Below are positions 1 to 64,000 of a DNA stretch of 64,000 nt, piece after piece. Both the position numbers and the translations under genes were made by a program. How positions within the stretch are numbered: the first letter of the stretch is position 1; each line of letters starts with the position of its first letter. The stretch is taken from assembly GCA_023150845.1 (NCBI GenBank), contig JAKLKD010000003.1:6847-70846 (forward strand), read 5' to 3'. The DNA comes from Myxococcota bacterium (GTDB lineage Bacteria > Myxococcota_A > UBA796 > CAJQPC01). The notes beneath the pieces are model-generated. The model had not been told where the DNA came from and ran no database searches. It saw only the letters and a program-made list of their open reading frames with translations.

Positions 1-1
1 G

Positions 2-973
2 CCCCGGCTGGCGAAGGCGCTCAAGGACGCCGGGATGAAGGCCGTGGGCGTCTCCGTGGACGGCCCGGAGGAGATCCACGACGTGCTCCGGGACAGCGTC
101 GGGAGCTGGCGCTCGGCGATGCGCGCCTTGGAGGTGTGTAAAGAGGTCGGCCTCGTCACCAGCTCCAACACCCAGGTGAACAACCTCAACGCGCACATGC
201 TCCGCGAGATCGGGGCGATGATCAAGAAGACGGGCGTGCGCGTCTGGCGCGTGCAGCTCACCGTGCCCATGGGTCGGGCGGCGGATCGCCCCGAGTGGAT
301 CCTCGATCCCCCGAAGATCCTCGACGTGATCGACACGCTGGCGGCGATGCAGCTCGAAGAGGTCGCCATGGTGCGGGCCAAGGGCCTGCCGCCGGAGCGC
401 GCCTTCAACATCATGTCGTCGAACAACGTCGGCTACTACGGCCCCCACGAGCAGGTGCTGCGCAGCCGCCCCGGCGGCGACGAGGCCTACTGGCGTGGCT
501 GCCAGGCCGGGGTGTACACCATCGGCATCGAGTCCGACGGCACGGTGAAGGGCTGCCCCAGCCTGCCCACCGCGCCGTACACCGGCGGCAAGGTGCGCGA
601 TCTGGGCCTGGAGCAGATCTGGCGGAACGCTGAGGAGCTCAACTTTGTGCGGGAGCGCACGACGGAGGAGCTCTGGGGCTTCTGTAAGACCTGCTACTAC
701 GCCGACATCTGCCGGGCGGGCTGCTCGTTCACCACGCACTGCACCTTAGGCAAACGCGGCAACAACCCCTTCTGTTACCACCGCGCGGCGACGCTCAAGC
801 GCCAGGGCCGCCGTGAGCGCCTGGTGCTCAAGGAGGCCGCCGCGGGCATCCCCTACGACTTCGGGCGCTTCGAGCTCATCGAGGAGGACTGGGACGCGGC
901 GGGCGCTCAGGAGTCCTCGCCGTCGCAGTTGGAGTCGACGCCGTCGCCGTCCACCTCGGGGGCGCCGGGGTAG
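2..973 (+). CDS. radical SAM / SPASM-domain maturase-like protein (5' end cut off by the window edge)
   Basis: The frame-2 ORF stays open to the window edge, with no stop upstream of the Met at 35. The C-terminal half carries a SPASM-type Cys pattern (GCQAGVYTIGIESDGTVKGC ... CKTCYYADICRAGC ... C) as in PqqE/MftC/anSME-type enzymes. The CxxxCxxC core would lie upstream of the window. The last 67 nt overlap array gene P1 convergently. Confidence 0.8.
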   Translation, partial: PRLAKALKDAGMKAVGVSVDGPEEIHDVLRDSVGSWRSAMRALEVCKEVGLVTSSNTQVNNLNAHMLREIGAMIKKTGVRVWRVQLTVPMGRAADRPEWILDPPKILDVIDTLAAMQLEEVAMVRAKGLPPERAFNIMSSNNVGYYGPHEQVLRSRPGGDEAYWRGCQAGVYTIGIESDGTVKGCPSLPTAPYTGGKVRDLGLEQIWRNAEELNFVRERTTEELWGFCKTCYYADICRAGCSFTTHCTLGKRGNNPFCYHRAATLKRQGRRERLVLKEAAAGIPYDFGRFELIEEDWDAAGAQESSPSQLESTPSPSTSGAPG

Positions 974-1233
974 ACGCTGGCGTTGTCATCGTCGCAGTCG
1001 CCGTCGTCGGCGCTGTAGCCGTCGCCGTCTTCGTCGACGTAGCCGCTCTCGGCGACGCCGTAGTCGGTCTCGGGCGCGATCTTGTCGCAGCCCACGAGGC
1101 TGAGGCCCATGAGCGCGGCGGCGGCGGTGGAGCGCAGGCCACACTCGCGGAGCTTGGCGCCGCAGTGAACGCAGACGCAGGACGAGCCCAAGACGTGCTC
1201 GCCACAAGAGGCGCAGGGGATCAGCGCGGGCAT
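907..1233 (-). CDS. array member P1: zinc-ribbon / lipobox / single MopE-like Asp-Cys motif mini-protein (108 aa)
   Basis: MPALIPCASCGEHVLGSSCVCVHCGAKLRECG (6 Cys), then AAAALMGLSLVGC (lipobox-like), then DEDGDGY..GDCDDDNASVYPGA..DGVDSNCDGEDS-stop. GAGG lies upstream of the ATG. Strong paralogy to 11 neighbours. Confidence 0.8.
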   Translation of the reverse strand: MPALIPCASCGEHVLGSSCVCVHCGAKLRECGLRSTAAAALMGLSLVGCDKIAPETDYGVAESGYVDEDGDGYSADDGDCDDDNASVYPGAPEVDGDGVDSNCDGEDS

Positions 1234-1248
1234 GGTTCGCCTCGGGGG

Positions 1249-1689
1249 CTAGGTGTTGTCGTCGCCGTCGCAGTTGGAGTCCACGCCGTCGCCGGGGGTC
1301 TCCGTCGCGCCGGGGAAGACCGCGCCGTCGGTGTCGTCGCAGTCGCCGCCCTCGGCGCTCACGCCGTCGCCGTCTTGGTCCCCGGTGTCGGCGACGCCGT
1401 AGTCCGGGGTGACGGGGCTCGTGTCCTCCTCCTCGACCTCGCTGTCCGCGGCGGAGTCGGCGGAGTCGGCGGTGTCGGCGGTGTCCGCCGTGTCCGGCAC
1501 GCCGTACTTGGGCTGGGGCGCGATGATGTCACAGCCGGGCATGCTCAGACCCATGAGCGCGGCGGCGGCGGTGGCGGCCAAGGTGTGGCGCAGGCCGCAG
1601 TCGCGGAGCTTGGCGCCGCAGTGGACGCAGGCGCAAGAGGCCTCAAGGACGTGCTGGCCGCAGGACGAGCAGGCGATGAGCTGGGGCAT
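1249..1689 (-). CDS. array member P2 (146 aa), with an inserted acidic DTA/DSA repeat linker
   Basis: MPQLIACSSCGQHVLEASCACVHCGAKLRDCG, AAAALMGLSMPGC, DQDGDGV..GDCDDTDGAVFPGA..DGVDSNCDGDDNT-stop. The stop lies 15 nt from the P1 start. Confidence 0.8.
   Translation of the reverse strand: MPQLIACSSCGQHVLEASCACVHCGAKLRDCGLRHTLAATAAAALMGLSMPGCDIIAPQPKYGVPDTADTADTADSADSAADSEVEEEDTSPVTPDYGVADTGDQDGDGVSAEGGDCDDTDGAVFPGATETPGDGVDSNCDGDDNT
1451..1495 (-). repeat. five imperfect 9-nt tandem units inside P2
   Basis: Plus strand reads gcggagtcg gcggagtcg gcggtgtcg gcggtgtcc gccgtgtcc. On the minus strand this encodes the DTADTADTADSADSA stretch. Confidence 0.8.
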
Positions 1690-1698
1690 GGCGTTGAC

Positions 1699-2052
1699 TC
1701 AGGTGTTGGGGTTGCCGTCGCAGTTGGAGTCGATGCCGTCGTCCGCGGCCTCGGCGGCGCCGGGGTACACGCTCGAGTTGTTGTCGTCACAGTCGCCGTC
1801 GGCCACGGTGTAGCCGTCGCCGTCGAGATCCTCAGAGTACCCCGAGTCCGCGAAGCCGTAGTCGGTCTGGATCGGCGCGTCGGTGTCGCTGCCCTCCTTG
1901 TCGCCGCAGGCCGCCAAGGCGAGGCCCATGAGCGCGGCGGCGGCGGTGGAGCGCAGGCCGCAGTCCTTGAGCTTGGCGCCGCAGTGGGCGCAGGCGCAGG
2001 CCGAGGAGAGGACGTGCTGGCCGCAAGCGGCGCAGGCGATGAGCGGGGGCAT
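1699..2052 (-). CDS. array member P3 (117 aa)
   Basis: MPPLIACAACGQHVLSSACACAHCGAKLKDCG, AAAALMGLALAAC, DLDGDGY..GDCDDNNSSVYPGA..DGIDSNCDGNPNT-stop. The stop lies 9 nt from the P2 start. Confidence 0.8.
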   Translation of the reverse strand: MPPLIACAACGQHVLSSACACAHCGAKLKDCGLRSTAAAALMGLALAACGDKEGSDTDAPIQTDYGFADSGYSEDLDGDGYTVADGDCDDNNSSVYPGAAEAADDGIDSNCDGNPNT

Positions 2053-2069
2053 GAGGCGCTCCGAGGAGG

Positions 2070-2393
2070 TCAGGTGTTGTCGTCGCCGTCGCAGTTGGAG
2101 TCGATGCCGTCGTCTACGGTGTCGATGGCGCCGGGGTTGATGGTAGCGTCGTTGTCGTCGCAGTCGTCGGTCTGGGCGTAGTAGCCGTCGCCGTCCTCGT
2201 CATCGTAGCTCACGACGACGCCATACTCAGGCTCAACCTGCAGCACGCAGCCGCCCAGGCTGAGGCCCATGAGCGCGGCCGCGGCGGTGGCGCGCAGCGT
2301 GCAGTCCTTGAGCTTGGCGCCGCAGTGGGCGCAGGCGCAGGCTGAGGCGAGGACGTGCTGGCCGCAGGCGCCGCAGGCGATGAGCGGGGGCAT
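2070..2393 (-). CDS. array member P4 (107 aa from the internal Met)
   Basis: The tracked ORF is 2070..2432. I start it at MPPLIACGACGQHV (cat at 2391-2393) because that aligns with the P1-P3 N-termini. Ends in DEDGDGYYAQTDDCDDNDATINPGAIDTVDDGIDSNCDGDDNT-stop. Confidence 0.75.
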   Translation of the reverse strand: MPPLIACGACGQHVLASACACAHCGAKLKDCTLRATAAAALMGLSLGGCVLQVEPEYGVVVSYDDEDGDGYYAQTDDCDDNDATINPGAIDTVDDGIDSNCDGDDNT

Positions 2394-2409
2394 GACGCGC
2401 TCCGGGGGC

Positions 2410-2718
2410 TCAGGTGTTGTCGTCGCCGTCACAGTTGGAGTCGATGCCGTCGTCTACGGTGTCGATGGCGCCGGGGTTGACGCTGGCGTCGGAGTCGTCG
2501 CAGTCGTCGGCCTGCGCGGCGTAGCCGTCGCCGTCCTCGTCGGTGTAGGCGATGCCGTAGAGGTCTTGGGCGCAGGCGCTCGCGGAGAGCGCGAGGCCCA
2601 TAAACAAGGCCGTCGGGCCGAGCCCACCCCGGCGCACGGCGCCGCCGCAGAAGGCGCAGCGGGCGTTCGGGTCGACGTTGAGCTGCCCGCAGGCGGCGCA
2701 GGAGTAAAGCGTAGGCAT
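2410..2718 (-). CDS. array member P5 (102 aa), 4-Cys ribbon subtype
   Basis: This is the C-terminal part of the 232-aa tracked ORF 2410..3108. The start is set at MPTLYSCAACGQLNVDPNARCAFCGG (cat at 2716-2718). The upstream 130 aa are Ala/Pro/Thr/Arg-rich out-of-family sequence overlapping P6. Ends in DEDGDGYAAQADDCDDSDASVNPGAIDTVDDGIDSNCDGDDNT-stop. Confidence 0.75.
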   Translation of the reverse strand: MPTLYSCAACGQLNVDPNARCAFCGGAVRRGGLGPTALFMGLALSASACAQDLYGIAYTDEDGDGYAAQADDCDDSDASVNPGAIDTVDDGIDSNCDGDDNT

Positions 2719-2734
2719 CGGCGCTCCAGAGCGA

Positions 2735-3070
2735 TCAGGTGTCGTCGCCGCCGTCGCAGTTGGAGTCGATGGTGTCGCCCGCCGTCTCGGTGGCGCCGGG
2801 GAAAACCGTGGCGTCGTCGTCGTTGCAGTCGCCGTCGCGCACGGCGACGCCGTCACCGTCGTTGTCGACGTAGCCCGTGTCCGGCACGCCGTAGAGCGCG
2901 ACGGGGCCGGAGTCGCTGCCGTCTTTGTCGCCGCAGGCCACGAGCGCGAGGCCCATGAGCGCGGCGGCGGCGGTGAAGCGTGTGGCGTTCGGCGCGGCGC
3001 CGCAGCTCGGGCAGGTGTCGGCGTCGGAGAGCACGTGGGCGCCGCAGCGGGCGCAAGAGAGCAGGGGCAT
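2735..3070 (-). CDS. array member P6 (111 aa), 4-Cys ribbon subtype
   Basis: MPLLSCARCGAHVLSDADTCPSCGAAP, AAAALMGLALVAC, DNDGDGV..GDCNDDDATVFPGATETAGDTIDSNCDGGDDT-stop. Confidence 0.8.
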   Translation of the reverse strand: MPLLSCARCGAHVLSDADTCPSCGAAPNATRFTAAAALMGLALVACGDKDGSDSGPVALYGVPDTGYVDNDGDGVAVRDGDCNDDDATVFPGATETAGDTIDSNCDGGDDT

Positions 3071-3171
3071 GGAGACCTCAGGGCTGGGACTAGGGCGACA
3101 AGGCGCACTATACCGCGATCTGAGGCCGTGCCGCGCCTGAGATCGTGATCCGCCGCAGGCCCAGGCCGGGC

Positions 3172-3507
3172 TCAGGTGTTGTCGTCGCCGTCACAGTTGG
3201 AGTCGAGGCCGTCGTCGGTGGTCTCTAAGGCCCCGGGGTTGACCGCGGCGTTGTTGTCGTCGCAGTCGCCGTCACGCACGGCGTAGCCGTCGCCGTCATC
3301 ATCGACGTAGCCCGTGTCGACCACGCCGTAGAGGTCCGAGACGACGGAGTCGCCGCCGTCTTTGTCGCCGCAGGCCACGAGCGCGAGGCCCATGAGCGCC
3401 GCGGCCGCGGTGAGGCGCGTGGGGCTCGGCGCGGCGCCGCAGCTCGGGCAGTGGGCGTCACCGTCGAAGACGTGGGCGCCGCAGCGGGCGCAGGGGCGGA
3501 GGGACAT
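3172..3507 (-). CDS. array member P7 (111 aa from the internal Met), 4-Cys ribbon subtype
   Basis: The tracked ORF is 3172..3615. The start is set at MSLRPCARCGAHVFDGDAHCPSCGAAP (cat at 3505-3507), by alignment with P6 and P8. Ends in DDDGDGY..GDCDDNNAAVNPGALETTDDGLDSNCDGDDNT-stop. Confidence 0.75.
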   Translation of the reverse strand: MSLRPCARCGAHVFDGDAHCPSCGAAPSPTRLTAAAALMGLALVACGDKDGGDSVVSDLYGVVDTGYVDDDGDGYAVRDGDCDDNNAAVNPGALETTDDGLDSNCDGDDNT

Positions 3508-3616
3508 GGCGGGGGACCTCTTGGAGTGGGGGGCGCTCCTTTTTACCATGAGCCGCGGCCAGGTCGTGGCGGGGGCTATCCCCGTGGAAGAATAGTCCCG
3601 ATGTCGGGCGCTCATC

Positions 3617-4012
3617 GTGCTTGTCGTCGGGCGGATGGGCTCTTACCCCGACCTGTGCTCGTCCGCCGGAGTCCATCTGTATCGGGTGGTCCTCTCCGAA
3701 CAGAGCGCGCTCGCTGGACCACATGTCGCCGGTCTCGCGACACGGTTCGGTCCCTCGCTCCCACGCGGCGTGCTCATCGAGGTGAAGCTCAGCGACGACC
3801 CGGGCCACATCAAGCAGGGCTTCGCCGAGGCCATCGTCTACCGCGACGAGCACCGCGCGCTGTTCACCGACGAGCGGGACTGGCCGAAGACGATCCTGGT
3901 CACCTCACGCCCGCTCCTGAGCGAGCCGCGGCGTGGGGATGACGTCATCGCCGTGGACTGGGCGCGCTGGACGCCGGAGGCCGTGCTCGAGGGCATCGTC
4001 TCCGGCTTGTGA
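3617..4012 (+). CDS. hypothetical protein (about 125-131 aa) on the opposite strand, splitting the array
   Basis: Balanced amino-acid composition and clear GC3 bias in its own frame, unlike the Arg/Pro-rich shadow ORFs nearby. No family recognised. The start is uncertain (GTG at 3617 or ATG at 3635). Confidence 0.55.
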   Translation: MLVVGRMGSYPDLCSSAGVHLYRVVLSEQSALAGPHVAGLATRFGPSLPRGVLIEVKLSDDPGHIKQGFAEAIVYRDEHRALFTDERDWPKTILVTSRPLLSEPRRGDDVIAVDWARWTPEAVLEGIVSGL

Positions 4013-4018
4013 GGGGGC

Positions 4019-4357
4019 TCAGGTGTTGTCTTCGCCGTCGCAGTTGGAGTCGATCCCGTCGTCGGGCGTCTCCGTGGCGCCGGGGTTCACGTTCGGATCG
4101 CCGTCATCGCAGTCGTCGCTCTCGGCGTTGTAGCCGTCGCCGTCCTCGTCGATGAACGCCGAGGAGTCGGGCACCCCGTAGGCGGGCTGGATGTCTTTGT
4201 CGCCGCAGGCCACGAGGCCGAGGCCCATCGCCAGGGCCGCCGCCGTCGCGTGCAGCGCGCCGCCGCCGCAGTCGCGGAGCTTGGCGCCGCAGCTCGGGCA
4301 GGCGCAGGAGGTGTCGAGCACATGAACGCCGCAGCGGGCGCAGGGGTGAAGGGACAT
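4019..4357 (-). CDS. array member P8 (112 aa)
   Basis: MSLHPCARCGVHVLDTSCACPSCGAKLRDCG, AAALAMGLGLVAC, DEDGDGYNAESDDCDDGDPNVNPGATETPDDGIDSNCDGEDNT-stop. Confidence 0.8.
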   Translation of the reverse strand: MSLHPCARCGVHVLDTSCACPSCGAKLRDCGGGALHATAAALAMGLGLVACGDKDIQPAYGVPDSSAFIDEDGDGYNAESDDCDDGDPNVNPGATETPDDGIDSNCDGEDNT

Positions 4358-4371
4358 CGGAGGCTCCGGGG

Positions 4372-4788
4372 TCAGCGGTTGTTCTTGCCGTCGCAGTCGG
4401 AGTCTACCCCATCAAACCACCGCTCACGCGCGCCGGGGAAGACGTCGGGCGCGCTGTCGTCGCAGTCGCCTTGGGAGACGAGCACCCCGTCGCCGTCGCC
4501 GTCGAGCTCGGGCGGAGGCTCGACGACGAGCTCCTCGGGCGGAGTGACCTCAGGTGGCGGCATGAGCACGTCCCCGGGCCCGACGCGGTCCATCGGCGGC
4601 ACCCCGTAGGCGGCCTGGAGCTGGTTTGAGCGGTCGGGCTCGTCCGCGCCGACCAAGGTGAGCCCCATGAGCACCGCCGCAGCGCCTCGGGTGAGTTTGC
4701 CCGTCGTGGAGAGGGCGCCACAGCTTGGGCAGGCGCCGGGGCTGGGGGTCAAGAGCGCGCCGCAGCGACCGCAGGGGTGGAGGTGCAT
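4372..4788 (-). CDS. array member P9 (138 aa), variant without the lipobox Cys, Pro-rich linker
   Basis: MHLHPCGRCGALLTPSPGACPSCGA, AAAVLMGLTLVGAD (no Cys), a Pro/Glu linker, then LDGDGDGV..GDCDDSAPDVFPGARERWFDGVDSDCDGKNNR-stop. Confidence 0.8.
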   Translation of the reverse strand: MHLHPCGRCGALLTPSPGACPSCGALSTTGKLTRGAAAVLMGLTLVGADEPDRSNQLQAAYGVPPMDRVGPGDVLMPPPEVTPPEELVVEPPPELDGDGDGVLVSQGDCDDSAPDVFPGARERWFDGVDSDCDGKNNR

Positions 4789-4803
4789 CGTCGGGGCCTC
4801 GGG

Positions 4804-5247
4804 TCAGCGGTTGTTCTTGCCGTCGCAGTCGGAGTCAACACCGTCAAACCAGCGCTCCTTGGCGCCGGGGAGGACGTTGGGGTCGGCGTCGTCACAGTCT
4901 CCGGCCTGGGCGGGAACACCGTCAGCGTCGGCGTCTTGAGCGACGACCACGGGCGGCGGGAGAGGCGTGGCGACGACGCCGTACAGCGGCTCGTCGATCG
5001 GCGGCGGGGGCGGCGGCGGCGGCTCGGGTGGCGGCGGCTCGGGCTCGGGCGGCTCAGGATCGAACACCACACCATACTCTGGCTCAGGGGCCTGACCGGG
5101 ATCATCGGCGCCGAGCAGCGCGAGGCCCATGACAACGGCGGCGGCGGTGCGGGTGAAGGCGCCGCTGAGCTGCCGCCCGCAGTGGGGGCAGACCAAGGCG
5201 GCGCGCTGGACGTGCTGACCGCAGGCAGGGCAGGGGTGGAGCAGCAT
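4804..5247 (-). CDS. array member P10 (147 aa from the internal Met), variant without the lipobox Cys, Pro-rich linker
   Basis: The tracked ORF is 4804..5394. The start is set at MLLHPCPACGQHVQRAALVCPHCG (cat at 5245-5247). Tail is DADADGV..GDCDDADPNVLPGAKERWFDGVDSDCDGKNNR-stop. Confidence 0.75.
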   Translation of the reverse strand: MLLHPCPACGQHVQRAALVCPHCGRQLSGAFTRTAAAVVMGLALLGADDPGQAPEPEYGVVFDPEPPEPEPPPPEPPPPPPPPIDEPLYGVVATPLPPPVVVAQDADADGVPAQAGDCDDADPNVLPGAKERWFDGVDSDCDGKNNR

Positions 5248-5263
5248 CGGCGGGGCCTCGGGC

Positions 5264-5764
5264 TTAGCGGTCTTGTTTGCTGTCGTCGGCGGGCTCGGCG
5301 TCGTCTGGGGCGGAGGCCTCTGGGGTGGGGCCGTCGGTGACGGCCGGCCCCGGCGCCGGGACGGGCGTGACGACGATGCCGTACAGCGGCTCAACGCGGA
5401 TCGGCTCGGGCTCGGGCGGCGGCTCGGGCGGCGGCGTGGGCTCAGGCGGTGGCTCGGGCTCCGGCGGTGGCTCGGGCGGCGGCGGTGGCTCGGGCGGCGG
5501 CGGCTCAGGAGGGGGCTTGGGCCGCTTGGGCCGCTTCTTCTCGGGCACAGGCGGTGGAGGCTCCGGCGCGGGCTGCTCCACCTTGCCGTAGAGGGGCTCG
5601 GGCCGGGGTTCCTCGCCGTGGTCCGCGCCCATCAAGGTGAGGCCCATGACCACGGCCGCCGCGGTGCGGGTGAGCTTGCCGCCGGGGCTCGCCCCGCAGT
5701 GGGGGCAGGCGAGGGCGGTGAGCTGGACGTGCTGCCCGCAGGCGCCGCAGGCGCGGAGGGTCAT
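5264..5764 (-). CDS. array member P11 (166 aa), degenerate: ribbon and hydrophobic segment kept, C-terminal Asp-Cys motif lost
   Basis: MTLRACGACGQHVQLTALACPHCGA, AAAVVMGLTLMGAD, then a very long PEPPPP linker. It ends in ..AEPADDSKQDR with no DCDD/CDG motif. Confidence 0.7.
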   Translation of the reverse strand: MTLRACGACGQHVQLTALACPHCGASPGGKLTRTAAAVVMGLTLMGADHGEEPRPEPLYGKVEQPAPEPPPPVPEKKRPKRPKPPPEPPPPEPPPPPEPPPEPEPPPEPTPPPEPPPEPEPIRVEPLYGIVVTPVPAPGPAVTDGPTPEASAPDDAEPADDSKQDR

Positions 5765-5778
5765 GGGCGCTCCAAGGA

Positions 5779-6123
5779 TCAGGTGTCGTCGCCGCCGTCG
5801 CAGTTGGAGTCGATGCTGTCCCCGGCGGTCTCGGTGGCGCCCGGGAAGACGTTCGCGTCGTCGTCGTTGCAGTCGCCATCCCCGACGGTCACGCCGTCAC
5901 CATCGGCGTCCGCGAGGTACGAGGTGTCGGCCACGCCGTACTCGGGGGCGAAGCCGCTGTCCGAGGGCTCCTTGTCGCCGCAGCCGACCAGCGCGAGGCC
6001 CATGAGCGCGGCGGTCGCGGTGTGGCGCAGCCCGCAGTCGCGGAGCTTGGTGCCGCAGTGGGGGCAAGAGCAGCTGCTCTCAAACACGTGGGTGCCGCAG
6101 TGGGCGCAGCTCGTCATCGGCAT
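5779..6123 (-). CDS. array member P12 (114 aa from the internal Met); promoter-proximal gene of the upstream sub-array
   Basis: The tracked ORF is 5779..6150. The start is set at MPMTSCAHCGTHVFESSCSCPHCGTKLRDCG (cat at 6121-6123), preceded by GAGGAG. Ends in DADGDGV..GDCNDDDANVFPGATETAGDSIDSNCDGGDDT-stop. Confidence 0.75.
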   Translation of the reverse strand: MPMTSCAHCGTHVFESSCSCPHCGTKLRDCGLRHTATAALMGLALVGCGDKEPSDSGFAPEYGVADTSYLADADGDGVTVGDGDCNDDDANVFPGATETAGDSIDSNCDGGDDT

Positions 6124-6163
6124 GGTCGTCTCCTCAGGCTGGATGGTCACGGTGGACGATGGG

Positions 6164-6169
6164 ATTGTA
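6164..6169 (-). promoter_or_regulatory. candidate -10 box (TACAAT on the minus strand) for the P12-P8 sub-array
   Basis: Minus strand reads ttttGGGACTACAATccc about 41 nt upstream of the P12 ATG. The -35 is poor (ccgacc). A related GGGACTATTCT lies upstream of P7 (plus 3589-3599). Confidence 0.35.
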
Positions 6170-6389
6170 GTCCCAAAATCTTGGGGTCGGCGTGGCGACG
6201 GTCCGAGGTTGTGCTACGCTGTTCCCGATGTCGCCCATGAACGCCAACACCCAGACTACGACTACCCTGCCTCTCGGCGGGCTCGTGGTCGTGTCGGCGC
6301 GTTAGCGACGTCCTCACCACCCAGCGCCTCGCCGACGAACGGCGAGGCCCTCGCGGTGTCGTCGCTCGTCGGTCCAACAGGAGACCGAC

Positions 6390-7595
6390 ATGAACAAGCT
6401 CCCTGAAGATCATCGTGTCATCGCTCGCCGCCTCGACCTGCTGCACTTCCAAGAGGAGGCGCCAGGCATGGTGTTCTGGCATCCCCCTGGCTTCACGCTC
6501 CTCCGGGTGCTGGAGGAGGCCTCCCGCGCCGCCTCCGCCCGGGAGGGCTACGTCGAGGTCCGTACACCTCAGGTGCTTCGCGCGCCGATCTGGGCGCAGA
6601 GCGGCCACTGGGAGCACTTCCAGGACGCCATGTTCCGGGTGGGGGACGCCGACGTCCCCGCCGCGCTCAAGCCCGTGAGCTGCCCAGCGCACATCAGCAT
6701 CGTGAACCGACGATCCTTGTCGTGGCGGGAGCTGCCGCTCCGGATCGCGGAGCTCGGCCTCGTGCACCGTGACGAGCAGCAGGGCGCGCTCTGCGGGCTC
6801 CTCCGCCTGCGCCAGTTCACACAAGACGACGGCCACATCTTCTGTGAGCCACACCAGCTCGTCGAGGAGATACGCCGGTTCTGCGCGTCGATCGGGCCGT
6901 TCTACGCGGCCTTCGGCTTTGACCGGGTCGAGGTCGGGCTCTCGACGAGGCCCCCGGCGCGGCTCGGCGACGACGCGGGCTGGGACTTCGCCGAGGCGGC
7001 CTTGGCCGAGGGCGCGGCGCTGGCGGGGCTCCACCCCATGATTCAGCCCGGTGAAGGCGCGTTTTATGGGCCGAAGCTGGAGTTTGTGCTCATCGACGAC
7101 GCCGGACGGCGCTGGCAGTGCGGGACGATGCAGGTGGACCTCGTGATGCCTGAGCGGTTTGACGTGGAGTACGTCGGCCGCGACGGCGCGCGGCGTCGGC
7201 CGGTGATGCTGCACCGGGCCCGGTATGGCAGCCTGGAGCGCTTCATGGGCCTGCTCTTGGAGCATCACCAGGGTCGCCTGCCAGGCTGGCTGGCGCCGGT
7301 CCAGTGCTGGGTGCTGCCGATCAGCGCGGAGCATGAGCCTTGGGCGGAGCACGTCCGGGCGACGCTCGCCGCCGCTGGGCGACGGGTGGAGCTGCGGCCC
7401 TCGGACCAGTCCTTGGGGCGTCGTGTCGCCGAGGCCCACCAGCAGGGCATCCCCGCGGTGCTCGTCGTCGGCGGGCGCGAGGTCGCCGCGCGCTCGGTCG
7501 CCTGGCGTCAGGCCGCCGGGGGCTCGTCGCCGACGCCGCTGGAGGAGGCCGTGGCGCGCCTGAACGCGCTCTGTCGTTGCCCCCTGGAGCCGTGA
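6390..7595 (+). CDS. thrS: threonyl-tRNA synthetase paralog: catalytic core + anticodon-binding domain only (no TGS/editing region)
   Basis: Collinear from residue 1 with the E. coli ThrRS catalytic domain as I recall it. Matches: [25 protein letters not shown] vs [33 protein letters not shown] vs [18 protein letters not shown] vs [22 protein letters not shown] vs [18 protein letters not shown]. The Cys/His/His zinc-ligand positions are kept. 401 aa equals the length of E. coli ThrRS minus its N-terminal ~240 aa. AGGAGA lies 6 nt upstream of the ATG. Confidence 0.88.
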   Translation: [401 protein letters not shown]

Positions 7596-7637
7596 GCGGC
7601 CAGGGTGCTATGCTGGGGCTCCCCGGAGCCCCAGCCT

Positions 7638-8312
7638 ATGCGCGCCAGCAGCCCCCGTCGTAAAGCCCTCACCGCCCTCGGCGTCTGGTTCGCCGTCAAC
7701 ATCGTGCTCGCCGCGCTCTTCGTGGGCCTGAACCTCGCCTATCGGTCCGGCGTCGACGCGGTCGAGTTTAAGGGTGGGGTCGCCAGCTTCGACCGAGAGT
7801 TTGACGGGGCGCTCTTCGGCATCGACGACGAGCGGGCCTACCGGGTGAGCGCCTCCGGCGACATCGCCGTGGTGAAGATCAAGCCGGGCACGCCGCCGTT
7901 TCGGCCGGTCTGCGGCACGACGAGCCTCGACGGCAGCCTCATCAACCTCGCGATGTACCAGCGGGGCGACTGGGTCTACAGCGGCTACCCCGAGTTCGAC
8001 GGCGTCGACGCCTACAACGTGCGAACGGGGGAGACGCTCTCGGTGAGCGCCCCGACCCCGGCGCCGGGCAAGATGACCGATCCGGCGACCATCGCCGAGT
8101 ACCGCAGCCGAGGGCTCACCTTCGCGGCGGCCAACAAGCTCACGGTGGAGCGCGTCGTGCGTGGCCACCGGCAGCTCGCCTCCATCGAGGAGAGCTGCGT
8201 GGTGTTTAACGCCGCGTTCTTTCTGCTCTTCGGCGCCTCGGCCGTCGCCGGGCTGTGGCTGACGGCGCGGGCGCTTATGGCGAAGAGTGAGCCTACTGCT
8301 CCATCAGCTTGA
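7638..8312 (+). CDS. hypothetical membrane protein (TM helices at the N- and C-terminus)
   Basis: ALTALGVWFAVNIVLAALFVGLNLAY and FNAAFFLLFGASAVAGLWLTA hydrophobic helices. No family recognised. The start is placed at the ATG at 7638 rather than the tracked 7605. Confidence 0.55.
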   Translation: MRASSPRRKALTALGVWFAVNIVLAALFVGLNLAYRSGVDAVEFKGGVASFDREFDGALFGIDDERAYRVSASGDIAVVKIKPGTPPFRPVCGTTSLDGSLINLAMYQRGDWVYSGYPEFDGVDAYNVRTGETLSVSAPTPAPGKMTDPATIAEYRSRGLTFAAANKLTVERVVRGHRQLASIEESCVVFNAAFFLLFGASAVAGLWLTARALMAKSEPTAPSA

Positions 8313-8832
8313 CGACGAGCTGGTAGCCGCTCTCGATCTCCGAGGCGCTCATCTTGCCCTTCTTGACGTACTGAACCGTGGCGGTCTTGTCCAAGATGAC
8401 GACGACGGACTGCTCGTTGCAGTCGCCGAGGCCCCAGGCCGTGGCGAGGATCCGGTCGGGGTCGGTGAGGATGGTGGCGCCGTACTTCTCGATCTTCTTG
8501 CGCACGACGGAGCGGATGACCTCATCGGGGAGCCAGGTCTCCTTGAGGTTCGCGACGCCGACGCCGCGGTACTTCGTCTTGTCGAGGTTCGCGGCCTTGA
8601 GCTTGTCGGCGAAGGCGTCGTTCATGTCGGAGACGTCGGGGTCGGAGTAGAACACCGCGACGACCTTCGAGCCGATGTCGGGGATCTTCGCGGGCTTGTC
8701 GTTCGCGTCACGAAGCTCAGGGTTCGAGACCTTCTGGCCGACGGTGGCGGCGATGGCGTCCAGGCCGCTGACGAGCAGGCCGAAGAAGGAGACGGCGAGG
8801 AGGCCTTGGGCGAGGGCGCGACGGGTGAACAT
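8293..8832 (-). CDS. secreted YtfJ-like / thioredoxin-fold protein
   Basis: Signal-like N-terminus (LLAVSFFGLLVSG). The overall pattern resembles the YtfJ/HI0045 family, from memory only. No redox CxxC. Confidence 0.5.
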   Translation of the reverse strand: MFTRRALAQGLLAVSFFGLLVSGLDAIAATVGQKVSNPELRDANDKPAKIPDIGSKVVAVFYSDPDVSDMNDAFADKLKAANLDKTKYRGVGVANLKETWLPDEVIRSVVRKKIEKYGATILTDPDRILATAWGLGDCNEQSVVVILDKTATVQYVKKGKMSASEIESGYQLVVKLMEQ

Positions 8833-8996
8833 GTGCAGAACTCCGGTTGAACGGGAACAGGCAGCTTAGCATACCCACGAGCGAAAGATTGCATTCCCTG
8901 TGGGGTTTGGTCCGCGCTTGGCGGCGAAGGATCACCGATGGGACCTGTCCTGGCGCAGGTCGTTGGGCGAGAGGGCCCGGTTCACTTCTTCTTGTC

Positions 8997-9025
8997 TTGA
9001 CGTGGCGCCGCTTCTCTGGTAATAG
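8997..9025 (+). promoter_or_regulatory. candidate sigma70-type promoter (TTGACG - 17 nt - TAATAG) for the thioredoxin-cytochrome gene
   Basis: TTGACG at 8997-9002, a 17-nt spacer, TAATAG at 9020-9025. The Fur-box-like palindrome follows immediately downstream and overlaps it. Confidence 0.35.
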
Positions 9026-9043
9026 ATAATGAAAGTCATTATC
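9025..9043. promoter_or_regulatory. Fur-box-like palindrome
   Basis: GATAATGAAAGTCATTATC matches the classical 19-bp Fur consensus GATAATGATAATCATTATC at 17 of 19 positions. It sits in an AT-rich patch of the divergent intergenic region 8833-9202. Confidence 0.6.
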
Positions 9044-9202
9044 AATAACGCGCCTCCTCCTCCCCGTCGATGGGTGTCTCCGTCCCAAGCTGTGTGGTGT
9101 GGTCTTCTGGGCAGCTCGGGTGAACTTTACGGTGGCCTGTACGGCGGGGAGGTGGAGGGCTCTCTTGGGCGAAGGCCCGCGGGGGAGGTTAGGCTCTAGG
9201 GG

Positions 9203-10603
9203 ATGACGCTCCCCTCGTGGCTCACCCCTCGTTGGCTCCTGCTGCCTCTCGCCGCGCTCCTCGTCGCGGGCGGGAAGGCCGCCGTTGACGCTCGCGGCTG
9301 GAAGCTCGGCACCCCGGCGCAGAACACCGCGGCGGTCTTCGCGCCGACGGAGGACACGCCCCTCACGCTGCCCGCGCGCTTCAACGCCATGATCACGCGG
9401 CCGACGTACTTCTTCTACTACTCGCCCACCTGCGGCCACTGCCAGAAGGCGATCCCCGAGGTGGTGGAGCTCCACGCCCGCCTCAAGGATCGGCTCGACT
9501 TCGTCGCCGTCGCGTCCTCGATGGCCACGGCCCAGCAGATCGCGGCGTTCAACGAGGTCTATGGCGTGACCTTCCCGACGGTTCACGACCACGACGGGGA
9601 GTTCGCCCGGGCCATCGCCGCGCGCTCGACGCCGACGGCCTTGGTCGCCGCCCCCGGCGCTGAAGACGGCGCCATCGTGCGCCGCCTGGGCTTTTACCCC
9701 TGGTTCCCCGGGGCCTCGGCGCTGTTGATCCTCAAGCTCTGGCCCGAGGAGGGCTTCGCGCTGGCCTTCCCGAAGGACGTCTACCAGGGCGGCACGGCCT
9801 GCGCGATCTGCCACACCGAGGAGGCTCGGGCCTGGTCGGTGAGCCACCACGCCATCGCGTACCGCACGCTCTACGCCCGGGACAAGGCCGAGGATCCCGC
9901 CTGCGTCGGCTGCCACGTCACCGGGATGGGGGAGCCCTCGGGCTTCACCCTGGGAGATCACGGCTCGGCGCTCACGAACGTCACCTGTGAGGCCTGTCAC
10001 GGCGCTGGCGGGCCCCACGACGGCGAGCGCGACGACGCCAGCGCCTCCTGCGTGGGCTGCCACGACGCCGAGCACTCCATCGCCTTCACGTTGCAGAAGG
10101 GCCTGCCCCACATCGACCACTACGCGGCGATGGGCCTCAGCGACCGGGAGCTCGACGAGCGCTGGACGGCGCTGACCTCGGGGGAGGCGCCGAAGCCGCT
10201 CCTCGCCTTCCCCGACGGCGCCTCTCAGGGGGCCAAGGCCTGCCAGAGCTGCCACCCCGACGAGGTGAAGGCCTGGCAGAGCTCAGGGCACGGCGAGGCC
10301 CGGGCGCTGCTCAAGGGCAAGGAGCAGCGGAACCCGGAGTGCCTCAGCTGCCACGCGACGCCGACGAGCTACAGCGCGGGCGTCGCGCCGGAGACCTTCC
10401 TCAGCGAGGGCGTCGGCTGCGAGACCTGCCACGGCCCCGGCGAGAAGCACGTCCAGGCGCCGAGCGCGTCGAACATCCTCGGCCTCGGCGAGAGCTGCCC
10501 GGAGTGTGTCATCGAGTCGGTGTGCACGAGCTGCCACACCCCTCAACAAGACGCGGACTGGGCGCTCCAGTCCCACCTCACGGCGATTCAGGGTCACCGC
10601 TGA
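9203..10603 (+). CDS. secreted thioredoxin-like (CGHC) domain fused to an octaheme c-type cytochrome domain
   Basis: Signal peptide, then YYSPTCGHCQKAIPE (TlpA/ResA-like). Eight CxxCH motifs follow: CAICH, CVGCH, CEACH, CVGCH, CQSCH, CLSCH, CETCH, CTSCH. Confidence 0.85.
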   Translation: MTLPSWLTPRWLLLPLAALLVAGGKAAVDARGWKLGTPAQNTAAVFAPTEDTPLTLPARFNAMITRPTYFFYYSPTCGHCQKAIPEVVELHARLKDRLDFVAVASSMATAQQIAAFNEVYGVTFPTVHDHDGEFARAIAARSTPTALVAAPGAEDGAIVRRLGFYPWFPGASALLILKLWPEEGFALAFPKDVYQGGTACAICHTEEARAWSVSHHAIAYRTLYARDKAEDPACVGCHVTGMGEPSGFTLGDHGSALTNVTCEACHGAGGPHDGERDDASASCVGCHDAEHSIAFTLQKGLPHIDHYAAMGLSDRELDERWTALTSGEAPKPLLAFPDGASQGAKACQSCHPDEVKAWQSSGHGEARALLKGKEQRNPECLSCHATPTSYSAGVAPETFLSEGVGCETCHGPGEKHVQAPSASNILGLGESCPECVIESVCTSCHTPQQDADWALQSHLTAIQGHR

Positions 10604-11618
10604 CGACGGCGGTGGCCGTCGAGGCGCCGCTCTGGGCGCGGATCCACTCGTCCAGGGCGCCCCAGCGGGTGAGCAGCCAACGGTAGCGGGCGGCGGGGTC
10701 CGTGGGGATCTCCGCGGCGGGCACCCGCTCAAACCGCACCTTCACGACCTTATCGACGAGCTCACCCCGGGCGAGGTCGGCCAAGGTGCGCGCGCCCTCC
10801 AGGCCGGTGTGGGCGCAGAAGACGACGTCGAGGGAGGGGTTGGCGTCGAGGATCGCCAGCACGCCGCCGGGCTTCGGGGCCAAGGTCACCTGAAGGGCTC
10901 GGGCGAGGGCCTGGACGTCCTCGGGCTGGTTGGCGAGCTCGGAGAGGCGGGCGGCCTGTCGGGAGGGCGAGAAGCGGGTGCCTTCGGGGTAGAGCACGAG
11001 GGCCTCGTCTACGCCCATGCCGACGGAGAGCGCGCGCACCCGCTCAACCTCCCCGGCGTCCCCGCGGCGCACAAAGACGTTCGGCACCCGCTGGCCGATG
11101 ACGTCGATGCAGGGGTCCCAGAGCAGCTCGGACTTGAGCACATAGCGCAGGTTCATCCCCAGCCCCGCCGAGAGCAGGGCCACGGGGAGGATGGTGTCCG
11201 CGGTGCTCGCGTGGCGCACGAGGAGCAGGGTCGGGCCCGGGCGGCACTCGTCGAGGCCCTGGACGTCCCAGGTGAGGTTGAACAGGGCGCTCAAGGCCCC
11301 GCAGAGGGCGGAGTTCCAGCGGCGCTGCAAGGTGTAGCTGGCCTCAACCAGGGCGGGGCCCGAGGTCACGAGCGCGATCCACCCCGCGCCGAGGAGCCCC
11401 AGGAGCTCGCAGGCGAGGTAAGCCCCGAACATCAAGAGCGCGCGGGTGACGGCGAGCTTGCGGGGCCGCACCAGCTCCGCGAGGAGCGAGACGAGGAGCA
11501 GCGGCAGCGCGGCGGCGGCGAGGGCCCAGGAGGCGAGCACGAGCGCCGAGATGGAGATTCCGCGGCGGCGCCAGCGGTCAGGATCGTCCGCCACTGGGGC
11601 CACGAGGGGCTCGGCCAT
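10578..11618 (-). CDS. lysophospholipid (PlsC-type) acyltransferase family membrane protein
   Basis: HxxxxD block (VRHASTAD) and YPEGTR block; N-terminal TM helices. The start is set at MAEPLV (cat at 11616-11618). Confidence 0.7.
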   Translation of the reverse strand: MAEPLVAPVADDPDRWRRRGISISALVLASWALAAAALPLLLVSLLAELVRPRKLAVTRALLMFGAYLACELLGLLGAGWIALVTSGPALVEASYTLQRRWNSALCGALSALFNLTWDVQGLDECRPGPTLLLVRHASTADTILPVALLSAGLGMNLRYVLKSELLWDPCIDVIGQRVPNVFVRRGDAGEVERVRALSVGMGVDEALVLYPEGTRFSPSRQAARLSELANQPEDVQALARALQVTLAPKPGGVLAILDANPSLDVVFCAHTGLEGARTLADLARGELVDKVVKVRFERVPAAEIPTDPAARYRWLLTRWGALDEWIRAQSGASTATAVVSGDPESP

Positions 11619-11685
11619 ATACGCTCCGAGGTTGAGCACTCAGTGTACAACAGGCGCGCGGCGCGCAGAGAGGATAGCCGTGGGC

Positions 11686-12564
11686 ATGGCCCATGACCCC
11701 GGCGCCCGCGCCAACCTCGTCGGACTGCTCACCAACGTCGGCTTGACCGTGCTCAAGCTCGTCGTGGGGGTCGGCGCGGGCAGCGACGCGCTCTTGGCGG
11801 ACGCCTTCAACAGCGCCGGGGACATCCTCGCCACGGCCATCGGCGCCGTGGGGTACCGCCTCGCCCAGAGCCCCGCTGACGAGGATCATCATTATGGCCA
11901 CGGCAACGCGGAGTCCGTCGCGGGGCTGATCATCGGGGCGATGCTCTTCGGGACCGGCGTGTTCATCGCGCTCGACGGCGGCGTGGCGCTCCTCCGGGCC
12001 GAGGCCAAGGTGCCCGCGGTGTCCGCGGCCTGGGCGGCGCTCGGCACGGTGATCGTGAAGGAGGCGCTCTACCGCTACACCCGCCGGGTAGGGGAGGCGC
12101 TCAACGCCCCGTCGCTCTTGGCCAGCGCCCGGGACCACCGCGGCGACGTCTTGGCGAGCAGCGCCGTGCTCCTCGGTGTGCTCGGCGCGCGCTCGGGCCT
12201 GCCGTGGCTCGACCCCTTGGCGGCGGTGCTCATCGGCGTGACCATCATGGGCCTCGCGGTGAAGCCCCTGCGGGAGAACTTCGGCGTGCTGATGGACGAG
12301 TCGTCCCCGGAGCTCGCCGCGGCCATCGCCGAGGTCGCCCGCAAAGATCCCGACGTGCGCGGCGTCGATAAAGTCGGCGTGCACACCTTGGGCGCCTACC
12401 ACGTCATCGACCTGGAGATCTCCGTGGACGGGGCCCTGCGCCTCACCGACGCCCACACCATCGCCCATCGCGTCGCCGACCGGGTTCGAGACGAGGTGGA
12501 CCACGTCCGGGAGGTCAAGGTGCACGTCAACCCGAGCGAGGCCCCCGCCGCCGAAGGGCGCTGA
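11686..12564 (+). CDS. cation diffusion facilitator (CDF) family metal efflux transporter
   Basis: LADAFNSAGD, DEDHHYGHGNAE and SARDHRGDVLAS motifs, six hydrophobic segments and a C-terminal cytoplasmic domain (HVIDLEI..H.IAHRV). The start is set at MAHDPG; the upstream part of the tracked ORF overlaps the divergent gene. Confidence 0.85.
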   Translation: MAHDPGARANLVGLLTNVGLTVLKLVVGVGAGSDALLADAFNSAGDILATAIGAVGYRLAQSPADEDHHYGHGNAESVAGLIIGAMLFGTGVFIALDGGVALLRAEAKVPAVSAAWAALGTVIVKEALYRYTRRVGEALNAPSLLASARDHRGDVLASSAVLLGVLGARSGLPWLDPLAAVLIGVTIMGLAVKPLRENFGVLMDESSPELAAAIAEVARKDPDVRGVDKVGVHTLGAYHVIDLEISVDGALRLTDAHTIAHRVADRVRDEVDHVREVKVHVNPSEAPAAEGR

Positions 12565-13588
12565 ACACCAAGGTCAGCCAGGCGATGGGGAGCAGCGGCG
12601 AGGCCGCGCAGGTGACGCCGCCGCAGTCGACACCGCCGCTGCACGAGGCCCCGCTCGACGAGGAGCCGCCGTCGCAGCCGCCGCCTGAGCTGGATCCGCC
12701 GTCGCAGCCGCCGCCCGACGAGGAGCCGCCGCCCGACGAGGAGCCGCCGCCCGAGCTGGATCCGCCGTCGCAGCCGCCTCCGTCGTCCGTCTCGCCCCCT
12801 CCGCTGGGCGCGCCGGGGGTCTCGGGGTCGTCTCCGTCGGCGAGCCCGTCGTTGTCATCGTCTTCGTCGTCGAGGTCAAGGAGGCCGTCGTTGTCGTCGT
12901 CGTCATCCTCGGGGTCGGGGATCCCGTCGAGGTCGGCGTCGGGCAGGTCTGCGCCGCCGCCGCCGCTGCAGCCGCCCGTGGTGACGGTGAGGCTCGCCGA
13001 GCCGCCGTCGAAGGTGACGTCGGGGAAGGGCCAGAGGTCGATGTAGACGACGTCCCGGGCGTCGATGACGCGGCCGAGCCAGAGCGCGTCGGGCAAGGCG
13101 ACGGTGAGGGTGTCGGCGAGGGGGTCACCTGGGGAGACGGCCACACCTTCGGGGCTGTCCGGCAGGCGCCCGGCGAGGAGCGAGTGGCCCTCCAGGACGA
13201 GCACCCAGTCGTCACCGTCTACGACGAGCTCCTGGGGGATCACGACGACGGAGGGGTTGAGCCCGATGGAGAACGGGGTGTTCCCGGCGAGCCCCTCAAG
13301 CACCAGCGAGCCCGCCACAGGGTCGTCCTCAAACCAAAGGCTCAGCCCGCACCAGCCCCCGGCGGGCAGCGGCAGCGGCAGCGGGGCGTCGGTCAAGAGC
13401 GTGAGGGGCCCGGGCACCTCAAGCTGCACGGCGCCGCCCGCGCAGTCATCGAGCCAGATCGCCGAGATCCGGGCCGTGGCCGAGGCGAGGGTGACCTCCG
13501 CGTCATCCAAGGCGACGACGTGCAGGTCGCCTGGCGCGGCGCAGCTCCCGAGGGTCAAGAGCGCGGCGTAGAAGAGGAGCCGGGGCAT
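12527..13588 (-). CDS. lipoprotein with acidic/Gly-Ser-Cys low-complexity region and a MYXO-CTERM-like sorting tail
   Basis: LLTLGSC lipobox; a DDDDDNDG acidic run; CDGGSSSGGG repeats. The C-terminus is ..CGGVTCAASPLLPIAWLTLVFSALRRRG (Cys region + TM + Arg cluster). Confidence 0.7.
   Translation of the reverse strand: MPRLLFYAALLTLGSCAAPGDLHVVALDDAEVTLASATARISAIWLDDCAGGAVQLEVPGPLTLLTDAPLPLPLPAGGWCGLSLWFEDDPVAGSLVLEGLAGNTPFSIGLNPSVVVIPQELVVDGDDWVLVLEGHSLLAGRLPDSPEGVAVSPGDPLADTLTVALPDALWLGRVIDARDVVYIDLWPFPDVTFDGGSASLTVTTGGCSGGGGADLPDADLDGIPDPEDDDDDNDGLLDLDDEDDDNDGLADGDDPETPGAPSGGGETDDGGGCDGGSSSGGGSSSGGGSSSGGGCDGGSSSGGGCDGGSSSSGASCSGGVDCGGVTCAASPLLPIAWLTLVFSALRRRGPRSG
12655..12778 (-). repeat. 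imperfect tandem coding repeats (CDGGSSSGGG units)
   Basis: Units such as gagctggatccgccgtcgcagccgcc and cgacgaggagccgccgcc are repeated on the plus strand. Confidence 0.6.
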
Positions 13589-13651
13589 GACCGCACCTCC
13601 GCGGACAGGAGCCCCGATCTTGCCACGCCGAAGCGTCGTTTTGGCGGAGGG

Positions 13652-14569
13652 TCAGGGGGGAGTCATTGGAGGGTGTTCGTGGACGGCCCAGGGACCGCCG
13701 GGCGGCCAGCGGCTCACCTGGGCGCCGGTCCAGGTCGGGGAGAAGAGCGCACGGAGCGCGCTCACAAGCTGGTCAAGCGGCGGCGCGGGCTCGATGCCAG
13801 CCTTTCGCACGTAGGCGCCCCACTGGGAGGCCTTCGTGGGGTCGTTGGGCATGGCGTCGCTGAGCCCGATGGGCGTCTCGGTTGGGCGGGGGATCCCTCG
13901 GCGGGTGAGGGTGTTCTCGACGGCGCGCAGCAGGTTGCCATCAAGCTCAAACCGCTGACCGAGCAGCCAGAGGTCGTAGTAGTCCTTCATTCGGCTGTTC
14001 TCAAGGCCAAGAGCGAGGATGGTGCTGTACTTCTCGGCCATGCTCGTCTCTTTGGGGTAGACCAAGAGCTCAGGCGCGGGGAGGTCGAGCAGGCTGGGGT
14101 AACGTTCACGGCGCGGGGCGGGGGTGATCGAGTCGCCGAAGCCAACGTCGATGTGCACGCGCACCTGCTCCTTGCCGAAGCGCGCGCTGAGGTCGGCGGA
14201 GAGGCCAGGGTAGGCGCGGTTGCGGGTGGCGACGCCCACTTGTAGGCTCGTGAGGTCAAAGCTCACGCCGTCGTCGTCCACCTCACCGCCGAGCACCTCA
14301 CCCAAGATCCGGGCAAACTCCTCGGGAGAGGGATCGCCGCTCCCCAAGAGGTCGATGTCTTGGGTGGGGCGCTTGACGTCGCGCAGCCAGATCCCGAACA
14401 TCATCGCGCCTTTGAGCACGAACTTGTCGCCGTAAGGGGAGCGGGCGAGGCGGTAGAGCAGGCGCTCGTTGACGTATTGATCGACGAGCAGGTGGTAAGG
14501 CAGCGCTCCGGGGAGCTTACTCCGCATCTTCAGCCGGTCTCGCACACTCGCGGCGATGTTTCGGGTCAC
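13652..14569 (-). CDS. AbiEii/AbiGii-family nucleotidyltransferase toxin (type IV TA)
   Basis: N-terminal pattern IAASVRDRLK..., FVLKGAMMF..RPTQDIDLLG and ..DVGFGD are typical of DUF1814/AbiEii. There is a 4-nt overlap with the upstream AbiEi-like gene. Confidence 0.8.
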   Translation of the reverse strand: MTRNIAASVRDRLKMRSKLPGALPYHLLVDQYVNERLLYRLARSPYGDKFVLKGAMMFGIWLRDVKRPTQDIDLLGSGDPSPEEFARILGEVLGGEVDDDGVSFDLTSLQVGVATRNRAYPGLSADLSARFGKEQVRVHIDVGFGDSITPAPRRERYPSLLDLPAPELLVYPKETSMAEKYSTILALGLENSRMKDYYDLWLLGQRFELDGNLLRAVENTLTRRGIPRPTETPIGLSDAMPNDPTKASQWGAYVRKAGIEPAPPLDQLVSALRALFSPTWTGAQVSRWPPGGPWAVHEHPPMTPP

Positions 14570-15159
14570 AGCAGCGCCTCCACATAGGGTCGCATCTTGT
14601 TGTAGGCCCGCCGCCGCCGGGCGATGGCCATGAGCGGCTGCACCTCGTTAGGGAATCGGCCTAGGTAGTCCTTGAGGGCGTCAAGGGCGGGCTCAAGGCC
14701 CACCTGCCGGGTGAAGTGGAAGGCCTCGACGACCGCGCGGGCGGGGGAGAACACCTTCACCATCACGCCATCGATCTCGTGGTGCTCGACGTCGAGGCCA
14801 AGCTCAGCCTCGTCGAGCCAAGACACCCGCAGCTTCAGGCTCGTGAGCCGCGGCGCCCAGCTCCCCCGGGGGAGCGCGATCCACTCCTGCCAGGGGCGCT
14901 CTAGTCCAAGCCGGTGAAAGTGCAGGGCCGAGAGCAGGGTGACGACGGCCTTGGGCGCCTTCGCCGAGACGACGGCGAGGCTGTTGTGGATGGAGATCTC
15001 GGCGTCAGCGCCTTGGTAGAGGCCACGCTCCACCCGGACGAGGGTGCCGCCGCGGGTGAGGCGGCTCGCCGTCGCTTGGGAGCCGCCGCGGGCGTTGAGC
15101 AGCCCGGCGCGAATGAGCCCGTCTTGGGGGCTGGGCCGCTGGCCCTGCGCACGTTTCAT
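14566..15159 (-). CDS. AbiEi-family antitoxin / transcriptional regulator
   Basis: LTRGGTLVRVERGLYQ winged-helix signature and an AbiEi_4-like C-terminal domain; coupled to the AbiEii gene. The start is set at MKRAQGQ (cat at 15157-15159); the tracked ORF extends to 15213. Confidence 0.7.
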   Translation of the reverse strand: MKRAQGQRPSPQDGLIRAGLLNARGGSQATASRLTRGGTLVRVERGLYQGADAEISIHNSLAVVSAKAPKAVVTLLSALHFHRLGLERPWQEWIALPRGSWAPRLTSLKLRVSWLDEAELGLDVEHHEIDGVMVKVFSPARAVVEAFHFTRQVGLEPALDALKDYLGRFPNEVQPLMAIARRRRAYNKMRPYVEALL

Positions 15160-15189
15160 GGGTGAGATCCTCACATCATTGGAAGAAAG

Positions 15190-15399
15190 GTAGAGGTTTT
15201 CTACCATGTTCATGTTGTGCGAAGCAACCGCGTCCCCCTCGTTCCGTTGCGCAGTCGCCTAACTCGGCGTTCATGTGGCCTGCCAGAAGGCGAGTGAAAA
15301 CCTATCAAAACTAATGTCAGAGCAAAGGTTTTCACTCCATCCAACGCTGATATGATTGAGAAGCGCTCATAATCCATAAAAAATTAGAGGTTTTCACTC
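15190..15399. promoter_or_regulatory. AT-rich region with repeated AGGTTTTCACTC motif (candidate AbiEi operators/promoter)
   Basis: gagtgaaaacct (15292-15303) and aggttttcactc (15326-15337) form a 12-bp inverted repeat with a 22-nt spacer. A third exact copy, aggttttcactc, lies at 15388-15399. A related gtagaggttttctac lies at 15190-15204. Confidence 0.45.
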
Positions 15400-15449
15400 A
15401 ACCCTATGCACCTTCCTCTACGGCTAGGAGCGCGCTGGCGCGTAGTGGT

Positions 15450-17111
15450 TTAGCCCCTCCGCGCCGCCACCAACGCCATGAGCCCGAAGACCCCGGCCAT
15501 GACGAAGAGCACGAGGCTCAGGGCGGGCAGGCCGAAGAGGCGCAGGTCGGTGTAGTCCAGGCTCAGGGCCGCGCAGAGGGCGGCGGTCACGGCGAAGGCG
15601 CCGAGGAGCTGGGCGCGCAGGCGCTGGTCGAGGCGGCGGGAGGTCTGGGGATCCTCCCGGTTCACGACGTTCACCCGCAGGCGCTGGTCGTCGATGTCGT
15701 CGAGGAGCTGGCTGAGGCTCATCGGCAGGCGTCGGGCGAGGGTGCTCAGGGTGACCAGGTTGTAGAACAGGTCCTCCTGGGTGCGCTGGGACGAGAAGCG
15801 CTCGGAGACGAGGCGCTGCACATAGGGCTTCGCCGCGCCCAAGGGGTCTACCTCGGGGATCAGCGACTTCGCCAAACCTTCGGTCGTGAGCAGGGCCTTA
15901 AAGAAGGTCGTGTAGGTCGGCGGCGCCCGGACGCGGTGCTTGAGCGCGCCTTCAGTGATGTCGAGCAAGAACCGCCCGATCTGCATCTCCTGGACGCTTA
16001 CGCCCTCCCAGTTTCGCTCGACGACGAGGGTGGTGTCCCGCTCGAAGGCGTCGTAGTCCACCCGCTCGCTCTTGATCGCGATGTCGAAGAAGATGCGGGA
16101 GATGGTGCGGTAGTCCCCACGCTCTAAGGCGAAGAGCAGAGAGACGATGCTGTCCTTCATGTCCCGGGTGAGGCGGCCCACCATGCCGAAGTCGAGCAGG
16201 CCGATGACGTGGCCCGGCAGGATGAGCACGTTGCCGGGGTGCAGGTCGCCGTGGAAGAAGCCGTGGTCAAACAGCATCGTGTAGGCGGCCTCGAGGTAGC
16301 GGCGGCCCACCTCGTCCATGTCGTAGCCGTGCTCCCGGGCCTGGCGGATCTTCACGCCGTCGAGGTGCTCGATGCACAGCACCCGGGAGGTGGTCAAGGC
16401 GTCGAAGACCGTCGGGATCTTCACCCGGGGGTTCCCGGCGAAGTTCGCGGCGAAGCGGCGCATGTTTGTCGCCTCGGCCATGAAGTCGAGCTCGGCGGTG
16501 ATGCTGCGCTCAAACTCGCTGAGCACCCCTTGGGGGTCGAGGAGCTCGGCCTCGGGGAACTCGGCGCAGAGGCGGTTCACGAGCAGGTGCAGGATGCTCA
16601 GGTCCGCCCGGATCATCGCCGCGATGCCAGGCCGCTGCACCTTAAACACGACTTCAGCGCCAGACTGCAGCGCCGCCCGGTGCACCTGGGCGATGGAGGC
16701 CGTGGCCAGGGGCGCCTCGTCGAAGCGGCTAAGGCCCACACGCCAGCCGGAGCCGAGCTCCGCCGCGATGGTGCGCTCAATCTCGGCGAAGGGCAGGGGG
16801 CCGACGTCGTCTTGTAGGGACTGGAACGCCGCGAGGTACGCCGGGGGCACCACGTCGGGCCGGGTCGAGAGCACCTGGCCGAGCTTGATGAAGGTGGGGC
16901 CAAGGTCTTTGAGGGCGGCGACGGCGCGCTCGGGGGTGGACTCGGAGGAGTCCCGGCTCGCCCGGTCGAGGCCCGGCAGCTCCAGGGTGTGCACCAGCCA
17001 GCCGAAGCCGTGGCGCACGAGGATCGCGGCGACCTCACGCAGGCGGTTGATGTCGCGCACGGTGTGCGTGAGGCCGCCGACGGTGCGCACGACGGGACGG
17101 ACGATTCTCAC
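15450..17111 (-). CDS. ABC1/UbiB-family atypical kinase
   Basis: LGPTFIKLGQVLSTRPDVVP, ASIAQVHRA and HGDLHPGNVL motifs; C-terminal TM helices. Confidence 0.85.
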   Translation of the reverse strand: MRIVRPVVRTVGGLTHTVRDINRLREVAAILVRHGFGWLVHTLELPGLDRASRDSSESTPERAVAALKDLGPTFIKLGQVLSTRPDVVPPAYLAAFQSLQDDVGPLPFAEIERTIAAELGSGWRVGLSRFDEAPLATASIAQVHRAALQSGAEVVFKVQRPGIAAMIRADLSILHLLVNRLCAEFPEAELLDPQGVLSEFERSITAELDFMAEATNMRRFAANFAGNPRVKIPTVFDALTTSRVLCIEHLDGVKIRQAREHGYDMDEVGRRYLEAAYTMLFDHGFFHGDLHPGNVLILPGHVIGLLDFGMVGRLTRDMKDSIVSLLFALERGDYRTISRIFFDIAIKSERVDYDAFERDTTLVVERNWEGVSVQEMQIGRFLLDITEGALKHRVRAPPTYTTFFKALLTTEGLAKSLIPEVDPLGAAKPYVQRLVSERFSSQRTQEDLFYNLVTLSTLARRLPMSLSQLLDDIDDQRLRVNVVNREDPQTSRRLDQRLRAQLLGAFAVTAALCAALSLDYTDLRLFGLPALSLVLFVMAGVFGLMALVAARRG

Positions 17112-17135
17112 GAGGGGCTCCTGGTTCCGCCCTGA

Positions 17136-17570
17136 TCAGCTCCCCGAGAGGATCAGCCCCGCGGCCACCGCGAGCAAAGCCACCACCGCGACGACGAGGG
17201 GCCACATCGGACGAGGGGGCGCCGGGGGCGGCATGAGCGAGGAGAGATCGACGGTGTGCTCCTCGTCTTCGGCCTCGACGAGCTCGACGGTGAAGACGTG
17301 GGCGCCGATGGTCACCCGGTCGCCGGGCCCGATGGACTTGCTGGAGGTGACCCGGCGGTCGTTCACGAAGACGCCGTTGCGGCTGCCGGTGTCTTGCACC
17401 CAGAGGCCGTTCTCGCGCAGCGTGACCTCGGCGTGGAAGCGGCTCGCCTCGGGATCGCTGATCTGGACGGTGTTTGTGGGGTCTCGGCCGATGCGCACAC
17501 CCTCAGCGCCGATGAGGAATCGTTTGCCTTGGGGGCCGCCGGAGACGCAGAGGAGATGGGGGACGCTCAT
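17136..17570 (-). CDS. FHA-domain protein with a C-terminal membrane anchor
   Basis: IGRDPTNTVQISDPEASRFHAEV...GSRNGVFVND FHA signature; C-terminal WPLVVAVVALLAVAAGLIL. Confidence 0.8.
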   Translation of the reverse strand: MSVPHLLCVSGGPQGKRFLIGAEGVRIGRDPTNTVQISDPEASRFHAEVTLRENGLWVQDTGSRNGVFVNDRRVTSSKSIGPGDRVTIGAHVFTVELVEAEDEEHTVDLSSLMPPPAPPRPMWPLVVAVVALLAVAAGLILSGS

Positions 17571-17649
17571 GGGGATGACGATCCATCGCTTGATCCCTCG
17601 CCTATAACCACTCGCCCGCGCGCCGCCACTGGGAGCCGTGACAAGGGCG

Positions 17650-18570
17650 TCACCCGCGGCTCCAGAGCAGCCAGAGCCCGAAGGAGAGGCCGAGCACGGA
17701 GGACGTCATCAGCACCCCGGCGACGATGAGCCAGAAGCGCAGATCGAGCTGGAGCGGGACCTCCTCGTTGAGCGAAGGGGGCGCCGCGGGCGGGCTCGGC
17801 GGCTTGGGGGCGCGCTTGGGCTTCGCCTCAGGGGCCGGGGCCTCGTTCAACGCGGCGACCTTGCGGCCGGGCGGCGTGGGCTTGGGGGCCTCGGCCTTTG
17901 GGGCGGCGGGCTTGGGGGCCTCGGCTTTGGGGGCGGCGGGCTTCGGCGAGGTGGGCTTCGGGGCCTCGGCCTTGGGCGCCTCGGCTTTGGGGGCCTCAGC
18001 CTTGGGCGGGGCGGCGCGGGCGCTCGCCTCGGCGGCGCGCATGGCCTCGGGCGGGAGCTCGTCCGCGCCCTCAATCGTCACGCTCGGCGCCGTCGTCTCG
18101 CCCTCCTCAAGGTTGGTCTCTTCGTCGCCGCCGCGGAAGAGCTGGCTCATCGACATGCTGCGCAGGGCGAGGATCTCCCGGGGCGCCGGGGCAACGGTGG
18201 TGGGCTTGAGGTCGGGATCGTCGGGGTCGAAGGACTCGCGCTCCTCCAGCACCCGCGACTCCATCGGGGGCTGGGGCTCCTCCGGGGGCGGGCCGTCAAA
18301 GCGCAGGAGCACGTCGCCGATCTGCACGTAGGTCCCGTCGAGGAGCTCACACATCGGCATCGGGTGGCCGTTGATGAGCACGCCGTTGCTGCTGTCGAGG
18401 TCTTGAACGACGCAGCGGCGGCCCTGCACCAAGAACGCGCAGTGGCGGCGGCTCACCCGGGTGCTGGGGACGCGGACGGCGCAGGACATCTCGCGCCCGG
18501 CGACCTGGCGGCCGGGCTGGAGCGCGAACACCAGGCCCTCTCCAGGGCCCCGCACCACCGTCAGCTTCAC
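17650..18570 (-). CDS. FHA-domain protein with a KAEAP repeat linker and a C-terminal membrane anchor
   Basis: VSRRHCAF...DLDSSNGVLING FHA signature; (KAEAP/KPAAP)n repeats; C-terminal FWLIVAGVLMTSSVLGLSFGLWLLW. Confidence 0.8.
   Translation of the reverse strand: MKLTVVRGPGEGLVFALQPGRQVAGREMSCAVRVPSTRVSRRHCAFLVQGRRCVVQDLDSSNGVLINGHPMPMCELLDGTYVQIGDVLLRFDGPPPEEPQPPMESRVLEERESFDPDDPDLKPTTVAPAPREILALRSMSMSQLFRGGDEETNLEEGETTAPSVTIEGADELPPEAMRAAEASARAAPPKAEAPKAEAPKAEAPKPTSPKPAAPKAEAPKPAAPKAEAPKPTPPGRKVAALNEAPAPEAKPKRAPKPPSPPAAPPSLNEEVPLQLDLRFWLIVAGVLMTSSVLGLSFGLWLLWSRG
17881..18003 (-). repeat. 15/30-nt tandem coding repeats (KAEAP units)
   Basis: cttgggggcctcggcctttggggcggcggg (17881-17910) is followed by a nearly identical 30-mer (17911-17940) and further ggcctcggccttggg-type units. 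Confidence 0.7.
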
Positions 18571-19415
18571 CGCTTCGCCTCCAGGGTGTCGCGCAGCTCG
18601 CTCGCCGCGATGGGGTAGCCCGTGAACAGCTCAAATGAGAGCGCGCCTTGGTGGACCAACATCCCCAAGCCGCCAGACGTGCGCAGGCCCCGGGCCGCGC
18701 AGGCCGAGAGCCTCGGGGGGGCGCTCATCCAATAGTTGATGTCACACCAGATGGCCGTCGATGGCAAGGGGTCGATCGGCAAGGACTCGACGAGGGCCTC
18801 GGTCCCGCCGCCCAAGCAGTTCACCACGAGGTCGGCGCGCTCAGCGATCTCGCCGAACCAGCCGGGGTGCAAGGGCGCCCCGTGGAGCGCGCAGCCGGGG
18901 TTTCGGGCGCCGAGCTGGGCGGCGGCGCGCTCGGCCCGGCCCACGTCCCGGTTGAGCAGCGCGACCTCTTGGGCCCCCGCGGCGGCCAAGGCCGAGGCTA
19001 CGGCCCGACCCGCGCCCCCGGCGCCCAAGACGACGCAGCGCTGGCCCTTCGCGCTGAAGCTGTGCTCCTCGGCCAAGGCGCCAAGCAGCCCCTCACCGTC
19101 GGTGTTGTAGCCCGTGAGCCAGCCATCGACGTTGATCACGACGTTCACCGCCCCGGCCTCCTCGGCGGCGATGGTGACGTGGTCGAGGAGCGGCAGCACC
19201 CGCTCTTTGAACGGCACGGTGAGGTTCACGCCGACGAGGTCCAGGGTGCGGATCGCGTCGGTCACGCCCTCGGCGCGGCGCGGGTCCACGTCGAAGGCGA
19301 GGTACACGGCGTCGAGGCCCAGGCGGGCGAAGAGCGCGTTGTGCATCGCCGGAGACAGGCTGTGCCGCACCGGGTGACCGACGAGGCCGTAGATCCGGGT
19401 GCGGCCGCTGATCAA
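18567..19415 (-). CDS. aroE: shikimate dehydrogenase
   Basis: YGLVGHPVRHSLSPAMHNA, NLTVPFK, NTDG and GAGGAGRA motifs. Confidence 0.85.
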   Translation of the reverse strand: MISGRTRIYGLVGHPVRHSLSPAMHNALFARLGLDAVYLAFDVDPRRAEGVTDAIRTLDLVGVNLTVPFKERVLPLLDHVTIAAEEAGAVNVVINVDGWLTGYNTDGEGLLGALAEEHSFSAKGQRCVVLGAGGAGRAVASALAAAGAQEVALLNRDVGRAERAAAQLGARNPGCALHGAPLHPGWFGEIAERADLVVNCLGGGTEALVESLPIDPLPSTAIWCDINYWMSAPPRLSACAARGLRTSGGLGMLVHQGALSFELFTGYPIAASELRDTLEAKR

Positions 19416-20344
19416 GGCGACGGGATCGCGCGGGCGGCGGCCACGTCGCGGTGAATCTGGGCGACCAGGGCCTCGACGCCGGAGAAGCGCTCCTCGCCGC
19501 GCAGCCGCTGGAGCAGGCGGGTGGAGAGGCGCCGCCCGTAGAGGTCGCCGCTGAACTGAACGAGGTGGACCTCCACGGCGAAGCCGAGCTTGCCGAAGGT
19601 GGGCCGCACGCCGAGGTTCGCGACGCCCCGGAGGCCCTGGGGCCCGCCCTCGACGTCTACATCGACGGCGTAGACCCCCGGCGCGGGCAGCAGCTCGGCG
19701 TCACACTGGAGGTTCGCCGTGGGGAAGCCGATGGTCCGGCCCCGGGCGTCGCCATGGATGACCACACCCTCCACCGCGTAAGGCCGACCCAGGAGCGCGG
19801 CGGCGCGGGTGACGTCCCCTTGGGCCACGGCCTCACGCACCGCCGAGGACGACACGACGCGGTCCTCGCCGGGCAACAGGTAGGGGCGCACGGCCTCGAT
19901 GGAGAGCTCGGGCATCCACCCGGCCAAGGCTTCGGCGTCTCCTTGGCGACCCCGGCCGAAGCGGAAGTCGTAGCCGACGACGAGCGCTGAGGGCCGGATA
20001 CGCGCGCCGAGGATCTCCCGGGCGAACCACTCCGCCGGGCGGGAGGAGAGCTCGATGGTGAAGTCCTCGACGATGACGAGGTCCACACCTTGGCCGTGCA
20101 GCAGGTCGATCTTCTGCCGGAGCGTCGTCATGCGCGGCGGGCACCGGTCGGGCTGGAGCACGCGCCGCGGCGGCGGCTCGAAGGTGTACACACAGGACGG
20201 CACACCTAAGGCCCGCGCCCGCTCCGTCAGCCGCGCCAAGAGCGCCTGATGCCCCCGGTGAACCCCATCGAAGTTGCCGATGGTGAGCGCCGGGTGGGCG
20301 TCTTGTGGGAAACTCAGGGATCCTTGGAAGGTCCGTGCGGGCAT
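19412..20344 (-). CDS. ribF: bifunctional riboflavin kinase / FAD synthetase
   Basis: LTIGNFDGVHRGHQAL and GFPTANL motifs. The start is set at MPARTF (cat at 20342-20344). Confidence 0.85.
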   Translation of the reverse strand: MPARTFQGSLSFPQDAHPALTIGNFDGVHRGHQALLARLTERARALGVPSCVYTFEPPPRRVLQPDRCPPRMTTLRQKIDLLHGQGVDLVIVEDFTIELSSRPAEWFAREILGARIRPSALVVGYDFRFGRGRQGDAEALAGWMPELSIEAVRPYLLPGEDRVVSSSAVREAVAQGDVTRAAALLGRPYAVEGVVIHGDARGRTIGFPTANLQCDAELLPAPGVYAVDVDVEGGPQGLRGVANLGVRPTFGKLGFAVEVHLVQFSGDLYGRRLSTRLLQRLRGEERFSGVEALVAQIHRDVAAARAIPSP

Positions 20345-20406
20345 GGCGCGGAAGCTATCCCAGCCGGACAGCCTGGGCACGTCGCCGCACGCACTGGAGA
20401 CCCCCG

Positions 20407-21993
20407 ATGATCCTCACCGCCCCCCTCGTCACCGTCGCGCTGATCCTCTCCCAAGCGGGCTGTGGCGGCGAGGGCGCGGTCGTCAACGACGCCTTGGTCC
20501 TGGCGATCCCCTTTGATCCGGGCAGCCTCAACCCCGTCGCTTTGCCCTACGCGCTCTCCCAGCAGCTCGTCGATCAGACCCAGCTCCCCTTGGCGCGGCG
20601 CTACGCCGGCCCCGACGGCCTCACCTTCACCCCGGGCCTCGCGACGGAGTGGCGCTGGAGCGAGGACCACCTCTCCTTGACCTTCACCCTCAACCCCGCC
20701 GCCCGCTGGGACGACGGCAGCCCGGTGACCTCGGCGGACGTGGCCTTCACCTACGCGCTCATCGACGACCCCGCCGTGGCCTCCAACTGGCTCGCCGACG
20801 GTGAGCTCATCCGCGAGGTGCTCACCCCCGACGCCGCCACGGTCACCTTTGTCTTCGCCGAGCCCGCCTCGGAGCTCCTCCTGATGTGCGCGGCGAGCCA
20901 CAACATCCTCCAGGCGAGCCGGGTCAAAGACGCCGACCGCGCGAGCCTCCGGGGCCACGCGTATAGCCGCGCGCCGTCCTCCAGCGGCCCCTACCGGGTG
21001 GCGACCTGGGCCCCCGACGATCACCTCGTCCTGGTCCCGAACCCCCACGCCCTCACCCCGCCGAAGATTCAGCGGGTGATCGCCCGGATCGTCCCCGAGT
21101 ACAGCACCCGCATCCTGGAGCTGGAGCGGGGCGCCGTGGACCTGCTCATGGACGTCGAGCTCGGCGACGTGGCCCGCCTCGCCGCCGACCGCCCGGACCT
21201 CCGGCTGATCCGGACCCCCGACGCCGCCGTGAGCTACATCGGCTGGAACCTGCGCGACCCCCGCCTCGCCGAGCCCAAGCTGCGTGAGGCCCTGGACCTC
21301 ACCATCGACCGAGAGGTGCTCATCCGCGAGATGTACACCGTCGGCGGCGAGCCCTACGCCCGGGTCGCCACCGGCAGCGTGGCCCCGAGCCTCGGGCCCT
21401 GGCACAACGCCGCGCTGGCGCCGAGCCCCCACGACCCCGCCCGCGCCCGGGCGCTCCTCGCGGAGCTGGGCTACGCCGACGCCGACGGCGACGGGGTGCT
21501 CGACCGCGACGGCGCGCCCCTGCGCATCGAGCTCCTCCTCCAGAGCGGCATCCCCGAGAGCGAGCGCCTCGCCGTGCGGGCCCAGGCCATGCTCAAGGAG
21601 ATCGGCGTCGCTTTGGTCCTCGTCGCCGTGGAGCCCAACCGCTTCTCCGCGACGGCCCGGGAGGGCAAGTTTGAGGCGATCCTCTGGGGCTTCGGCAACA
21701 ACCCCAAGGTCGATCTCGCGGTGCAGTGGCGTAGCGACGGCGCCTACAACTGGATGGCCTACAGCGACCCCGAGACCGACCGCCTCATCGACGCCGCCCG
21801 CCGCGCGACCAACCCCGCCGAGGCCCAGGCCTTCACCCGCGAGGCCCAAGCCCGGGTGTACGCCGCCCGCCCGGCCTCGTTCTTGGTCTGGTCCGACCAG
21901 GTGAGCGCCGTGAGCCCCCGGGTGGTCGGCGCCCAGATGACCGTGCTCAGCGCGCTGGAGGGCTTAGAGACCTGGACCTTGGTCGGTAAATGA
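20407..21993 (+). CDS. ABC transporter substrate-binding lipoprotein, family 5 (peptide/nickel type)
   Basis: LILSQAGC lipobox; family-5 SBP pattern throughout (..WSDG.PVTA.DV.F.., ..P.NP.. etc.). The start is set at MILTAPL (ATG at 20407). Confidence 0.8.
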   Translation: MILTAPLVTVALILSQAGCGGEGAVVNDALVLAIPFDPGSLNPVALPYALSQQLVDQTQLPLARRYAGPDGLTFTPGLATEWRWSEDHLSLTFTLNPAARWDDGSPVTSADVAFTYALIDDPAVASNWLADGELIREVLTPDAATVTFVFAEPASELLLMCAASHNILQASRVKDADRASLRGHAYSRAPSSSGPYRVATWAPDDHLVLVPNPHALTPPKIQRVIARIVPEYSTRILELERGAVDLLMDVELGDVARLAADRPDLRLIRTPDAAVSYIGWNLRDPRLAEPKLREALDLTIDREVLIREMYTVGGEPYARVATGSVAPSLGPWHNAALAPSPHDPARARALLAELGYADADGDGVLDRDGAPLRIELLLQSGIPESERLAVRAQAMLKEIGVALVLVAVEPNRFSATAREGKFEAILWGFGNNPKVDLAVQWRSDGAYNWMAYSDPETDRLIDAARRATNPAEAQAFTREAQARVYAARPASFLVWSDQVSAVSPRVVGAQMTVLSALEGLETWTLVGK

Positions 21994-22006
21994 CCGATGG
22001 TCATTT
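21988..22006. terminator. small AT-rich hairpin between convergent stop codons (possible bidirectional terminator)
   Basis: aaatgacc-gat-ggtcattt: 8-bp stem, 3-nt loop. It includes the TGA of the plus-strand gene and ends 5 nt before the minus-strand stop. The stem is weak. Confidence 0.3.
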
Positions 22007-22010
22007 ATGG

Positions 22011-22739
22011 TCAGCGCAGATAAGCCCTGAGCCCAAGCACGAGGACCAAGGCCGAGAACACCGCGCAGAGCCCGCCCCAGATCCAGTAGGGCAGCCACAG
22101 GGCCTCGGCGATGCGGGCCACGTCTGAAGGCATCACCCCGGCGCTCGTGTGGGCGACGGGGGTGAAGAGGTAGTCGGCCCGGGAGAACACCGAGAGGCCG
22201 AGCTGGGTGGCCAAGAACACGAGCATGTGCTGGTTGGCCCTGGCGGAGGCCCGCAGGGCGAAGACGAGGCTCAGCACGGCCACGGCGCCGACGAAGACGA
22301 AGCCGAAGAGGTTCCGCACCACCCACACATCGGCGATGAGCAGGGTGAGGCCGCCCACGGTCATCGCCACCTTCGCCGTCTGGGGGCGGCGGCCCATCAA
22401 GAAGCCGAAGGCGGCGACGATAGACGGCCCGACGAGGCCCCCGGCGCTCACCAAGGCCGTGCGGATGGCCTCGTCTGGCCAGCTCGACGAGGCGACCCCG
22501 GAGCCGTTGGCGTAGATCTCGAACTGGTGGAAGGTGCCGCCGACGAGGATCGCCGTCACCCCGTGCCCGAGCTCATGGGCGAGGGTCGAGAGCAAGAGGA
22601 GCGGCCAGACGAGGATGGCGCCGCCGGGGATCGCGTAGAGCGCGGCGGTGACGGCCAAGCTGCCGAGCAAGATCCACCGCGCCCGGCTGGAGACGGTCAG
22701 CGCGGCGCTCGACGCGGGGGCTCGCTCCGGGCTAGGCAT
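22011..22739 (-). CDS. M50B-like integral membrane metallopeptidase
   Basis: STLAHELGHGVTAILVGG (HExxH) within a polytopic membrane protein. Confidence 0.7.
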   Translation of the reverse strand: MPSPERAPASSAALTVSSRARWILLGSLAVTAALYAIPGGAILVWPLLLLSTLAHELGHGVTAILVGGTFHQFEIYANGSGVASSSWPDEAIRTALVSAGGLVGPSIVAAFGFLMGRRPQTAKVAMTVGGLTLLIADVWVVRNLFGFVFVGAVAVLSLVFALRASARANQHMLVFLATQLGLSVFSRADYLFTPVAHTSAGVMPSDVARIAEALWLPYWIWGGLCAVFSALVLVLGLRAYLR

Positions 22740-22745
22740 AGGCGC

Positions 22746-24308
22746 TCACTCCTGGCAGGCCAGGGCCTCAAGGTAGCTGATCTCCAGGGGCTCCCCGACG
22801 GTGAGGCCCTCCGCCGCCCCGTTCACCCACACGGCGCGGGCGGCGGCGTCGTAGGTCCAGGCCGAGAGCGTCCGGCCCTCGGCGCGCACGGTGAGCGTGG
22901 CGGCGACGGGCTCCTGGGCCAAGGTGTAGGTCATCACGCCGCTCCCGGCGGCGGCGGAGACCCCGGCGACCTCGGCCCAGAGGGTCTCCCACGGGGTGTT
23001 GGCGCAGACGTCGAGGGTCTCCCCTTCGGTGAGGTTCGCGGCCTCGATGGCCTTGCCGCCGCCGACGCAGCCGCCACGATCTTGGCCGGTGATCGCGGAG
23101 ATCACGAGGTCCACCTCGGCGGGCAGGCGGGCCTCGATGGCGCTGACGTAGCTGTCCGTGGGGTCTGGGGAGGCCTCGGCGCCGCGGGTCAAGAGCACGA
23201 TGTGGAGCTGGGCGCCGTCGCGCACGAAGCCCTCTAGGCAGTCCCCGACGTCGGTGCGCTCCAGGGTCGCCACGGCGAGGGACAAGAGCGCCCGGGTGGA
23301 CTGGCTCTGGGGCACGAGGCCGTACGCGAGCAGGGGCGCGATGGCCTCGGGGCTGTAGTCGCGCACCTGGTCCGCCCGCAAGAAGGGGTCCACGGTGGCG
23401 GTGCAGCTCGACACGCCGTTCACGACGGCGACCTGCCAATCGACGCCGCCCTCGTCCAAGGCCGCGAACAAGGCGCTGGCCGCGGACTGCGCGGCGTAGA
23501 GCGTCGTCCACATGTCGGAGCCGGCGTCGATGACGAGCAGCACGTCGGCGCGGGCGCCGGGCACATACGGCGGCGTCTCGACCACGCCGCTGCCGGGCAC
23601 GCCGAGGCCGGTGAGGGTGAGCGCCGAGACCGGCGACGCGGGGTCGTTCGTGAACACCTGCACCGTCGCCGACTGCGCCCCGGCGCCGGTCGGGGCAAAA
23701 CGTACGCTCAGCTCGACAAGATCCCCAGGGCCGAGGGTGCCCGTCGGCGCCTCACCCAAGGTGAAGTCTTCAGAGCCCAGGCGCTCGGCGCCGTAGACGT
23801 CGAGGGGCTCCGAGCCCTCGTTGGAGAGCCGCAGGGTGGACTCCACCGCGCAGCCGACATACGGCGCGCCGACCTGGGCGTCGGACACACGCAGCGAGGC
23901 CACGGGGGCGGTGGCCGCGCCGATGAGCTCGACGGGGGCGATGGCCAGGGGCGGGATCACCGTGCCGAGCCAGCGGCCTTCAGTGCCGGGCACAAACCGC
24001 ACGGGGATCATGGCGCTCGCCCGGGGCTCAAGCTGCACCACCGCCGGGGCATCGACGATGAAGACGTCCTCGTCGATGCCCCAGACGTGGGTGAGGCCCT
24101 CAACGAGCAGGCTCTCGTCGGTCTGGTTGGTGAGCGTGATCTCCCGGGTCGCCTCCGGGGTGTCGAGCACGGACAGCTCACCGAAGTCGAGCACGGACGG
24201 GCTCACCGCCAAGGCGTCATCCGGCAGCTCCGGCGGGCGCGGATCGGGCTTCGCCGGGCCGAGGGGCGTGCAGGCGGCGAGGCAGAGGAGGGCGAGGTGG
24301 CGGCTCAC
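22746..24308 (-). CDS. lipoprotein with Ig-like (choice-of-anchor-D/ASH-type) repeats and a VWA-like C-terminal region
   Basis: LLCLAAC lipobox. LDFGELSV...ITLTNQTDESLLVEGL-type beta-sandwich repeats, then VLLVIDAGSDMW... resembling a VWA fold. The domain calls are tentative. Confidence 0.6.
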   Translation of the reverse strand: MSRHLALLCLAACTPLGPAKPDPRPPELPDDALAVSPSVLDFGELSVLDTPEATREITLTNQTDESLLVEGLTHVWGIDEDVFIVDAPAVVQLEPRASAMIPVRFVPGTEGRWLGTVIPPLAIAPVELIGAATAPVASLRVSDAQVGAPYVGCAVESTLRLSNEGSEPLDVYGAERLGSEDFTLGEAPTGTLGPGDLVELSVRFAPTGAGAQSATVQVFTNDPASPVSALTLTGLGVPGSGVVETPPYVPGARADVLLVIDAGSDMWTTLYAAQSAASALFAALDEGGVDWQVAVVNGVSSCTATVDPFLRADQVRDYSPEAIAPLLAYGLVPQSQSTRALLSLAVATLERTDVGDCLEGFVRDGAQLHIVLLTRGAEASPDPTDSYVSAIEARLPAEVDLVISAITGQDRGGCVGGGKAIEAANLTEGETLDVCANTPWETLWAEVAGVSAAAGSGVMTYTLAQEPVAATLTVRAEGRTLSAWTYDAAARAVWVNGAAEGLTVGEPLEISYLEALACQE

Positions 24309-24341
24309 CTCTCCACGATACCGCGTCGTGGGCGGACCCGC

Positions 24342-25985
24342 TCAGCGGCCGCCAAAGGACAGACCCAGCGCGAGGCCCTGCTCGATGAGGAAGCTCGGCT
24401 CCTCGGCCGTGGTGAAGGGCAAGGCGCGCACCTCGTACCGCACGACGAGCTGGCCGGGGCCACCTTGGCCAAGCTGGGGCGCGTCGAGGCGTAAGGTCGC
24501 GCGGGCGCCGGGGATCACCGTAGGGCCGCCCTGCAGCTCGGGGCCGGAGTAGCCGGTGAAGCTTCGCCAGAGCAGGCCCGCGTCGAGGCTCGGGCCGAGG
24601 GAGAGCGGCACCCGGCGGAGCTCGAAGGCCGCCACGCCGCCGACGCTCAGCTCGCCGCCGAGCACGATGGCGGGCTCGGTGAGGTTCTCGACGGGCAGGG
24701 TCGCCGTTCCCGCCGCGCCGCGCAGGTGCAGCTCAGGGCGGAGCCGCGCCGCGGGCTGGGTCTCTAATCGGCGGCCCAGCTCAACCCCGCCCACCCACGG
24801 CGAGAAGGTCGAGAGGCCCGGGCCTTGGCGTAAGGCGGCGGTGGTGGAGAGCTCCCAGCGGGGGGCGCCGGTCGGGAAGAGATCGGTCAACATCACCGTC
24901 TCCCCGGCCTCTACGCGCAGGCTGCGGGAGAGCAGGATCTCGCCGGAGTCGCTCTCTAAGACGAGCTGGTGGCGGCCGGGCTCGACGGCGATGAGCGAGG
25001 GCAAGGCCCCGCGGGAGGTGCCGTCGATGAGCACTCGGGTGTTGTTGAGCACGGCGTCGGTGGCGGCCAAGAGCGCGCGCTCAGCGGCGGAGCGGGTGGC
25101 GTCGCTGCCCGCGAGGTAGATCTCCTCGCGGCCGACGATGCGGTACTCCGCCCGGGGCACCTGCATGCCCCCGGTGAAGTGGATCGTGCGGTCCCGGGCG
25201 TACTCGTGGGCCTCGGTCACGTCGACCAGGCCGTCGCGGTCGAGGTCGGACTTGCTCGCGCCCAGGGTGAGCGCCTCGATCAAGAAGTGGGTGTACACGC
25301 CGTTCTGGAGGTTCTTGTCCTCCATGGCGGGCTGGTAATACTGCGCGGCGTAGAGCCGGGCCTCGGACTCCGAGACCTCCCGCAGCGAGCGCGGCGCCGG
25401 GGGCTCCCCACGCATCGACTCCAGGAGCGAGGCCGTCGTGGGGTCCAGCGACGACTTGTCCCGGCCGTTGTGGCAGGTGTCGAGGATGAGCACCCGCCGC
25501 CGGGCCTCGACCTCACTCACCCGCGCCTCCAGCCACTCCACGCTGAGCCCGGTGCGCGCGGCGTCGCCGAGGCGGCCGTCCGTGGGCAAGAACCACAGGC
25601 GGGTGCCCAAGGCGGGGTCGACGGTGAGGGTGCCGTGGCCGGAGAGGTAGAGCACGAAGGTGTCGTCGCGCTGGAGGTCGGCCGTGGCGTTGTCGATCGC
25701 CCGCTGGATGGCCGCCCGAGACGTGGCCTCGGGGCCGGTGACGACGTACACCCGGTCAAAGGCGCCGCCCTCCTCGGACTGCAGCACACGGCCGAGGTCA
25801 CGGGCGTCTTTTGCGGCGAAGCGCAGGTCGGGCAGGGCCGGGTCGGAGTAGCTGTCGACGCCGATGAGCACCGCGACGCGCTGGGGGGCGTACACGGCGT
25901 CGAGGCCGCCGCCGCTCGTCGGCTTGAGCTCTCCGGCCCAGGCCGTCGTGAGGCCGAGGCCCAGAGTGAGGAGCGTGCTCATCAT
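24342..25985 (-). CDS. secreted caspase-family (peptidase C14) protein with a PEGA-like domain and a beta-rich C-terminal region
   Basis: Signal peptide; RVAVLIGVDSY; catalytic-dyad context YLSGHG and LILDTCHNG; later TRVLIDGTSRGALPSLIAVEPGRHQLVL (PEGA-like). Confidence 0.8.
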   Translation of the reverse strand: MMSTLLTLGLGLTTAWAGELKPTSGGGLDAVYAPQRVAVLIGVDSYSDPALPDLRFAAKDARDLGRVLQSEEGGAFDRVYVVTGPEATSRAAIQRAIDNATADLQRDDTFVLYLSGHGTLTVDPALGTRLWFLPTDGRLGDAARTGLSVEWLEARVSEVEARRRVLILDTCHNGRDKSSLDPTTASLLESMRGEPPAPRSLREVSESEARLYAAQYYQPAMEDKNLQNGVYTHFLIEALTLGASKSDLDRDGLVDVTEAHEYARDRTIHFTGGMQVPRAEYRIVGREEIYLAGSDATRSAAERALLAATDAVLNNTRVLIDGTSRGALPSLIAVEPGRHQLVLESDSGEILLSRSLRVEAGETVMLTDLFPTGAPRWELSTTAALRQGPGLSTFSPWVGGVELGRRLETQPAARLRPELHLRGAAGTATLPVENLTEPAIVLGGELSVGGVAAFELRRVPLSLGPSLDAGLLWRSFTGYSGPELQGGPTVIPGARATLRLDAPQLGQGGPGQLVVRYEVRALPFTTAEEPSFLIEQGLALGLSFGGR

Positions 25986-26695
25986 GGGCGCACCTCGACG
26001 TAGGCGGCGTCACAAGGGTAACCCAAGGCCAAGGCGCCGCGGCAGAGCGCCGTCGGTGAGCTCGGGTCGAGGTCCGCGAGGGCCTCGTTGAGGGTCTCGG
26101 CGCCGAGAGGCTCCGACGCGCTGAGCACGGCGAAGACCCCGCTCTGGTCGCCCGGGTCAACGCTCCAGGCGAGGGGCGCCGCGCCCAGCCGGAGATCCTC
26201 TTCGCCCGCGCCTTGGGCGGCGACGTGGAGCACCTTCACCCCGGCGGCATCAGCGCGGACCAGGGCCACCCAGCCATCCGCGGCGAGCTGCACCCGGAAC
26301 ATGAGCTCGTCTCCCGGCGCGAGGGGCGCGCCGTCTCGCAGGCGCTCAAGCTGACCTCCGCGGCGGGCGGCGAGCTTGAGGTGGACCATCGGGGCGCTCT
26401 CGGCGTCGCCGCGGGCGACCTGGGCGGCGGGATCACCGACCGGGGCCTCGCCGCGCACGGCCAAGAGCGCCCCGGCGGCCAGCCCAGCGAGGGCGACCAC
26501 ACCGCCGACTCGCCAGGGCTGGTTCGCCGGGGCGGAAGAGGGGAGGAGGGCTTGGTCTTCAGCCCGGGCGCGGCGCACGGCGTCGAGGGTGCGCGCGGCG
26601 AGCTCGGCGGGGACCGGGGCCTCCCCCAAGGCGGCGCGGGCGTCGTCGTCGATGGCCGGGCCGTCGTCGTAGAGCCAAGGAGGCAGGCCGCTCAC
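25982..26695 (-). CDS. putative anti-sigma factor (single-pass membrane protein)
   Basis: Overlaps the ECF sigma gene by 4 nt; central TM segment (WRVGGVVALAGLAAGALLAV). Assigned by position only; no zinc-finger anti-sigma motif seen. Confidence 0.5.
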   Translation of the reverse strand: MSGLPPWLYDDGPAIDDDARAALGEAPVPAELAARTLDAVRRARAEDQALLPSSAPANQPWRVGGVVALAGLAAGALLAVRGEAPVGDPAAQVARGDAESAPMVHLKLAARRGGQLERLRDGAPLAPGDELMFRVQLAADGWVALVRADAAGVKVLHVAAQGAGEEDLRLGAAPLAWSVDPGDQSGVFAVLSASEPLGAETLNEALADLDPSSPTALCRGALALGYPCDAAYVEVRP

Positions 26696-27219
26696 GGCTC
26701 ACCTCCGAGCTTCACCCGCAGGGCGGCGCGGGCGCGTGACACCCGGGCCCGGGCGTTGTCGGGGCTCACGCCGAGCTGGGTGGCGAGCTCGTTGTGGTCA
26801 AAACCGTAGACCACGCCGAGCAAGAAGGCCTCCCGCAAGGACTCCGGCAGAGACTCGATGGCGGCGTCGAGGGTGAGCTTGAGATCCGGCGTGGACCGCG
26901 CGCTCGGGAGGTTGACGTCCTCCTCGGACTCGCGGATCGAGCGCCCCGCCCGGCGGGCGGCGTCGCGGCGGGTGTTCAGCGCGATCCCGAACAGCCAAGA
27001 GCGAAAGCGCTGCCCGGGCTGGTAGGTGGCGCGGCCCCGGTACACCTTGAGCCAGGTGTCTTGAAACAGCTCGGCGGCGCGCTCCGGAGGCTCGCCGCTC
27101 CGGCGTAAGAGCCCAAGCACGGCGCGGGAGTGGCGCTCAAAGAGCACCTCATAGCTCCGCTCGTCACCGGCTTGCGCGCGCAACATGAGCTCCTCGTCGC
27201 TTGTCTCGGCCTGGCCCAT
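26692..27219 (-). CDS. ECF-type RNA polymerase sigma-70 factor
   Basis: Region 2 (FQDTWLKVYR..FRSWLFGIALN) and region 4 (LPESLREAFLL..GFDHNELATQLGVSPDNARARVSRAR). Confidence 0.9.
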   Translation of the reverse strand: MGQAETSDEELMLRAQAGDERSYEVLFERHSRAVLGLLRRSGEPPERAAELFQDTWLKVYRGRATYQPGQRFRSWLFGIALNTRRDAARRAGRSIRESEEDVNLPSARSTPDLKLTLDAAIESLPESLREAFLLGVVYGFDHNELATQLGVSPDNARARVSRARAALRVKLGGEP

Positions 27220-27240
27220 AGGTGGGGTCCTGTCCGAGCC

Positions 27241-28800
27241 TTACGACGAGGCGGCGGGGGGTGTGACAGGCACCGCCGCGCGACGGCGGATGCGCAGAGC
27301 CACGGCGATCACCGCGGCGAGGTTCAGCCAGGCGTAGGCGTCGCCGATCTTGGAGTACACCGTCGGCACGCGACCCACCGGGGTCTCGATCACCCGCAGC
27401 ACGTCGGTGAACGGCTCGGTCTCGTCCTCGATCTTGCCCGTCGGCGAGATGCGCATCGACACGCCGGTGTAGGCGATTCGTACAATCGGCACGCCCAGCT
27501 CCACGGCGCGCACGGCGGAGAGCATGGCGTGCTGGTGCGGGGCCGAGGTGTCGCCGAACCAGCCGTCGTTGGTGACGTTCACCATGAGCTGGCCGTCGGA
27601 GAGCTCGGTGCGCACGAGGCGCGAGAGGATCGCCTCGTAGCAGATCGGCGTCGTGAAGGTGATCTCCGGCCGGTCGGGCAAGGAGAACACCACGGGCACC
27701 TCCCCGGCCTTAAAGTTGCCGGGTCCGCGGATCCACTCCCGCAAGATGGGGAAGGTCTCCGCGCCGGGGATGTACTCGCCGAAGGGCAGGGGCACCATCT
27801 TGTCGTAGCGGGTGACGAGCTCCCCTTGGCGGCTCATGAGGTAGATCGAGTTCCGCTGCTCGTAGTAGGGCTCGCCGGAGATGGGGCTCGTCTTCTCTTC
27901 GACGTAGCCGCCGCCGAAGACGATGGGCGCGTCGATGTAGCGGGCGAGGTAGGTCATGCGCTGGCCGACCTTCGCGATGCGCGGGTCATACGGCGTGGCG
28001 CCTTCAGGCCAGATCACGAGGTCGACCTTCTCGCCGCGGAGCTGCTCCGTGCTCTTCACCCAGGACATCATCGCCTCACCGGGGGAGCTCTGCATCCGCT
28101 CCTCCATGGTGATGCCCTGCTGGATCTGGCTGACCCGGATGCGCGGCATGGCCGCCACGGCGGCCTCCACTTCAGCGGTGCGCCAGAGCCCGAAGCCGAT
28201 GTTGCCCAAGAACAGGCCCGCCACGACGCCGAGGGCCCGCAGGTTCGGGCGCTCCCCGGCGCGGGTGGCGAGGATCAGCTCGGCCACGGCGCAGTTCGTG
28301 AGCATGACGAGGTAGGTGACGCCGTAGACGCCGGTCACCGACGCGAGCTGCCAGGTGGCGGCGACGCGGTACTGGCTCACGCCCTGAAAGTAGGGGAACA
28401 GGGCCGGGGTCACGAACTCGACGGCCACCTGCACCGCGGGCAGAAAGAACACCCAGCCTACGCCCATCACCCGGCGCAGGCGCGGGGCGAGGGGGAACAC
28501 GATCGCGTAGGGCAAGCCCACGGCGAAGGCGAAGAGGTGCACGACCTGGAGGCTCAAGAACGCCGGGATGTTCGAGAAGCGGATGATCGACTCGGCGAGC
28601 CAGAAGAAGAGCGTGCTCACCGCGGCGTAGCCCGAGAGCCAGCCGAGCATGAAGTTCCCCCGGGGGTCGTCCTCCCGCATCACCAGCAGCAGGGGCACGA
28701 AGGAGACCCAGTGCAAGAAGTGCAGGTTGATCGGGGGCGAGATGACGTAGAGCAAGAGCCCCGAGGTGAGCGCGGCGAGCAGGCGGGGGAGGGTGATCAC
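27241..28800 (-). CDS. lnt: apolipoprotein N-acyltransferase
   Basis: Eight N-terminal hydrophobic segments plus a CN-hydrolase domain (WPEGATP, ICYEA). Confidence 0.85.
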   Translation of the reverse strand: MITLPRLLAALTSGLLLYVISPPINLHFLHWVSFVPLLLVMREDDPRGNFMLGWLSGYAAVSTLFFWLAESIIRFSNIPAFLSLQVVHLFAFAVGLPYAIVFPLAPRLRRVMGVGWVFFLPAVQVAVEFVTPALFPYFQGVSQYRVAATWQLASVTGVYGVTYLVMLTNCAVAELILATRAGERPNLRALGVVAGLFLGNIGFGLWRTAEVEAAVAAMPRIRVSQIQQGITMEERMQSSPGEAMMSWVKSTEQLRGEKVDLVIWPEGATPYDPRIAKVGQRMTYLARYIDAPIVFGGGYVEEKTSPISGEPYYEQRNSIYLMSRQGELVTRYDKMVPLPFGEYIPGAETFPILREWIRGPGNFKAGEVPVVFSLPDRPEITFTTPICYEAILSRLVRTELSDGQLMVNVTNDGWFGDTSAPHQHAMLSAVRAVELGVPIVRIAYTGVSMRISPTGKIEDETEPFTDVLRVIETPVGRVPTVYSKIGDAYAWLNLAAVIAVALRIRRRAAVPVTPPAASS

Positions 28801-29777
28801 GGGGTCAGCTCCACGGCGGGGGTCAGCGCGGGCGGGTTCAGCGCAGCGGGGGCGAACTCAGGCGGCGTTGGCGCGGGGCGCTCAGGCAAGGTCGGCGGCG
28901 GCGGCGCGAGGGGGGCGAGGCTCCGCACGACGTCGTCGCGCAGGCCGCGGTTGTGGCGGATCGCCGCGTCCGCCGCCCCGTAGATGTTCCCGAAGTAGAA
29001 GCCGACCCCGAAGAAGCCCGCCACGCCCAAGGCCGCCCACTGGCGCTCCCGGGCCGCGAGGATCATGCCCGTGGCGAAGAGCGCGTTCACCGTGAAGGCC
29101 GAGAGCGCCTCTTGGGGCTGGCGGGCGTAGAGCTGGCCCGCGCCGGGCAGGCCGCCAGAGAGCGCCGCGGCGACGAGGGGGCGCTTGAACCGCCCGGGGT
29201 CGCTCAGCATGAGGCTCGCCTCGGGGCTCAGCGTGATCCCGTTGGACTCGGCCTGGGTGAGCGCCATGGAGAAGTAGCCGTCTTGGGCCAGCCCCACCGT
29301 GGCCTGGTACGCGGCCCAGTCGCGGTAGAGCCCGTCGGGGCGCCCGGCGAGGTAACCCTGGTACATGCCGACGCCTTGGCGGGGCAAGATGCCCACCCAG
29401 GCCTCAGCGATGGCCAGCTCCGCGAGCTCACCGACGGGGCCCGGCGTGCCGCGCAGGCGCTCCAGCTCGGCGAGGCTCCGCTGGGGGTCGCCCAGCTCCC
29501 GGATCGCCAAGGCGTCGAGGTAGTCCACCTCGGCCAAGGTCGCCGGGGTCAGGCCGCCGTGAAAACGGACCCGAATCGCCTCGGTGTGTAGGCCCTGCCA
29601 GTCCTCACGCCGCGCCAGCTCGTTGAGCAGGGGCACAGGATCAACGGCGCCGGGCGCCGTGGTGGGCTCAGAGGCAGAGGTCGGCGCCGTCGGCTCGGCT
29701 GCGTCGGCAGACCCCCCCAGAGAGGAGCTCACCAGCAGGGTAATGGCCGCGCAGCGGATCGTGGAAATGAAGCCCAT
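28797..29777 (-). CDS. hypothetical secreted/membrane protein
   Basis: Signal-like MGFISTIRCAAITLLVSSSLGG; C-terminal hydrophobic helices (FTVNALFATGMILAA, ALGVAGFFGVGFYFGNIYGAA). The start is uncertain; as placed it overlaps the upstream yidD-like gene by 110 nt. Confidence 0.5.
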   Translation of the reverse strand: MGFISTIRCAAITLLVSSSLGGSADAAEPTAPTSASEPTTAPGAVDPVPLLNELARREDWQGLHTEAIRVRFHGGLTPATLAEVDYLDALAIRELGDPQRSLAELERLRGTPGPVGELAELAIAEAWVGILPRQGVGMYQGYLAGRPDGLYRDWAAYQATVGLAQDGYFSMALTQAESNGITLSPEASLMLSDPGRFKRPLVAAALSGGLPGAGQLYARQPQEALSAFTVNALFATGMILAARERQWAALGVAGFFGVGFYFGNIYGAADAAIRHNRGLRDDVVRSLAPLAPPPPTLPERPAPTPPEFAPAALNPPALTPAVELTP

Positions 29778-30072
29778 CAGGCGCCAACGGGTAAACGGAG
29801 GGGTTGGAGTCGCGGAGGAGGCGATCGAAGGTGAGCACAATACCCCCGATCAGGCCGTCGCGCCCCACGGCCTGCCGAGAGTAGCCCGAGCACGACGGGC
29901 GCAGCGGGCAGCGGGCGCCATCGCCGGGGGACACGAGCTCCTGCCACACGACGAGGCCGAGCTGCGCGGTGGCGTCCACCGGCCCCGTCGTCACCGTGCG
30001 GTCGTCACGCAGCATCCGGGCGGGGTCGGGCTCAGCCCAGGCGGTCGTGGTGAGGAGGGCGAGGCTCAGCAT
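29668..30072 (-). CDS. YidD-like membrane protein insertion efficiency factor homolog (extended C-terminus)
   Basis: WQELVSPGDGARCPLRPSCSGYSRQAV...RLLR matches the YidD core (YQ..ISP....C.F.PSCS.Y). The canonical RC.P tail is not conserved. Confidence 0.55.
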   Translation of the reverse strand: MLSLALLTTTAWAEPDPARMLRDDRTVTTGPVDATAQLGLVVWQELVSPGDGARCPLRPSCSGYSRQAVGRDGLIGGIVLTFDRLLRDSNPSVYPLAPDGLHFHDPLRGHYPAGELLSGGVCRRSRADGADLCL

Positions 30073-30105
30073 TCGCCCAGCATAACCGACGCGCTCTGAA
30101 GACGA

Positions 30106-30140
30106 AGACCCCCGACCGGCGCGAGGCCGATCGGGGGTCT
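30106..30140 (-). terminator. putative groESL terminator hairpin
   Basis: agacccccga / tcgggggtct: 10-bp arms, 15-nt loop, 32 nt downstream of the groEL stop. Only a weak T tract (tcgtcttc) follows on the minus strand. Confidence 0.4.
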
Positions 30141-30171
30141 GTTGGGGCGCTCGGGGGAGGCGCGGAGAGGA

Positions 30172-31893
<1,722 letters not shown>

Positions 31894-31904
31894 TCAGCGG
31901 CTCA

Positions 31905-32192
31905 TCAGTTGATGATCGCGAGGATGTCCTCTTCCTTGATGACGATGTGGTCCTCACCGTCGAGCTTGATCTCGTTCTCCACCCACTTGCCCAGGAGCAC
32001 GGTGTCGCCGACCTTGACGCTCAAGGCGCGCACGCTGCCGTCGGACTGGCGGCGGCCGGGGCCCACGGCGACGACGGTCGCCTGCTGGGGCTTCTCCTTG
32101 GCGGACTCGGGGATGTAGAGGCCGCCGGAGGAGCGGACCTCGGCGCTCACGCGCTTGAGGAGCACACGGTCATGAAGGGGGGTGAAGGCCAT
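31905..32192 (-). CDS. groS: co-chaperonin GroES
   Basis: FTPLHDRVLLKR...GGLYIPESAKEKPQQATVVAVGPG; GGAGG RBS. Confidence 0.95.
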   Translation of the reverse strand: MAFTPLHDRVLLKRVSAEVRSSGGLYIPESAKEKPQQATVVAVGPGRRQSDGSVRALSVKVGDTVLLGKWVENEIKLDGEDHIVIKEEDILAIIN

Positions 32193-32365
32193 GGGAGTTC
32201 CTCCAGATGCGATGATTGACTTGTTGCGTTGACGCGAGCCCGAGGCTCACGAGGGGTCTGTTTTCGGAGGCAACGGGTAGGCACGAGCCCAGAGGGCGGC
32301 AAGCCCTCGGGACAAAAAACCGTGCGCGTCCTGGTCAACCCCCCTCGGGCCGCCGTGGCCCAAGG

Positions 32366-32397
32366 AACAAAAACGCCGCGCGACGAAGCGCGCGGCG
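32366..32397 (-). terminator. intrinsic (rho-independent) terminator, minus strand, inside the groES-dnaK intergenic region
   Basis: Perfect 9-bp GC stem (32374-32382 pairs with 32389-32397) and a 6-nt loop. On the minus strand it is followed by TTTTTGTT (plus-strand aacaaaaa at 32366-32373). Confidence 0.6.
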
Positions 32398-32497
32398 GAT
32401 CTTGTGAGAGACGACGTGTGGCCAGCTCCAGCACGCGCCTCCGGACCCCGTCGGAGCAGGTCAGGGCAGGGTGTTTGTCAGCCCCGCCGGGGTCACG
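32366..32497 (-). ncRNA. candidate ~130-nt sigma54-dependent small RNA, or an attenuated groESL leader
   Basis: Bounded by the sigma54 promoter (predicted start near 32497) and the intrinsic terminator. No ATG-initiated ORF, and no family recognised. Confidence 0.3.
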
Positions 32498-32506
32498 CCC
32501 CGGGAA

Positions 32507-32523
32507 ATGCAAGCGCCGTGCCA
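32507..32523 (-). promoter_or_regulatory. sigma54 (RpoN) -24/-12 promoter
   Basis: Minus strand reads TGGCACGGCGCTTGCAT. Both elements and the spacing match the consensus TGGCACG-N4-TTGCW exactly. Confidence 0.65.
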
Positions 32524-32837
32524 CCCCAAGGAACGCCCTCCTGAGGCGGATCCGCGGGCTGCGGGATCGCCATGTCGTGACATTTGGGTCGTGGTAGGCG
32601 CGACACGACGCGCCGCCGTGGAATGGGCCATTGACGCCCAGGACCCTGGGATTACCTTGCCGGCGCTCCGCTCCCCTGGCGGATCAAGCCGCAAAACGCG
32701 ACGCTTGACGGGCAGGGGGTCGCGATTAGCTCATGCGTCGTGAGGCCGGCTCCCCCCAACGAAGCCAGGCCAGCTTCCAGAAAAACTCCAGCCGAGCCAG
32801 GGACTAAGCGCCCGGGCCACCAAGAGGACGCTGATTT

Positions 32838-34742
<1,905 letters not shown>

Positions 34743-34822
34743 GCAAACCCCCAGTGAGCGCAGCGGCCTCGGCGTGAGCCGGGGCCTCCTGCATTCTGGG
34801 CGTGACGATTCGGAGGCAGCCC

Positions 34823-35941
34823 GTGGACAGCAAGCGTGACTACTACGAGGTGCTCGGTGTGCCTCGGGACGCCGACGCGGCGACGCTCAAGAAGGCGTTC
34901 CGTAAGCTGGCGATGCAGTACCACCCCGACCGCAACCCGGACAACCCCGAGGCCGAGGCGAAGTTCAAGGAGCTCTCCGAGGCCTACGAGGTGCTCTCCG
35001 ACGACCAGAAGCGCTCTACCTACGACCGCCACGGCTTCGATGGCCTGCGCGGCCAGGGCTACAACCCTGGCGCCCAGGACATGAACGACATCTTCTCCCA
35101 CTTCGGCGACATCTTCGGCGACCTCTTCGGGGGCGGCGGCGGGCGTCGGGGCGGGCGCGGCGCGGCGCGGCAGGGCCAAGACCTCGAGCTCGGGATGCGG
35201 CTTGAGTTCATGGAGGCCGTGAAGGGCTGCCAGAAGGAGGTGGAGATCACCCGGAACGCGCTCTGCGGCACCTGCGACGGCAGCGGCGCCAAGCCGGGCT
35301 CCAAGCCGGTGACCTGCACGACCTGTGGCGGCGTCGGCGAGGTGCTCCAGCAGCAGATGTTTCTGCGTATCCGCACGGTCTGCCCGGCCTGCCGTGGCCA
35401 AGGCAAGACGATCAGCGACCCCTGCCGCGACTGCTCGGGGCGGGGCCGGGTGCGGGCCGCGGAGAAGCTCACGGTGACGATCCCCGCCGGGGTCGACACC
35501 GGCAACCAGCTCCGCCTGGGCGGCAAGGGCGACTTCGGCGATCGTGGGGCGCCCCCGGGCGATCTCTACGTCAGCATCCAGGTGAAGGAGCACGAGCTCT
35601 TTAAGCGGGAGGGCCTCAACGTCTTCTGCCAGGTGCCCGTGAGCTACCCCCAGGCCTGCCTGGGCGCGGAGATCAAGGTGCCGACGGTCAACGGCGAAGA
35701 GACCCTGGAGGTCCCCCGCGCCACGCCGTCGGGCAAGGTCTTCACGCTCAAGGGCAAAGGCATCACCGGGGTGAACGGGCGCGGCCAAGGCAATCAACTC
35801 GTGCAGGTCGTCGTAGAGGTGCCCAAGAAGCTCACTCCTCGGGAAGAGGAGCTGATCCGTGAGCTGGCCGAGCTCCAGTCGGGCAAGGTCGGCGGCGAGA
35901 AGGGCTTCTGGCGAGACTTCTTCGACCGGCTGAGCAGCTAA
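34823..35941 (+). CDS. dnaJ: molecular chaperone DnaJ
   Basis: J domain ([15 protein letters not shown]), a G-rich linker and four CxxCxGxG zinc-finger repeats. The start is placed at the GTG at 34823, downstream of GGAGG; the tracked ORF starts at 34802. Confidence 0.92.
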
Positions 35942-35954
35942 GGAGCGATCCCCC

Positions 35955-36956
35955 ATGAGCACGTCCCAGCTCGCCCAAGAGCGCATCGCCGCGCTTCAAG
36001 AGCGGGTGAGCCAGCTCAAACCTCGCCTCGACGTCATCCGGGCCGAGCTCGACAAGGTCGTCGTCGGCCAGCGGTACATGATCGACCGCCTGCTCATCGG
36101 GCTCCTGGCCGACGGGCACCTGCTCCTGGAGGGGGTGCCCGGCCTCGCCAAGACGACGGCGGTGAAGACCCTCGCCCAGGCCCTGCACACCACCTTCTCC
36201 CGGGTGCAGTTCACCCCGGACCTGCTCCCCGCCGACGTCATCGGCACCCAGATCTACGACCCCCGGGCGGGCAGCTTCTCGACCCGGCGGGGGCCGGTCT
36301 TCGCGAACCTGGTCTTGGCCGATGAGATCAACCGCGCCCCGGCGAAGGTGCAGTCGGCCTTGCTGGAGGCGATGCAGGAGCGCCAGGTCACCATCGGCGA
36401 GTCCACCTACGCCTTGCCCCGGCCCTTCTTTGTGCTCGCCACCCAGAACCCCATCGAGCAGGAGGGCACCTACCCCCTGCCTGAAGCCCAGGTGGACCGC
36501 TTCTTGATGAAGCTCCGCGTGGGCTACCCCAGCCGGGAGGAGGAGCGGGAGATCCTGCGCCGCGCCACCCAGGTCGAGCGGGTGGTGGAGGCCGTCTGGA
36601 GCGCCGAGGAGCTCATCGCCGCCCAGCAGCTCACCAAGGAGCTGTGGATGGAGGATGTAGTCGCTGACTACATCGTCGATCTGGTGATGGCGACCCGTCA
36701 CCCCGAGCGCCTGAGCCCTGAGCTCGCCCGGGCGATCCAGTTCGGCGCCTCTCCCCGCGCGACCTTGGCGCTCTCGTCCTGCGCCCGGGCCCACGCGCTG
36801 ATCAACGGCCGCGCCTTCGTCACCCCGGACAACGTGAAGGCCATCGGGCCCGACGTGCTCCGCCACCGCGTGCTCTTGACCTACGAGGCCGAGGCCGATG
36901 ATCTCGACGCGGATCGGGTCATCAAGCAGGTCTTCGAGCGCGTGAAGACCCCCTGA
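35955..36956 (+). CDS. MoxR-family AAA+ ATPase
   Basis: LLEGVPGLAKT (Walker A), LADEINRAP (Walker B) and the typical MoxR length. Confidence 0.9.
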   Translation: MSTSQLAQERIAALQERVSQLKPRLDVIRAELDKVVVGQRYMIDRLLIGLLADGHLLLEGVPGLAKTTAVKTLAQALHTTFSRVQFTPDLLPADVIGTQIYDPRAGSFSTRRGPVFANLVLADEINRAPAKVQSALLEAMQERQVTIGESTYALPRPFFVLATQNPIEQEGTYPLPEAQVDRFLMKLRVGYPSREEEREILRRATQVERVVEAVWSAEELIAAQQLTKELWMEDVVADYIVDLVMATRHPERLSPELARAIQFGASPRATLALSSCARAHALINGRAFVTPDNVKAIGPDVLRHRVLLTYEAEADDLDADRVIKQVFERVKTP

Positions 36957-36977
36957 CGGCGACCCCACGGAGCGACG

Positions 36978-37844
36978 ATGCTCACCCCGGAGGAGCTGCG
37001 CCAGATTCGCCGCGTCTCGCTGCAGGCGGGCCGTAAGGTCGACTCGTTGTTCGCGGGCGGCTACCGCTCGGCGTTTAAGGGCCGAGGCATGGAGTTTGAG
37101 GAGGTCCGTGGCTACGTCCCCGGCGACGACGTGCGCCACATCGACTGGAACGTCACCGCCCGCTCCCAGGAGCCCCACGTCAAGGAGTTCCGCGAGGAGC
37201 GGGAGCTGACCCTGATGTTGGGCCTTGATGTGTCAGGCTCGGTGCGTTTCGGCTCGGGCGGGCGCGACGGGCGCACCGACAAGCGGCTGCAGCAGGCCCG
37301 GCTCGCGGCGGCCTTGGCCTACGCGGCCATCCGCAACAACGACAAGGTGGGGCTCTTGGCCTTCACCGACCACGTCGAGCACCTCGTGCCGCCCCGGAAG
37401 ACCCGCGGCCACGTCTGGCAGGTGATCCGCTCGGCGTTTGAGCCCCTGGGCCAGCGCCGGGGCACGGATCTGGGCGGCGCGCTCGTCACGATGGGCCGGG
37501 CCCTGAGCCGCCGCGCCGTGGTCTGCCTCATCTCCGACTTTATGGTGCTGGGTGACCTCCGCGCCGCCGTCGCGCCGCTGGCCGCGCGCCACCGGGTTCA
37601 CGCCTTCGTGCTCACCGACCCCGTCGAGGAGCAGCGGCCGCCCGTGGGCCTCGTGGAGCTGGAGGACGCCGAGACCGGCGAGCTGCGCCTCGTCGACGCC
37701 GCGGCCTTGGGCGCGGCCTGGACTGTCGGCGCCCGGGTGGAGGCCCTGCGCCGGGCCGGGGCGCACACCTCCGTCGTCTCGACGGTGGATGACCCGTTCC
37801 GGGTGTTGCAGCTCCACTTTCAGCGCGTCGGGGCCCAGCGATGA
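36978..37844 (+). CDS. DUF58 domain protein (MoxR partner)
   Basis: YVPGDDVRHIDWNVTAR signature; VWA-like fold. Confidence 0.85.
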   Translation: MLTPEELRQIRRVSLQAGRKVDSLFAGGYRSAFKGRGMEFEEVRGYVPGDDVRHIDWNVTARSQEPHVKEFREERELTLMLGLDVSGSVRFGSGGRDGRTDKRLQQARLAAALAYAAIRNNDKVGLLAFTDHVEHLVPPRKTRGHVWQVIRSAFEPLGQRRGTDLGGALVTMGRALSRRAVVCLISDFMVLGDLRAAVAPLAARHRVHAFVLTDPVEEQRPPVGLVELEDAETGELRLVDAAALGAAWTVGARVEALRRAGAHTSVVSTVDDPFRVLQLHFQRVGAQR

Positions 37845-38767
37845 GCCTCGCCTCACCGCGCATCGTCGGGGCGCTCTTGGCGCTCTCGGCCTGCGGGGAG
37901 CGCCTCGCCGAGGCCCCCGCGCCGGAGTCCCTCGCGCTCCACGTCGAGCTCAGCGACCGCGCCGTCACCGAAGGGGAGCCGCCGCCGACCCTCGCCGTGC
38001 GCCTGGAGCTGCCCGAGGGCTGGACGGGCACCTTGGGCCTGCCCGCCGTAGAGGGGCTCAGCTTCACCCCCGCCGAAGGAGCCGCCGCGCCGGGCGCCGG
38101 GGGCGAGACCCGCTTCACCTTGGAGGGTGAGCCGGGGAGCTACGTCATCCCGCCGGTCACCGTCGATGCCAAGGGCCCGGCGGGGGAGGTGGAGACGCGG
38201 TCCGTGGGGCCCTTCTACCTGGACCTCGGCGTCGTCGGCCCCAGCTCGACCTTGGAGGACTTGGCCTTGGCGCCGCCGCCACCTCCGTCGCCTTGGCCCT
38301 GGATCCTCGGCGGCGCCTTGGTGACGGCCCTCGTCGCGGGCCTCGTGGTGCTCGGCAGCCGCCGGACCGTCGCGGCGCGGGTGGCGCCGCCGCCGCCGCC
38401 GCTCTCGCCCGAGGACGAGGCGCTCCTCGCCTGGGAGGCGCTGCGCGCTCGGGGCGACCTCGACGACCACGCCTTGGCCCTTGGCCTCTCGTCGATCTTC
38501 CGGCGTTATCTGGAGCGGGTGGGCGGCTTCCCGGCGACGGCCCTGACCACCTACGAGGTGCTCGACCGGCTCTCCTTGGACCATCGGGTGAACGCCGCCG
38601 AGCACGACCGGGCCCAGCGGCTCCTCGACGCGACGGATCTCATCAAGTTCGCCCGGAGCGGCGGCGGCGCCGCGCTGTTTGACGCCTTAGACGCCGATCT
38701 CCGGGCGGTGATCGCCGCGATCCGGTCAGGGCCCCGATCGGGCCCGGCGGGGTCCGCCGATGTTTGA
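37841..38767 (+). CDS. hypothetical lipoprotein/membrane protein of the Bat-type operon (DUF4381-like C-terminal half)
   Basis: LLALSAC lipobox; central TM segment (WPWILGGALVTALVAGLVVLG); translationally coupled on both sides. Confidence 0.5.
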   Translation: MSLASPRIVGALLALSACGERLAEAPAPESLALHVELSDRAVTEGEPPPTLAVRLELPEGWTGTLGLPAVEGLSFTPAEGAAAPGAGGETRFTLEGEPGSYVIPPVTVDAKGPAGEVETRSVGPFYLDLGVVGPSSTLEDLALAPPPPPSPWPWILGGALVTALVAGLVVLGSRRTVAARVAPPPPPLSPEDEALLAWEALRARGDLDDHALALGLSSIFRRYLERVGGFPATALTTYEVLDRLSLDHRVNAAEHDRAQRLLDATDLIKFARSGGGAALFDALDADLRAVIAAIRSGPRSGPAGSADV

Positions 38768-39746
38768 GCTGCAGCACCCGCTCTGGCTCTTGGCCTGGCT
38801 CATCCTGCCCGTGGTCGCGCTGCGCCCGCGCTGGGCGGGGGGCCGGGCCCGGCTCTCCTGGTCGGCGCTGCCCCGGAGCGGCGGCGCGAGCTGGCGGACG
38901 CGGCTCGCGTGGCTGCCCGAGGCCCTGGGCCTCTTGGGCATGGCGCTCCTCATCTTCGCCTTGGCTCGGCCCCAGCTCACCCGCCGGGAGACGGTGGTGC
39001 AGAGCGAAGGCATCGACATCATGCTCGCCATCGACACCTCGGGGTCCATGGACGCCATGGACTTTGAGGTGAACGGCCGGGAGATGAACCGCCTGGAGGT
39101 GGCGAAGCTCGTCGTCGGCGAGTTCATCCGGCAGCGTGACCACGACCGGGTCGGGCTCGTGGTCTTCGGCGAGGAGGCCTTCACCCAGGCGCCGCTCACC
39201 CTCGACCACGAGGGGCTCCTGCGCTTCTTGAGCAACGTCGAGATCGGCGTCGCTGGGCGCTCGGCGACGGCGGTGGGGGAGGCCATCGCCGTGAGCGCCG
39301 CGCGGCTCTCTCGCCTCGCCGCCCCGACGAAGGTGGCCATCGTGCTCACCGACGGGCGCAGCAACGCCGGGCAGGTCGGCCCTCTGGAGGCCGCCCAGGC
39401 CGCCGCCGCCTTGGGGGTGCGGGTGTACACCATCGGGGTCGGCGCGCACAGCGGGAGCAACCAGGGCGGCCTCTTCGGCTTCTTCCGGGGCGGCGGCCGG
39501 GACGAGATCGACGAGGAGACCCTCACCGCCGTCGCCGAGGCCACGGGCGCCAAGTACTTCCGCGCTACGGACACCCAGTCCTTGTTGAAGATCTACGAGA
39601 CCATCGACACCTTGGAGCGCACGACCGCCGAGGTTGAGGAGCACATTCACCGGGACGAGCTCTTCCATCGGGCGCTCCTGCCCGGCCTCGGCCTGCTCGT
39701 CGCCCAGCTCATCCTCGCCAGCACGGTGTTTCGGAGGATCCCGTGA
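38760..39746 (+). CDS. VWA-domain membrane protein (BatA-like)
   Basis: N-terminal TM helices, DIMLAIDTSGSM (MIDAS) and a C-terminal TM helix. Confidence 0.85.
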   Translation: MFELQHPLWLLAWLILPVVALRPRWAGGRARLSWSALPRSGGASWRTRLAWLPEALGLLGMALLIFALARPQLTRRETVVQSEGIDIMLAIDTSGSMDAMDFEVNGREMNRLEVAKLVVGEFIRQRDHDRVGLVVFGEEAFTQAPLTLDHEGLLRFLSNVEIGVAGRSATAVGEAIAVSAARLSRLAAPTKVAIVLTDGRSNAGQVGPLEAAQAAAALGVRVYTIGVGAHSGSNQGGLFGFFRGGGRDEIDEETLTAVAEATGAKYFRATDTQSLLKIYETIDTLERTTAEVEEHIHRDELFHRALLPGLGLLVAQLILASTVFRRIP

Positions 39747-41563
39747 CCTTTGGCGCCCCCGCCCTCTTCCACCTGCTGTGGATGATCCCGGCGCTCGTGG
39801 TCCTCTTGGCCTGGGCCGCGCGCCGCCGCCGCCAAGACGCCGAGCGCCTCATCGCCGCCCGGCTCCTCGACCGAGGCCTGCCGCCCCGGCTGGAGCGCCG
39901 CCGGGCCTGGCGCGCGACGCTGACGCTTCTGGGCCTCGCCTTGGCCTGCGTCGCCGCCGCCCAGCCGCGCTGGGGCTTCACGACCATCGAGCGCAAGCTG
40001 CGCGGCGTCGAGATCATCGTCGCTCTTGACGTGTCAAACTCGATGCGGGCTGAAGACGTCAAGCCCTCCCGCATGGAGCGCGCCCGGCGTGAGGTGATCG
40101 ACCTCCTCGACGCCTTGCAGTCCGACCGCGTCGGCGTCGTGATCTTCGCCGCCGGGGCCTACCCCCGGGTGCCGCTCACGACGGACTATGTCGCCCTGCG
40201 CCGCATCCTGGAGGACACCTCTCCGTCGATGCTCCGCGCCCAAGGGAGCGACCTCGCCGCGGCGATGACCGAGAGCCTCAAGCTCTTCGGCGAGGACCGC
40301 GGCGCCGACCGCGCCATCGTCGTCATCTCCGACGGCGAGTCCCACGGCGAGGCCCTCGACCCCGTCGGCGCGGCGCTCAAGGCGGCGGGGGTGCGGGTCT
40401 ACGCCTTGGGCGTCGGCACCCCGGAGGGCGCCCCGATCCCCGAGCCCAACGGCGGCTTTAAGCTCGACCGCGCCGGGCAGATGGTGATGAGCCGCCTCGA
40501 CGAGTCCGCGCTCAACCAGCTCGCCGCCGCCACGGGCGGGGCGACGATCCGCTCCGTCGCCAGCGCGTCGGACACCGCCCAGATCGTCGGTGAGCTGCGG
40601 GCCTCTCTGCAGCGCCAGTCCGAAGAGAGCCGCCGCAAGCGGGTGTGGAACGAACGTTTCCAGTGGCCCCTCGCCGCCGGGCTCGGCCTGATGGTGCTCT
40701 CCGCGCTCTTGGGTGACGGGCGGGTCCGGGCGGTGGCCTTGGCGCTCTTGGTCGTCGGCGTGGCCCGGGCCGGGACCCTCGACGACGCCCGCTCGCTCTC
40801 GGCCCAAGGGCGGCACGACGAGGCCCTGCGCAGCTACACCGAGCTCCTCGCCGAGTCCCCCGACGACCCCGCCGTGCGCTGGGGCATGGCCGAGGCGCTC
40901 TACCGGGCGGGCCGCTACGAGGACGCCGCCCGCGGCTTCCAGGAGCTCGCCGCCCGCGCCCCGGAGCGTTACCGCGCCGACGCCTACTACAACGCCGGGA
41001 ACGCCCAGTACCGCGCCGGTCGCCTCGACGACGCCGTGGCGAGCTGGGAGCAGGCCCTCGCCGCCCGCCCGGACCACCCCGGCGCCCAGCGCAACGCCGA
41101 GCAGGTCCGCGAGGAGATCGCCGCCCGCCAGGCCCCGCCGCAGGAGCAGCAACAGCCCGGCGAGCCCCAGGACGGTCAGCCCCAAGACGGGGAGCCCCAA
41201 GACGGTCAGCCCCAGCCCGGTCAGCCCCAAGGCGGCCCGCCCCAGCCCGGTCAGCCCCAGCCGGGGCAGGGCAGCCCCCAAGACCAGGCGCCTCGGGACG
41301 GCGGCGAGCGCAGCCCCCAGGACGGCGAGCGCTCCCAGACCCAGCCCGGCGAGGGCCCGCCCCCGGGCGGCGAGCGCGCCCCAGGCGAAGGGGAGCCCCA
41401 GCCCGGTGAGGGCGGCGAGCCCAGCCAGCCCGGCGAGGGGGAGGGCGCGACGGCCCCCGCCAGCGGCATGTCCCCCGCCGAGGCCCAGCGCCTCCTCGAC
41501 GCCGTCGAGGAGGGCAGCCCACGGGTGTACATCGACGGTTACCCCAAAGAGAAGGACTGGTGA
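39743..41563 (+). CDS. VWA + TPR protein (BatB/BatC-like fusion) with a Gln/Pro/Gly/Glu-rich tail
   Basis: IIVALDVSNSM MIDAS; TPR repeats (YYNAGNAQYRAGRLDDAVASWEQAL); (QPGEPQDG)n low complexity. Confidence 0.8.
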   Translation: MTFGAPALFHLLWMIPALVVLLAWAARRRRQDAERLIAARLLDRGLPPRLERRRAWRATLTLLGLALACVAAAQPRWGFTTIERKLRGVEIIVALDVSNSMRAEDVKPSRMERARREVIDLLDALQSDRVGVVIFAAGAYPRVPLTTDYVALRRILEDTSPSMLRAQGSDLAAAMTESLKLFGEDRGADRAIVVISDGESHGEALDPVGAALKAAGVRVYALGVGTPEGAPIPEPNGGFKLDRAGQMVMSRLDESALNQLAAATGGATIRSVASASDTAQIVGELRASLQRQSEESRRKRVWNERFQWPLAAGLGLMVLSALLGDGRVRAVALALLVVGVARAGTLDDARSLSAQGRHDEALRSYTELLAESPDDPAVRWGMAEALYRAGRYEDAARGFQELAARAPERYRADAYYNAGNAQYRAGRLDDAVASWEQALAARPDHPGAQRNAEQVREEIAARQAPPQEQQQPGEPQDGQPQDGEPQDGQPQPGQPQGGPPQPGQPQPGQGSPQDQAPRDGGERSPQDGERSQTQPGEGPPPGGERAPGEGEPQPGEGGEPSQPGEGEGATAPASGMSPAEAQRLLDAVEEGSPRVYIDGYPKEKDW

Positions 41564-43209
41564 TGGTCAGCGCCTCTCTGCTCTTCGCCGCGCTGCCCGC
41601 GCTCTACGCCGCGGAGCTCGTGCTCGACGCCGACACCCAGAGCCTCCAGGTCGGGCAGACCATCGGCCTGCGCCTCACGGTGATCGACGCGGCCCTGCCC
41701 GGCGCCCCCTCCTGGCCGACGGTGCCCGGCGCGAAGATCGCCTACCAGGGCGTGCAGCAGTCCGTCGCCCGCATCTACGGCAAGACCTCACGCACGGTCA
41801 CCTACACCTACGCCTTGACCGCGCTGGACGACGGCGAGATCAAGATCCCGGCGATGGAGCTGAGCGTCGCCGGGGAGTCCTTACGCACCGAGCCCCTGGT
41901 GCTCAAGGTGAGCCCCCGGGCGGCGACCCCGGGCGGCGCCAAGGCCGAGGCGAGCCTGCGCGCCGGGGGCCAGCCCGTGACCTCGGCCTACGTCGGCCAG
42001 GTGCTCGTCTACACGATGAGCTTTCGCACCCCGGAGCAGGTCCTCGACCGCCGCTTCACCGCGCCGACCTTTGACGGCCTCGTCGCCGAGCAGACCCGCG
42101 ACGGGGAGCTGCGGGAGCACCGCACGGTGATCGACGGGCAAGATTGGTCAGTCGTCCAAGTTGACCTGCCCCTCGTGGCGTCCGCCGCCGGGGAGCGCAC
42201 GATCACCCCGGGCGTCATGGCGGTGCAGGTCCCCGAGCTCGGCCGCACCGGGCGCGGCGCCGCCCGCGCCTTCGCGAACGTGCGAAACGAGGTCTACTCC
42301 TCGGAGAGCCTCAAGCTCAACGTGCGCCCCTTGCCCGCCGAGGGCCGCCGGGACGACTTCTCCGGCCTCGTCGGTGAGTTCGCGCTGAGCGCCCGGCTGC
42401 TCAGCGACCGCGTCGCGACCGGGGACAGCGTCACCATGGAGATCACGCTCTCTGGTGACGGCACCTTGGCCGGCTTCAGCCTGCCGCCGGTCCCCGCCGA
42501 CGCCGGCTACCGCGCCTACGACGACACCCCCACCGTCGAGGCCCGGGTGCGTGAGGGCGTGTTCACCTCCGCCGCGGCCTTCCGGCGGGCCATCGTGCCC
42601 GAGCGCCCCGGCGCGCTCACCATCCCCGCGGTGACGCTCCAGGTCTTCAACCCCCGCACGGGCCAGTACGAGCTCATCCAGAGCGAGCCCCTGACCCTCA
42701 CCGTGACCCCCGGCGAAGGGGAGGCGACCCTCTCCACCTTCGCGGCGGACGACCAGCGCCGGGACGTCGAGGCCCAGGCCGACGACATCGCCCCGCTGCG
42801 CCCCCGGGCGCGGCCCGACCGGGCGCTGTTCAGCCCCCGAGATCCCCTGGCCCTCGGCCTCGTCGGCCTGCCCTGGCTCGGCTTCTTCGGCCTGCTCGCC
42901 CGTGAGCTGGCCCAGCGCGCCCGCCCCAGGGTGGATCCCCGCCGCGCCTTGGCCCGCCGCCTTCAGGGCGCCGAACAGGCGGAGATCGGCGAGCTCCTCG
43001 GCCTCTTCCGGGAGGCCTCGGGCCTCGCCTTGGGCCGCCCGGCCCCGTCGCTCGATGTGGAGGCCCTGGGTGCTTTGCCCGACAAGCACCGCGACGAGGC
43101 CCTGCGCCTCTACGCCGATCTGGAGGCCGCCCGCTACGGCGGCGGCGCCGACGCGGGCCTCCGCGAGCGCACCCTGCGCCTCTGCCGCGCGCTTCTGGAG
43201 CAAGGCTGA
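41560..43209 (+). CDS. BatD-like (oxygen-tolerance family) protein
   Basis: Signal peptide, repeated beta-rich modules and a C-terminal TM segment. The position after BatA/B matches the Bat operon order. Confidence 0.65.
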   Translation: MMVSASLLFAALPALYAAELVLDADTQSLQVGQTIGLRLTVIDAALPGAPSWPTVPGAKIAYQGVQQSVARIYGKTSRTVTYTYALTALDDGEIKIPAMELSVAGESLRTEPLVLKVSPRAATPGGAKAEASLRAGGQPVTSAYVGQVLVYTMSFRTPEQVLDRRFTAPTFDGLVAEQTRDGELREHRTVIDGQDWSVVQVDLPLVASAAGERTITPGVMAVQVPELGRTGRGAARAFANVRNEVYSSESLKLNVRPLPAEGRRDDFSGLVGEFALSARLLSDRVATGDSVTMEITLSGDGTLAGFSLPPVPADAGYRAYDDTPTVEARVREGVFTSAAAFRRAIVPERPGALTIPAVTLQVFNPRTGQYELIQSEPLTLTVTPGEGEATLSTFAADDQRRDVEAQADDIAPLRPRARPDRALFSPRDPLALGLVGLPWLGFFGLLARELAQRARPRVDPRRALARRLQGAEQAEIGELLGLFREASGLALGRPAPSLDVEALGALPDKHRDEALRLYADLEAARYGGGADAGLRERTLRLCRALLEQG

Positions 43210-43970
43210 TGCCCCCTCTCGGACCCTCGACGATCCTGCTCGGCCTAGGCCTCGCGATGGCCGGGGAGCCCGCCGACGACGCCTTGGCCGCGCTCGTGGC
43301 CGGGGACTACGCCGAGTCCAGCCGCCTGCACGTCGAGGCGGTGAACGGCGGCGCGGTGAGCGGCGACATCTACTACAACCTCGGCGTCTCCTTGTACCGC
43401 CAGGACGCCATCCCCGAGGCCATCTTGGCCTGGCGCCGCGCCGCCGTGCTCGCCCCCCGGGACGGCGACATCGTGATGAACCTCTCCTACGCCCGGCGCC
43501 GCACCCAAGACCGCATCGAGGCCCCGGCCTTGGACTCCTGGATGTTCTGGCGGTCGAGCTTCTCCTTCTCGGAGCAGGGCTGGGCCGCGGCGCTCTTCCT
43601 CTCGGCCTTGGGGGCGCTCGGCGTGGTCTGGCGCCTGCGCCCCGAGGCGCCCGTGGGCATCCCGGCCTTGCTCGTCGGCGTTCCGGCCCTGGCGCTCTGC
43701 GTCTCGACGGCGGCGGAGCTCTCGGCGCTAGACGACCGGCCCGGCGCCGTGGTGCTCGCCGCGGAGCTCCCCGCGCGCTCCGAGGGCGCGGGCGGCGTGG
43801 TCCTCTTCACCCTCCACGCCGGGGCGGAGGTCACGGTGCGTGAGCGCGTCGGCGGCCAGGCCCTCATCGCCCTGCCCGACGACCGTGTAGGCTGGGTGCC
43901 GTTGGACGCCTTGGGGCTCGTCGATCCCCGGCTCCCGTTCCCGACTCCGCCCGCGTCTGAAGCGGGTTAA
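43209..43970 (+). CDS. TPR + SH3-like membrane protein (BatE-like)
   Basis: TPR motif (IYYNLGVSLYRQDAIPEAILAWRRA), TM helices and a C-terminal SH3_3-like segment (..ALIALPDDRVGWVPLDAL). Confidence 0.6.
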   Translation: MPPLGPSTILLGLGLAMAGEPADDALAALVAGDYAESSRLHVEAVNGGAVSGDIYYNLGVSLYRQDAIPEAILAWRRAAVLAPRDGDIVMNLSYARRRTQDRIEAPALDSWMFWRSSFSFSEQGWAAALFLSALGALGVVWRLRPEAPVGIPALLVGVPALALCVSTAAELSALDDRPGAVVLAAELPARSEGAGGVVLFTLHAGAEVTVRERVGGQALIALPDDRVGWVPLDALGLVDPRLPFPTPPASEAG

Positions 43971-44000
43971 GCGTCTCACCTCTCCCCTCTGGAGGCTCTC

Positions 44001-44510
44001 ATGCGCGCGCTCCTCACCCTCTCTGTCCTCGCCCTCACCCTCAGCGGCTGCTGGGAGAAGAAGGTCAAGAACCTCAGCGACGCTGAGTTTGACCACTACT
44101 ACGTGCTCAAGCCGTTCATGACGGACGAGACCCGCAAGGCCTACCTCAAGCTCAAGACCGAGGAGGAGCGCAACCAGTTCCTCAAGGACCAGGGCCTCTG
44201 GGACCGCTTCTACAAGTACAGCGAGGCGGAGCGCGCGGAGATCGTCTCCGGCGCCGTCGCGGTCGGCTGGACGAAGGACAAGGTGCTCATGGCCTGGGGC
44301 CCGCCCCACGACAAGCAGAAGCTCGTCGGCCGTGAGGCCCAGCGCAGCGAGCGCCTCGTCTACCGCTTCGAGGAGCAGCCCGACGGCACCGTGCTCGTCT
44401 GGGCCCCGAACTCCAAGACCGAGTACAAGGCCGTTCGGCTCTACCAGGTCGATGTTGTTCTGGACGATGACAAGGTGACGGAGATCATCGAAAAGCCCCG
44501 CTGGGACTGA
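44001..44510 (+). CDS. hypothetical lipoprotein
   Basis: LALTLSGC lipobox; no family recognised. Confidence 0.6.
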   Translation: MRALLTLSVLALTLSGCWEKKVKNLSDAEFDHYYVLKPFMTDETRKAYLKLKTEEERNQFLKDQGLWDRFYKYSEAERAEIVSGAVAVGWTKDKVLMAWGPPHDKQKLVGREAQRSERLVYRFEEQPDGTVLVWAPNSKTEYKAVRLYQVDVVLDDDKVTEIIEKPRWD

Positions 44511-44558
44511 TGCGCGGCGATCGCGGGTCTGGGGCGACGACAGATGTGCGAGAAGGCC

Positions 44559-44588
44559 CAACCCGTGGTTGACACCCCGGCCTCGGGC
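44559..44588 (+). promoter_or_regulatory. candidate sigma70-type promoter (TTGACA - 18 nt - TACGCT)
   Basis: TTGACA at 44559-44564 and TACGCT at 44583-44588, 55 nt upstream of the B12-radical-SAM ATG. Confidence 0.3.
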
Positions 44589-44642
44589 CGACTACGCTGA
44601 TTCATCCCCGGCACCTGAGAGGGTGCAGGATCGAGGTACGAC

Positions 44643-46250
44643 ATGAAGGTCACCCTGGTCAGCCCCTACCCGGACATCACGAACTACGGCCTGCGTACGC
44701 TCAGCGCCGTGCTCAAGCGCGCCGGGCACAAGGTGCAGTTCATCAGCCTGCCCGACTTCGCGGGCGACGGTGAGTTCACCCACGTCCGGATGAGTGAGGA
44801 GCGGTACCCCGCCGAGGTGATCAACCAGTACCTCGAGCTGACCGCCGACTCCGACCTCGTCGGTGTCACGCTCATGACGCACTACTTCGACACCGCGAAG
44901 CAGCTCACCCGCGCGGTGCAGCAGGCCCACGGCACGAAGGTGATCTGGGGCGGCTTCCACCCCTCGGTGCGCCCGGATGAGTGCGCGCGCTGGGCCGACT
45001 ACGTCGCCATCGGCGACGCCGACGACCTCCTCCTGCAGCTCTGCGACCGCCTCGACGCGGGCAAAGGCGACGACCTCTACGACATCAAGGGCCTCGTCTG
45101 GCGGAAGGGTGACAAGGTCATCCGCAACCAGCCCGGCAGCCTTGAGCAGGATCTCGACTCCTACCCGCACCCCGACTTCGGCCTGGACGACCACCACATC
45201 CTCTTTGAGGGCAAGGTCCTCCCGCTCACGAAGGATCTCCTGCGGCGCTACCTGCACAACGGCACGATCTCCCGCATGTTCGGCAAGGTCGGCTACCAGA
45301 CGATGACCGGCCGTGGCTGCCCCCACGCCTGCACCTACTGCGGCAACAGCTTCTACCGCGACCTCTACAAGCGCCAGCGCTATGTGCGTTATCGCAGCGT
45401 CGAGAACGTCATGGAGGAGCTGGAGAACGTCAAGCGTGAGTACCCGTTCATCAACTTCATCTGGTTCTCCGACGACTCCTTCTTCGGCCGCCCCCTGCCC
45501 GACATGCTCAAGTTCGCCGAGCAGTACAAGCGCCGCGTCGGCGACCCGTTCTACCTCCTCGGCTCCCCCGGCACGATCTCCGAGGAGAAGTACGAGGCCC
45601 TGGTGGACGCCGGTCTGCACTGCATCCAGATGGGCGTCGAGCACGGCTCGAAGCGTATCCAGAAGATGATGAAGCGCTCGACGATGGGCAACGACAAGAT
45701 CATCAAGTCCGCCGAGGTCATCGTCAAGTACGCCGACCGCACGGCGCCGCCCCAGTACGACATCATCTACGACCTGCCCTACGAGACCATCGAGGACAAG
45801 CTCGACACCCTGCGGCTCATCGCCGACATGCCCAAGCCGTACCGGCTCCAGGCCTTCTCGGTCATCTTCTACCCGGGCACCTCGTTGCACACCCTCGCCA
45901 TGCGCGACGGGCTGGTGAACGACGAGAAGTCCGAGATCTACGACAAGATGTACTTCGAGAAGAACGACACCTACACCAACGTGCTGCTCTACCTCTCGAA
46001 GTCGGGCCGGATGCCCTCGACCTTACTCAAGGCCGCCATCCACCCCGACGTCGTGAAGGTCATGACGTCCGACTACATGCGGCCCGTGGGTGAGCTGGCG
46101 AAGGCGGGCGTAGGCCGGGTGCGGGCGCTGATGCGGAACCCCGCCCTGGAGCGCGCGAAGGCGCTCGGCACCTTCGAGGCGCGGCTCACCGGCATGACCG
46201 GGGCCGACGCGGGCGCCGTGGCGCCTTGGCTCAACGCCGCCGCGAAGTAA
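44643..46250 (+). CDS. B12-binding-domain radical SAM protein (class B type)
   Basis: N-terminal B12-binding-like Rossmann segment (KVTLVSPY..), then GRGCPHACTYCGNSF (CxxxCxxC). Confidence 0.85.
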   Translation: MKVTLVSPYPDITNYGLRTLSAVLKRAGHKVQFISLPDFAGDGEFTHVRMSEERYPAEVINQYLELTADSDLVGVTLMTHYFDTAKQLTRAVQQAHGTKVIWGGFHPSVRPDECARWADYVAIGDADDLLLQLCDRLDAGKGDDLYDIKGLVWRKGDKVIRNQPGSLEQDLDSYPHPDFGLDDHHILFEGKVLPLTKDLLRRYLHNGTISRMFGKVGYQTMTGRGCPHACTYCGNSFYRDLYKRQRYVRYRSVENVMEELENVKREYPFINFIWFSDDSFFGRPLPDMLKFAEQYKRRVGDPFYLLGSPGTISEEKYEALVDAGLHCIQMGVEHGSKRIQKMMKRSTMGNDKIIKSAEVIVKYADRTAPPQYDIIYDLPYETIEDKLDTLRLIADMPKPYRLQAFSVIFYPGTSLHTLAMRDGLVNDEKSEIYDKMYFEKNDTYTNVLLYLSKSGRMPSTLLKAAIHPDVVKVMTSDYMRPVGELAKAGVGRVRALMRNPALERAKALGTFEARLTGMTGADAGAVAPWLNAAAK

Positions 46251-46261
46251 GCGGCGGGGCC

Positions 46262-46864
46262 ATGTTCAGCTTTGGGCGCGGCGGGCGCCGCTGGCGCGCG
46301 GACACCGGGCTCGGCCGGGTGATCGTCGAGGACGCGCGACCAGACGACGCCGCGGCCTTGCTCGGCGTTCACTCCGAGGTGCTGGAGGAGGGCCTCTACT
46401 TCATCACCGAGCCCGACGAGCTCACGGAGTCCGTCGCGTCGAAGGCCGCGCTCATCCGCGACCTGAACCGCCGTCCCAACGCCCGCTTCTTCGTGGCGCG
46501 GCTGGAGGGTGAGGCCGTCGGCATGTTGTTGGTGCAGGGCGGCAACCTGCGGCGCCTGCACCACAACGCCCGCATCGAGATCTACGTCGCGGCCCGGGCC
46601 CGGGGCGCCGGGGTGGGCTCGGCGCTCATGTCGTCCTGCGTGGAGTGGGCGACGGAGAACCCGATCATCACGAAGCTCAGCCTGAACGTGTTCGCCCACA
46701 ACGTCCGGGCGATCAAGCTCTACGAGCGCTTCGGCTTCACCCGGGAGGGTTACCGCGCCCGGGAGTACCGCCTCGCGGACGGGCGGTACCTCGACGACGT
46801 GCTCATGTCCAGAGCCGTCGAGGGCGACGGCGCGGCGGGCGAGGGCGGGGCGTTCAGCGCTTGA
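46262..46864 (+). CDS. GNAT-family N-acetyltransferase
   Basis: ARARGAGVGSALM (acetyl-CoA motif A) and KLYERFGF. The start is set at the ATG at 46262, after the upstream stop. Confidence 0.8.
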   Translation: MFSFGRGGRRWRADTGLGRVIVEDARPDDAAALLGVHSEVLEEGLYFITEPDELTESVASKAALIRDLNRRPNARFFVARLEGEAVGMLLVQGGNLRRLHHNARIEIYVAARARGAGVGSALMSSCVEWATENPIITKLSLNVFAHNVRAIKLYERFGFTREGYRAREYRLADGRYLDDVLMSRAVEGDGAAGEGGAFSA

Positions 46865-47582
46865 GCTGGCGCAGCAGGCGCTCCCGCAGGGCGGGGGAGG
46901 ACCAGCTCGGCACGACCTCGGACTCAAAGACCTCAAGCGCCGAGGCGGGCAGGTCCAAGGTGGCGGCGCGCAGGGCCTCCTTCGTCCGGGCGTAGGGCTC
47001 GCGGGGGTAAGCGGCCAAGGCGGCGAGCTTCGCCCGGGCGGCGGTGAGCGGGTCGTCGCTCAGCTCGTCGAGCAGGCCCAGGCGCAGGGCCTCGGCGGGG
47101 CTGTGCAGCTCGGCGGCCAAGAGCAGGCGATCGACGTGCTGGGCGGGCAGACGGGCGCGCAGCATGGCCAGGGCCGCCGGGGGGAAACGCACGCCGATGG
47201 CCAGCTCGTTGAGGCCGATGCGGGCGCGCTCGTCGGTGGTGCCGATCCGCAGGTCGAAGGTGCAGGCGATGACGCTGCCCCCGGCGATGGCGTGGCCGTT
47301 CACGGCGACGACGGTCGGCGCGGGCCAGAGGAAGAGCCGACGCACGACCTGGTCGAGCAGGCTCAAGAAGTGCGAGATGCCCTCGGGGGGCAAGGTCGCG
47401 ATCTCCTTGAGGTTCACGCCCGCGGAGAGCGCGTCGCCCGCGCCGGTGAGCAGGAGCGGCTGCCCCTCGGCGGCGTCCAGCTGGGCGAGCAGGCGCTCCA
47501 GGACGGCGGTGCTCAGCGCGTTCTTGCCGGGGCCCTCAAGGATCAGCTCGACCATCGGTGTCTCCAGAGTGGATAGGTCCAC
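46854..47582 (-). CDS. enoyl-CoA hydratase/isomerase (crotonase) family protein
   Basis: NALS..LLLTGAGDALSAGVNLKE and VVAVNGHAIAGG oxyanion-hole pattern. Confidence 0.8.
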   Translation of the reverse strand: MDLSTLETPMVELILEGPGKNALSTAVLERLLAQLDAAEGQPLLLTGAGDALSAGVNLKEIATLPPEGISHFLSLLDQVVRRLFLWPAPTVVAVNGHAIAGGSVIACTFDLRIGTTDERARIGLNELAIGVRFPPAALAMLRARLPAQHVDRLLLAAELHSPAEALRLGLLDELSDDPLTAARAKLAALAAYPREPYARTKEALRAATLDLPASALEVFESEVVPSWSSPALRERLLRQLKR

Positions 47583-47621
47583 CGGAGATCGCCTGTTTTG
47601 GGCCCGGCGGCAAGGGGCGGG

Positions 47622-48254
47622 CTACTCGGTCTCGTCGGAGTAGTCGGGCATACAGAGGTCTACCTCGCCGGTCACGACGCGGAACCGGAAGCCCGAGTCC
47701 AAGGCCGAGCGGCTGGCGTAGCGGATCTCCAGCGGGAACTGACCGGCGTTCATCTCAAGGGTGAGGGTCTCGGAGCTCATCTCCCCCGCGCTGGAGCGCG
47801 CCGCGATGACCTCGTTGTCGAGGACCACCCAGGCGTCTCCGGCGCTCGCCAGCAGGATCTCCAGGGTGCCCCGGTCGTACACCCGCAGCCAGGCGTTCCA
47901 GCGAACGGCGAAGTAGGCCGGGTCTCCGGCGAGGCCCTCATCGACGGGCCACCAGGACTGGCCTAGCTCCAGGCTGGGGTCGAAGCGGGCGAAGACCTCG
48001 TCGTCCCACCAGTCGAGGGTGGTGTAGTCGTCCGGGGCGGGATCTTCAGGGTCGGGCTCCACGTCGGGGTGCTGGGCGCTGAGGTTTGAGTACCGGCCCC
48101 AGAGGCCCGTGGAGCAGCTCGCCCAGTCCGGGGGCTGGCCCTGCTCGTCGAGGTCACGGCCCGGGGGCTCGGCGACGGGCACCGGGTCGGCCTCGCGGAC
48201 GTGGTACTCCGAGCAGCCGAAGGCGAAGGACAGCGCCAGGGCGGAGATCATCAT
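47622..48254 (-). CDS. lipoprotein with a PA14-like domain
   Basis: LSFAFGC lipobox; FAVRWNAWLRV...LLASAGDAWVVLDNEVI...AGQFPLEIRY resembles the PA14 pattern (tentative). Confidence 0.5.
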   Translation of the reverse strand: MMISALALSFAFGCSEYHVREADPVPVAEPPGRDLDEQGQPPDWASCSTGLWGRYSNLSAQHPDVEPDPEDPAPDDYTTLDWWDDEVFARFDPSLELGQSWWPVDEGLAGDPAYFAVRWNAWLRVYDRGTLEILLASAGDAWVVLDNEVIAARSSAGEMSSETLTLEMNAGQFPLEIRYASRSALDSGFRFRVVTGEVDLCMPDYSDETE

Positions 48255-48643
48255 GGGGAGCCCTCCTCACGCCAGGCCGCGGCGGCGGGCAGAAGGTCAC
48301 ACTGGAGCCACTCGTCGAGCAGGATGAGCTCATCGGCGCTGGGGCCGCCGCCGGGGGGCATCGTCGGCACCTCGGTGTCGAGCACCCGGGCCTGAATCCG
48401 TTCGGCCCACATCAAGGCGTCGCGGTACGAGTTGAGATCGACGCCGACGGGCGCGTCGTTTCGCTGCTCGGCGCGCAGGAGCGAGCTGTGGCAGCCCGTA
48501 CACTGCTTCTCCAAGAAGCCGCGCCCGAAGTTGTCGTAGGTGAGCGGCGGGTCACGGTCGCAGACGCCGGAGTCCGCCGCGTCGCCGCCGTCACAGGCGA
48601 CGAGGGCGCCCAAGGCGGCGACGGCGAGGAGCAGACGACGCAT
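48251..48643 (-). CDS. small lipoprotein with a single c-type heme motif
   Basis: LGALVAC lipobox and CTGCH; resembles the cytochrome modules fused to DUF1549/DUF1553-type proteins in Planctomycetes. Confidence 0.6.
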   Translation of the reverse strand: MRRLLLAVAALGALVACDGGDAADSGVCDRDPPLTYDNFGRGFLEKQCTGCHSSLLRAEQRNDAPVGVDLNSYRDALMWAERIQARVLDTEVPTMPPGGGPSADELILLDEWLQCDLLPAAAAWREEGSP

Positions 48644-48648
48644 CCGGC

Positions 48649-49944
48649 TCAGCTCTGGCGGAGCAGCCCGTCCAGGGGGCGAACCCCCGGGAGGTGCCGC
48701 TCGGGGTCGAGGCCGCCCAGCTTCAAGAGCGCCGTGCCGACGTTCTCGGTGCCGACGACCTCGCCGTTGTCGTCCTGGGCGCCGCTCTCGTAGTTCACGG
48801 GCAAGGCGATGAAGGCCTCGTCCGTCGCGCCGAACACGCGGTTGCCCTTCACCCCGGCGCCGCCGACGAGCATCGAGGTGTAGGGCCAGTGGTCGCGGCC
48901 CATGGCGCCGTTGAACTTGGGCGTGCGGCCCAGCTCGGAGGCGAGCACGATGACCACCTCGTCGCTGAGCCAGGGGGCGTCCCGGCCCGGCGTCGTGGCG
49001 AGCACCTCAAAGAGCTGGGAGAGCGCCCCGAAGAGGTCGTTCATCTGCATGCCGACGTTCTGGTTGCCGCCGTGGGTGTCCCAGCCGCCGGGGATGCCGA
49101 TCATCGCGCAGCGGGAGAGCCCGAGGCGGAACAGCTCACAGGCCATGACGGCCTGGTCGAGCATGCCCGAGCCGGTGTCGCCGAGGCCCGCCTCAAAGCG
49201 GCGGCCCTCTAGCTCCATCGCCCGCTCCAGGTTGCCCAGGAGGTCTTCAGCGCGGGTCTTGCCCAGGCCCTCGCGGGTAGAGGCGAAGGCCGCGGCCTGC
49301 TCGTAGACGAAGGCGTCCATCATGCTGTCCGCCGGGGTGGGGAACACCCGCCCGGGCAGGTCAGACATGCCGACGATGCTGCCGTCGATGAGGTTCAACA
49401 GCGTGCCGCCGCCGCCGCGCACGAGCGCCGCGCCCTGGTTGCCGGGGTAGGCCGGGCCGCCGAAGACGATGTGGGGCATGGGGTAGTCCCCGCTGCCGAA
49501 GGCCGCCAGCGTCGTGGGCCAGTCGGGGTACTGGCTCGCCGAGGTGCCCGTCATCATCCACTGCATGCCGGTCTCGTGACCGGCGGAGTGTACGTTGACG
49601 CCGCGGATGAGGGAGACCTTGTCACCCCAGCGGGTGAAGAAGCGGTCCATCTCTGGCCGATCGGCGCCGCTGGACCAGCTCAGGTTGCCCACGGAGCCGA
49701 GCACGGTGTCCGGGTCCATGTCGGTGCCGCTCACCGGGCTCACGCCGTCGGCGGCGAACTTGGGGTCGAGCGGGGTGGCGTCCCAGCCGCCGCCCGCGAA
49801 GAAGAACAAGAACTTACGCTCGCCCTTCACCGTGGCCGCATGGGCCTTGTGGTTGGAGCTGTTGAGGCCAAACTGGGCGGCGCCAAACAGCGCGGCGGCC
49901 CCAGAGAGCAGGCGACGACGGTTGGTCTTCATCATGGCGCTCAC
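48649..49944 (-). CDS. DUF1501-family protein (Tat signal, sulfatase-like fold)
   Basis: NRRRLLSGAAALFGAA twin-arginine signal; GGWDTHGGNQN and GRDHWP motifs typical of DUF1501. Confidence 0.8.
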   Translation of the reverse strand: MSAMMKTNRRRLLSGAAALFGAAQFGLNSSNHKAHAATVKGERKFLFFFAGGGWDATPLDPKFAADGVSPVSGTDMDPDTVLGSVGNLSWSSGADRPEMDRFFTRWGDKVSLIRGVNVHSAGHETGMQWMMTGTSASQYPDWPTTLAAFGSGDYPMPHIVFGGPAYPGNQGAALVRGGGGTLLNLIDGSIVGMSDLPGRVFPTPADSMMDAFVYEQAAAFASTREGLGKTRAEDLLGNLERAMELEGRRFEAGLGDTGSGMLDQAVMACELFRLGLSRCAMIGIPGGWDTHGGNQNVGMQMNDLFGALSQLFEVLATTPGRDAPWLSDEVVIVLASELGRTPKFNGAMGRDHWPYTSMLVGGAGVKGNRVFGATDEAFIALPVNYESGAQDDNGEVVGTENVGTALLKLGGLDPERHLPGVRPLDGLLRQS

Positions 49945-49950
49945 CTCGGC

Positions 49951-51597
49951 CTAGTAAAAGAGGATGCGGGGATCGCGGAGCGCGACGGACACGATGCCAG
50001 CCCAGGCGCGCTCGGCGGAGCCTTCAGCGCTGTAGAGCTGCTTCCAGAGGGCCATGAGCCGCTCGGGCTCCGTGGCGTCCTCCGTGAGGGGCACGCCGCG
50101 GACCCGCAAGAACAGGTCGCGGATCTGGGCCTCAAAGGCCGCCGGGTTGGACTCCGGGGTGTCCAGCGCGGTGACGTACTGCAGCATGAGCGCGTCGCCC
50201 TCGCGGTTGGGGTCGAGGTCGTGCTCGGCGACGTAGCGGCCCGCGGACTGGGCGAGGCGCTCCTGGATGAACACGAGGCCCACGGAGGGGTCGTGGTTGG
50301 GCGTGGTGACGTAGCGGCTGTCGATGCCGCCCGCGAGCACCGGGAGCCCCGTGGCCTGGTCGCTGAGGCCCTCGCGGCCGTCGAAGGTCCAGGCGTAGCC
50401 GGTGATGTCTTCGATGATGGATCCGAGCTGGGTGGGGGAGACCTGCTTCACCGTCGGCAGGCGCGTGGCGAGGTCGGCGTCGGAGGTGGCGGCGGCGCGG
50501 TACTCCTCGGAGAGCACGATGCTCTTCGCCAAGGCCCGCAGGGTGAGCCCGCCGTCCTCAAAGGCCGCGCGGTGCGCACTCAGCTCGGCCCAGTCGGCCT
50601 GGGAGGTGGCGCGCTGGGTGACGCCCTCAAAGACCGTCTTCACCGCGCAGTCCACGAGGCGGGTGTCCTCAGCGAGCAACATGCCGAGCTCGGCGAGGTT
50701 CGCCGTGGGTTTGCCGAAGTAGCCGGGCTCGCGGCCGTGGTGGTCCTTCCACATCTCCTCGTCTTCGGGGCGGTAGAGCGTCTGCTCCCGCAGGTCGCCC
50801 TCAATCTCCCACCAGAAGCCGAAGAAGTGTGAGGCGAGGGGATCGAGGGAGGAGTGGCAGGACTGGCAGGTGGGGGTGTCGCGGATGACGTCTTCGGGGT
50901 CGCCCGAGGTCAAGGCGTCGATCTGCGAGCGGGAGAAGCTCACCGGGCGGGCGAGGTAGTCGTCGCAGAGCAGCACCCGGGTGACGGTGTTCGCCCGGTG
51001 GCGGTTCGCGTTGACCCCGGCCGAGGGGTAACGCAGCCAGAGCGAGGTCATGCTGAGCACCCCGGCGTGCTCGCGGCCGTCGCGGTAACGGGCGCGCTGC
51101 CAGCCATCGGCGTCGGGGTCTTGCAGCTCAAGGTCCCACAAGGTCGCCAGGGTGGGGTCGGCGACGGTGTAGTCGGCGGTGACCAGCTCGGTGTAGGGCA
51201 GGTCGTGCTCGGTGATGTAGCGGATGAGCTTGAGGGGCTCGTCGCCGATGGAGCGCGCGGCGCGCTCGTCGCCGAGGTAGGCGAGGCCGACCTCCTCCAG
51301 GTCGAAGTAGACGTCGCCGGTGCGGGTGCGGAAGCTGTGGTTGAACAGCTCCTCGACCCGGCCCAAGAAGCGGGGATCGTAGAGGTAACGGTCGGCGAAG
51401 AGCTCGTAGGTCTCGTCGAAGGCCGCGGGATCTTCAGAGGCGGCGGCGGCCTCGATGGCGAGGAGCTCCTCCTCGGAGGGGTGCACGCCGCGCAGGTCCA
51501 CGGAGAGCCGCATGAGCTGCTCACGGGCGCTGAGCGGGGTGATGGGGTTCACGGTCTGGTCGAGACCGCAGGCCCACAAGGACAAGAACATGAGCAT
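49951..51597 (-). CDS. DUF1592/DUF1588-like protein (partner of DUF1501-type proteins)
   Basis: HAGVLSMTSLWLRYPSAG..NRHRANTVTRVLLC and CQSCHSSLDPLA motifs. The family assignment is from memory. Confidence 0.6.
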   Translation of the reverse strand: MLMFLSLWACGLDQTVNPITPLSAREQLMRLSVDLRGVHPSEEELLAIEAAAASEDPAAFDETYELFADRYLYDPRFLGRVEELFNHSFRTRTGDVYFDLEEVGLAYLGDERAARSIGDEPLKLIRYITEHDLPYTELVTADYTVADPTLATLWDLELQDPDADGWQRARYRDGREHAGVLSMTSLWLRYPSAGVNANRHRANTVTRVLLCDDYLARPVSFSRSQIDALTSGDPEDVIRDTPTCQSCHSSLDPLASHFFGFWWEIEGDLREQTLYRPEDEEMWKDHHGREPGYFGKPTANLAELGMLLAEDTRLVDCAVKTVFEGVTQRATSQADWAELSAHRAAFEDGGLTLRALAKSIVLSEEYRAAATSDADLATRLPTVKQVSPTQLGSIIEDITGYAWTFDGREGLSDQATGLPVLAGGIDSRYVTTPNHDPSVGLVFIQERLAQSAGRYVAEHDLDPNREGDALMLQYVTALDTPESNPAAFEAQIRDLFLRVRGVPLTEDATEPERLMALWKQLYSAEGSAERAWAGIVSVALRDPRILFY

Positions 51598-52629
51598 TTA
51601 GCCCTCCAGTCCTAGGCCACGAAGGCCCAAGGCGTAGTCCGCCGCGGCAGGCGGGGTCAGCGCGCCGCTCCACACCCAGCTCAGGTCGAGGCACACCGGC
51701 GCCTCTTGTTTGACGCCCCGGATGTACAGCGTGCCGCAGCCGTCGCAGCCCGCGTAGGGGTCGTTGTCGTACTCGCCGTCGCTCTCCAGCGGGTCAAAGA
51801 CGAGGTCGTACCAGAAGGCGTCGGGGTCGCGCAGGCTGATGAAGCCGATGGGCTCGGCGGTGCAGGACTCCGGGGAGGCGCCCGTGGGGCCCTGCAGCGT
51901 GAGGTCCATGTTCACCGAGTCGAAGCGCCCCGCGATGAGGTGATCGAAGAAGTAGACGTTGCCGTTGGCGGCCAAGGTGTCCTGGTCGCCGCTCGTCCAG
52001 CTCAGGTTGAGGTCGGTGCGCCAGCCGCCCGCGGGGCCGTCGGGGAAGGGCAGGGTGCCCGTGACCGTGGCGTCCATGACGCTGGAGTAGACGACGCGGC
52101 GGTAGTCGCCATCGACGACCTGGAGCAAGGAGTCTTCGCCGTCGCCGTCGAGCTCAAAGAGCACGGTGTCGCCTTGGGAGACGACGGCGTCGCCCTCGAC
52201 GCGGCGGGTGGCCTGGGTGGTCTCGCCCGAGGCCTCGTCCTCAGTGACCGAGACGGCGCTCTCCCAGTAGAAGGTGCCGCCGAAGCCGTCGCCTTTGGAG
52301 GTGGTGCAGAGGTCGTACCAGGAGAGGCCGTCGCCCTCATCCGCCATCTCGGGATCGGCAAACCCCGCGTAGAAGCTGGGGCATCCGGGCTCGGCGAGGG
52401 ACAAGGTCTGGGCGTGGCCGAGCCAGGCGGAGCGCGCGTTCACCGAGAGCGCGAGGCCCATGGCCTCGGACATCGCCGCGGGGAAGTCGACGTCGCTCAC
52501 GTCAGGGGGGTCGAGGGGTTTAGGCGTCGGGCCCGGGTCGATGCCCTCCTCGTCTTCAGCGCAGGACGGCGCGAAGCTGAGCAGGCCCAAGAGGCCGATC
52601 CAGGCGGCGCGCGGCAGGCGGGGGCTCAT
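51598..52629 (-). CDS. hypothetical lipoprotein
   Basis: LSFAPSC lipobox; acidic; no family recognised; translationally coupled on both sides. Confidence 0.55.
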   Translation of the reverse strand: MSPRLPRAAWIGLLGLLSFAPSCAEDEEGIDPGPTPKPLDPPDVSDVDFPAAMSEAMGLALSVNARSAWLGHAQTLSLAEPGCPSFYAGFADPEMADEGDGLSWYDLCTTSKGDGFGGTFYWESAVSVTEDEASGETTQATRRVEGDAVVSQGDTVLFELDGDGEDSLLQVVDGDYRRVVYSSVMDATVTGTLPFPDGPAGGWRTDLNLSWTSGDQDTLAANGNVYFFDHLIAGRFDSVNMDLTLQGPTGASPESCTAEPIGFISLRDPDAFWYDLVFDPLESDGEYDNDPYAGCDGCGTLYIRGVKQEAPVCLDLSWVWSGALTPPAAADYALGLRGLGLEG

Positions 52630-53273
52630 TCGTCCTCCTCCTCTTCGATGCCCACGCCGATGGTGAGCAGCCAGCTAAACGTGATGATGTCGCCGCTGCG
52701 CTCGGCCACGAACCAGGGCAGCCAGACCCCCGTGCCGCCGTAGTCGTGCCAGATCACGCCGTCGGCGTCGTAGCCGTAGCGGCGGACCTCACCCTCCTCA
52801 GGCATGTCCGGGTCGCGGCAGGTGGAGGGGTCACCCTCGACCAAGAAGAACTCCACGTCAAAGGCGAAGAGGCAGTCGTCGCAGGCGACCTCGGCCACGT
52901 CACCGATGAGGGACCAGGTGAGGTCGCAGAGCAGCGCCTCCTCTTCGCTGAGCCCGGTGTCGAGCCCCGTCTCAAGCCCCGTGTCGGGGCGCACGCCGTC
53001 GAGGTACTCCCAGACGCGCTGCTCCCCGACGAGGCGCTCGTAAGGCCCGCCGAAGGGGCTCAGCTCCCAGCGCCCCCACTGCTCCAAGGTGAGCGTGTGC
53101 TCCGGCGTGATGTCGAGGCCGGAGTCGGGGCTCGTGTCGATCGGGAAGCTGGAGCTGCCGGTGTCCTCCCAGTCCTCGCTGTCTTGAACAGGGATCGGCA
53201 CCACGCCGTCATCATCGGCGCCCTTGCAGGCCACCGTGAGGAGAATCAGCGAGAGAAGAAGAATTTTCGACAC
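52626..53273 (-). CDS. hypothetical lipoprotein (GTG start)
   Basis: LLTVAC lipobox; acidic; first gene of the six-gene minus-strand run. Confidence 0.55.
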   Translation of the reverse strand: MSKILLLSLILLTVACKGADDDGVVPIPVQDSEDWEDTGSSSFPIDTSPDSGLDITPEHTLTLEQWGRWELSPFGGPYERLVGEQRVWEYLDGVRPDTGLETGLDTGLSEEEALLCDLTWSLIGDVAEVACDDCLFAFDVEFFLVEGDPSTCRDPDMPEEGEVRRYGYDADGVIWHDYGGTGVWLPWFVAERSGDIITFSWLLTIGVGIEEEEDE

Positions 53274-53462
53274 GCGGACCCATCGGTCGTGGGGTGTGCC
53301 GCGGCATCTTGCGGGCGCTCACCGCTCGTCGTGAGCGGTGTTGAAGTTATGAGGGCAGTCTACCACAGCGGCGTCCTTCCGAGTATTTTAAGCTCGTCGG
53401 AAAAAATTCTTCGCGACCCGCTGAAGCGCCCTCCTGCTCAACGCCGTCGCGGCGGAGTCCCC

Positions 53463-55562
53463 ATGAAGCCCCTGCTCCCCTGGCTCACCCTCCTCCTCGT
53501 CGCCTGCAAAGGTGAGGCCGAGGCGCCCCCGACGCTCACGATCACGCCCAGCGCGCTCGACTTTGGCACGGCGCCCGTCGGCGGGGAGTCGGCCCTGGAG
53601 CTCGTCTTGGAGAACTCCGGCGGCGGTCAGATCGACGTGCTCTCCGTGCAGCTCACCGACGGGGACCCCGACGTCTTTGATCTCGACCGCGACGGCAGCT
53701 TGGCGCTCGGCGACGGCCTCTCGCTCACGGTCACCGTCACCTTCACCCCGGAGAAGGAGCAGGTCTACCTGGGGCTCGTGCAGGTGCGCTACGACGACGT
53801 GGACGGCGGGGGCAGCGCGACGGTGAGCCTCACCGGCGAAGGCAGCGCGTCCGAGGCTGACAACGACGCCGACGGTTACCGCGTCGTGGACGGCGACTGC
53901 GACGACAACAACGCCACGATCAACCCCGGCGCGGAAGAGATCTGCGACGGCCGCGACAATGACTGCTCCGGCTCCCCGGGCGGCGACGAGACCGACGCCG
54001 ACGGCGACTCCTGGCTCGTGTGTGAGGGGGACTGCGACGACGGCGACAAGAGCGTCTACCCCGACGCCAAGGAGATCTGCGACGACAAGGACTCCGACTG
54101 CGACGGCAATGAGGCCGACCGCGACGACAGCGACGAGGACGGCTGGAGCATCTGCGACGGCGACTGCGACGACGACGACGACCGCGCCCGGCCCGGCGGG
54201 GTGGAGGTCTGCGACGGCGCCGACAACGACTGCGACGGCGGCGAGGACAACATCGACGCCGACAACGACGGCCACAGCGTGTGCAGCGGCGCGGGGGACT
54301 GCGACGACAACGACCGCCGGGCTTACCCCGTCGTGGTGGACGCCAGCGCCTCCGGCGAAGAGGACGGCACCGACAACAAGCCCTACAACACCATCGACGA
54401 GGGCCTCGCGAACCTCGACGCGGTCTGCCGCACGGTCTGGCTCGCCGCGGGCAGCTACGCCGTGGGGCTCACCTTGGACGGCGAGGAGCTCAACGTCGTC
54501 GGCGAAGGGGTCGATGAGGTCACGCTCACCACGTCCGCGGGCAGCCGCCACTTCGACGTGACCGGCGGCGGGGTCTTGGGCCTCACGACGCTCACGCTCA
54601 GCGGGGCGAGCGCGAGCACCGACGGCGGCTCCATCCGCCTCGTGGACAGCCACGCGATCCTCGACGGCGTGCGCCTGACCGGCAACAGCTCCGCGACGGA
54701 CGGCGGCGCGATCTCCGCCACCTCGTCTACGCTCACGCTCTACGCCGTGGAGCTGCTCGACAACACCGCCGCCGACGACGGCGGCGCGGTCTCGGCGCTC
54801 TCCGCGGAGGTGACCGACAGCGGCTCCTTGTTCTCCGGCAACACCGGGGTGCGCGGCGGCGCCTTGGTCGCCGACTCCTCGACGCTGACGCTCTCCGACT
54901 CCGTGTTCACCGAGAACGCCGCGACGGACAAGGGCGGCGCCGTGGCCGTCATCGCCAGCGGCGGCTTCGTGATCGAGCGCGGGGAGTTCACCCTGAACAC
55001 CGCGGTCAACGGCGGCGGCGGGCTCTCGTTCACCAACGTCTCCGCCGCGGGCTCGACCCTGCGGAACTCCGTCGTGCAGGACAACAACGGCGGCGCCGTC
55101 GGCGGCGGCCTCTCCGTCGAGGGCACCGTCGGGCGCTTCACCGTCGAGAACAACACCCTCGTCGCGAACCAGGCGACCGGCCAGGGCGCCGGGCTCTACG
55201 TCGGCGTCGGCGCGGGCGGGGAGCTCACGATCCTCTCGAACCTCATCTTCCGCGCCCAGGGCTCAAGCGGGCTCTACGTGGACAACGCCGCCGCCCACGC
55301 CGTGAGCTACAACACGGTCTACGCGACGAGCGCAGGGGACAGCGCCAACTTCTCCGGCCCCTTCGCGGCGGGGACGAACGAGAATCGCGCCGAGGATCCC
55401 CTCTTCGTGAGCTTCTCCAACGACCGCGACCCCTCCAACGACGACCTCGATCTCAAGAGCAGCTCCCCCGCCAAAGACAGCGGGCCGCCGGACGCGGCCT
55501 ACAATGACGTGGACAAGACGCGGAACGACCGTGGCCACACCGGCGGCCCCAACAGCAAGTAA
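53463..55562 (+). CDS. large lipoprotein: Ig-like domain + about five MopE-like Cys/Asp metal-binding repeats + right-handed beta-helix
   Basis: LLLVAC lipobox at the internal Met; the upstream 239 codons of the tracked ORF overlap the divergent gene. DADGYRVVDGDCDDNNATINPGAEEICDGRDNDCSG-type repeats, then GGAxxxxxSxLTL beta-helix repeats. Confidence 0.75.
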   Translation: MKPLLPWLTLLLVACKGEAEAPPTLTITPSALDFGTAPVGGESALELVLENSGGGQIDVLSVQLTDGDPDVFDLDRDGSLALGDGLSLTVTVTFTPEKEQVYLGLVQVRYDDVDGGGSATVSLTGEGSASEADNDADGYRVVDGDCDDNNATINPGAEEICDGRDNDCSGSPGGDETDADGDSWLVCEGDCDDGDKSVYPDAKEICDDKDSDCDGNEADRDDSDEDGWSICDGDCDDDDDRARPGGVEVCDGADNDCDGGEDNIDADNDGHSVCSGAGDCDDNDRRAYPVVVDASASGEEDGTDNKPYNTIDEGLANLDAVCRTVWLAAGSYAVGLTLDGEELNVVGEGVDEVTLTTSAGSRHFDVTGGGVLGLTTLTLSGASASTDGGSIRLVDSHAILDGVRLTGNSSATDGGAISATSSTLTLYAVELLDNTAADDGGAVSALSAEVTDSGSLFSGNTGVRGGALVADSSTLTLSDSVFTENAATDKGGAVAVIASGGFVIERGEFTLNTAVNGGGGLSFTNVSAAGSTLRNSVVQDNNGGAVGGGLSVEGTVGRFTVENNTLVANQATGQGAGLYVGVGAGGELTILSNLIFRAQGSSGLYVDNAAAHAVSYNTVYATSAGDSANFSGPFAAGTNENRAEDPLFVSFSNDRDPSNDDLDLKSSSPAKDSGPPDAAYNDVDKTRNDRGHTGGPNSK

Positions 55563-55572
55563 GGAGTGACCC

Positions 55573-56997
55573 GTGCCCGCTCTCCTGCTCCTCCTCTCCT
55601 TTGGCCTCAACGACGCGGCGATGGCCGCGAGCGTCACCCTCAAGCCCACCGACGACGTCAAGACCCTCACCTCCTCCTTGGCTCCGGGCGACGTGATCAC
55701 GTTCAGCGCGGGCACCTACGAGATCACCGAGCGCCTAGACTGGTCGGGGTTCGGCACCGCGGACCAGCCCATCGTGCTCAAGGCCGCCGAGGGCGCCGAG
55801 GTGATCCTCGTCAGCTCGGTGAACGACCAGGCCATCCGCATCTACGAGTCCAGCTACCTCACCGTGCAGGGCCTCACCATCGTCGGCGCTGAGGGCTGGG
55901 AGGAGGGCACGATCAGCCCCGGCGGGCTGCGCATCGAGAACTCGACGAACATCACCGTGACCGACATGGGCTTCACCGAGCTGTGGCGCACGGCGATCTA
56001 CTTCTACGGCGACAACTCCGCGATCACGTTCACGAACAACGAGATCGGCGACATCGTGGACGGCTACGGCATCTACGTCGGCTGCGGCGACGCCTCCTGC
56101 TGGACGCAAGACAGCCTCATCGCCGAGAACCTCATCCACGACCTGCGCGACGACGGCGGCTACGGCATCTACCTGGAGCACGGCTGCCAGAACAACGTCG
56201 TGCGCGACAACGTGATGTACAACCTCAGCTACCGCGGCCTCTTGGTCGCCTCCACAGAGTACGGCCCGCCGAACGTCATCGAGGGCAACGCCATGTGGGG
56301 CGTCACCGACCTCGGCATGTACATCGCCGGGACGTCCACGGTGCGGAACAACCTCGTGTTCAACACCGGCAGCTACGGCATCTACACCAAACAGAACAGC
56401 CGGGGCACCCTCGCCGACGCGGTGATCAGCCACAACACCATCTCCAACACCACCCGGGAGGGGGTCTACGTCGAGGGCTGGGCCACGCTCACGGGCATGG
56501 TGCTGGCGAACAACGTCGTCTCGAACCCCGTCGGCGACGCCTTCTACGCCGGGGCGGGCCAGATCGACGAGGGCAACTACATCTCCGGCAACGTGATGAC
56601 CGGCAAGGTGGACGGCCTCGACCCGCTCTTGGGCCACTTCATCCCCGGCCACGGCGACGCGGACTTCGTCGACGCGACGGGCTGGGACTTCTACCCGTCC
56701 AGCACCTCGGTGCTCGTCGGCGCGGCGGACCCGGCGGGGGAGGCCTACGTCCCGGCGACGGACTTTAACGGCGCCGAGCGTGACGGCGCGTCCCCCGACG
56801 CCGGGGCCTACGAGCGCCGGGAGACCACCAACCCCGGCTGGCAGATCCAGGAGGGCTTCAAGGTGCTCGGCGTGCAGAGCGGCGGCGGCGGGGAGGCCGT
56901 GGGCGGCTGCTGCTCCGACAAGCAGAGCAAGGGGGAGCAGGCGGCGTTTGTGGTCCCCCTGCTCGCCTTCGCGCTGCGCCGCCGTCGTAAAAACTGA
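55573..56997 (+). CDS. right-handed beta-helix (NosD/pectate-lyase-fold) protein with a MYXO-CTERM-like tail
   Basis: Signal peptide and repeated NN.I/GI.. beta-helix turns. The C-terminus is GGCCSDKQSKGEQAAFVVPLLAFALRRRRKN. Confidence 0.75.
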   Translation: MPALLLLLSFGLNDAAMAASVTLKPTDDVKTLTSSLAPGDVITFSAGTYEITERLDWSGFGTADQPIVLKAAEGAEVILVSSVNDQAIRIYESSYLTVQGLTIVGAEGWEEGTISPGGLRIENSTNITVTDMGFTELWRTAIYFYGDNSAITFTNNEIGDIVDGYGIYVGCGDASCWTQDSLIAENLIHDLRDDGGYGIYLEHGCQNNVVRDNVMYNLSYRGLLVASTEYGPPNVIEGNAMWGVTDLGMYIAGTSTVRNNLVFNTGSYGIYTKQNSRGTLADAVISHNTISNTTREGVYVEGWATLTGMVLANNVVSNPVGDAFYAGAGQIDEGNYISGNVMTGKVDGLDPLLGHFIPGHGDADFVDATGWDFYPSSTSVLVGAADPAGEAYVPATDFNGAERDGASPDAGAYERRETTNPGWQIQEGFKVLGVQSGGGGEAVGGCCSDKQSKGEQAAFVVPLLAFALRRRRKN

Positions 56998-57093
56998 GGC
57001 GCATGACAAAAAAACACCCTGCGCCGCCGTGAGACGGGCAGGGTGCCCAAGGGAGGCGTGGGCTTGGCCCACGCTCACCCGCTCAGAGACCGC

Positions 57094-58035
57094 TCAGGGG
57101 CAGATCGAGGAGCAGGTCGCCGCGGAGAGCGCCGACTCGCAGGAGTCCACGAGGCTCGACGAGTCGAAGCAGCGGTCGATGCCCGCGCCGGCCGTGCCGA
57201 CCTCGGAGCCGCTGGACGTGCCGCAGACGTCATCGCTGCCGTCCATGCCGTCGAAGGAGTCGGCCAGGAGGCTGTAGCCGCCGCCGCAGAGCACGTCGTT
57301 GCCGATGCCGCCGACCATGTTGTCGGTGTCCTCGTCACCGTTGAGCGTGTCGTGGCCGGAGCCGCCGTTGATGGTGTCGCCGCCGGGGCCGCCGAGGATG
57401 ATGTCGTTGCCACCCTCGCCGATCATCTCGTCGTTGCCCTCGAGACCCCAGAGGGTGTCGCCGCCGGGCCCGCCGAGGATGATGTCGTTGCCCGGGCTGC
57501 CGTAGATGGTGTCGTTGCCCTCTTCGCCCGCGAGGATGACCTTGAGCAAGGCGTTGCTGACGTCGGGGCCGTAGATCTCGTCGTCACCGCCGCCGCCGAA
57601 GATGCGAGCCGAGACGAGGGAGGTGCCGTAGGCGTTGGCGGAGTAGCCGGTGCTGGCGTCATTGAACGACAGCGAGGTGTCGCCCTTGGTGGTGCCCGAG
57701 AGGATGAGCTCGGCGAGGTCCGTCGTGTTGCTCAGGGTGCAGCAGAAGTTGTTGCCGTCACCATCGACGCCGTAGGCGCTGTACTCGCTGTTGGCCGAGT
57801 CCCAGACTAGGTAGCCGGTGCCCGAGGCGTTGCTGGCGTTCTGCGCGAGGTTGCAGTTGAAGGAGGTGCCGATACGCGCGCAGATGTTGGCCGCGCCCCC
57901 CGCCTTGCAGCTCGCCGTCGCGTAGCTCGCCGGACAGGCCGCCTCAGCGCTGCCGATCGAAGAGAGGATGATCACGCCCACAGCAAAGAGCTGTCCCGCC
58001 ACTCCACGAAGCCCAGAAGAACTGTCGTTTGTCAT
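57094..58035 (-). CDS. RTX-type calcium-binding repeat protein
   Basis: A run of GGxGxDxux nonapeptides (GNDTIYGSPGNDIILGGPGGDTLWGLEGNDEMIGEGGNDIILGGPGGDTINGGSGHDTL). The start is set at MTNDSS (cat at 58033-58035). Confidence 0.8.
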   Translation of the reverse strand: MTNDSSSGLRGVAGQLFAVGVIILSSIGSAEAACPASYATASCKAGGAANICARIGTSFNCNLAQNASNASGTGYLVWDSANSEYSAYGVDGDGNNFCCTLSNTTDLAELILSGTTKGDTSLSFNDASTGYSANAYGTSLVSARIFGGGGDDEIYGPDVSNALLKVILAGEEGNDTIYGSPGNDIILGGPGGDTLWGLEGNDEMIGEGGNDIILGGPGGDTINGGSGHDTLNGDEDTDNMVGGIGNDVLCGGGYSLLADSFDGMDGSDDVCGTSSGSEVGTAGAGIDRCFDSSSLVDSCESALSAATCSSICP

Positions 58036-58167
58036 CACACACCTCCGTGATCGCAAACTCGGCAGAAGACTTCCCGTCTTGGGAGAGCGCCCCTGCGTAC
58101 GTGGTCCCGACTCTTTCTCTCCACATTCTTAAAGTACCATAAGCGAATGTAATGTTAAGTCTATTTT

Positions 58168-58182
58168 TTCAATGCCATTGAA
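58168..58182. promoter_or_regulatory. 15-bp perfect palindrome in an AT-rich intergenic region
   Basis: TTCAATG-C-CATTGAA; located 133 nt upstream of the RTX gene start and 93 nt downstream of the response-regulator stop. Confidence 0.3.
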
Positions 58183-58274
58183 AGTTCTTGAACCTGAGCA
58201 CTGGAGCGGCTTTACAGGTGCAATAGTCGTAAAATTTGTTTATTAATGTCACAGTTTCGGCATTCTTAAAATAC

Positions 58275-59690
58275 TCAGATCGAATCGTCATTCTGAGCGA
58301 TTTCTCCCTCCGAAGATGGCTCCCCCCGATCGCTCGCGGCCCACTCCGCCTCCCGTCGATAGAGGGTTCGGGCCGTGATCCCCAAGAGGTTCCCGGCGAG
58401 CACCTTGTCGCCCCCCGCGTGGCGCAACGTCTCTTCGATCATCCGACGCTCCACGACCTTGAGCGGTGTGCCGACGGCGAAGGACAAGGTGGCGCGGCCC
58501 CCGGCGAGGTGGCGAACTGCGCCAGGGAGGTCGTCCACGCTGATCAGCTCGCCTCGGGCGAGGACCACGGCGCGCTCGATGGCGTTCTCCAGCTCACGGA
58601 CGTTCCCTGGCCAGGTGTGCGCCATGAGCGCGTCGAGCGCTTCAGCGGTGAACGCGCGAACCGCCTTGTTGTTCTTCGTAGCGAAGCGCTCCAAGAAGGT
58701 CGCCGCGAGCAGGGGGATGTCCTCGGGGCGCTCCCGCAGGGGCGGCACCCGGAGGCGGATGACGTCGAGGCGGTAGTAGAGGTCCTCCCGGAGCCGCCCG
58801 GAGCGAACGGCGGCCTCGATGTCCCGGTTCGTCGCGGCGATGATGCGGGCGTCGGCCCGGTGGGTGACCGTGCCGCCCACACGCTCGTACTCACCCTCCT
58901 GCAGCACCCGCAGGAGCTTCACCTGGATGAGCGGGGAGACCTCGGTGATCTCGTCCAAGAAGAGGGTGCCGCCCCGGGCGAGGTCAAAGCGGCCCTCTTT
59001 GCGGGCCACGGCCCCGGTAAAGGCCCCGGCCTCGTGGCCAAAGAGCTCGGACTCCAGGAGCGCCTCGGGGATCGCCGCGCAGTTCACGGTGATGAGGCGA
59101 CCGGCGGCGCGGCGGCTGCGCTGGTGGATGAGCCGGGCGACCCGGCTCTTGCCGGTGCCCGACTCCCCGGTGAGCAGCACGCTGGCGTCGGTCGGGGCGA
59201 TCTGCTGCAGCTCCTCCAGCACGGCGCGCATCGCAAACGACGAGCCGATGAGCTCCTCGCCCCGGGCCCCACGCTCCTGGGCCAAGGCGTCGCGCAGGCG
59301 CTGGTTCTCCAGGATGAGCCCCCGCTTCTCGAAGGCCTTCCGTAAGGAGCCGACGAGCTCTTGGCGGCGCAGGGGCTTGGTCACGTAGTCGTAGGCGCCC
59401 TCCTTCATGGCCTCCACCGCCGTCTCCACGGTGCCGAAGGCGGTCATCACGATGACCTCGACGTCCGGCGCCAAAGACTTCACCGCGCGCAGCAGCTCCA
59501 GGCCCGACATGCCCGGCATCTTGAGGTCGGTGAGCACCACATCCACGGGCTCTCGGCGCAGGCGGTCCATCCCGGCGCGGCCGTCCGGGGCGTGCACGAC
59601 CTCCCAGCCCTCACGCTGGATGATGCGCTCTAAGGTGACGCGGTTGGCCTCTTCATCATCGACGACGAGCACTTTGGGCATGATGGACAC
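58275..59690 (-). CDS. sigma54-dependent response regulator (NtrC family)
   Basis: Receiver domain (VLVVDDE..DLKMPGM), AAA+ module with GESGTGKS and GAFTGA, and a C-terminal Fis-type HTH. Confidence 0.92.
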   Translation of the reverse strand: MSIMPKVLVVDDEEANRVTLERIIQREGWEVVHAPDGRAGMDRLRREPVDVVLTDLKMPGMSGLELLRAVKSLAPDVEVIVMTAFGTVETAVEAMKEGAYDYVTKPLRRQELVGSLRKAFEKRGLILENQRLRDALAQERGARGEELIGSSFAMRAVLEELQQIAPTDASVLLTGESGTGKSRVARLIHQRSRRAAGRLITVNCAAIPEALLESELFGHEAGAFTGAVARKEGRFDLARGGTLFLDEITEVSPLIQVKLLRVLQEGEYERVGGTVTHRADARIIAATNRDIEAAVRSGRLREDLYYRLDVIRLRVPPLRERPEDIPLLAATFLERFATKNNKAVRAFTAEALDALMAHTWPGNVRELENAIERAVVLARGELISVDDLPGAVRHLAGGRATLSFAVGTPLKVVERRMIEETLRHAGGDKVLAGNLLGITARTLYRREAEWAASDRGEPSSEGEIAQNDDSI

Positions 59691-59725
59691 TCTGTCAGTT
59701 GAAACGACAGAATGTCAGATCGGTG

Positions 59726-61531
59726 TCACTCTGTCAATCTCGCCGCCGGGAGCTCCAGGACGATGCGGGCCCCGGCGGAGCGCCGCTCGGCGCGCACCAC
59801 GCCGCCGTGGTCCTCTAGGATCTGCCGTGTGATGGCGAGGCCTAGCCCCGTGCCCGAGGCCTTCGTCGAGAAGAAGGGGTCGAAGGCGCGCTCGGCCTCT
59901 TCAGCGGTGAACCCGGAGCCGTCGTCATCGATGGTGAAACGCACCGTGGCCTCGTCGCGCTCGACCCGCACGGTGAGCTGCTTCGCCCCGGCCTCGACGG
60001 CGTTCCGGGCGACGTTGAGCAGGGCGCGGCGGAGCTGGTGGCCGTCGAGGTCCACAGGCGGGCCCTCGGCGGCCTCGACGGTGAGGCTGACCCCGGCGCG
60101 GCGCAGCTCCTCGTCGAGCAGGCTGACCACGGAGCCGACCAGCGCCGCGGGGTCTTCAGGGCTGAGGTTCGGCGCCGGGCGCCGGGCCAAGGTGAGGTAG
60201 TGCTCGGTGACCCGCTCCAGGTGGCGGATCTCGGCGGTGATGGTGCCGAGGATGGCCCGGGCCTCGTCGCGGCGCTCGGCGGGCAGGTCCTCCAGGTCGT
60301 CGCTCAGGAGCTCGGCGTTCAGCGACAGGGCGTTCAGGGGGTTTCGCACCTCGTGGGTGATCTGGGCGAGCATCTGGCCGACCAAGGCGAGGCGCTCGGA
60401 GCGGGCGAGGCGCGCCTGGTGGTGCACACGCTCGGTGACGTCTTCGCCGACGAGGATGCTCCCGCCCCGGAACGGCACCCGCCTCAGATCGACGAGGCGC
60501 CCGGCCAAGGGGGCGGCCTCGACGCCGTCCCCTTCGCCGCTGAGCCGCAAGGACTCGGGGAGGGGATCGCCCTCACGCACACCAAAGAGCAGCTCCGCGG
60601 CGGGGTTGGAGAGGGTGACCCGGCCATCGCTCTCGACGATGAGCGCGAGGCGGATGGAGTCGAGCACCGAGCGCAGCTCCGCCCGGGCGCGCTGCAGGGC
60701 GCCCTCCCGCTCCTCGATGGCCCCGGCCATGATGTTGATCTCCTCAGCGAGCACGCCGAGCTCGTCCTTTCGCTGCAGCTCCACCCGGGCGCCGACGTCC
60801 CCTCCGGCGATGCGCCGCACCTGCTGGGTGAGGCGCCCGATGGGCCGCAGCGCGAGCACGGCCAGCGCCAACATCACGAGCCCGGCGAGGAGCGCGGTGA
60901 GGCCCAGGGCCCCGGCGACGACCAGGGCCTCCCGCTGGGCGACGGCGGTGCGCTCAGACACGCGGCGGATGCGGGTCTCGACGCGGGTGGAGAGCTTCTC
61001 TAGCTCCGAGCGCAGGGCCTGCCGGGACCGCGAGAGCTCCGGGGCCAAGGCGCGCACCCCAGCGGCGTCTTGTTTGTCGGCGAGGTCGAGGGCCTGGGTG
61101 CAGATCGTGAAGTAGGTCTGGTTGAGGCTCGCGAGGCTCTGGAGCTGGCTGTCTAAGGTGGCGAGGTTCGCCCGCTCCTGCTTGAGCCCGACCTTCGGCA
61201 GCACCCGGGCGACGATGGCCTGGCCCTCGACGGTCTGGTCCTCGATCAGCCGGGTGTAGAGGTAGAGGTTCGAGCGCTGGGCGGCGAGGCGCCGGGGCGG
61301 GTCGGTCAGGAGCCGCTCGGGGTCGATGTCCACCCGGACGAGGGCGCCGTCCATACGCGCGACGGTGCGGGAGAGCGGCACATAGCCGAGGTCCAAGGCC
61401 GTGAGGCCCTCGCCGAGGGCGCGGAGCTGCCAGATCCCGTAGCCGATGGCCAAGGTAAAGAAGGTGAAGGCGAGGAGGTAAGCGCCGAGGATTCGCGCCC
61501 GTAAGGAGGCCCGCTGGAGCAGACCTCTCAT
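59726..61531 (-). CDS. sensor histidine kinase (TM-HAMP-PAS-HisKA-HATPase)
   Basis: HAMP (LRPIGRLTQQVRRIAGGD), H-box (ITHEVRNPLNAL), and N/G boxes (NAVEA, DDGSG, GTGLGLAI). Confidence 0.88.
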   Translation of the reverse strand: MRGLLQRASLRARILGAYLLAFTFFTLAIGYGIWQLRALGEGLTALDLGYVPLSRTVARMDGALVRVDIDPERLLTDPPRRLAAQRSNLYLYTRLIEDQTVEGQAIVARVLPKVGLKQERANLATLDSQLQSLASLNQTYFTICTQALDLADKQDAAGVRALAPELSRSRQALRSELEKLSTRVETRIRRVSERTAVAQREALVVAGALGLTALLAGLVMLALAVLALRPIGRLTQQVRRIAGGDVGARVELQRKDELGVLAEEINIMAGAIEEREGALQRARAELRSVLDSIRLALIVESDGRVTLSNPAAELLFGVREGDPLPESLRLSGEGDGVEAAPLAGRLVDLRRVPFRGGSILVGEDVTERVHHQARLARSERLALVGQMLAQITHEVRNPLNALSLNAELLSDDLEDLPAERRDEARAILGTITAEIRHLERVTEHYLTLARRPAPNLSPEDPAALVGSVVSLLDEELRRAGVSLTVEAAEGPPVDLDGHQLRRALLNVARNAVEAGAKQLTVRVERDEATVRFTIDDDGSGFTAEEAERAFDPFFSTKASGTGLGLAITRQILEDHGGVVRAERRSAGARIVLELPAARLTE

Positions 61532-62121
61532 GGGGCCGTCGCCTCGGGGACCGCCGGGGCCTCGGCGCGACCGAAGACCCGCAGCGCGCGGCCCTCGGCG
61601 AGCACGACGACGAGGTGATCCTGGGGGCCCACGTCGAGCTCACCCCGGGACCAGATCACCGAGCGGTTCGCCGAGCGCACCTCCAGGGGGTAACGCCCCG
61701 GCGGGAGGTCCTTCACCAGCAAGGGCGCGTCCGGGGTCACCGTGTGCCAACGATCGCCGAGCTTCACCTCGGCGTTCACCGTGCCGCCGAGGCGCAGCTC
61801 AACCTCGCCGGGGCCCCGCCGGGTCTCGTCAGCGACGACGGCGGGGGCGTCGGTAAAGAACACCCCGACGGCGGAGACGATCAGCAAGGTCGCGCGATCG
61901 TCGTGAAGGGTGATGGTGGACTCGGCGATCTTGCCGTCGCCGTGGTCCACCCGCACGCGGGCCTCCCCGGCGGGCAGGCCCCGGAGCGTGAGCTCCCCGG
62001 CCCCGTAGAGCTTGGCCGCGGGGGCGCCGTTGAGGCTGAGCTGAAAGGGGATCTCCCCCTCCACCCGGAGGTCGGCGGCGCTGGCGGTGAGCGAGGCGCA
62101 GAGGGCGATGAGCGAGAGCAT
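61528..62121 (-). CDS. hypothetical secreted protein, translationally coupled to the histidine kinase
   Basis: Signal peptide MLSLIALCASLTASAADL at the internal Met (cat at 62119-62121); the upstream 125 codons of the tracked ORF are Arg/Ser/Pro-rich. Overlaps the kinase start by 4 nt. Confidence 0.5.
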   Translation of the reverse strand: MLSLIALCASLTASAADLRVEGEIPFQLSLNGAPAAKLYGAGELTLRGLPAGEARVRVDHGDGKIAESTITLHDDRATLLIVSAVGVFFTDAPAVVADETRRGPGEVELRLGGTVNAEVKLGDRWHTVTPDAPLLVKDLPPGRYPLEVRSANRSVIWSRGELDVGPQDHLVVVLAEGRALRVFGRAEAPAVPEATAP

Positions 62122-62248
62122 GAGGCGAGCATATCGCGAGGAAGGGCGCCGCACGCGGGAGAGGCGTTGAAGGTGCGTCAAGGCTGTGCTATGGGGTGCC
62201 CCCTGCGTCGAGGCTGAGCGTTCTCGGCGCCTACTCCCTGGAGATTCT

Positions 62249-63280
62249 ATGCGTCTTGTCACTCCTGTCCTGATGGTTCTGGCGCTCGCGGTCGGCTGCG
62301 GTAGTGATGGTGGCGGCGCGACCGGCCCCGCGACCGAGGGCGCGGCGCCGCAAGAGTCCATCGGCGAGGTCCTCGCGACGATCAACGGCACGCCCATCGG
62401 CTCCGAGGCGTTCCAGCAGGAGGCCTCTCGCAAGGCCCCGGCGAACAACGAGTCCCTGAGCCCCGCCGAGCGCGATGAGATCATGCAGAAGCTCATCGCC
62501 GATGAGCTGCTCTACCAGGAGTCCCTGCGCCGCGGCCTCGACAAGGACCCCAAGGTCAAGAAGGTGATGGTCAACACCCTCCTCCGCGACCAGGTCTACA
62601 CGAACGTCCGCAACACGGACTTCTCGGACGAGGAGCTCAAGAAGTACTACGACTCCCACAAGGACGAGTTCATCGTCCCCGAGAAGGTGCAGATCAAGCG
62701 CATCCTCATCCGGGTGACCGACGACCGCCCCGACGACAAGGCCAAGGCCGAGGCCGAGCGTATCCACGCCGAGCTGGTGAAGGATCCCGCGAAGTTTAAG
62801 GAGCTGGCCGCCCAGTTCTCCGAGGATCCCTACAAGCGCCGCGGCGGCGACGTCGGCTTCGTGGCCGCCGATGGCAAGCCCGGCCTCGACAAGGCCGTCG
62901 TGGACAAGGCCTTCACCCTCCAGGCCAACCAGCTCTCCGAGGTCTTCAAGACCGACGACGGCTACAACATCGTGCTCGTCGCCCAGCGCCGTGAGCGGGT
63001 GGAGCGCACCTTCGACCAGATGAAGGGCGCCGTCCTCCGCAAGGTCAAGAACGACCGCCTCAAGGACCTCTACGACCAGTACGTCAACGGCCTCAAGGCC
63101 GGCGCCAAGATCGAGGTGAACACCGAGAAGGTGAACGCGCTCGAGATCAAGGCCGCCCGCAAGGCGCCGAGCCTCGACGCTGGCCTCGCCGTGCCCTCGG
63201 GCATGGAGGGCGCTGAGGGGGAGATGATGGACGAGGGTGAGCCCGCCGTCGCCCCCGCCCCTGGCGAAGAGCCCCACTGA
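62249..63280 (+). CDS. parvulin-type peptidyl-prolyl isomerase lipoprotein (PrsA/SurA-like)
   Basis: LALAVGC lipobox at the ATG at 62249; a SurA-N-like region, then a PpiC domain (..FSEDPYKRRGGDVGFV..). Confidence 0.8.
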   Translation: MRLVTPVLMVLALAVGCGSDGGGATGPATEGAAPQESIGEVLATINGTPIGSEAFQQEASRKAPANNESLSPAERDEIMQKLIADELLYQESLRRGLDKDPKVKKVMVNTLLRDQVYTNVRNTDFSDEELKKYYDSHKDEFIVPEKVQIKRILIRVTDDRPDDKAKAEAERIHAELVKDPAKFKELAAQFSEDPYKRRGGDVGFVAADGKPGLDKAVVDKAFTLQANQLSEVFKTDDGYNIVLVAQRRERVERTFDQMKGAVLRKVKNDRLKDLYDQYVNGLKAGAKIEVNTEKVNALEIKAARKAPSLDAGLAVPSGMEGAEGEMMDEGEPAVAPAPGEEPH

Positions 63281-64000
63281 TGTTGGCCCGCCGCATCGGC
63301 CTCACGCTCCTCACGTTTGTCCTCGGGATCGCGCTCACCGCCGGTCCCGCGGGCGCCGTGGTGGTGGATCGGGTCGCGGCGGTGGTCAACAAAGAGGTGA
63401 TCACGCTCTCGGACGTCTATGAGCTCGGCGCGGACTTCATCACCGAGCGGGTGGACGCCGAGGGCGAGAGCGCGCGCCGGGAGGCCGAGCTTGAGGTGCT
63501 CGACTCCCTCATCCAGACCGAGCTCGTCTCTCAAGAGATGACCCGCCTCGGCCTCGACGTGACCCAAGACGACCTTGAGGCCACGATCGACGACATCGCC
63601 CGGCAGAACGGCCTCACCCGGGACCAGCTCCGCCGTGAGGTGGAGCGCTCGGGCCTCGCCTGGTCCGTGTACCGGGAGCAGCTCATGGAGCAGCTCCGGT
63701 CCATGCGGTTTGGGCAGTCCATCCTCGCCCCGCGGGTCTCCGTGAGTGAGCAGGATCTGCGTGACCTCTACGACCAAGAGGTCCGCGCGGGCTTCGTCGG
63801 CGCTGAGTCACGCACCCTGGAGGGCATCTTGGTGCCTTGGGGTGCGGACGCCACGCCCGAGGCGCGCGCCGCCCTCGCCCTCAAGCTCACTGAGGACAAG
63901 GCCCGGTACGACGCGGGCACGGTCACCTGGGCGGAGCTCCTCGCCGAGCACCCCGAGAGCCTGCTCGCGGGCGGTCGCGGCCAGCTCGGCGCGTTTAAGA
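63280..64000 (+). CDS. SurA-like periplasmic chaperone (3' end cut off by the window edge)
   Basis: Not in the ORF track because no stop lies inside the window. The ATG at 63280 overlaps the previous TGA. Signal peptide, then VDRVAAVVNKEVITLSDV (SurA N-terminal domain pattern). Confidence 0.7.
   Translation, partial: MLARRIGLTLLTFVLGIALTAGPAGAVVVDRVAAVVNKEVITLSDVYELGADFITERVDAEGESARREAELEVLDSLIQTELVSQEMTRLGLDVTQDDLEATIDDIARQNGLTRDQLRREVERSGLAWSVYREQLMEQLRSMRFGQSILAPRVSVSEQDLRDLYDQEVRAGFVGAESRTLEGILVPWGADATPEARAALALKLTEDKARYDAGTVTWAELLAEHPESLLAGGRGQLGAFK

Follow-up and report, generated by a model that had tools for sequence, protein, structure and literature searches.

A natural threonyl-tRNA synthetase without editing domains in Myxococcota and the threonine-codon leader that may control it

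In reviews of threonyl-tRNA synthetase (ThrRS), shortened enzymes that lack editing appear only for mitochondria and some archaea (PMC7373986), and our literature search found no paper on a bacterial clade of such enzymes. Here, we analyze a window of 64,000 nucleotides from a Myxococcota bacterium that contains a short thrS gene close to an array of zinc-ribbon genes and an rSAM gene. What role does a ThrRS without proofreading domains have in such a bacterium, and what controls its gene?

The short thrS gene and its clade

The gene has the following position and content:

6390 to 7595, plus strand: short thrS, 401 amino acids, catalytic core and anticodon-binding domain, without the TGS (N1) and editing (N2) domains

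The reading frame starts with ATG. Its GC content at the three codon positions (0.77/0.49/0.88, thus a GC3 of 0.88) in surrounding DNA of about 70% GC is typical of a real gene, and comparison with a 92%-identical relative yields a dN/dS of 0.17. These values mark short thrS as a real gene on which purifying selection acts. The original prediction described its product as a stand-alone ThrRS catalytic core with an anticodon-binding domain, and Pfam, TIGR00418 and the alignment to PDB entries agree on this assignment. Pfam detects tRNA-synt_2b (E 4e-38) and, at residues 305-392, HGTP_anticodon (PF03129, E 6e-13). The NCBIfam model TIGR00418 (thrS) gives 411.4 bits and reaches its equivalog cut-off of 383.65, with the match confined to profile positions 170-562 of 565. 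In the PDB search residues 6-379 correspond to residues 242-615 of E. coli ThrRS (1qf6) in an alignment without gaps, which bears out the claim that the protein aligns with the E. coli catalytic domain from its first residues (residue 6 equals E. coli 242); identity to solved ThrRS structures is about 50%. The zinc ligands and class II motifs are retained, as had been proposed. The E. coli triad C334/H385/H511 is found as C98/H149/H275, and the short ThrRS also keeps (E. coli numbering) R363, Q381, D383, Y462, K465, Q484 and R520, of which the motif 2/3 arginines R363 and R520 are R127 and R284 in the short enzyme. The zinc triad and these substrate/ATP residues are 100% conserved among 137 short-clade sequences.

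There is indeed no room for an N-terminal region. An in-frame TAG lies at 6303-6305, 84 nt 5' of the thrS ATG, and no start codon is found between the two, so that an N-terminal extension is impossible. TGS or editing-domain matches were found neither in the window nor in the ±10 kb around any short thrS locus. Judged from its sequence, the short ThrRS is predicted to be catalytically competent and to lack the TGS and editing domains entirely. An engineered counterpart exists in the delta-N ThrRS of E. coli (residues 242-642; 1evk/1evl). The core crystallised as 1evk has an N-terminal boundary identical to that of the short ThrRS, the two proteins have the same boundaries overall with about 401 amino acids each and about 50% identity, and the zinc triad and motif residues are identical. 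The truncated E. coli enzyme charges tRNAThr and cannot clear Ser-tRNAThr. In contrast to this construct, the short ThrRS is natural, occurs throughout a clade, and has clade-specific substitutions and a regulatory leader of its own.

Placement on a ThrRS tree, which the original prediction had proposed as a check, resulted in a monophyletic short clade in 38 of 40 neighbor-joining bootstraps, with no full-length sequence ever falling inside. The best 120 homologues are all 392-477 amino acids long, and the sister group is likewise short and encoded on contigs that reach 1.2 Mb. Members of the clade are mostly Myxococcota. Carriers of short thrS include Melittangium boletus (CP022163.1), two Sorangium strains (CP150455.1, CP150344.1), Stigmatella aurantiaca (GCA_900109545.1) and the alphaproteobacterium Pelagibius (GCA_028289705.1). 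The Pelagibius protein is nested among myxobacterial sequences, a pattern typical of an accessory, transferable gene. Plasmids that we searched contained canonical-type thrS only, with less than 50% identity to the short ThrRS, and the high-GC full-length ThrRS representatives that were sought as canonical copies proved to come from organelles, archaea or planctomycetes. Short ThrRS thus forms an old, conserved clade and is no local accident.

The age and strong conservation of the clade would also fit a split system. Here the short ThrRS would be the sole housekeeping enzyme that charges tRNAThr, a free-standing AlaX-, ProXp-ST- or ThrRS-ed-like factor would edit Ser-tRNAThr, and the leader described below would provide feedback control as for pheST. 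Crenarchaea use a split system (PMC7373986), and a genome-collection scan, dominated by proteobacterial thrS, yielded no canonical thrS for a genome with short thrS. The crenarchaeal ThrRS-cat with its partner ThrRS-ed (3a31) and the yeast mitochondrial MST1 (3ugq) resemble the short ThrRS in being natural enzymes without a cis editing domain. However, each of these is the only ThrRS in its compartment. Short thrS has no editing subunit adjacent to it, and the absence of TGS and editing-domain genes within ±10 kb of every locus speaks against a split system. So does the accessory-gene pattern of the Pelagibius copy. Furthermore, the catalytic domain is bacterial in type: with a cut-off of 484, the archaeal-type model NF003068 reaches only 170 bits; PDB scores are 155 bits for archaeal-type, 241 bits for mitochondrial and 349-378 bits for bacterial ThrRS. 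Canonical thrS genes are presumably annotated in model myxobacteria, which also argues against it. We regard a split system as quite improbable, and its archaeal form (ThrRS-cat plus ThrRS-ed) is supported neither by the NF003068 score nor by the ±10 kb around the short loci, which contain no editing-domain gene. The gene downstream (7605-8312) was considered as a trans-editing factor and rejected as well: it encodes a two-TM protein without a family match and is not conserved beside short thrS elsewhere.

A threonine-codon leader upstream of short thrS

The original prediction placed 240 nt of non-coding DNA between short thrS and the neighboring array. The spacer is short (239 nt), but it is not purely non-coding: it holds a 25-codon leader ORF and a structured RNA. 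The features are as follows:

6211 to 6219, plus strand: possible extended -10 element TGCTACGCT, 8 nt 5' of the leader ATG
6228 to 6305, plus strand: leader ORF of 25 codons, MSPMNANTQTTTTLPLGGLVVVSAR followed by a stop
6249 to 6266, plus strand: Thr-codon run ACC CAG ACT ACG ACT ACC, 5 Thr in 6 codons, proposed ribosome stalling site
6227 to 6312, plus strand: hairpin A, the leader ORF folded on itself, with the Thr-run arm 6254-6261 paired to 6283-6290
6318 to 6358, plus strand: hairpin B, terminator-like, with the core GCCTCGCCG-acgaa-CGGCGAGGC at 6326-6348
6368 to 6389, plus strand: hairpin C, GTCGGTC paired to GACCGAC, which encloses the Shine-Dalgarno (SD) sequence AGGAGA (6379-6384) and abuts the thrS ATG

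The TAG that ends the leader ORF is the same stop that closes the frame 5' of short thrS. Equivalent mini-ORFs with a Thr run precede short thrS in all 18 lineages examined; at full-length thrS loci they were found in 3 of 126 cases, and in 1 of 39 when only high-GC loci are counted. Conservation of the leader extends over more than one phylum and goes together with the short ThrRS; Kerstersia similis is one full-length exception. The 18 lineages have 44-60% protein identity to the window, and the leaders contain 4-8 Thr codons each. Within the Thr run the third codon positions vary between lineages (ACC/ACG/ACT/ACA) while AC is constant, and hence the constraint is a coding constraint for threonine. 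Between the window and its 92% relative the 162-nt leader is 100% identical; the synonymous rate predicts about 40 differences. Upstream of it, the possible -10 element is conserved with lineage L002 in the common stretch TGTGCTAC[G/C]CT, and the DNA farther upstream diverges. A consensus sigma-70 scan returned no site. Rfam searches of the leader at permissive thresholds found no T-box, no Thr_leader and no other RNA family.

Since the Thr-codon leader accompanies short thrS everywhere, control by tRNAThr charging and thus a role in translation are indicated. Given the presence of the leader in all 18 lineages, short thrS is most likely induced when charged tRNAThr runs low, and most likely has no tie to the zinc-ribbon array.

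The leader RNA is highly structured. The minimum free energy of 6215-6400 is -89.3 kcal/mol (z = -5.1 against shuffles), and z-scores for the window, Stigmatella and Sorangium range from -4.3 to -5.2; the two latter leaders have the same architecture as that of the window. Hairpin A has an apical stem of CCTGCC (6266-6271) and GGCGGG (6276-6281). A consensus from MAFFT and RNAalifold was uninformative because the arms were misaligned, and an arm-swap covariation test was used in its place. Here, the cognate pairing of hairpin B was not equalled in any of 10,000 permutations, and this hairpin is conserved by covariation. In the window hairpin B has no U-tract; its orthologues in L172 (Pelagibius), L093, L016 and L170 have a clear one. 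Positions 6331-6373 can also form another hairpin (-29 kcal/mol), which is mutually exclusive with hairpins B and C. The duplex of segment 2 with segment 3 has -30 to -50 kcal/mol and is better than shuffles at 11 of the 12 loci. The SD of relatives pairs with a conserved anti-SD, GCUCCGUCC, and its probability of being unpaired is about 0.

Simulations of these structures with a ribosome on the leader gave mixed results. At equilibrium the terminator melts only with the A-site on Thr codons in 7 of 18 lineages. The window is not among these, and its hairpin B stays folded at every ribosome position. In a test of co-transcriptional capture, a ribosome stalled on the Thr run differed only modestly from one at the stop codon. 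Masking of the SD as the regulated step was rejected at this level, as equilibrium SD accessibility was constant across ribosome positions in all lineages.

Gene neighborhoods of short thrS

As stated in the original prediction, short thrS is divergent from the array, the last gene of which lies at 5779-6150 on the minus strand. Co-occurrence of the array with short thrS across genomes had been proposed as a check, and it fails beyond one genome: the zinc-ribbon array and the rSAM gene accompany short thrS only in the 92%-identical relative. Unrelated and mutually different neighbors were found in Stigmatella, two Sorangium strains, Melittangium, a Nannocystaceae MAG, an 'Alphaproteobacteria' MAG, Pelagibius and a sister lineage of 50% GC. 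The gene context of short thrS is not conserved. Of the dedicated, non-housekeeping role suggested earlier, a conditional role is plausible, while the link to the array and the rSAM enzyme is not supported. Two further candidates do not fit. One was a self-resistance ThrRS inside a producer's cluster (BorO/ObaO type); neighborhoods vary, and none of those examined contains PKS or NRPS genes. The other was an amino acid:carrier-protein ligase; the anticodon-binding domain is present, and no carrier-protein gene adjoins short thrS.

In the window and in the 92% relative, short thrS does have a SPASM/rSAM gene and 12-13 small paralogous genes as neighbors, as would be expected if the enzyme were a dedicated amino-acid ligase or a supplier of Thr-tRNA for a RiPP-like pathway that the array and the rSAM enzyme would form. 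However, this synteny is missing in all more distant lineages, short thrS is transcribed divergently from the array, and the array proteins, with a Thr content of 2-11%, are not Thr-rich. The short ThrRS also keeps its anticodon-binding domain, whereas carrier-protein ligases are without such a domain. The presence of the Thr-codon leader everywhere points neither to a pathway-dedicated ligase nor to a zinc-linked function, and we consider the former extremely unlikely.

For a zinc-limitation isoform there are precedents in Anabaena T2 and in the Zur-regulated ThrRS paralogues of proteobacteria, which retain the zinc ligands (PMC4787780, PMC2770081), and the short thrS of the window lies near metal-motif array genes and a CDF transporter. 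These metal-related neighbors are, however, peculiar to the lineage of the window. No COG0523 or znuABC genes adjoin short thrS, the conserved element upstream is the Thr-codon leader and not an operator, and the zinc triad is invariant in the clade. It seems very improbable that zinc limitation is what the short ThrRS serves.

A proposed attenuator and a possible role of an editing-free ThrRS

On balance, we favor the view that a shortage of Thr-tRNAThr induces an auxiliary ThrRS without editing, by way of an attenuator on which the ribosome stalls. The 162-nt leader would be a ribosome-mediated attenuator that governs short thrS. With plentiful Thr-tRNAThr, the ribosome would read through the 25-codon leader ORF, the RNA would adopt hairpins A, B and C, and little thrS would be made. 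With scarce Thr-tRNAThr, the ribosome would stall at the Thr run and free the strand directly 3' of it (CGGCGGGC..., encoding a conserved 'GG'). This strand might then capture the 5' arm of hairpin B, so that transcription or translation could enter thrS. We infer that read-through depends on stalling, with either termination or SD masking as the read-out. The short ThrRS would recharge tRNAThr without proofreading and might act as an emergency or auxiliary enzyme beside a canonical, editing-proficient ThrRS. That a short-thrS genome also has a canonical thrS, and what the physiological trigger would be, we likewise infer; the label 'auxiliary' is a presumption from general knowledge. A conditional, non-constitutive role of the short ThrRS is plausible.

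Several known systems share parts of this proposal. Bacillus subtilis thrZ is a silent second ThrRS gene that is T-box-induced when tRNAThr charging falls, and the proposed logic is the same, in that a cis-acting element senses tRNAThr charging and turns on a second thrS. However, the T-box reads uncharged tRNA directly and ThrZ is full-length, whereas short thrS has a translated Thr-codon leader and its product no editing domain. In Anabaena the auxiliary ThrRS T2 has impaired editing and is expressed only under stress, and the housekeeping enzyme edits in trans (PMC4787780). The role proposed for the short ThrRS is similar, that of an auxiliary ThrRS with impaired editing under stress. In contrast to the short clade, which has no N-terminal region and a Thr leader, T2 has a degenerate N2 domain and is Zur-regulated in a zinc operon. 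Leader-peptide attenuators 5' of aminoacyl-tRNA synthetase genes are known, and E. coli thrL and pheM-pheST as well as the Streptomyces leuS, trpS, alaS and thrS leaders share the arrangement of a short ORF rich in cognate codons followed by hairpins, ahead of a synthetase gene or a gene of amino-acid biosynthesis (PMC8079986). The S. lividans thrS leader has two Thr codons, compared to 4-8 in the short-thrS leaders, and with respect to E. coli thrL, the Rfam Thr_leader model gives no match on the short-thrS leader. The E. coli-type operator autoregulation of ThrRS is abolished by N-terminal deletion (PMC7373986), and the short ThrRS therefore needs another control device.

A special case of the attenuator reading is an inhibitor-insensitive backup. 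Natural inhibitors from competitors in the soil, such as borrelidin or obafluorin, would block the housekeeping ThrRS, Thr-tRNAThr would fall, and a resistant short ThrRS would be induced. The leader logic suits whatever lowers charging, the carriers live as predators or competitors in soil, and the short clade carries the substitutions M332V, N333S and L493F beside the zinc-binding Cys or near the fourth subsite of borrelidin. These are present in 94-100% of the short clade, with another residue in 96-100% of full-length enzymes; V376L is a further substitution specific to the clade. L493 is presumably a residue with a role at the borrelidin site. ThrRS resistance mutations map to the fourth subsite (PMC4389257). 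However, the known resistance positions are as in canonical enzymes, with H309 invariant and L489 occupied by M or L in both groups, and a biosynthetic cluster adjoins none of the examined loci. A borrelidin-resistance signature in the short clade was not decisive, and we judge an inhibitor-insensitive backup to be unlikely.

In a more general form, the attenuator might amount to a self-triggering countermeasure. A crippled housekeeping ThrRS would cause stalling on the leader and thereby call up a transferable, editing-free and possibly inhibitor-insensitive ThrRS, and Ser-for-Thr mistranslation would be traded for survival. We put this forward as a tentative and rather doubtful extension. 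Triggers that lower Thr-tRNAThr could here be oxidation, the loss of metal or a ThrRS inhibitor released by a competitor.

If the attenuator reading is true, a threonine-sensing leader controls a ThrRS that does not proofread in many soil bacteria. Such bacteria would offer a natural system for asking how much Ser-for-Thr mistranslation stressed cells accept, how auxiliary synthetases back up the housekeeping enzyme, and what effect this has on the sensitivity to ThrRS-targeting antibiotics. The leader itself would be a well-conserved leader-peptide attenuator, absent from Rfam, that could be modelled and searched for genome-wide.

A conserved stand-alone synthetase core

Raw ORF lists are noisy in the window because of its GC content of about 70%, but the GC by codon position of 6390-7595(+), 0.77/0.49/0.88, marks it as a real gene. 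We refer to this gene as short thrS. Its 401-aa product matches tRNA-synt_2b and HGTP_anticodon in Pfam and passes the NCBIfam thrS equivalog (411 bits, cut-off 383.65), covering only positions 170-562 of the 565 in that profile. Against solved structures, residues 6-379 align gap-free with E. coli ThrRS 242-615 at about 50% identity, and the start of this alignment matches exactly the boundary of the crystallised E. coli delta-N ThrRS core. Profile coverage and alignment bear out the original prediction of a stand-alone ThrRS core that lacks the TGS and editing domains. The retention of the Cys/His/His zinc ligands and class II motifs is likewise confirmed by mapping residues onto E. coli ThrRS (short ThrRS number plus 236); all of the following are present.

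C98/H149/H275 (E. coli C334/H385/H511): zinc ligands
R127: motif 2 arginine
R284: motif 3 arginine
Q145, D147, Y226, K229, Q248: threonine- and adenylate-binding residues

The thrS frame is closed upstream by a TAG at 6303-6305, 84 nt away, with no start codon between. A TGS or editing domain cannot be encoded ahead of the gene, and the claim that there is no room for an N-terminal region holds. A probe with the E. coli ThrRS N-terminal region had no match anywhere in the window. The 10 kb on either side of each short thrS locus contain no editing-domain gene, and short thrS is therefore not an adjacent split gene.

Among the best 120 homologues in a search of 5.8 billion proteins, all have 392-477 aa; the named ones come from Stigmatella, Sorangium, Melittangium, Polyangiales and Nannocystaceae. 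In genome and metagenome scans, all loci more than 52% identical to short ThrRS are short, and the remaining loci (126/126) encode 630-690-aa enzymes of 42-50% identity, mostly proteobacterial. Placement on a tree of the shared region puts the window copy in a clade of short forms, recovered in 38/40 neighbour-joining bootstraps and never containing a full-length sequence. Five further representatives of about 404-416 aa, from the interior of contigs as long as 1.2 Mb, form the sister group, and a full-length planctomycetal ThrRS is next to branch off outside both. Catalytic residues are 100% conserved in 137/137 short sequences, and seven positions split short from full-length enzymes (M332V, N333S, V376L, L493F, I526L, I578L, K581R). 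Between the window and the relative with a 92%-identical short ThrRS ("92% relative", L002), dN/dS is 0.17. Judged from sequence, the truncation is a conserved form of ThrRS.

The short ThrRS of the alphaproteobacterium Pelagibius nests within the clade, which suggests lateral transfer. In PLSDB, 715 plasmid records (567 of them Klebsiella) carry thrS-like sequence with less than 50% identity to short ThrRS; plasmid-borne ThrRS copies are therefore common, though none belongs to the short clade.

Gene neighbourhood

35-973, plus strand: SPASM/rSAM gene, cut at the window edge and adjoining the array (whole region 35-6150)
up to 6150, minus strand: array of 12-13 tandem paralogous small genes, also in the 92% relative
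7605-8312, 10 nt 3' of short thrS: two-TM protein gene, no family match, lineage-specific

The Zn-ribbon/MopE-motif array and the SPASM/rSAM gene beside short thrS are real, and both recur in the 92% relative. Each paralogue combines a Zn-ribbon at the N-terminus with a hydrophobic segment resembling a lipobox (AAALMGLxLVxC) and, at the C-terminus, an acidic metal-binding motif of the MopE type (PF11617). The region resembles an array of precursors or paralogues accompanied by a maturase. The original prediction read this placement as a sign of a dedicated role. Synteny is shared in the 92% relative only; at all other loci examined (Stigmatella, two Sorangium strains, Melittangium, a Nannocystaceae MAG, an 'Alphaproteobacteria' MAG, Pelagibius and a 50%-GC sister lineage) the neighbours are unrelated and mutually different. 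The array proteins are also not high in threonine. A functional tie between short thrS and the array is therefore unsupported.

Further downstream, 9203-10603(+) encodes a thioredoxin-fold domain fused to a multihaem cytochrome c, scoring 159 bits against NF041198 ('UshA-like (seleno)protein'), under the 275-bit cut-off. In its vicinity are genes for a YtfJ-family protein (8293-8832(-)) and a CDF cation-efflux protein (11446-12564(+)). A weakly AbiEi-antitoxin-like HTH protein (14566-15213(-)) adjoins a UbiB/ABC1-family kinase (15450-17111(-)); an inserted AAA_15/AAA_21 ATPase pair separates the AbiEi-like gene from the acyltransferase/CDF region in the 92% relative. In Pelagibius, a gene for a 514-aa pentapeptide-repeat protein lies 3' of short thrS.

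A threonine leader and its RNA

The spacer upstream of short thrS, described earlier as 240 nt of non-coding DNA, measures 239 nt and contains a leader ORF with a Thr run.

6228-6305, plus strand: leader ORF, ATG TCG CCC ATG AAC GCC AAC ACC CAG ACT ACG ACT ACC ... TAG, peptide MSPMNANTQTTTTLPLGGLVVVSAR*

In 18/18 lineages examined, short thrS is preceded at 85-180 nt by a mini-ORF with 4-8 Thr codons; the count includes Polyangiaceae and several metagenome lineages.

Leader peptides in relatives
Stigmatella: MKFSQHTTRTTTPRTGG...
Sorangium: VSAKFTATTTTTTRTGG...
Myxococcus: ...FSTTTRTTTRYGG...
Melittangium: VSHVRITTTTTTTATFPGG...
Kofleriaceae: ...ARITTTTTTTACG...
Nannocystaceae: ...LTTTTREGG...
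Pelagibius: MSTFAGITVTTTMTTRCGG...
50%-GC sister lineage: ...SDSTTTTAL*

With a run defined as at least 5 of 8 codons, Thr runs precede full-length thrS at 3/126 loci (1/39 in the high-GC subset). Across lineages the AC of the codons is fixed and the third position varies (ACC/ACG/ACT/ACA), which argues for coding constraint for threonine and not for a nucleotide repeat. From leader ATG to thrS ATG, 162/162 nt are the same in the window and the 92% relative, where the synonymous rate (pS 0.246) predicts about 40 differences; the DNA immediately 5' of the leader has diverged. In Kerstersia similis (L023, 1364-1500), a Thr-run leader, MAFSTTRTTTY... (MAFSTTRTTTYSPRAAVCTPGESWSR*), and a terminator of textbook form, GCGGCCcacaGGCCGCGTTTTTT, stand before a full-length canonical thrS, so that among betaproteobacteria at least one housekeeping thrS likewise has Thr-leader attenuation.

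The leader RNA folds much better than shuffles (z -4.3 to -5.2) into three modules and matches no Rfam family. Hairpin A, the leader ORF folded on itself, has the Thr run as its 5' arm and an apical stem CCNGC:GGCGGG. Hairpin B (6318-6358) is GC-rich and terminator-like; a plain U-tract comes after it in Pelagibius (GGCCCCGCCGaacCGGACGGGGCTTTTGTTTTTT) and at the homologous loci L093 (...GGTGGCGTTTTTTTG), L016 and L170; the window leader has no U-tract there. Hairpin C (6368-6389) includes the Shine-Dalgarno region in a stem; its pairing partner in many relatives is a conserved anti-SD, GCUCCGUCC. The arms of B vary by lineage yet remain complementary (mean -19.9 kcal/mol for cognate against -14.4 for non-cognate arms), and 0/10,000 arm-swap permutations reached the cognate value. 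In each lineage the strand immediately 3' of the Thr run is similar to the 3' arm of B; segment 2, which includes this strand, can pair with the region including B's 5' arm at -30 to -50 kcal/mol, better than shuffles in 11/12 loci. An alternative hairpin at 6331-6373 (-29 kcal/mol) excludes both B and C and may contribute to switching in the window lineage.

We masked a ribosome footprint codon by codon along the leader under equilibrium folding. Hairpin B melts solely with the A-site on Thr codons in 7/18 lineages (Stigmatella, both Sorangium, one Polyangiaceae, the 'Alphaproteobacteria' MAG L168, L170 and Pelagibius). B persists in the remaining lineages, the window included. In none of the lineages does Shine-Dalgarno accessibility at equilibrium depend on ribosome position. 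A nascent-RNA test gave a trend only: in the window, prior capture of B's 5' arm goes from a probability of 0.45 to one of 0.88. An attenuator upstream of short thrS is therefore well supported; its exact RNA switch in the window we infer.

Putative role of the module

Low Thr-tRNAThr would stall the ribosome in the leader, the stalled ribosome would open the path into thrS, and the editing-free ThrRS then made would restore tRNAThr charging. Such induction is consistent with pheST and Streptomyces leaders, the lost N-terminal domain and Anabaena T2. In E. coli, the aaRS genes pheST are under leader-peptide control. The same control is known for Streptomyces leuS, trpS, alaS and thrS (PMC8079986). 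Operator autoregulation of the E. coli type requires the N-terminal domain (PMC7373986), which is missing from short ThrRS. Anabaena T2 is an auxiliary ThrRS with weak editing that is stress-induced (PMC4787780).

Of the non-housekeeping role originally proposed near the array, the link to the array is unsupported, as the neighbours are not conserved, while a conditional, auxiliary extra synthetase is plausible. A genome scan saturated with proteobacterial thrS revealed no canonical thrS in genomes with the short gene, and name look-ups returned no myxobacterial full-length ThrRS; 'auxiliary' therefore draws on general knowledge and on occurrence in an alphaproteobacterium. Short ThrRS may serve in resistance, though known resistance positions lend this no support, and a role in zinc limitation likewise finds no conserved support.

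Short thrS with a Thr leader occurs in two alphaproteobacterial assemblies, Pelagibius sp. GCA_028289705.1 (L172, 7802-7943) and L168. Both are nested in an otherwise myxobacterial clade, which suggests that the whole module was transferred laterally, or that contigs were mis-binned. Literature searches found no description of a short ThrRS with a Thr leader. The module is apparently mobile, and an editing-less ThrRS and a leader-peptide attenuator, each known singly, are here joined in one conserved module.

Follow-up and report, generated by a model that had tools for sequence, protein, structure and literature searches.

The 64-kb stretch of DNA analysed here (the window) carries groESL on its minus strand and dnaKJ on its plus strand, and the two operons diverge from an intergenic region of 645 bp between groES and dnaK. 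The genes are arranged as follows.

30172-31845, minus strand: groEL
31905-32192, minus strand: groES
32838-34742, plus strand: dnaK
34802-35941, plus strand: dnaJ

The elements discussed below lie in or at the edge of this intergenic region.

32705-32732, plus strand: promoter-like boxes of dnaK (P1), TTGACG-N16-TAGCTC
32631-32658, plus strand: promoter-like boxes of dnaK (P2), TTGACG-N16-TACCTT
32576-32593, minus strand: candidate upstream activator sequence, the dyad CACGAC-CCAAAT-GTCACG, recognised by its fixed spacing to the promoter across lineages
32507-32523, minus strand: predicted sigma54 (-24/-12) promoter TGGCAC-GGCGC-TTGCAT, with exact consensus and conservation and a predicted +1 at about 32497
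32366-32498, minus strand: predicted three-stem-loop small RNA, about 132 nt long, from the minimum-energy fold and conservation
32442-32497, minus strand: stem-loop 1, a 14-bp interrupted helix with a 23-nt apical loop, from a covariance model and pair counts
32459-32471, minus strand: conserved loop motif CCCUGCCCUGACC (family core UGCCCYGACC), a candidate seed or protein-binding site
32408-32441, minus strand: stem-loop 2 with a conserved GCUGGA at its apex, from separate minimum-energy folds
32366-32397, minus strand: predicted intrinsic terminator CGCCGCGCG-CUUCGU-CGCGCGGCG followed by UUUUUGUU, from a terminator scan
32275-32303, minus strand: promoter-like boxes of groES, CTTGCC (32303-32298) and CTACCC (32280-32275), outside the RNA
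32147-32524, minus strand: spurious 125-aa ORF that spans the small RNA and overlaps the start of groES

The initial annotation of this DNA had described a promoter matching the sigma54 -24/-12 consensus exactly in sequence and spacing, a perfect 9-bp GC hairpin at 32366-32397 with an A/T run of a kind rare in such GC-rich DNA, a segment between them with no credible ORF, and an intergenic region free of CIRCE elements. Every one of these features was found where it had been placed. On the minus strand, positions 32523-32507 read TGGCACGGCGCTTGCAT, within which TGGCACGGCGCTTGCA (32523-32508) is the sole exact match to TGGCAC-N5-TTGCW in the 64-kb window, where 0.01 would be expected from shuffled sequences; its GG at -24 and GC at -12 are exactly 10 nt apart. 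When one mismatch is allowed, shuffles yield 0.93 sigma54-like matches per window, and therefore the motif alone would not be significant at that level. No other pair of sigma54 promoter and dyad was found in the window, and no rpoN gene lies within its 64 kb.

The terminator consists of a stem of nine G-C pairs (32397-32374) closed by a 6-nt loop and followed by TTTTTGTT; the hairpin has a predicted energy of -19.2 kcal/mol, and seven of the next ten bases are T. It is the sole perfect 9-bp hairpin with at least five T in the next eight bases on both strands of the 64-kb window, which is 70.3% GC and has just 10 runs of at least five A or T. A CIRCE/HrcA operator (TTAGCACTC-N9-GAGTGCTAA) was not found in the whole window, with up to five mismatches allowed, which extends the absence of this element beyond the intergenic region.

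Close relatives of the window (the window clade) are ten contigs with an identical GroES (L081-L090) together with L091-L093, L195 and L233, all with the same intergenic region. Within this clade pairwise identity is 66% upstream of the promoter, 85% in the promoter itself, where changes are confined to the spacer, the first T and the last base, and 98.8% over the RNA, counted from its predicted start through the terminator; the 175 nt between terminator and groES are conserved at 97%. The switch from variable to invariant sequence occurs at alignment column 342, equivalent to position 32498 of the window and one base off the +1 at 32497 that is predicted from the -12 GC. The only substitutions within the RNA are a C-to-U change, which turns a G-C pair of stem-loop 1 into G-U, and changes in the terminator, where the loop alone varies (CTTCGT, CTCTGT, CTCCGT). 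An identity of 98.8% next to one of 66% is what purifying selection on a structured RNA with its start at a putative sigma54 promoter would be expected to leave. The predicted 132-nt RNA has a minimum-energy fold of -68.1 kcal/mol (z = -3.3), and none of 200 shuffles folds as well; the three-hairpin fold alone makes up 14% of the ensemble and equals the centroid.

More distant loci with divergent dnaK and groES were gathered via GroES homologues. Among the matches listed in a GroES search of genome contigs, most were from Alphaproteobacteria at up to 65% identity, and L002, L004, L009, L044 and L073, with no others, were syntenic. A metagenome scan with the pattern CCCTGCCCTGACC-N18-40-TGCTGGA returned 120 matches, nearly all of them chance occurrences in genes; the genuine ones were L171, which is the same locus as L002, and L195. 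The distant relatives with the module are L002 (a Myxococcota MAG), L094-L096, L220-L221, L223-L226, L227-L229, L230-L232 and L235-L236. In these lineages, whose GroES is 63-70% identical to that of the window, the core UGCCCYGACC lies 52-68 nt past GGCAC-N5-YTGCA and is followed by a hairpin, and in all lineages the neighbours of the module are dnaK and groES. The initial annotation had made its promoter depend on conservation in relatives. Across the window clade, L002, L094, L220, L223, L227, L230 and L235, loss of the promoter was not seen: GGCAC-N5-YTGCA is invariant in all distinct module variants examined (about seven lineages), while the 5-nt spacers and both flanks differ.

Three further arrangements were found. 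Promoter and core are missing from the syntenic loci L004, L009, L044, L073 and L097, which keep the groES boxes, and likewise from L098, a non-syntenic locus that also keeps these boxes and whose upstream neighbour is not dnaK. In L234, which is close to the L227 group, dyad, promoter and RNA body are gone, and the hairpin, the T-tract and the groES promoter remain. Finally, in L223-L226 the whole module, comprising dyad, promoter, RNA and hairpin, is inverted and directed at dnaK (L223:553-752), and in L223 the dnaK boxes TTGACG-N16-TACCTC lie just downstream of the hairpin of the inverted module.

The 3' end of the predicted RNA differs in quality between lineages. The window clade and the type B lineages have strong terminators (9-11 G-C pairs and then U5-U8). 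The U-tract after the last hairpin is absent in L094 and L220 and weak in L223, so that some lineages may have no discrete 3' end, and the terminator of L002 is weaker than that of the window. In L234 the retained hairpin and TTTTCTTTTT precede the groES -35 box by about 20 nt (L234:469-864). Since the hairpin persists there without promoter and RNA body, it may have a second role; together with its T-tract it may also serve as an UP element or an insulator.

Stem-loop 1 is the part of the RNA for which pairing could be followed across lineages. MAFFT alignments of the full RNA were structurally out of register for stem-loop 2 and the terminator, and the covariance model was consequently limited to stem-loop 1. 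It matched the window at 32440-32498 with 79.9 bits and the relatives with 78.7 (L223, on the opposite strand), 69.4 (L002), 24.3 (L220) and 17.9 bits (L094), and it found no second credible match, and no second copy of the RNA, in the window. In the alignment of six distinct sequences fitted to the model, 92% of cells are paired and seven of the 14 pairs have changed on both sides. None of 500 shuffles reached the observed values, and slid partners were paired in 30-54%. The covariation analysis that the initial annotation had proposed was positive for this helix, in a small sample and on an alignment that follows the model.

The loop motif of stem-loop 1 is invariant in the type A lineages, takes the form CGUGCCCYGACCC in type B, and occurs once in the window. 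Stem-loop 2 recurs in separate folds of the window, L002, L223, L094 and L220, with a differing outer helix and a preserved apical CUGGA, and independent folds of the five lineages give the same layout of stem-loop 1, stem-loop 2 and terminal hairpin. Type B (L227, L230, L235) is without stem-loop 2, and its motif stands in a large loop whose closing helix varies in sequence. The single GGA at the apex of stem-loop 2 was considered by eye as a CsrA site and rejected; a lone site would not turn the RNA into a CsrA sponge.

The dyad upstream of the promoter is constant in position. In the window the G of its GAC is at -67 from the T of TGGCAC, and GAC-N6-GTC with CRCGAC flanks occurs at -66 to -68 in the window clade, L002, L094, L220 and the inverted L223, and at -57/-58 in L227 and L230. 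CRCGAC-N6-GTC is present in every module-bearing lineage at a fixed distance from the promoter, in surroundings that are otherwise variable and unalignable. The dyad of L220 is a perfect palindrome (CACGAC-N6-GTCGTG), that of L235 is also perfect (GCGAC-ATGCTC-GTCGC), and that of L223 has moved along with the inverted module. Its form resembles the binding site of an enhancer-binding protein (EBP), and we infer that a protein binds there. Between the dyad and the -24 box, an A/T-rich stretch that looks like an IHF site (TTTCAA-N4-TTR) was noticed in L094 (2100-2166), L220 (540-597) and L002 (3700-3732); the window clade has GC-rich variable DNA at this place.

Activators of the type in question are encoded elsewhere in the window.

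58275-61531, minus strand: two-component pair of an NtrC-type EBP (Response_reg, Sigma54_activat, HTH_8) and a HAMP-HisKA-HATPase kinase

From this pair it follows that the organism uses such activators. The EBP sits 26 kb from the module, and nothing ties the pair to the dyad. An RTX-repeat protein (57094-58056) adjoins the two genes.

The chaperone operons have promoter-like boxes of their own, which for dnaK as for groES are conserved and occur in module-less relatives too. At the position matching the groES boxes of the window, TTGACG-N16/17-(C)TA(C/A)C is found with or without the module, as seen in L002, L004, L009, L044, L073, L094, L097, L098, L220, L223, L227, L230, L234 and L235. The start of groES is about 174-175 nt past the T-tract of the terminator. 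The three chaperone box pairs of the window are similar, and the pattern TTGACG-N16/17-(C)TA(C/A)C, seen before groES in every syntenic relative, resembles RpoH-type heat-shock promoters (CTTG-N17-18-CYTA). An inverted repeat overlapping the groES -35 box, GAGGGC-TTGCC-GCCCTC (about 32292-32308, minus strand), is conserved throughout the window clade; it may be a repressor operator. In the groES leader (32193-32215, minus strand) the ribosome-binding site GGAGG is followed by AACUCC, and a GGAG-GAA-CUCC pairing right before the AUG may form a weak occluding hairpin; this leader matched no thermometer in Rfam. In one variant of the window clade, L092 (1555-1815), a 70-bp deletion removes the groES -35 and -10 boxes and places the module directly upstream of the groES 5' UTR, which may reflect a genuine variant reliant on read-through or an assembly artefact.

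What the comparison of sequences shows is the elements themselves, how they are conserved and spaced, the covarying stem, and the module in its inverted form. Taken as a unit, they form what is, by its sequence, a module of putative activator site, promoter, structured RNA and terminator that is conserved in several uncultured Myxococcota-like lineages. The initial annotation had left two readings of the segment side by side, a sigma54-dependent small RNA and a sigma54-driven groESL leader with an attenuator. We favour the first, and the locus is probably a free-standing small RNA gene dependent on sigma54 and an activator. This reading is preferred because in L223-L226 the module has been turned round as one piece and points at dnaK, because the groES boxes lie downstream of the terminator and occur in module-less relatives as well, and because the RNA has a conserved, covarying hairpin with a conserved loop motif. 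The strong canonical terminators of the window clade and type B, and a fold that shows no competing antiterminator, further argue for an independent gene.

The second reading holds that the sigma54 promoter is an additional, EBP-controlled promoter of a chaperone operon (groESL, or dnaKJ where the module is inverted) and that the RNA is an attenuating 5' leader, possibly with a dual function. We consider this unlikely, though it has several points in its favour. HsfA, a sigma54 EBP, serves the heat-shock gene lonD in Myxococcus. In L094 and L220 the last hairpin is without a U-tract and the groES -35 box comes immediately after it, and the U-tract of L223 is weak; the L092 variant keeps the module without the groES boxes; and the 175 nt from terminator to groES are conserved almost as strictly as the RNA. 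The module also lies always directly upstream of, and co-directional with, one chaperone operon; however, this carries little weight, because between divergent operons either orientation faces one. Set against these points are the same strong terminators, the separate conserved boxes downstream that are present also without the module, the clean three-hairpin fold with no competing antiterminator, and L234, which has lost the module and nevertheless retains the groES promoter. An attenuator or riboswitch leader in the strict sense, with mutually exclusive terminator and antiterminator and no further promoter downstream, does not agree with what was seen: the RNA has a single stable fold, a conserved promoter precedes groES, and no cis-regulatory family of Rfam matched.

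Two other explanations have very little probability left. That promoter-like and terminator-like motifs arose by chance in a non-functional spacer would agree with the one-mismatch expectation of about one sigma54-like match per window, but it is effectively refuted by the comparative data, given the exact promoter match (0.01 expected per window), the terminator unique in the window, the conservation of promoter, terminator, dyad at fixed spacing and RNA core despite GroES identities of 63-70%, and the covariation of stem-loop 1. A protein-coding role, be it for a separate small protein or for a portion of the 125-aa ORF (32147-32524), is just as implausible: an open frame does span the region and an 86-aa ORF was called over the homologue in L235, but the ORF starts within the promoter and overlaps groES out of frame, it has no ribosome-binding site, length differences between lineages are not multiples of three, and conservation tracks base-pairing, not codons. 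The 125-aa ORF is ruled out by the 1-2-nt indels that disrupt it in the alignment of near-identical relatives, in keeping with the original view that the segment has no credible ORF. The gene caller placed the 86-aa ORF in a similar manner over the module homologues of both L235 and L236.

For the small RNA gene, transcription, dependence on sigma54 and an EBP, action in trans and any link to stress are what we infer by analogy with sigma54-dependent small RNAs, and a mechanism may be proposed on this basis. An EBP would bind some 87 bp ahead of the start, at the dyad CACGAC-N6-GTCACG (32593-32576), and, once bound, would activate sigma54-RNA polymerase at TGGCAC-N5-TTGCA (32523-32508). Transcription from near 32497/8 to the hairpin with its U-tract (32397-32366) would yield an RNA of roughly 132 nt, folded into three stem-loops, with the C-rich CCCUGCCCUGACC single-stranded in the 23-nt loop of stem-loop 1. 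Most likely, the loop would act in trans as a seed on G-rich mRNA sites (GGUCRGGGCA-like); a role as a protein-binding site is the less likely alternative.

As to targets, duplex energies of the loop with the groES and dnaK leaders were no better than those of shuffles in three lineages, and no conserved site complementary to the core was found in the flanking operons. A role in proteostasis or stress is suggested by the place of the gene, which is syntenically locked between dnaKJ and groESL. The RNA could even form a post-transcriptional arm of a sigma54/EBP stress pathway in proteostasis, either as an EBP-induced riboregulator whose loop acts on mRNAs of heat-shock regulators or chaperone clients, or as a leader with conditional read-through that puts groESL or dnaKJ under EBP control, or as both; we offer this as a speculative proposal that we consider unlikely. 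If it is true, heat-shock control would have a further layer, based on a small RNA and separate from RpoH, HrcA/CIRCE and HspR/HAIR.

The RNA was compared with known families and systems. An Rfam scan, also proposed in the initial annotation, gave no match over the whole window at gathering thresholds (Rfam 15), and at E-values up to 10 the segment 32100-32900 returned only noise far below threshold (mir-1842, a lncRNA and P27). In the literature we found no description of a sigma54-dependent small RNA at dnaK-groES. The predicted RNA would be a new family of a known type, for which Pxr, Qrr and GlmY may be compared.

Pxr of Myxococcus xanthus and related Cystobacterineae is preceded by a predicted sigma54 promoter, upstream of which lies an enhancer-binding region; the RNA is about 108 nt long with three stem-loops, and its function needs the loop of stem-loop 1 (PMC5684412, PMC5568312). 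It is always found between pxrR (nla19), which encodes an NtrC-like regulator, and a NADH dehydrogenase gene (PMC5568312). The predicted RNA described here is like Pxr in its predicted sigma54 promoter and its three predicted stem-loops; the dyad upstream is a candidate activator site, and the loop of stem-loop 1 a candidate seed. Whereas Pxr lies downstream of pxrR, the present RNA lies between dnaK and groES with no adjoining EBP. For the comparison, the last 66 nt of Pxr at its 3' end were reconstructed from published primers; they aligned to our RNA with a score of 15 against a shuffle mean of 15.2, and a search via Rfam gave no Pxr match at E-values up to 10, although Rfam 15 may lack a Pxr model. 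Owing to the different location and to an alignment of the 3' part no better than shuffles, membership in the Pxr family is not supported, and Pxr would be the closest analogue rather than a demonstrated homologue.

Qrr of Vibrio (LuxO and sigma54) and GlmY/GlmZ of Enterobacteria (GlrR and sigma54) are about 100-200 nt long, need sigma54 and a response-regulator EBP bound upstream, end at intrinsic terminators and act in trans via conserved single-stranded motifs (PMC10162802, PMC7073468). They share no sequence or Rfam similarity with the dnaK-groES RNA and belong to another phylum and genomic context; moreover, they have established targets and partner proteins (Hfq, RapZ), whereas the present RNA is known from its sequence. 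Qrr and GlmY/GlmZ would thus be functional analogues only.

CIRCE/HrcA operators, RpoH promoters and RNA thermometers of the ROSE type likewise sit upstream of groESL or dnaK. RpoH-like boxes (CTTGAC-N17-CCTAC) do adjoin the module; the window has no CIRCE, and no ROSE or other Rfam thermometer matched. Unlike these cis-elements, the module has a predicted sigma54 promoter and terminator of its own, and where relatives have it inverted or have lost it, the chaperone promoters are still there.

To the best of our knowledge, only Qrr, GlmY/Z, Pxr and a few other small RNAs depend on sigma54, and the small-RNA biology of Myxococcota that we know of is almost limited to Pxr. Each sigma54-dependent small RNA has revealed how a two-component signal becomes post-transcriptional control. 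The module is found in uncultured hosts, and its immediate impact is moderate; it stands out for its completeness, and its position between the chaperone operons hints that EBP signalling and proteostasis may be linked. Relatives in which it has been inverted or deleted offer ready-made genetic controls. If transcribed as predicted, the RNA would provide a seed alignment for a new RNA family, a candidate dyad for finding the cognate EBP, and a handle on the regulation of stress and proteostasis in Myxococcota.
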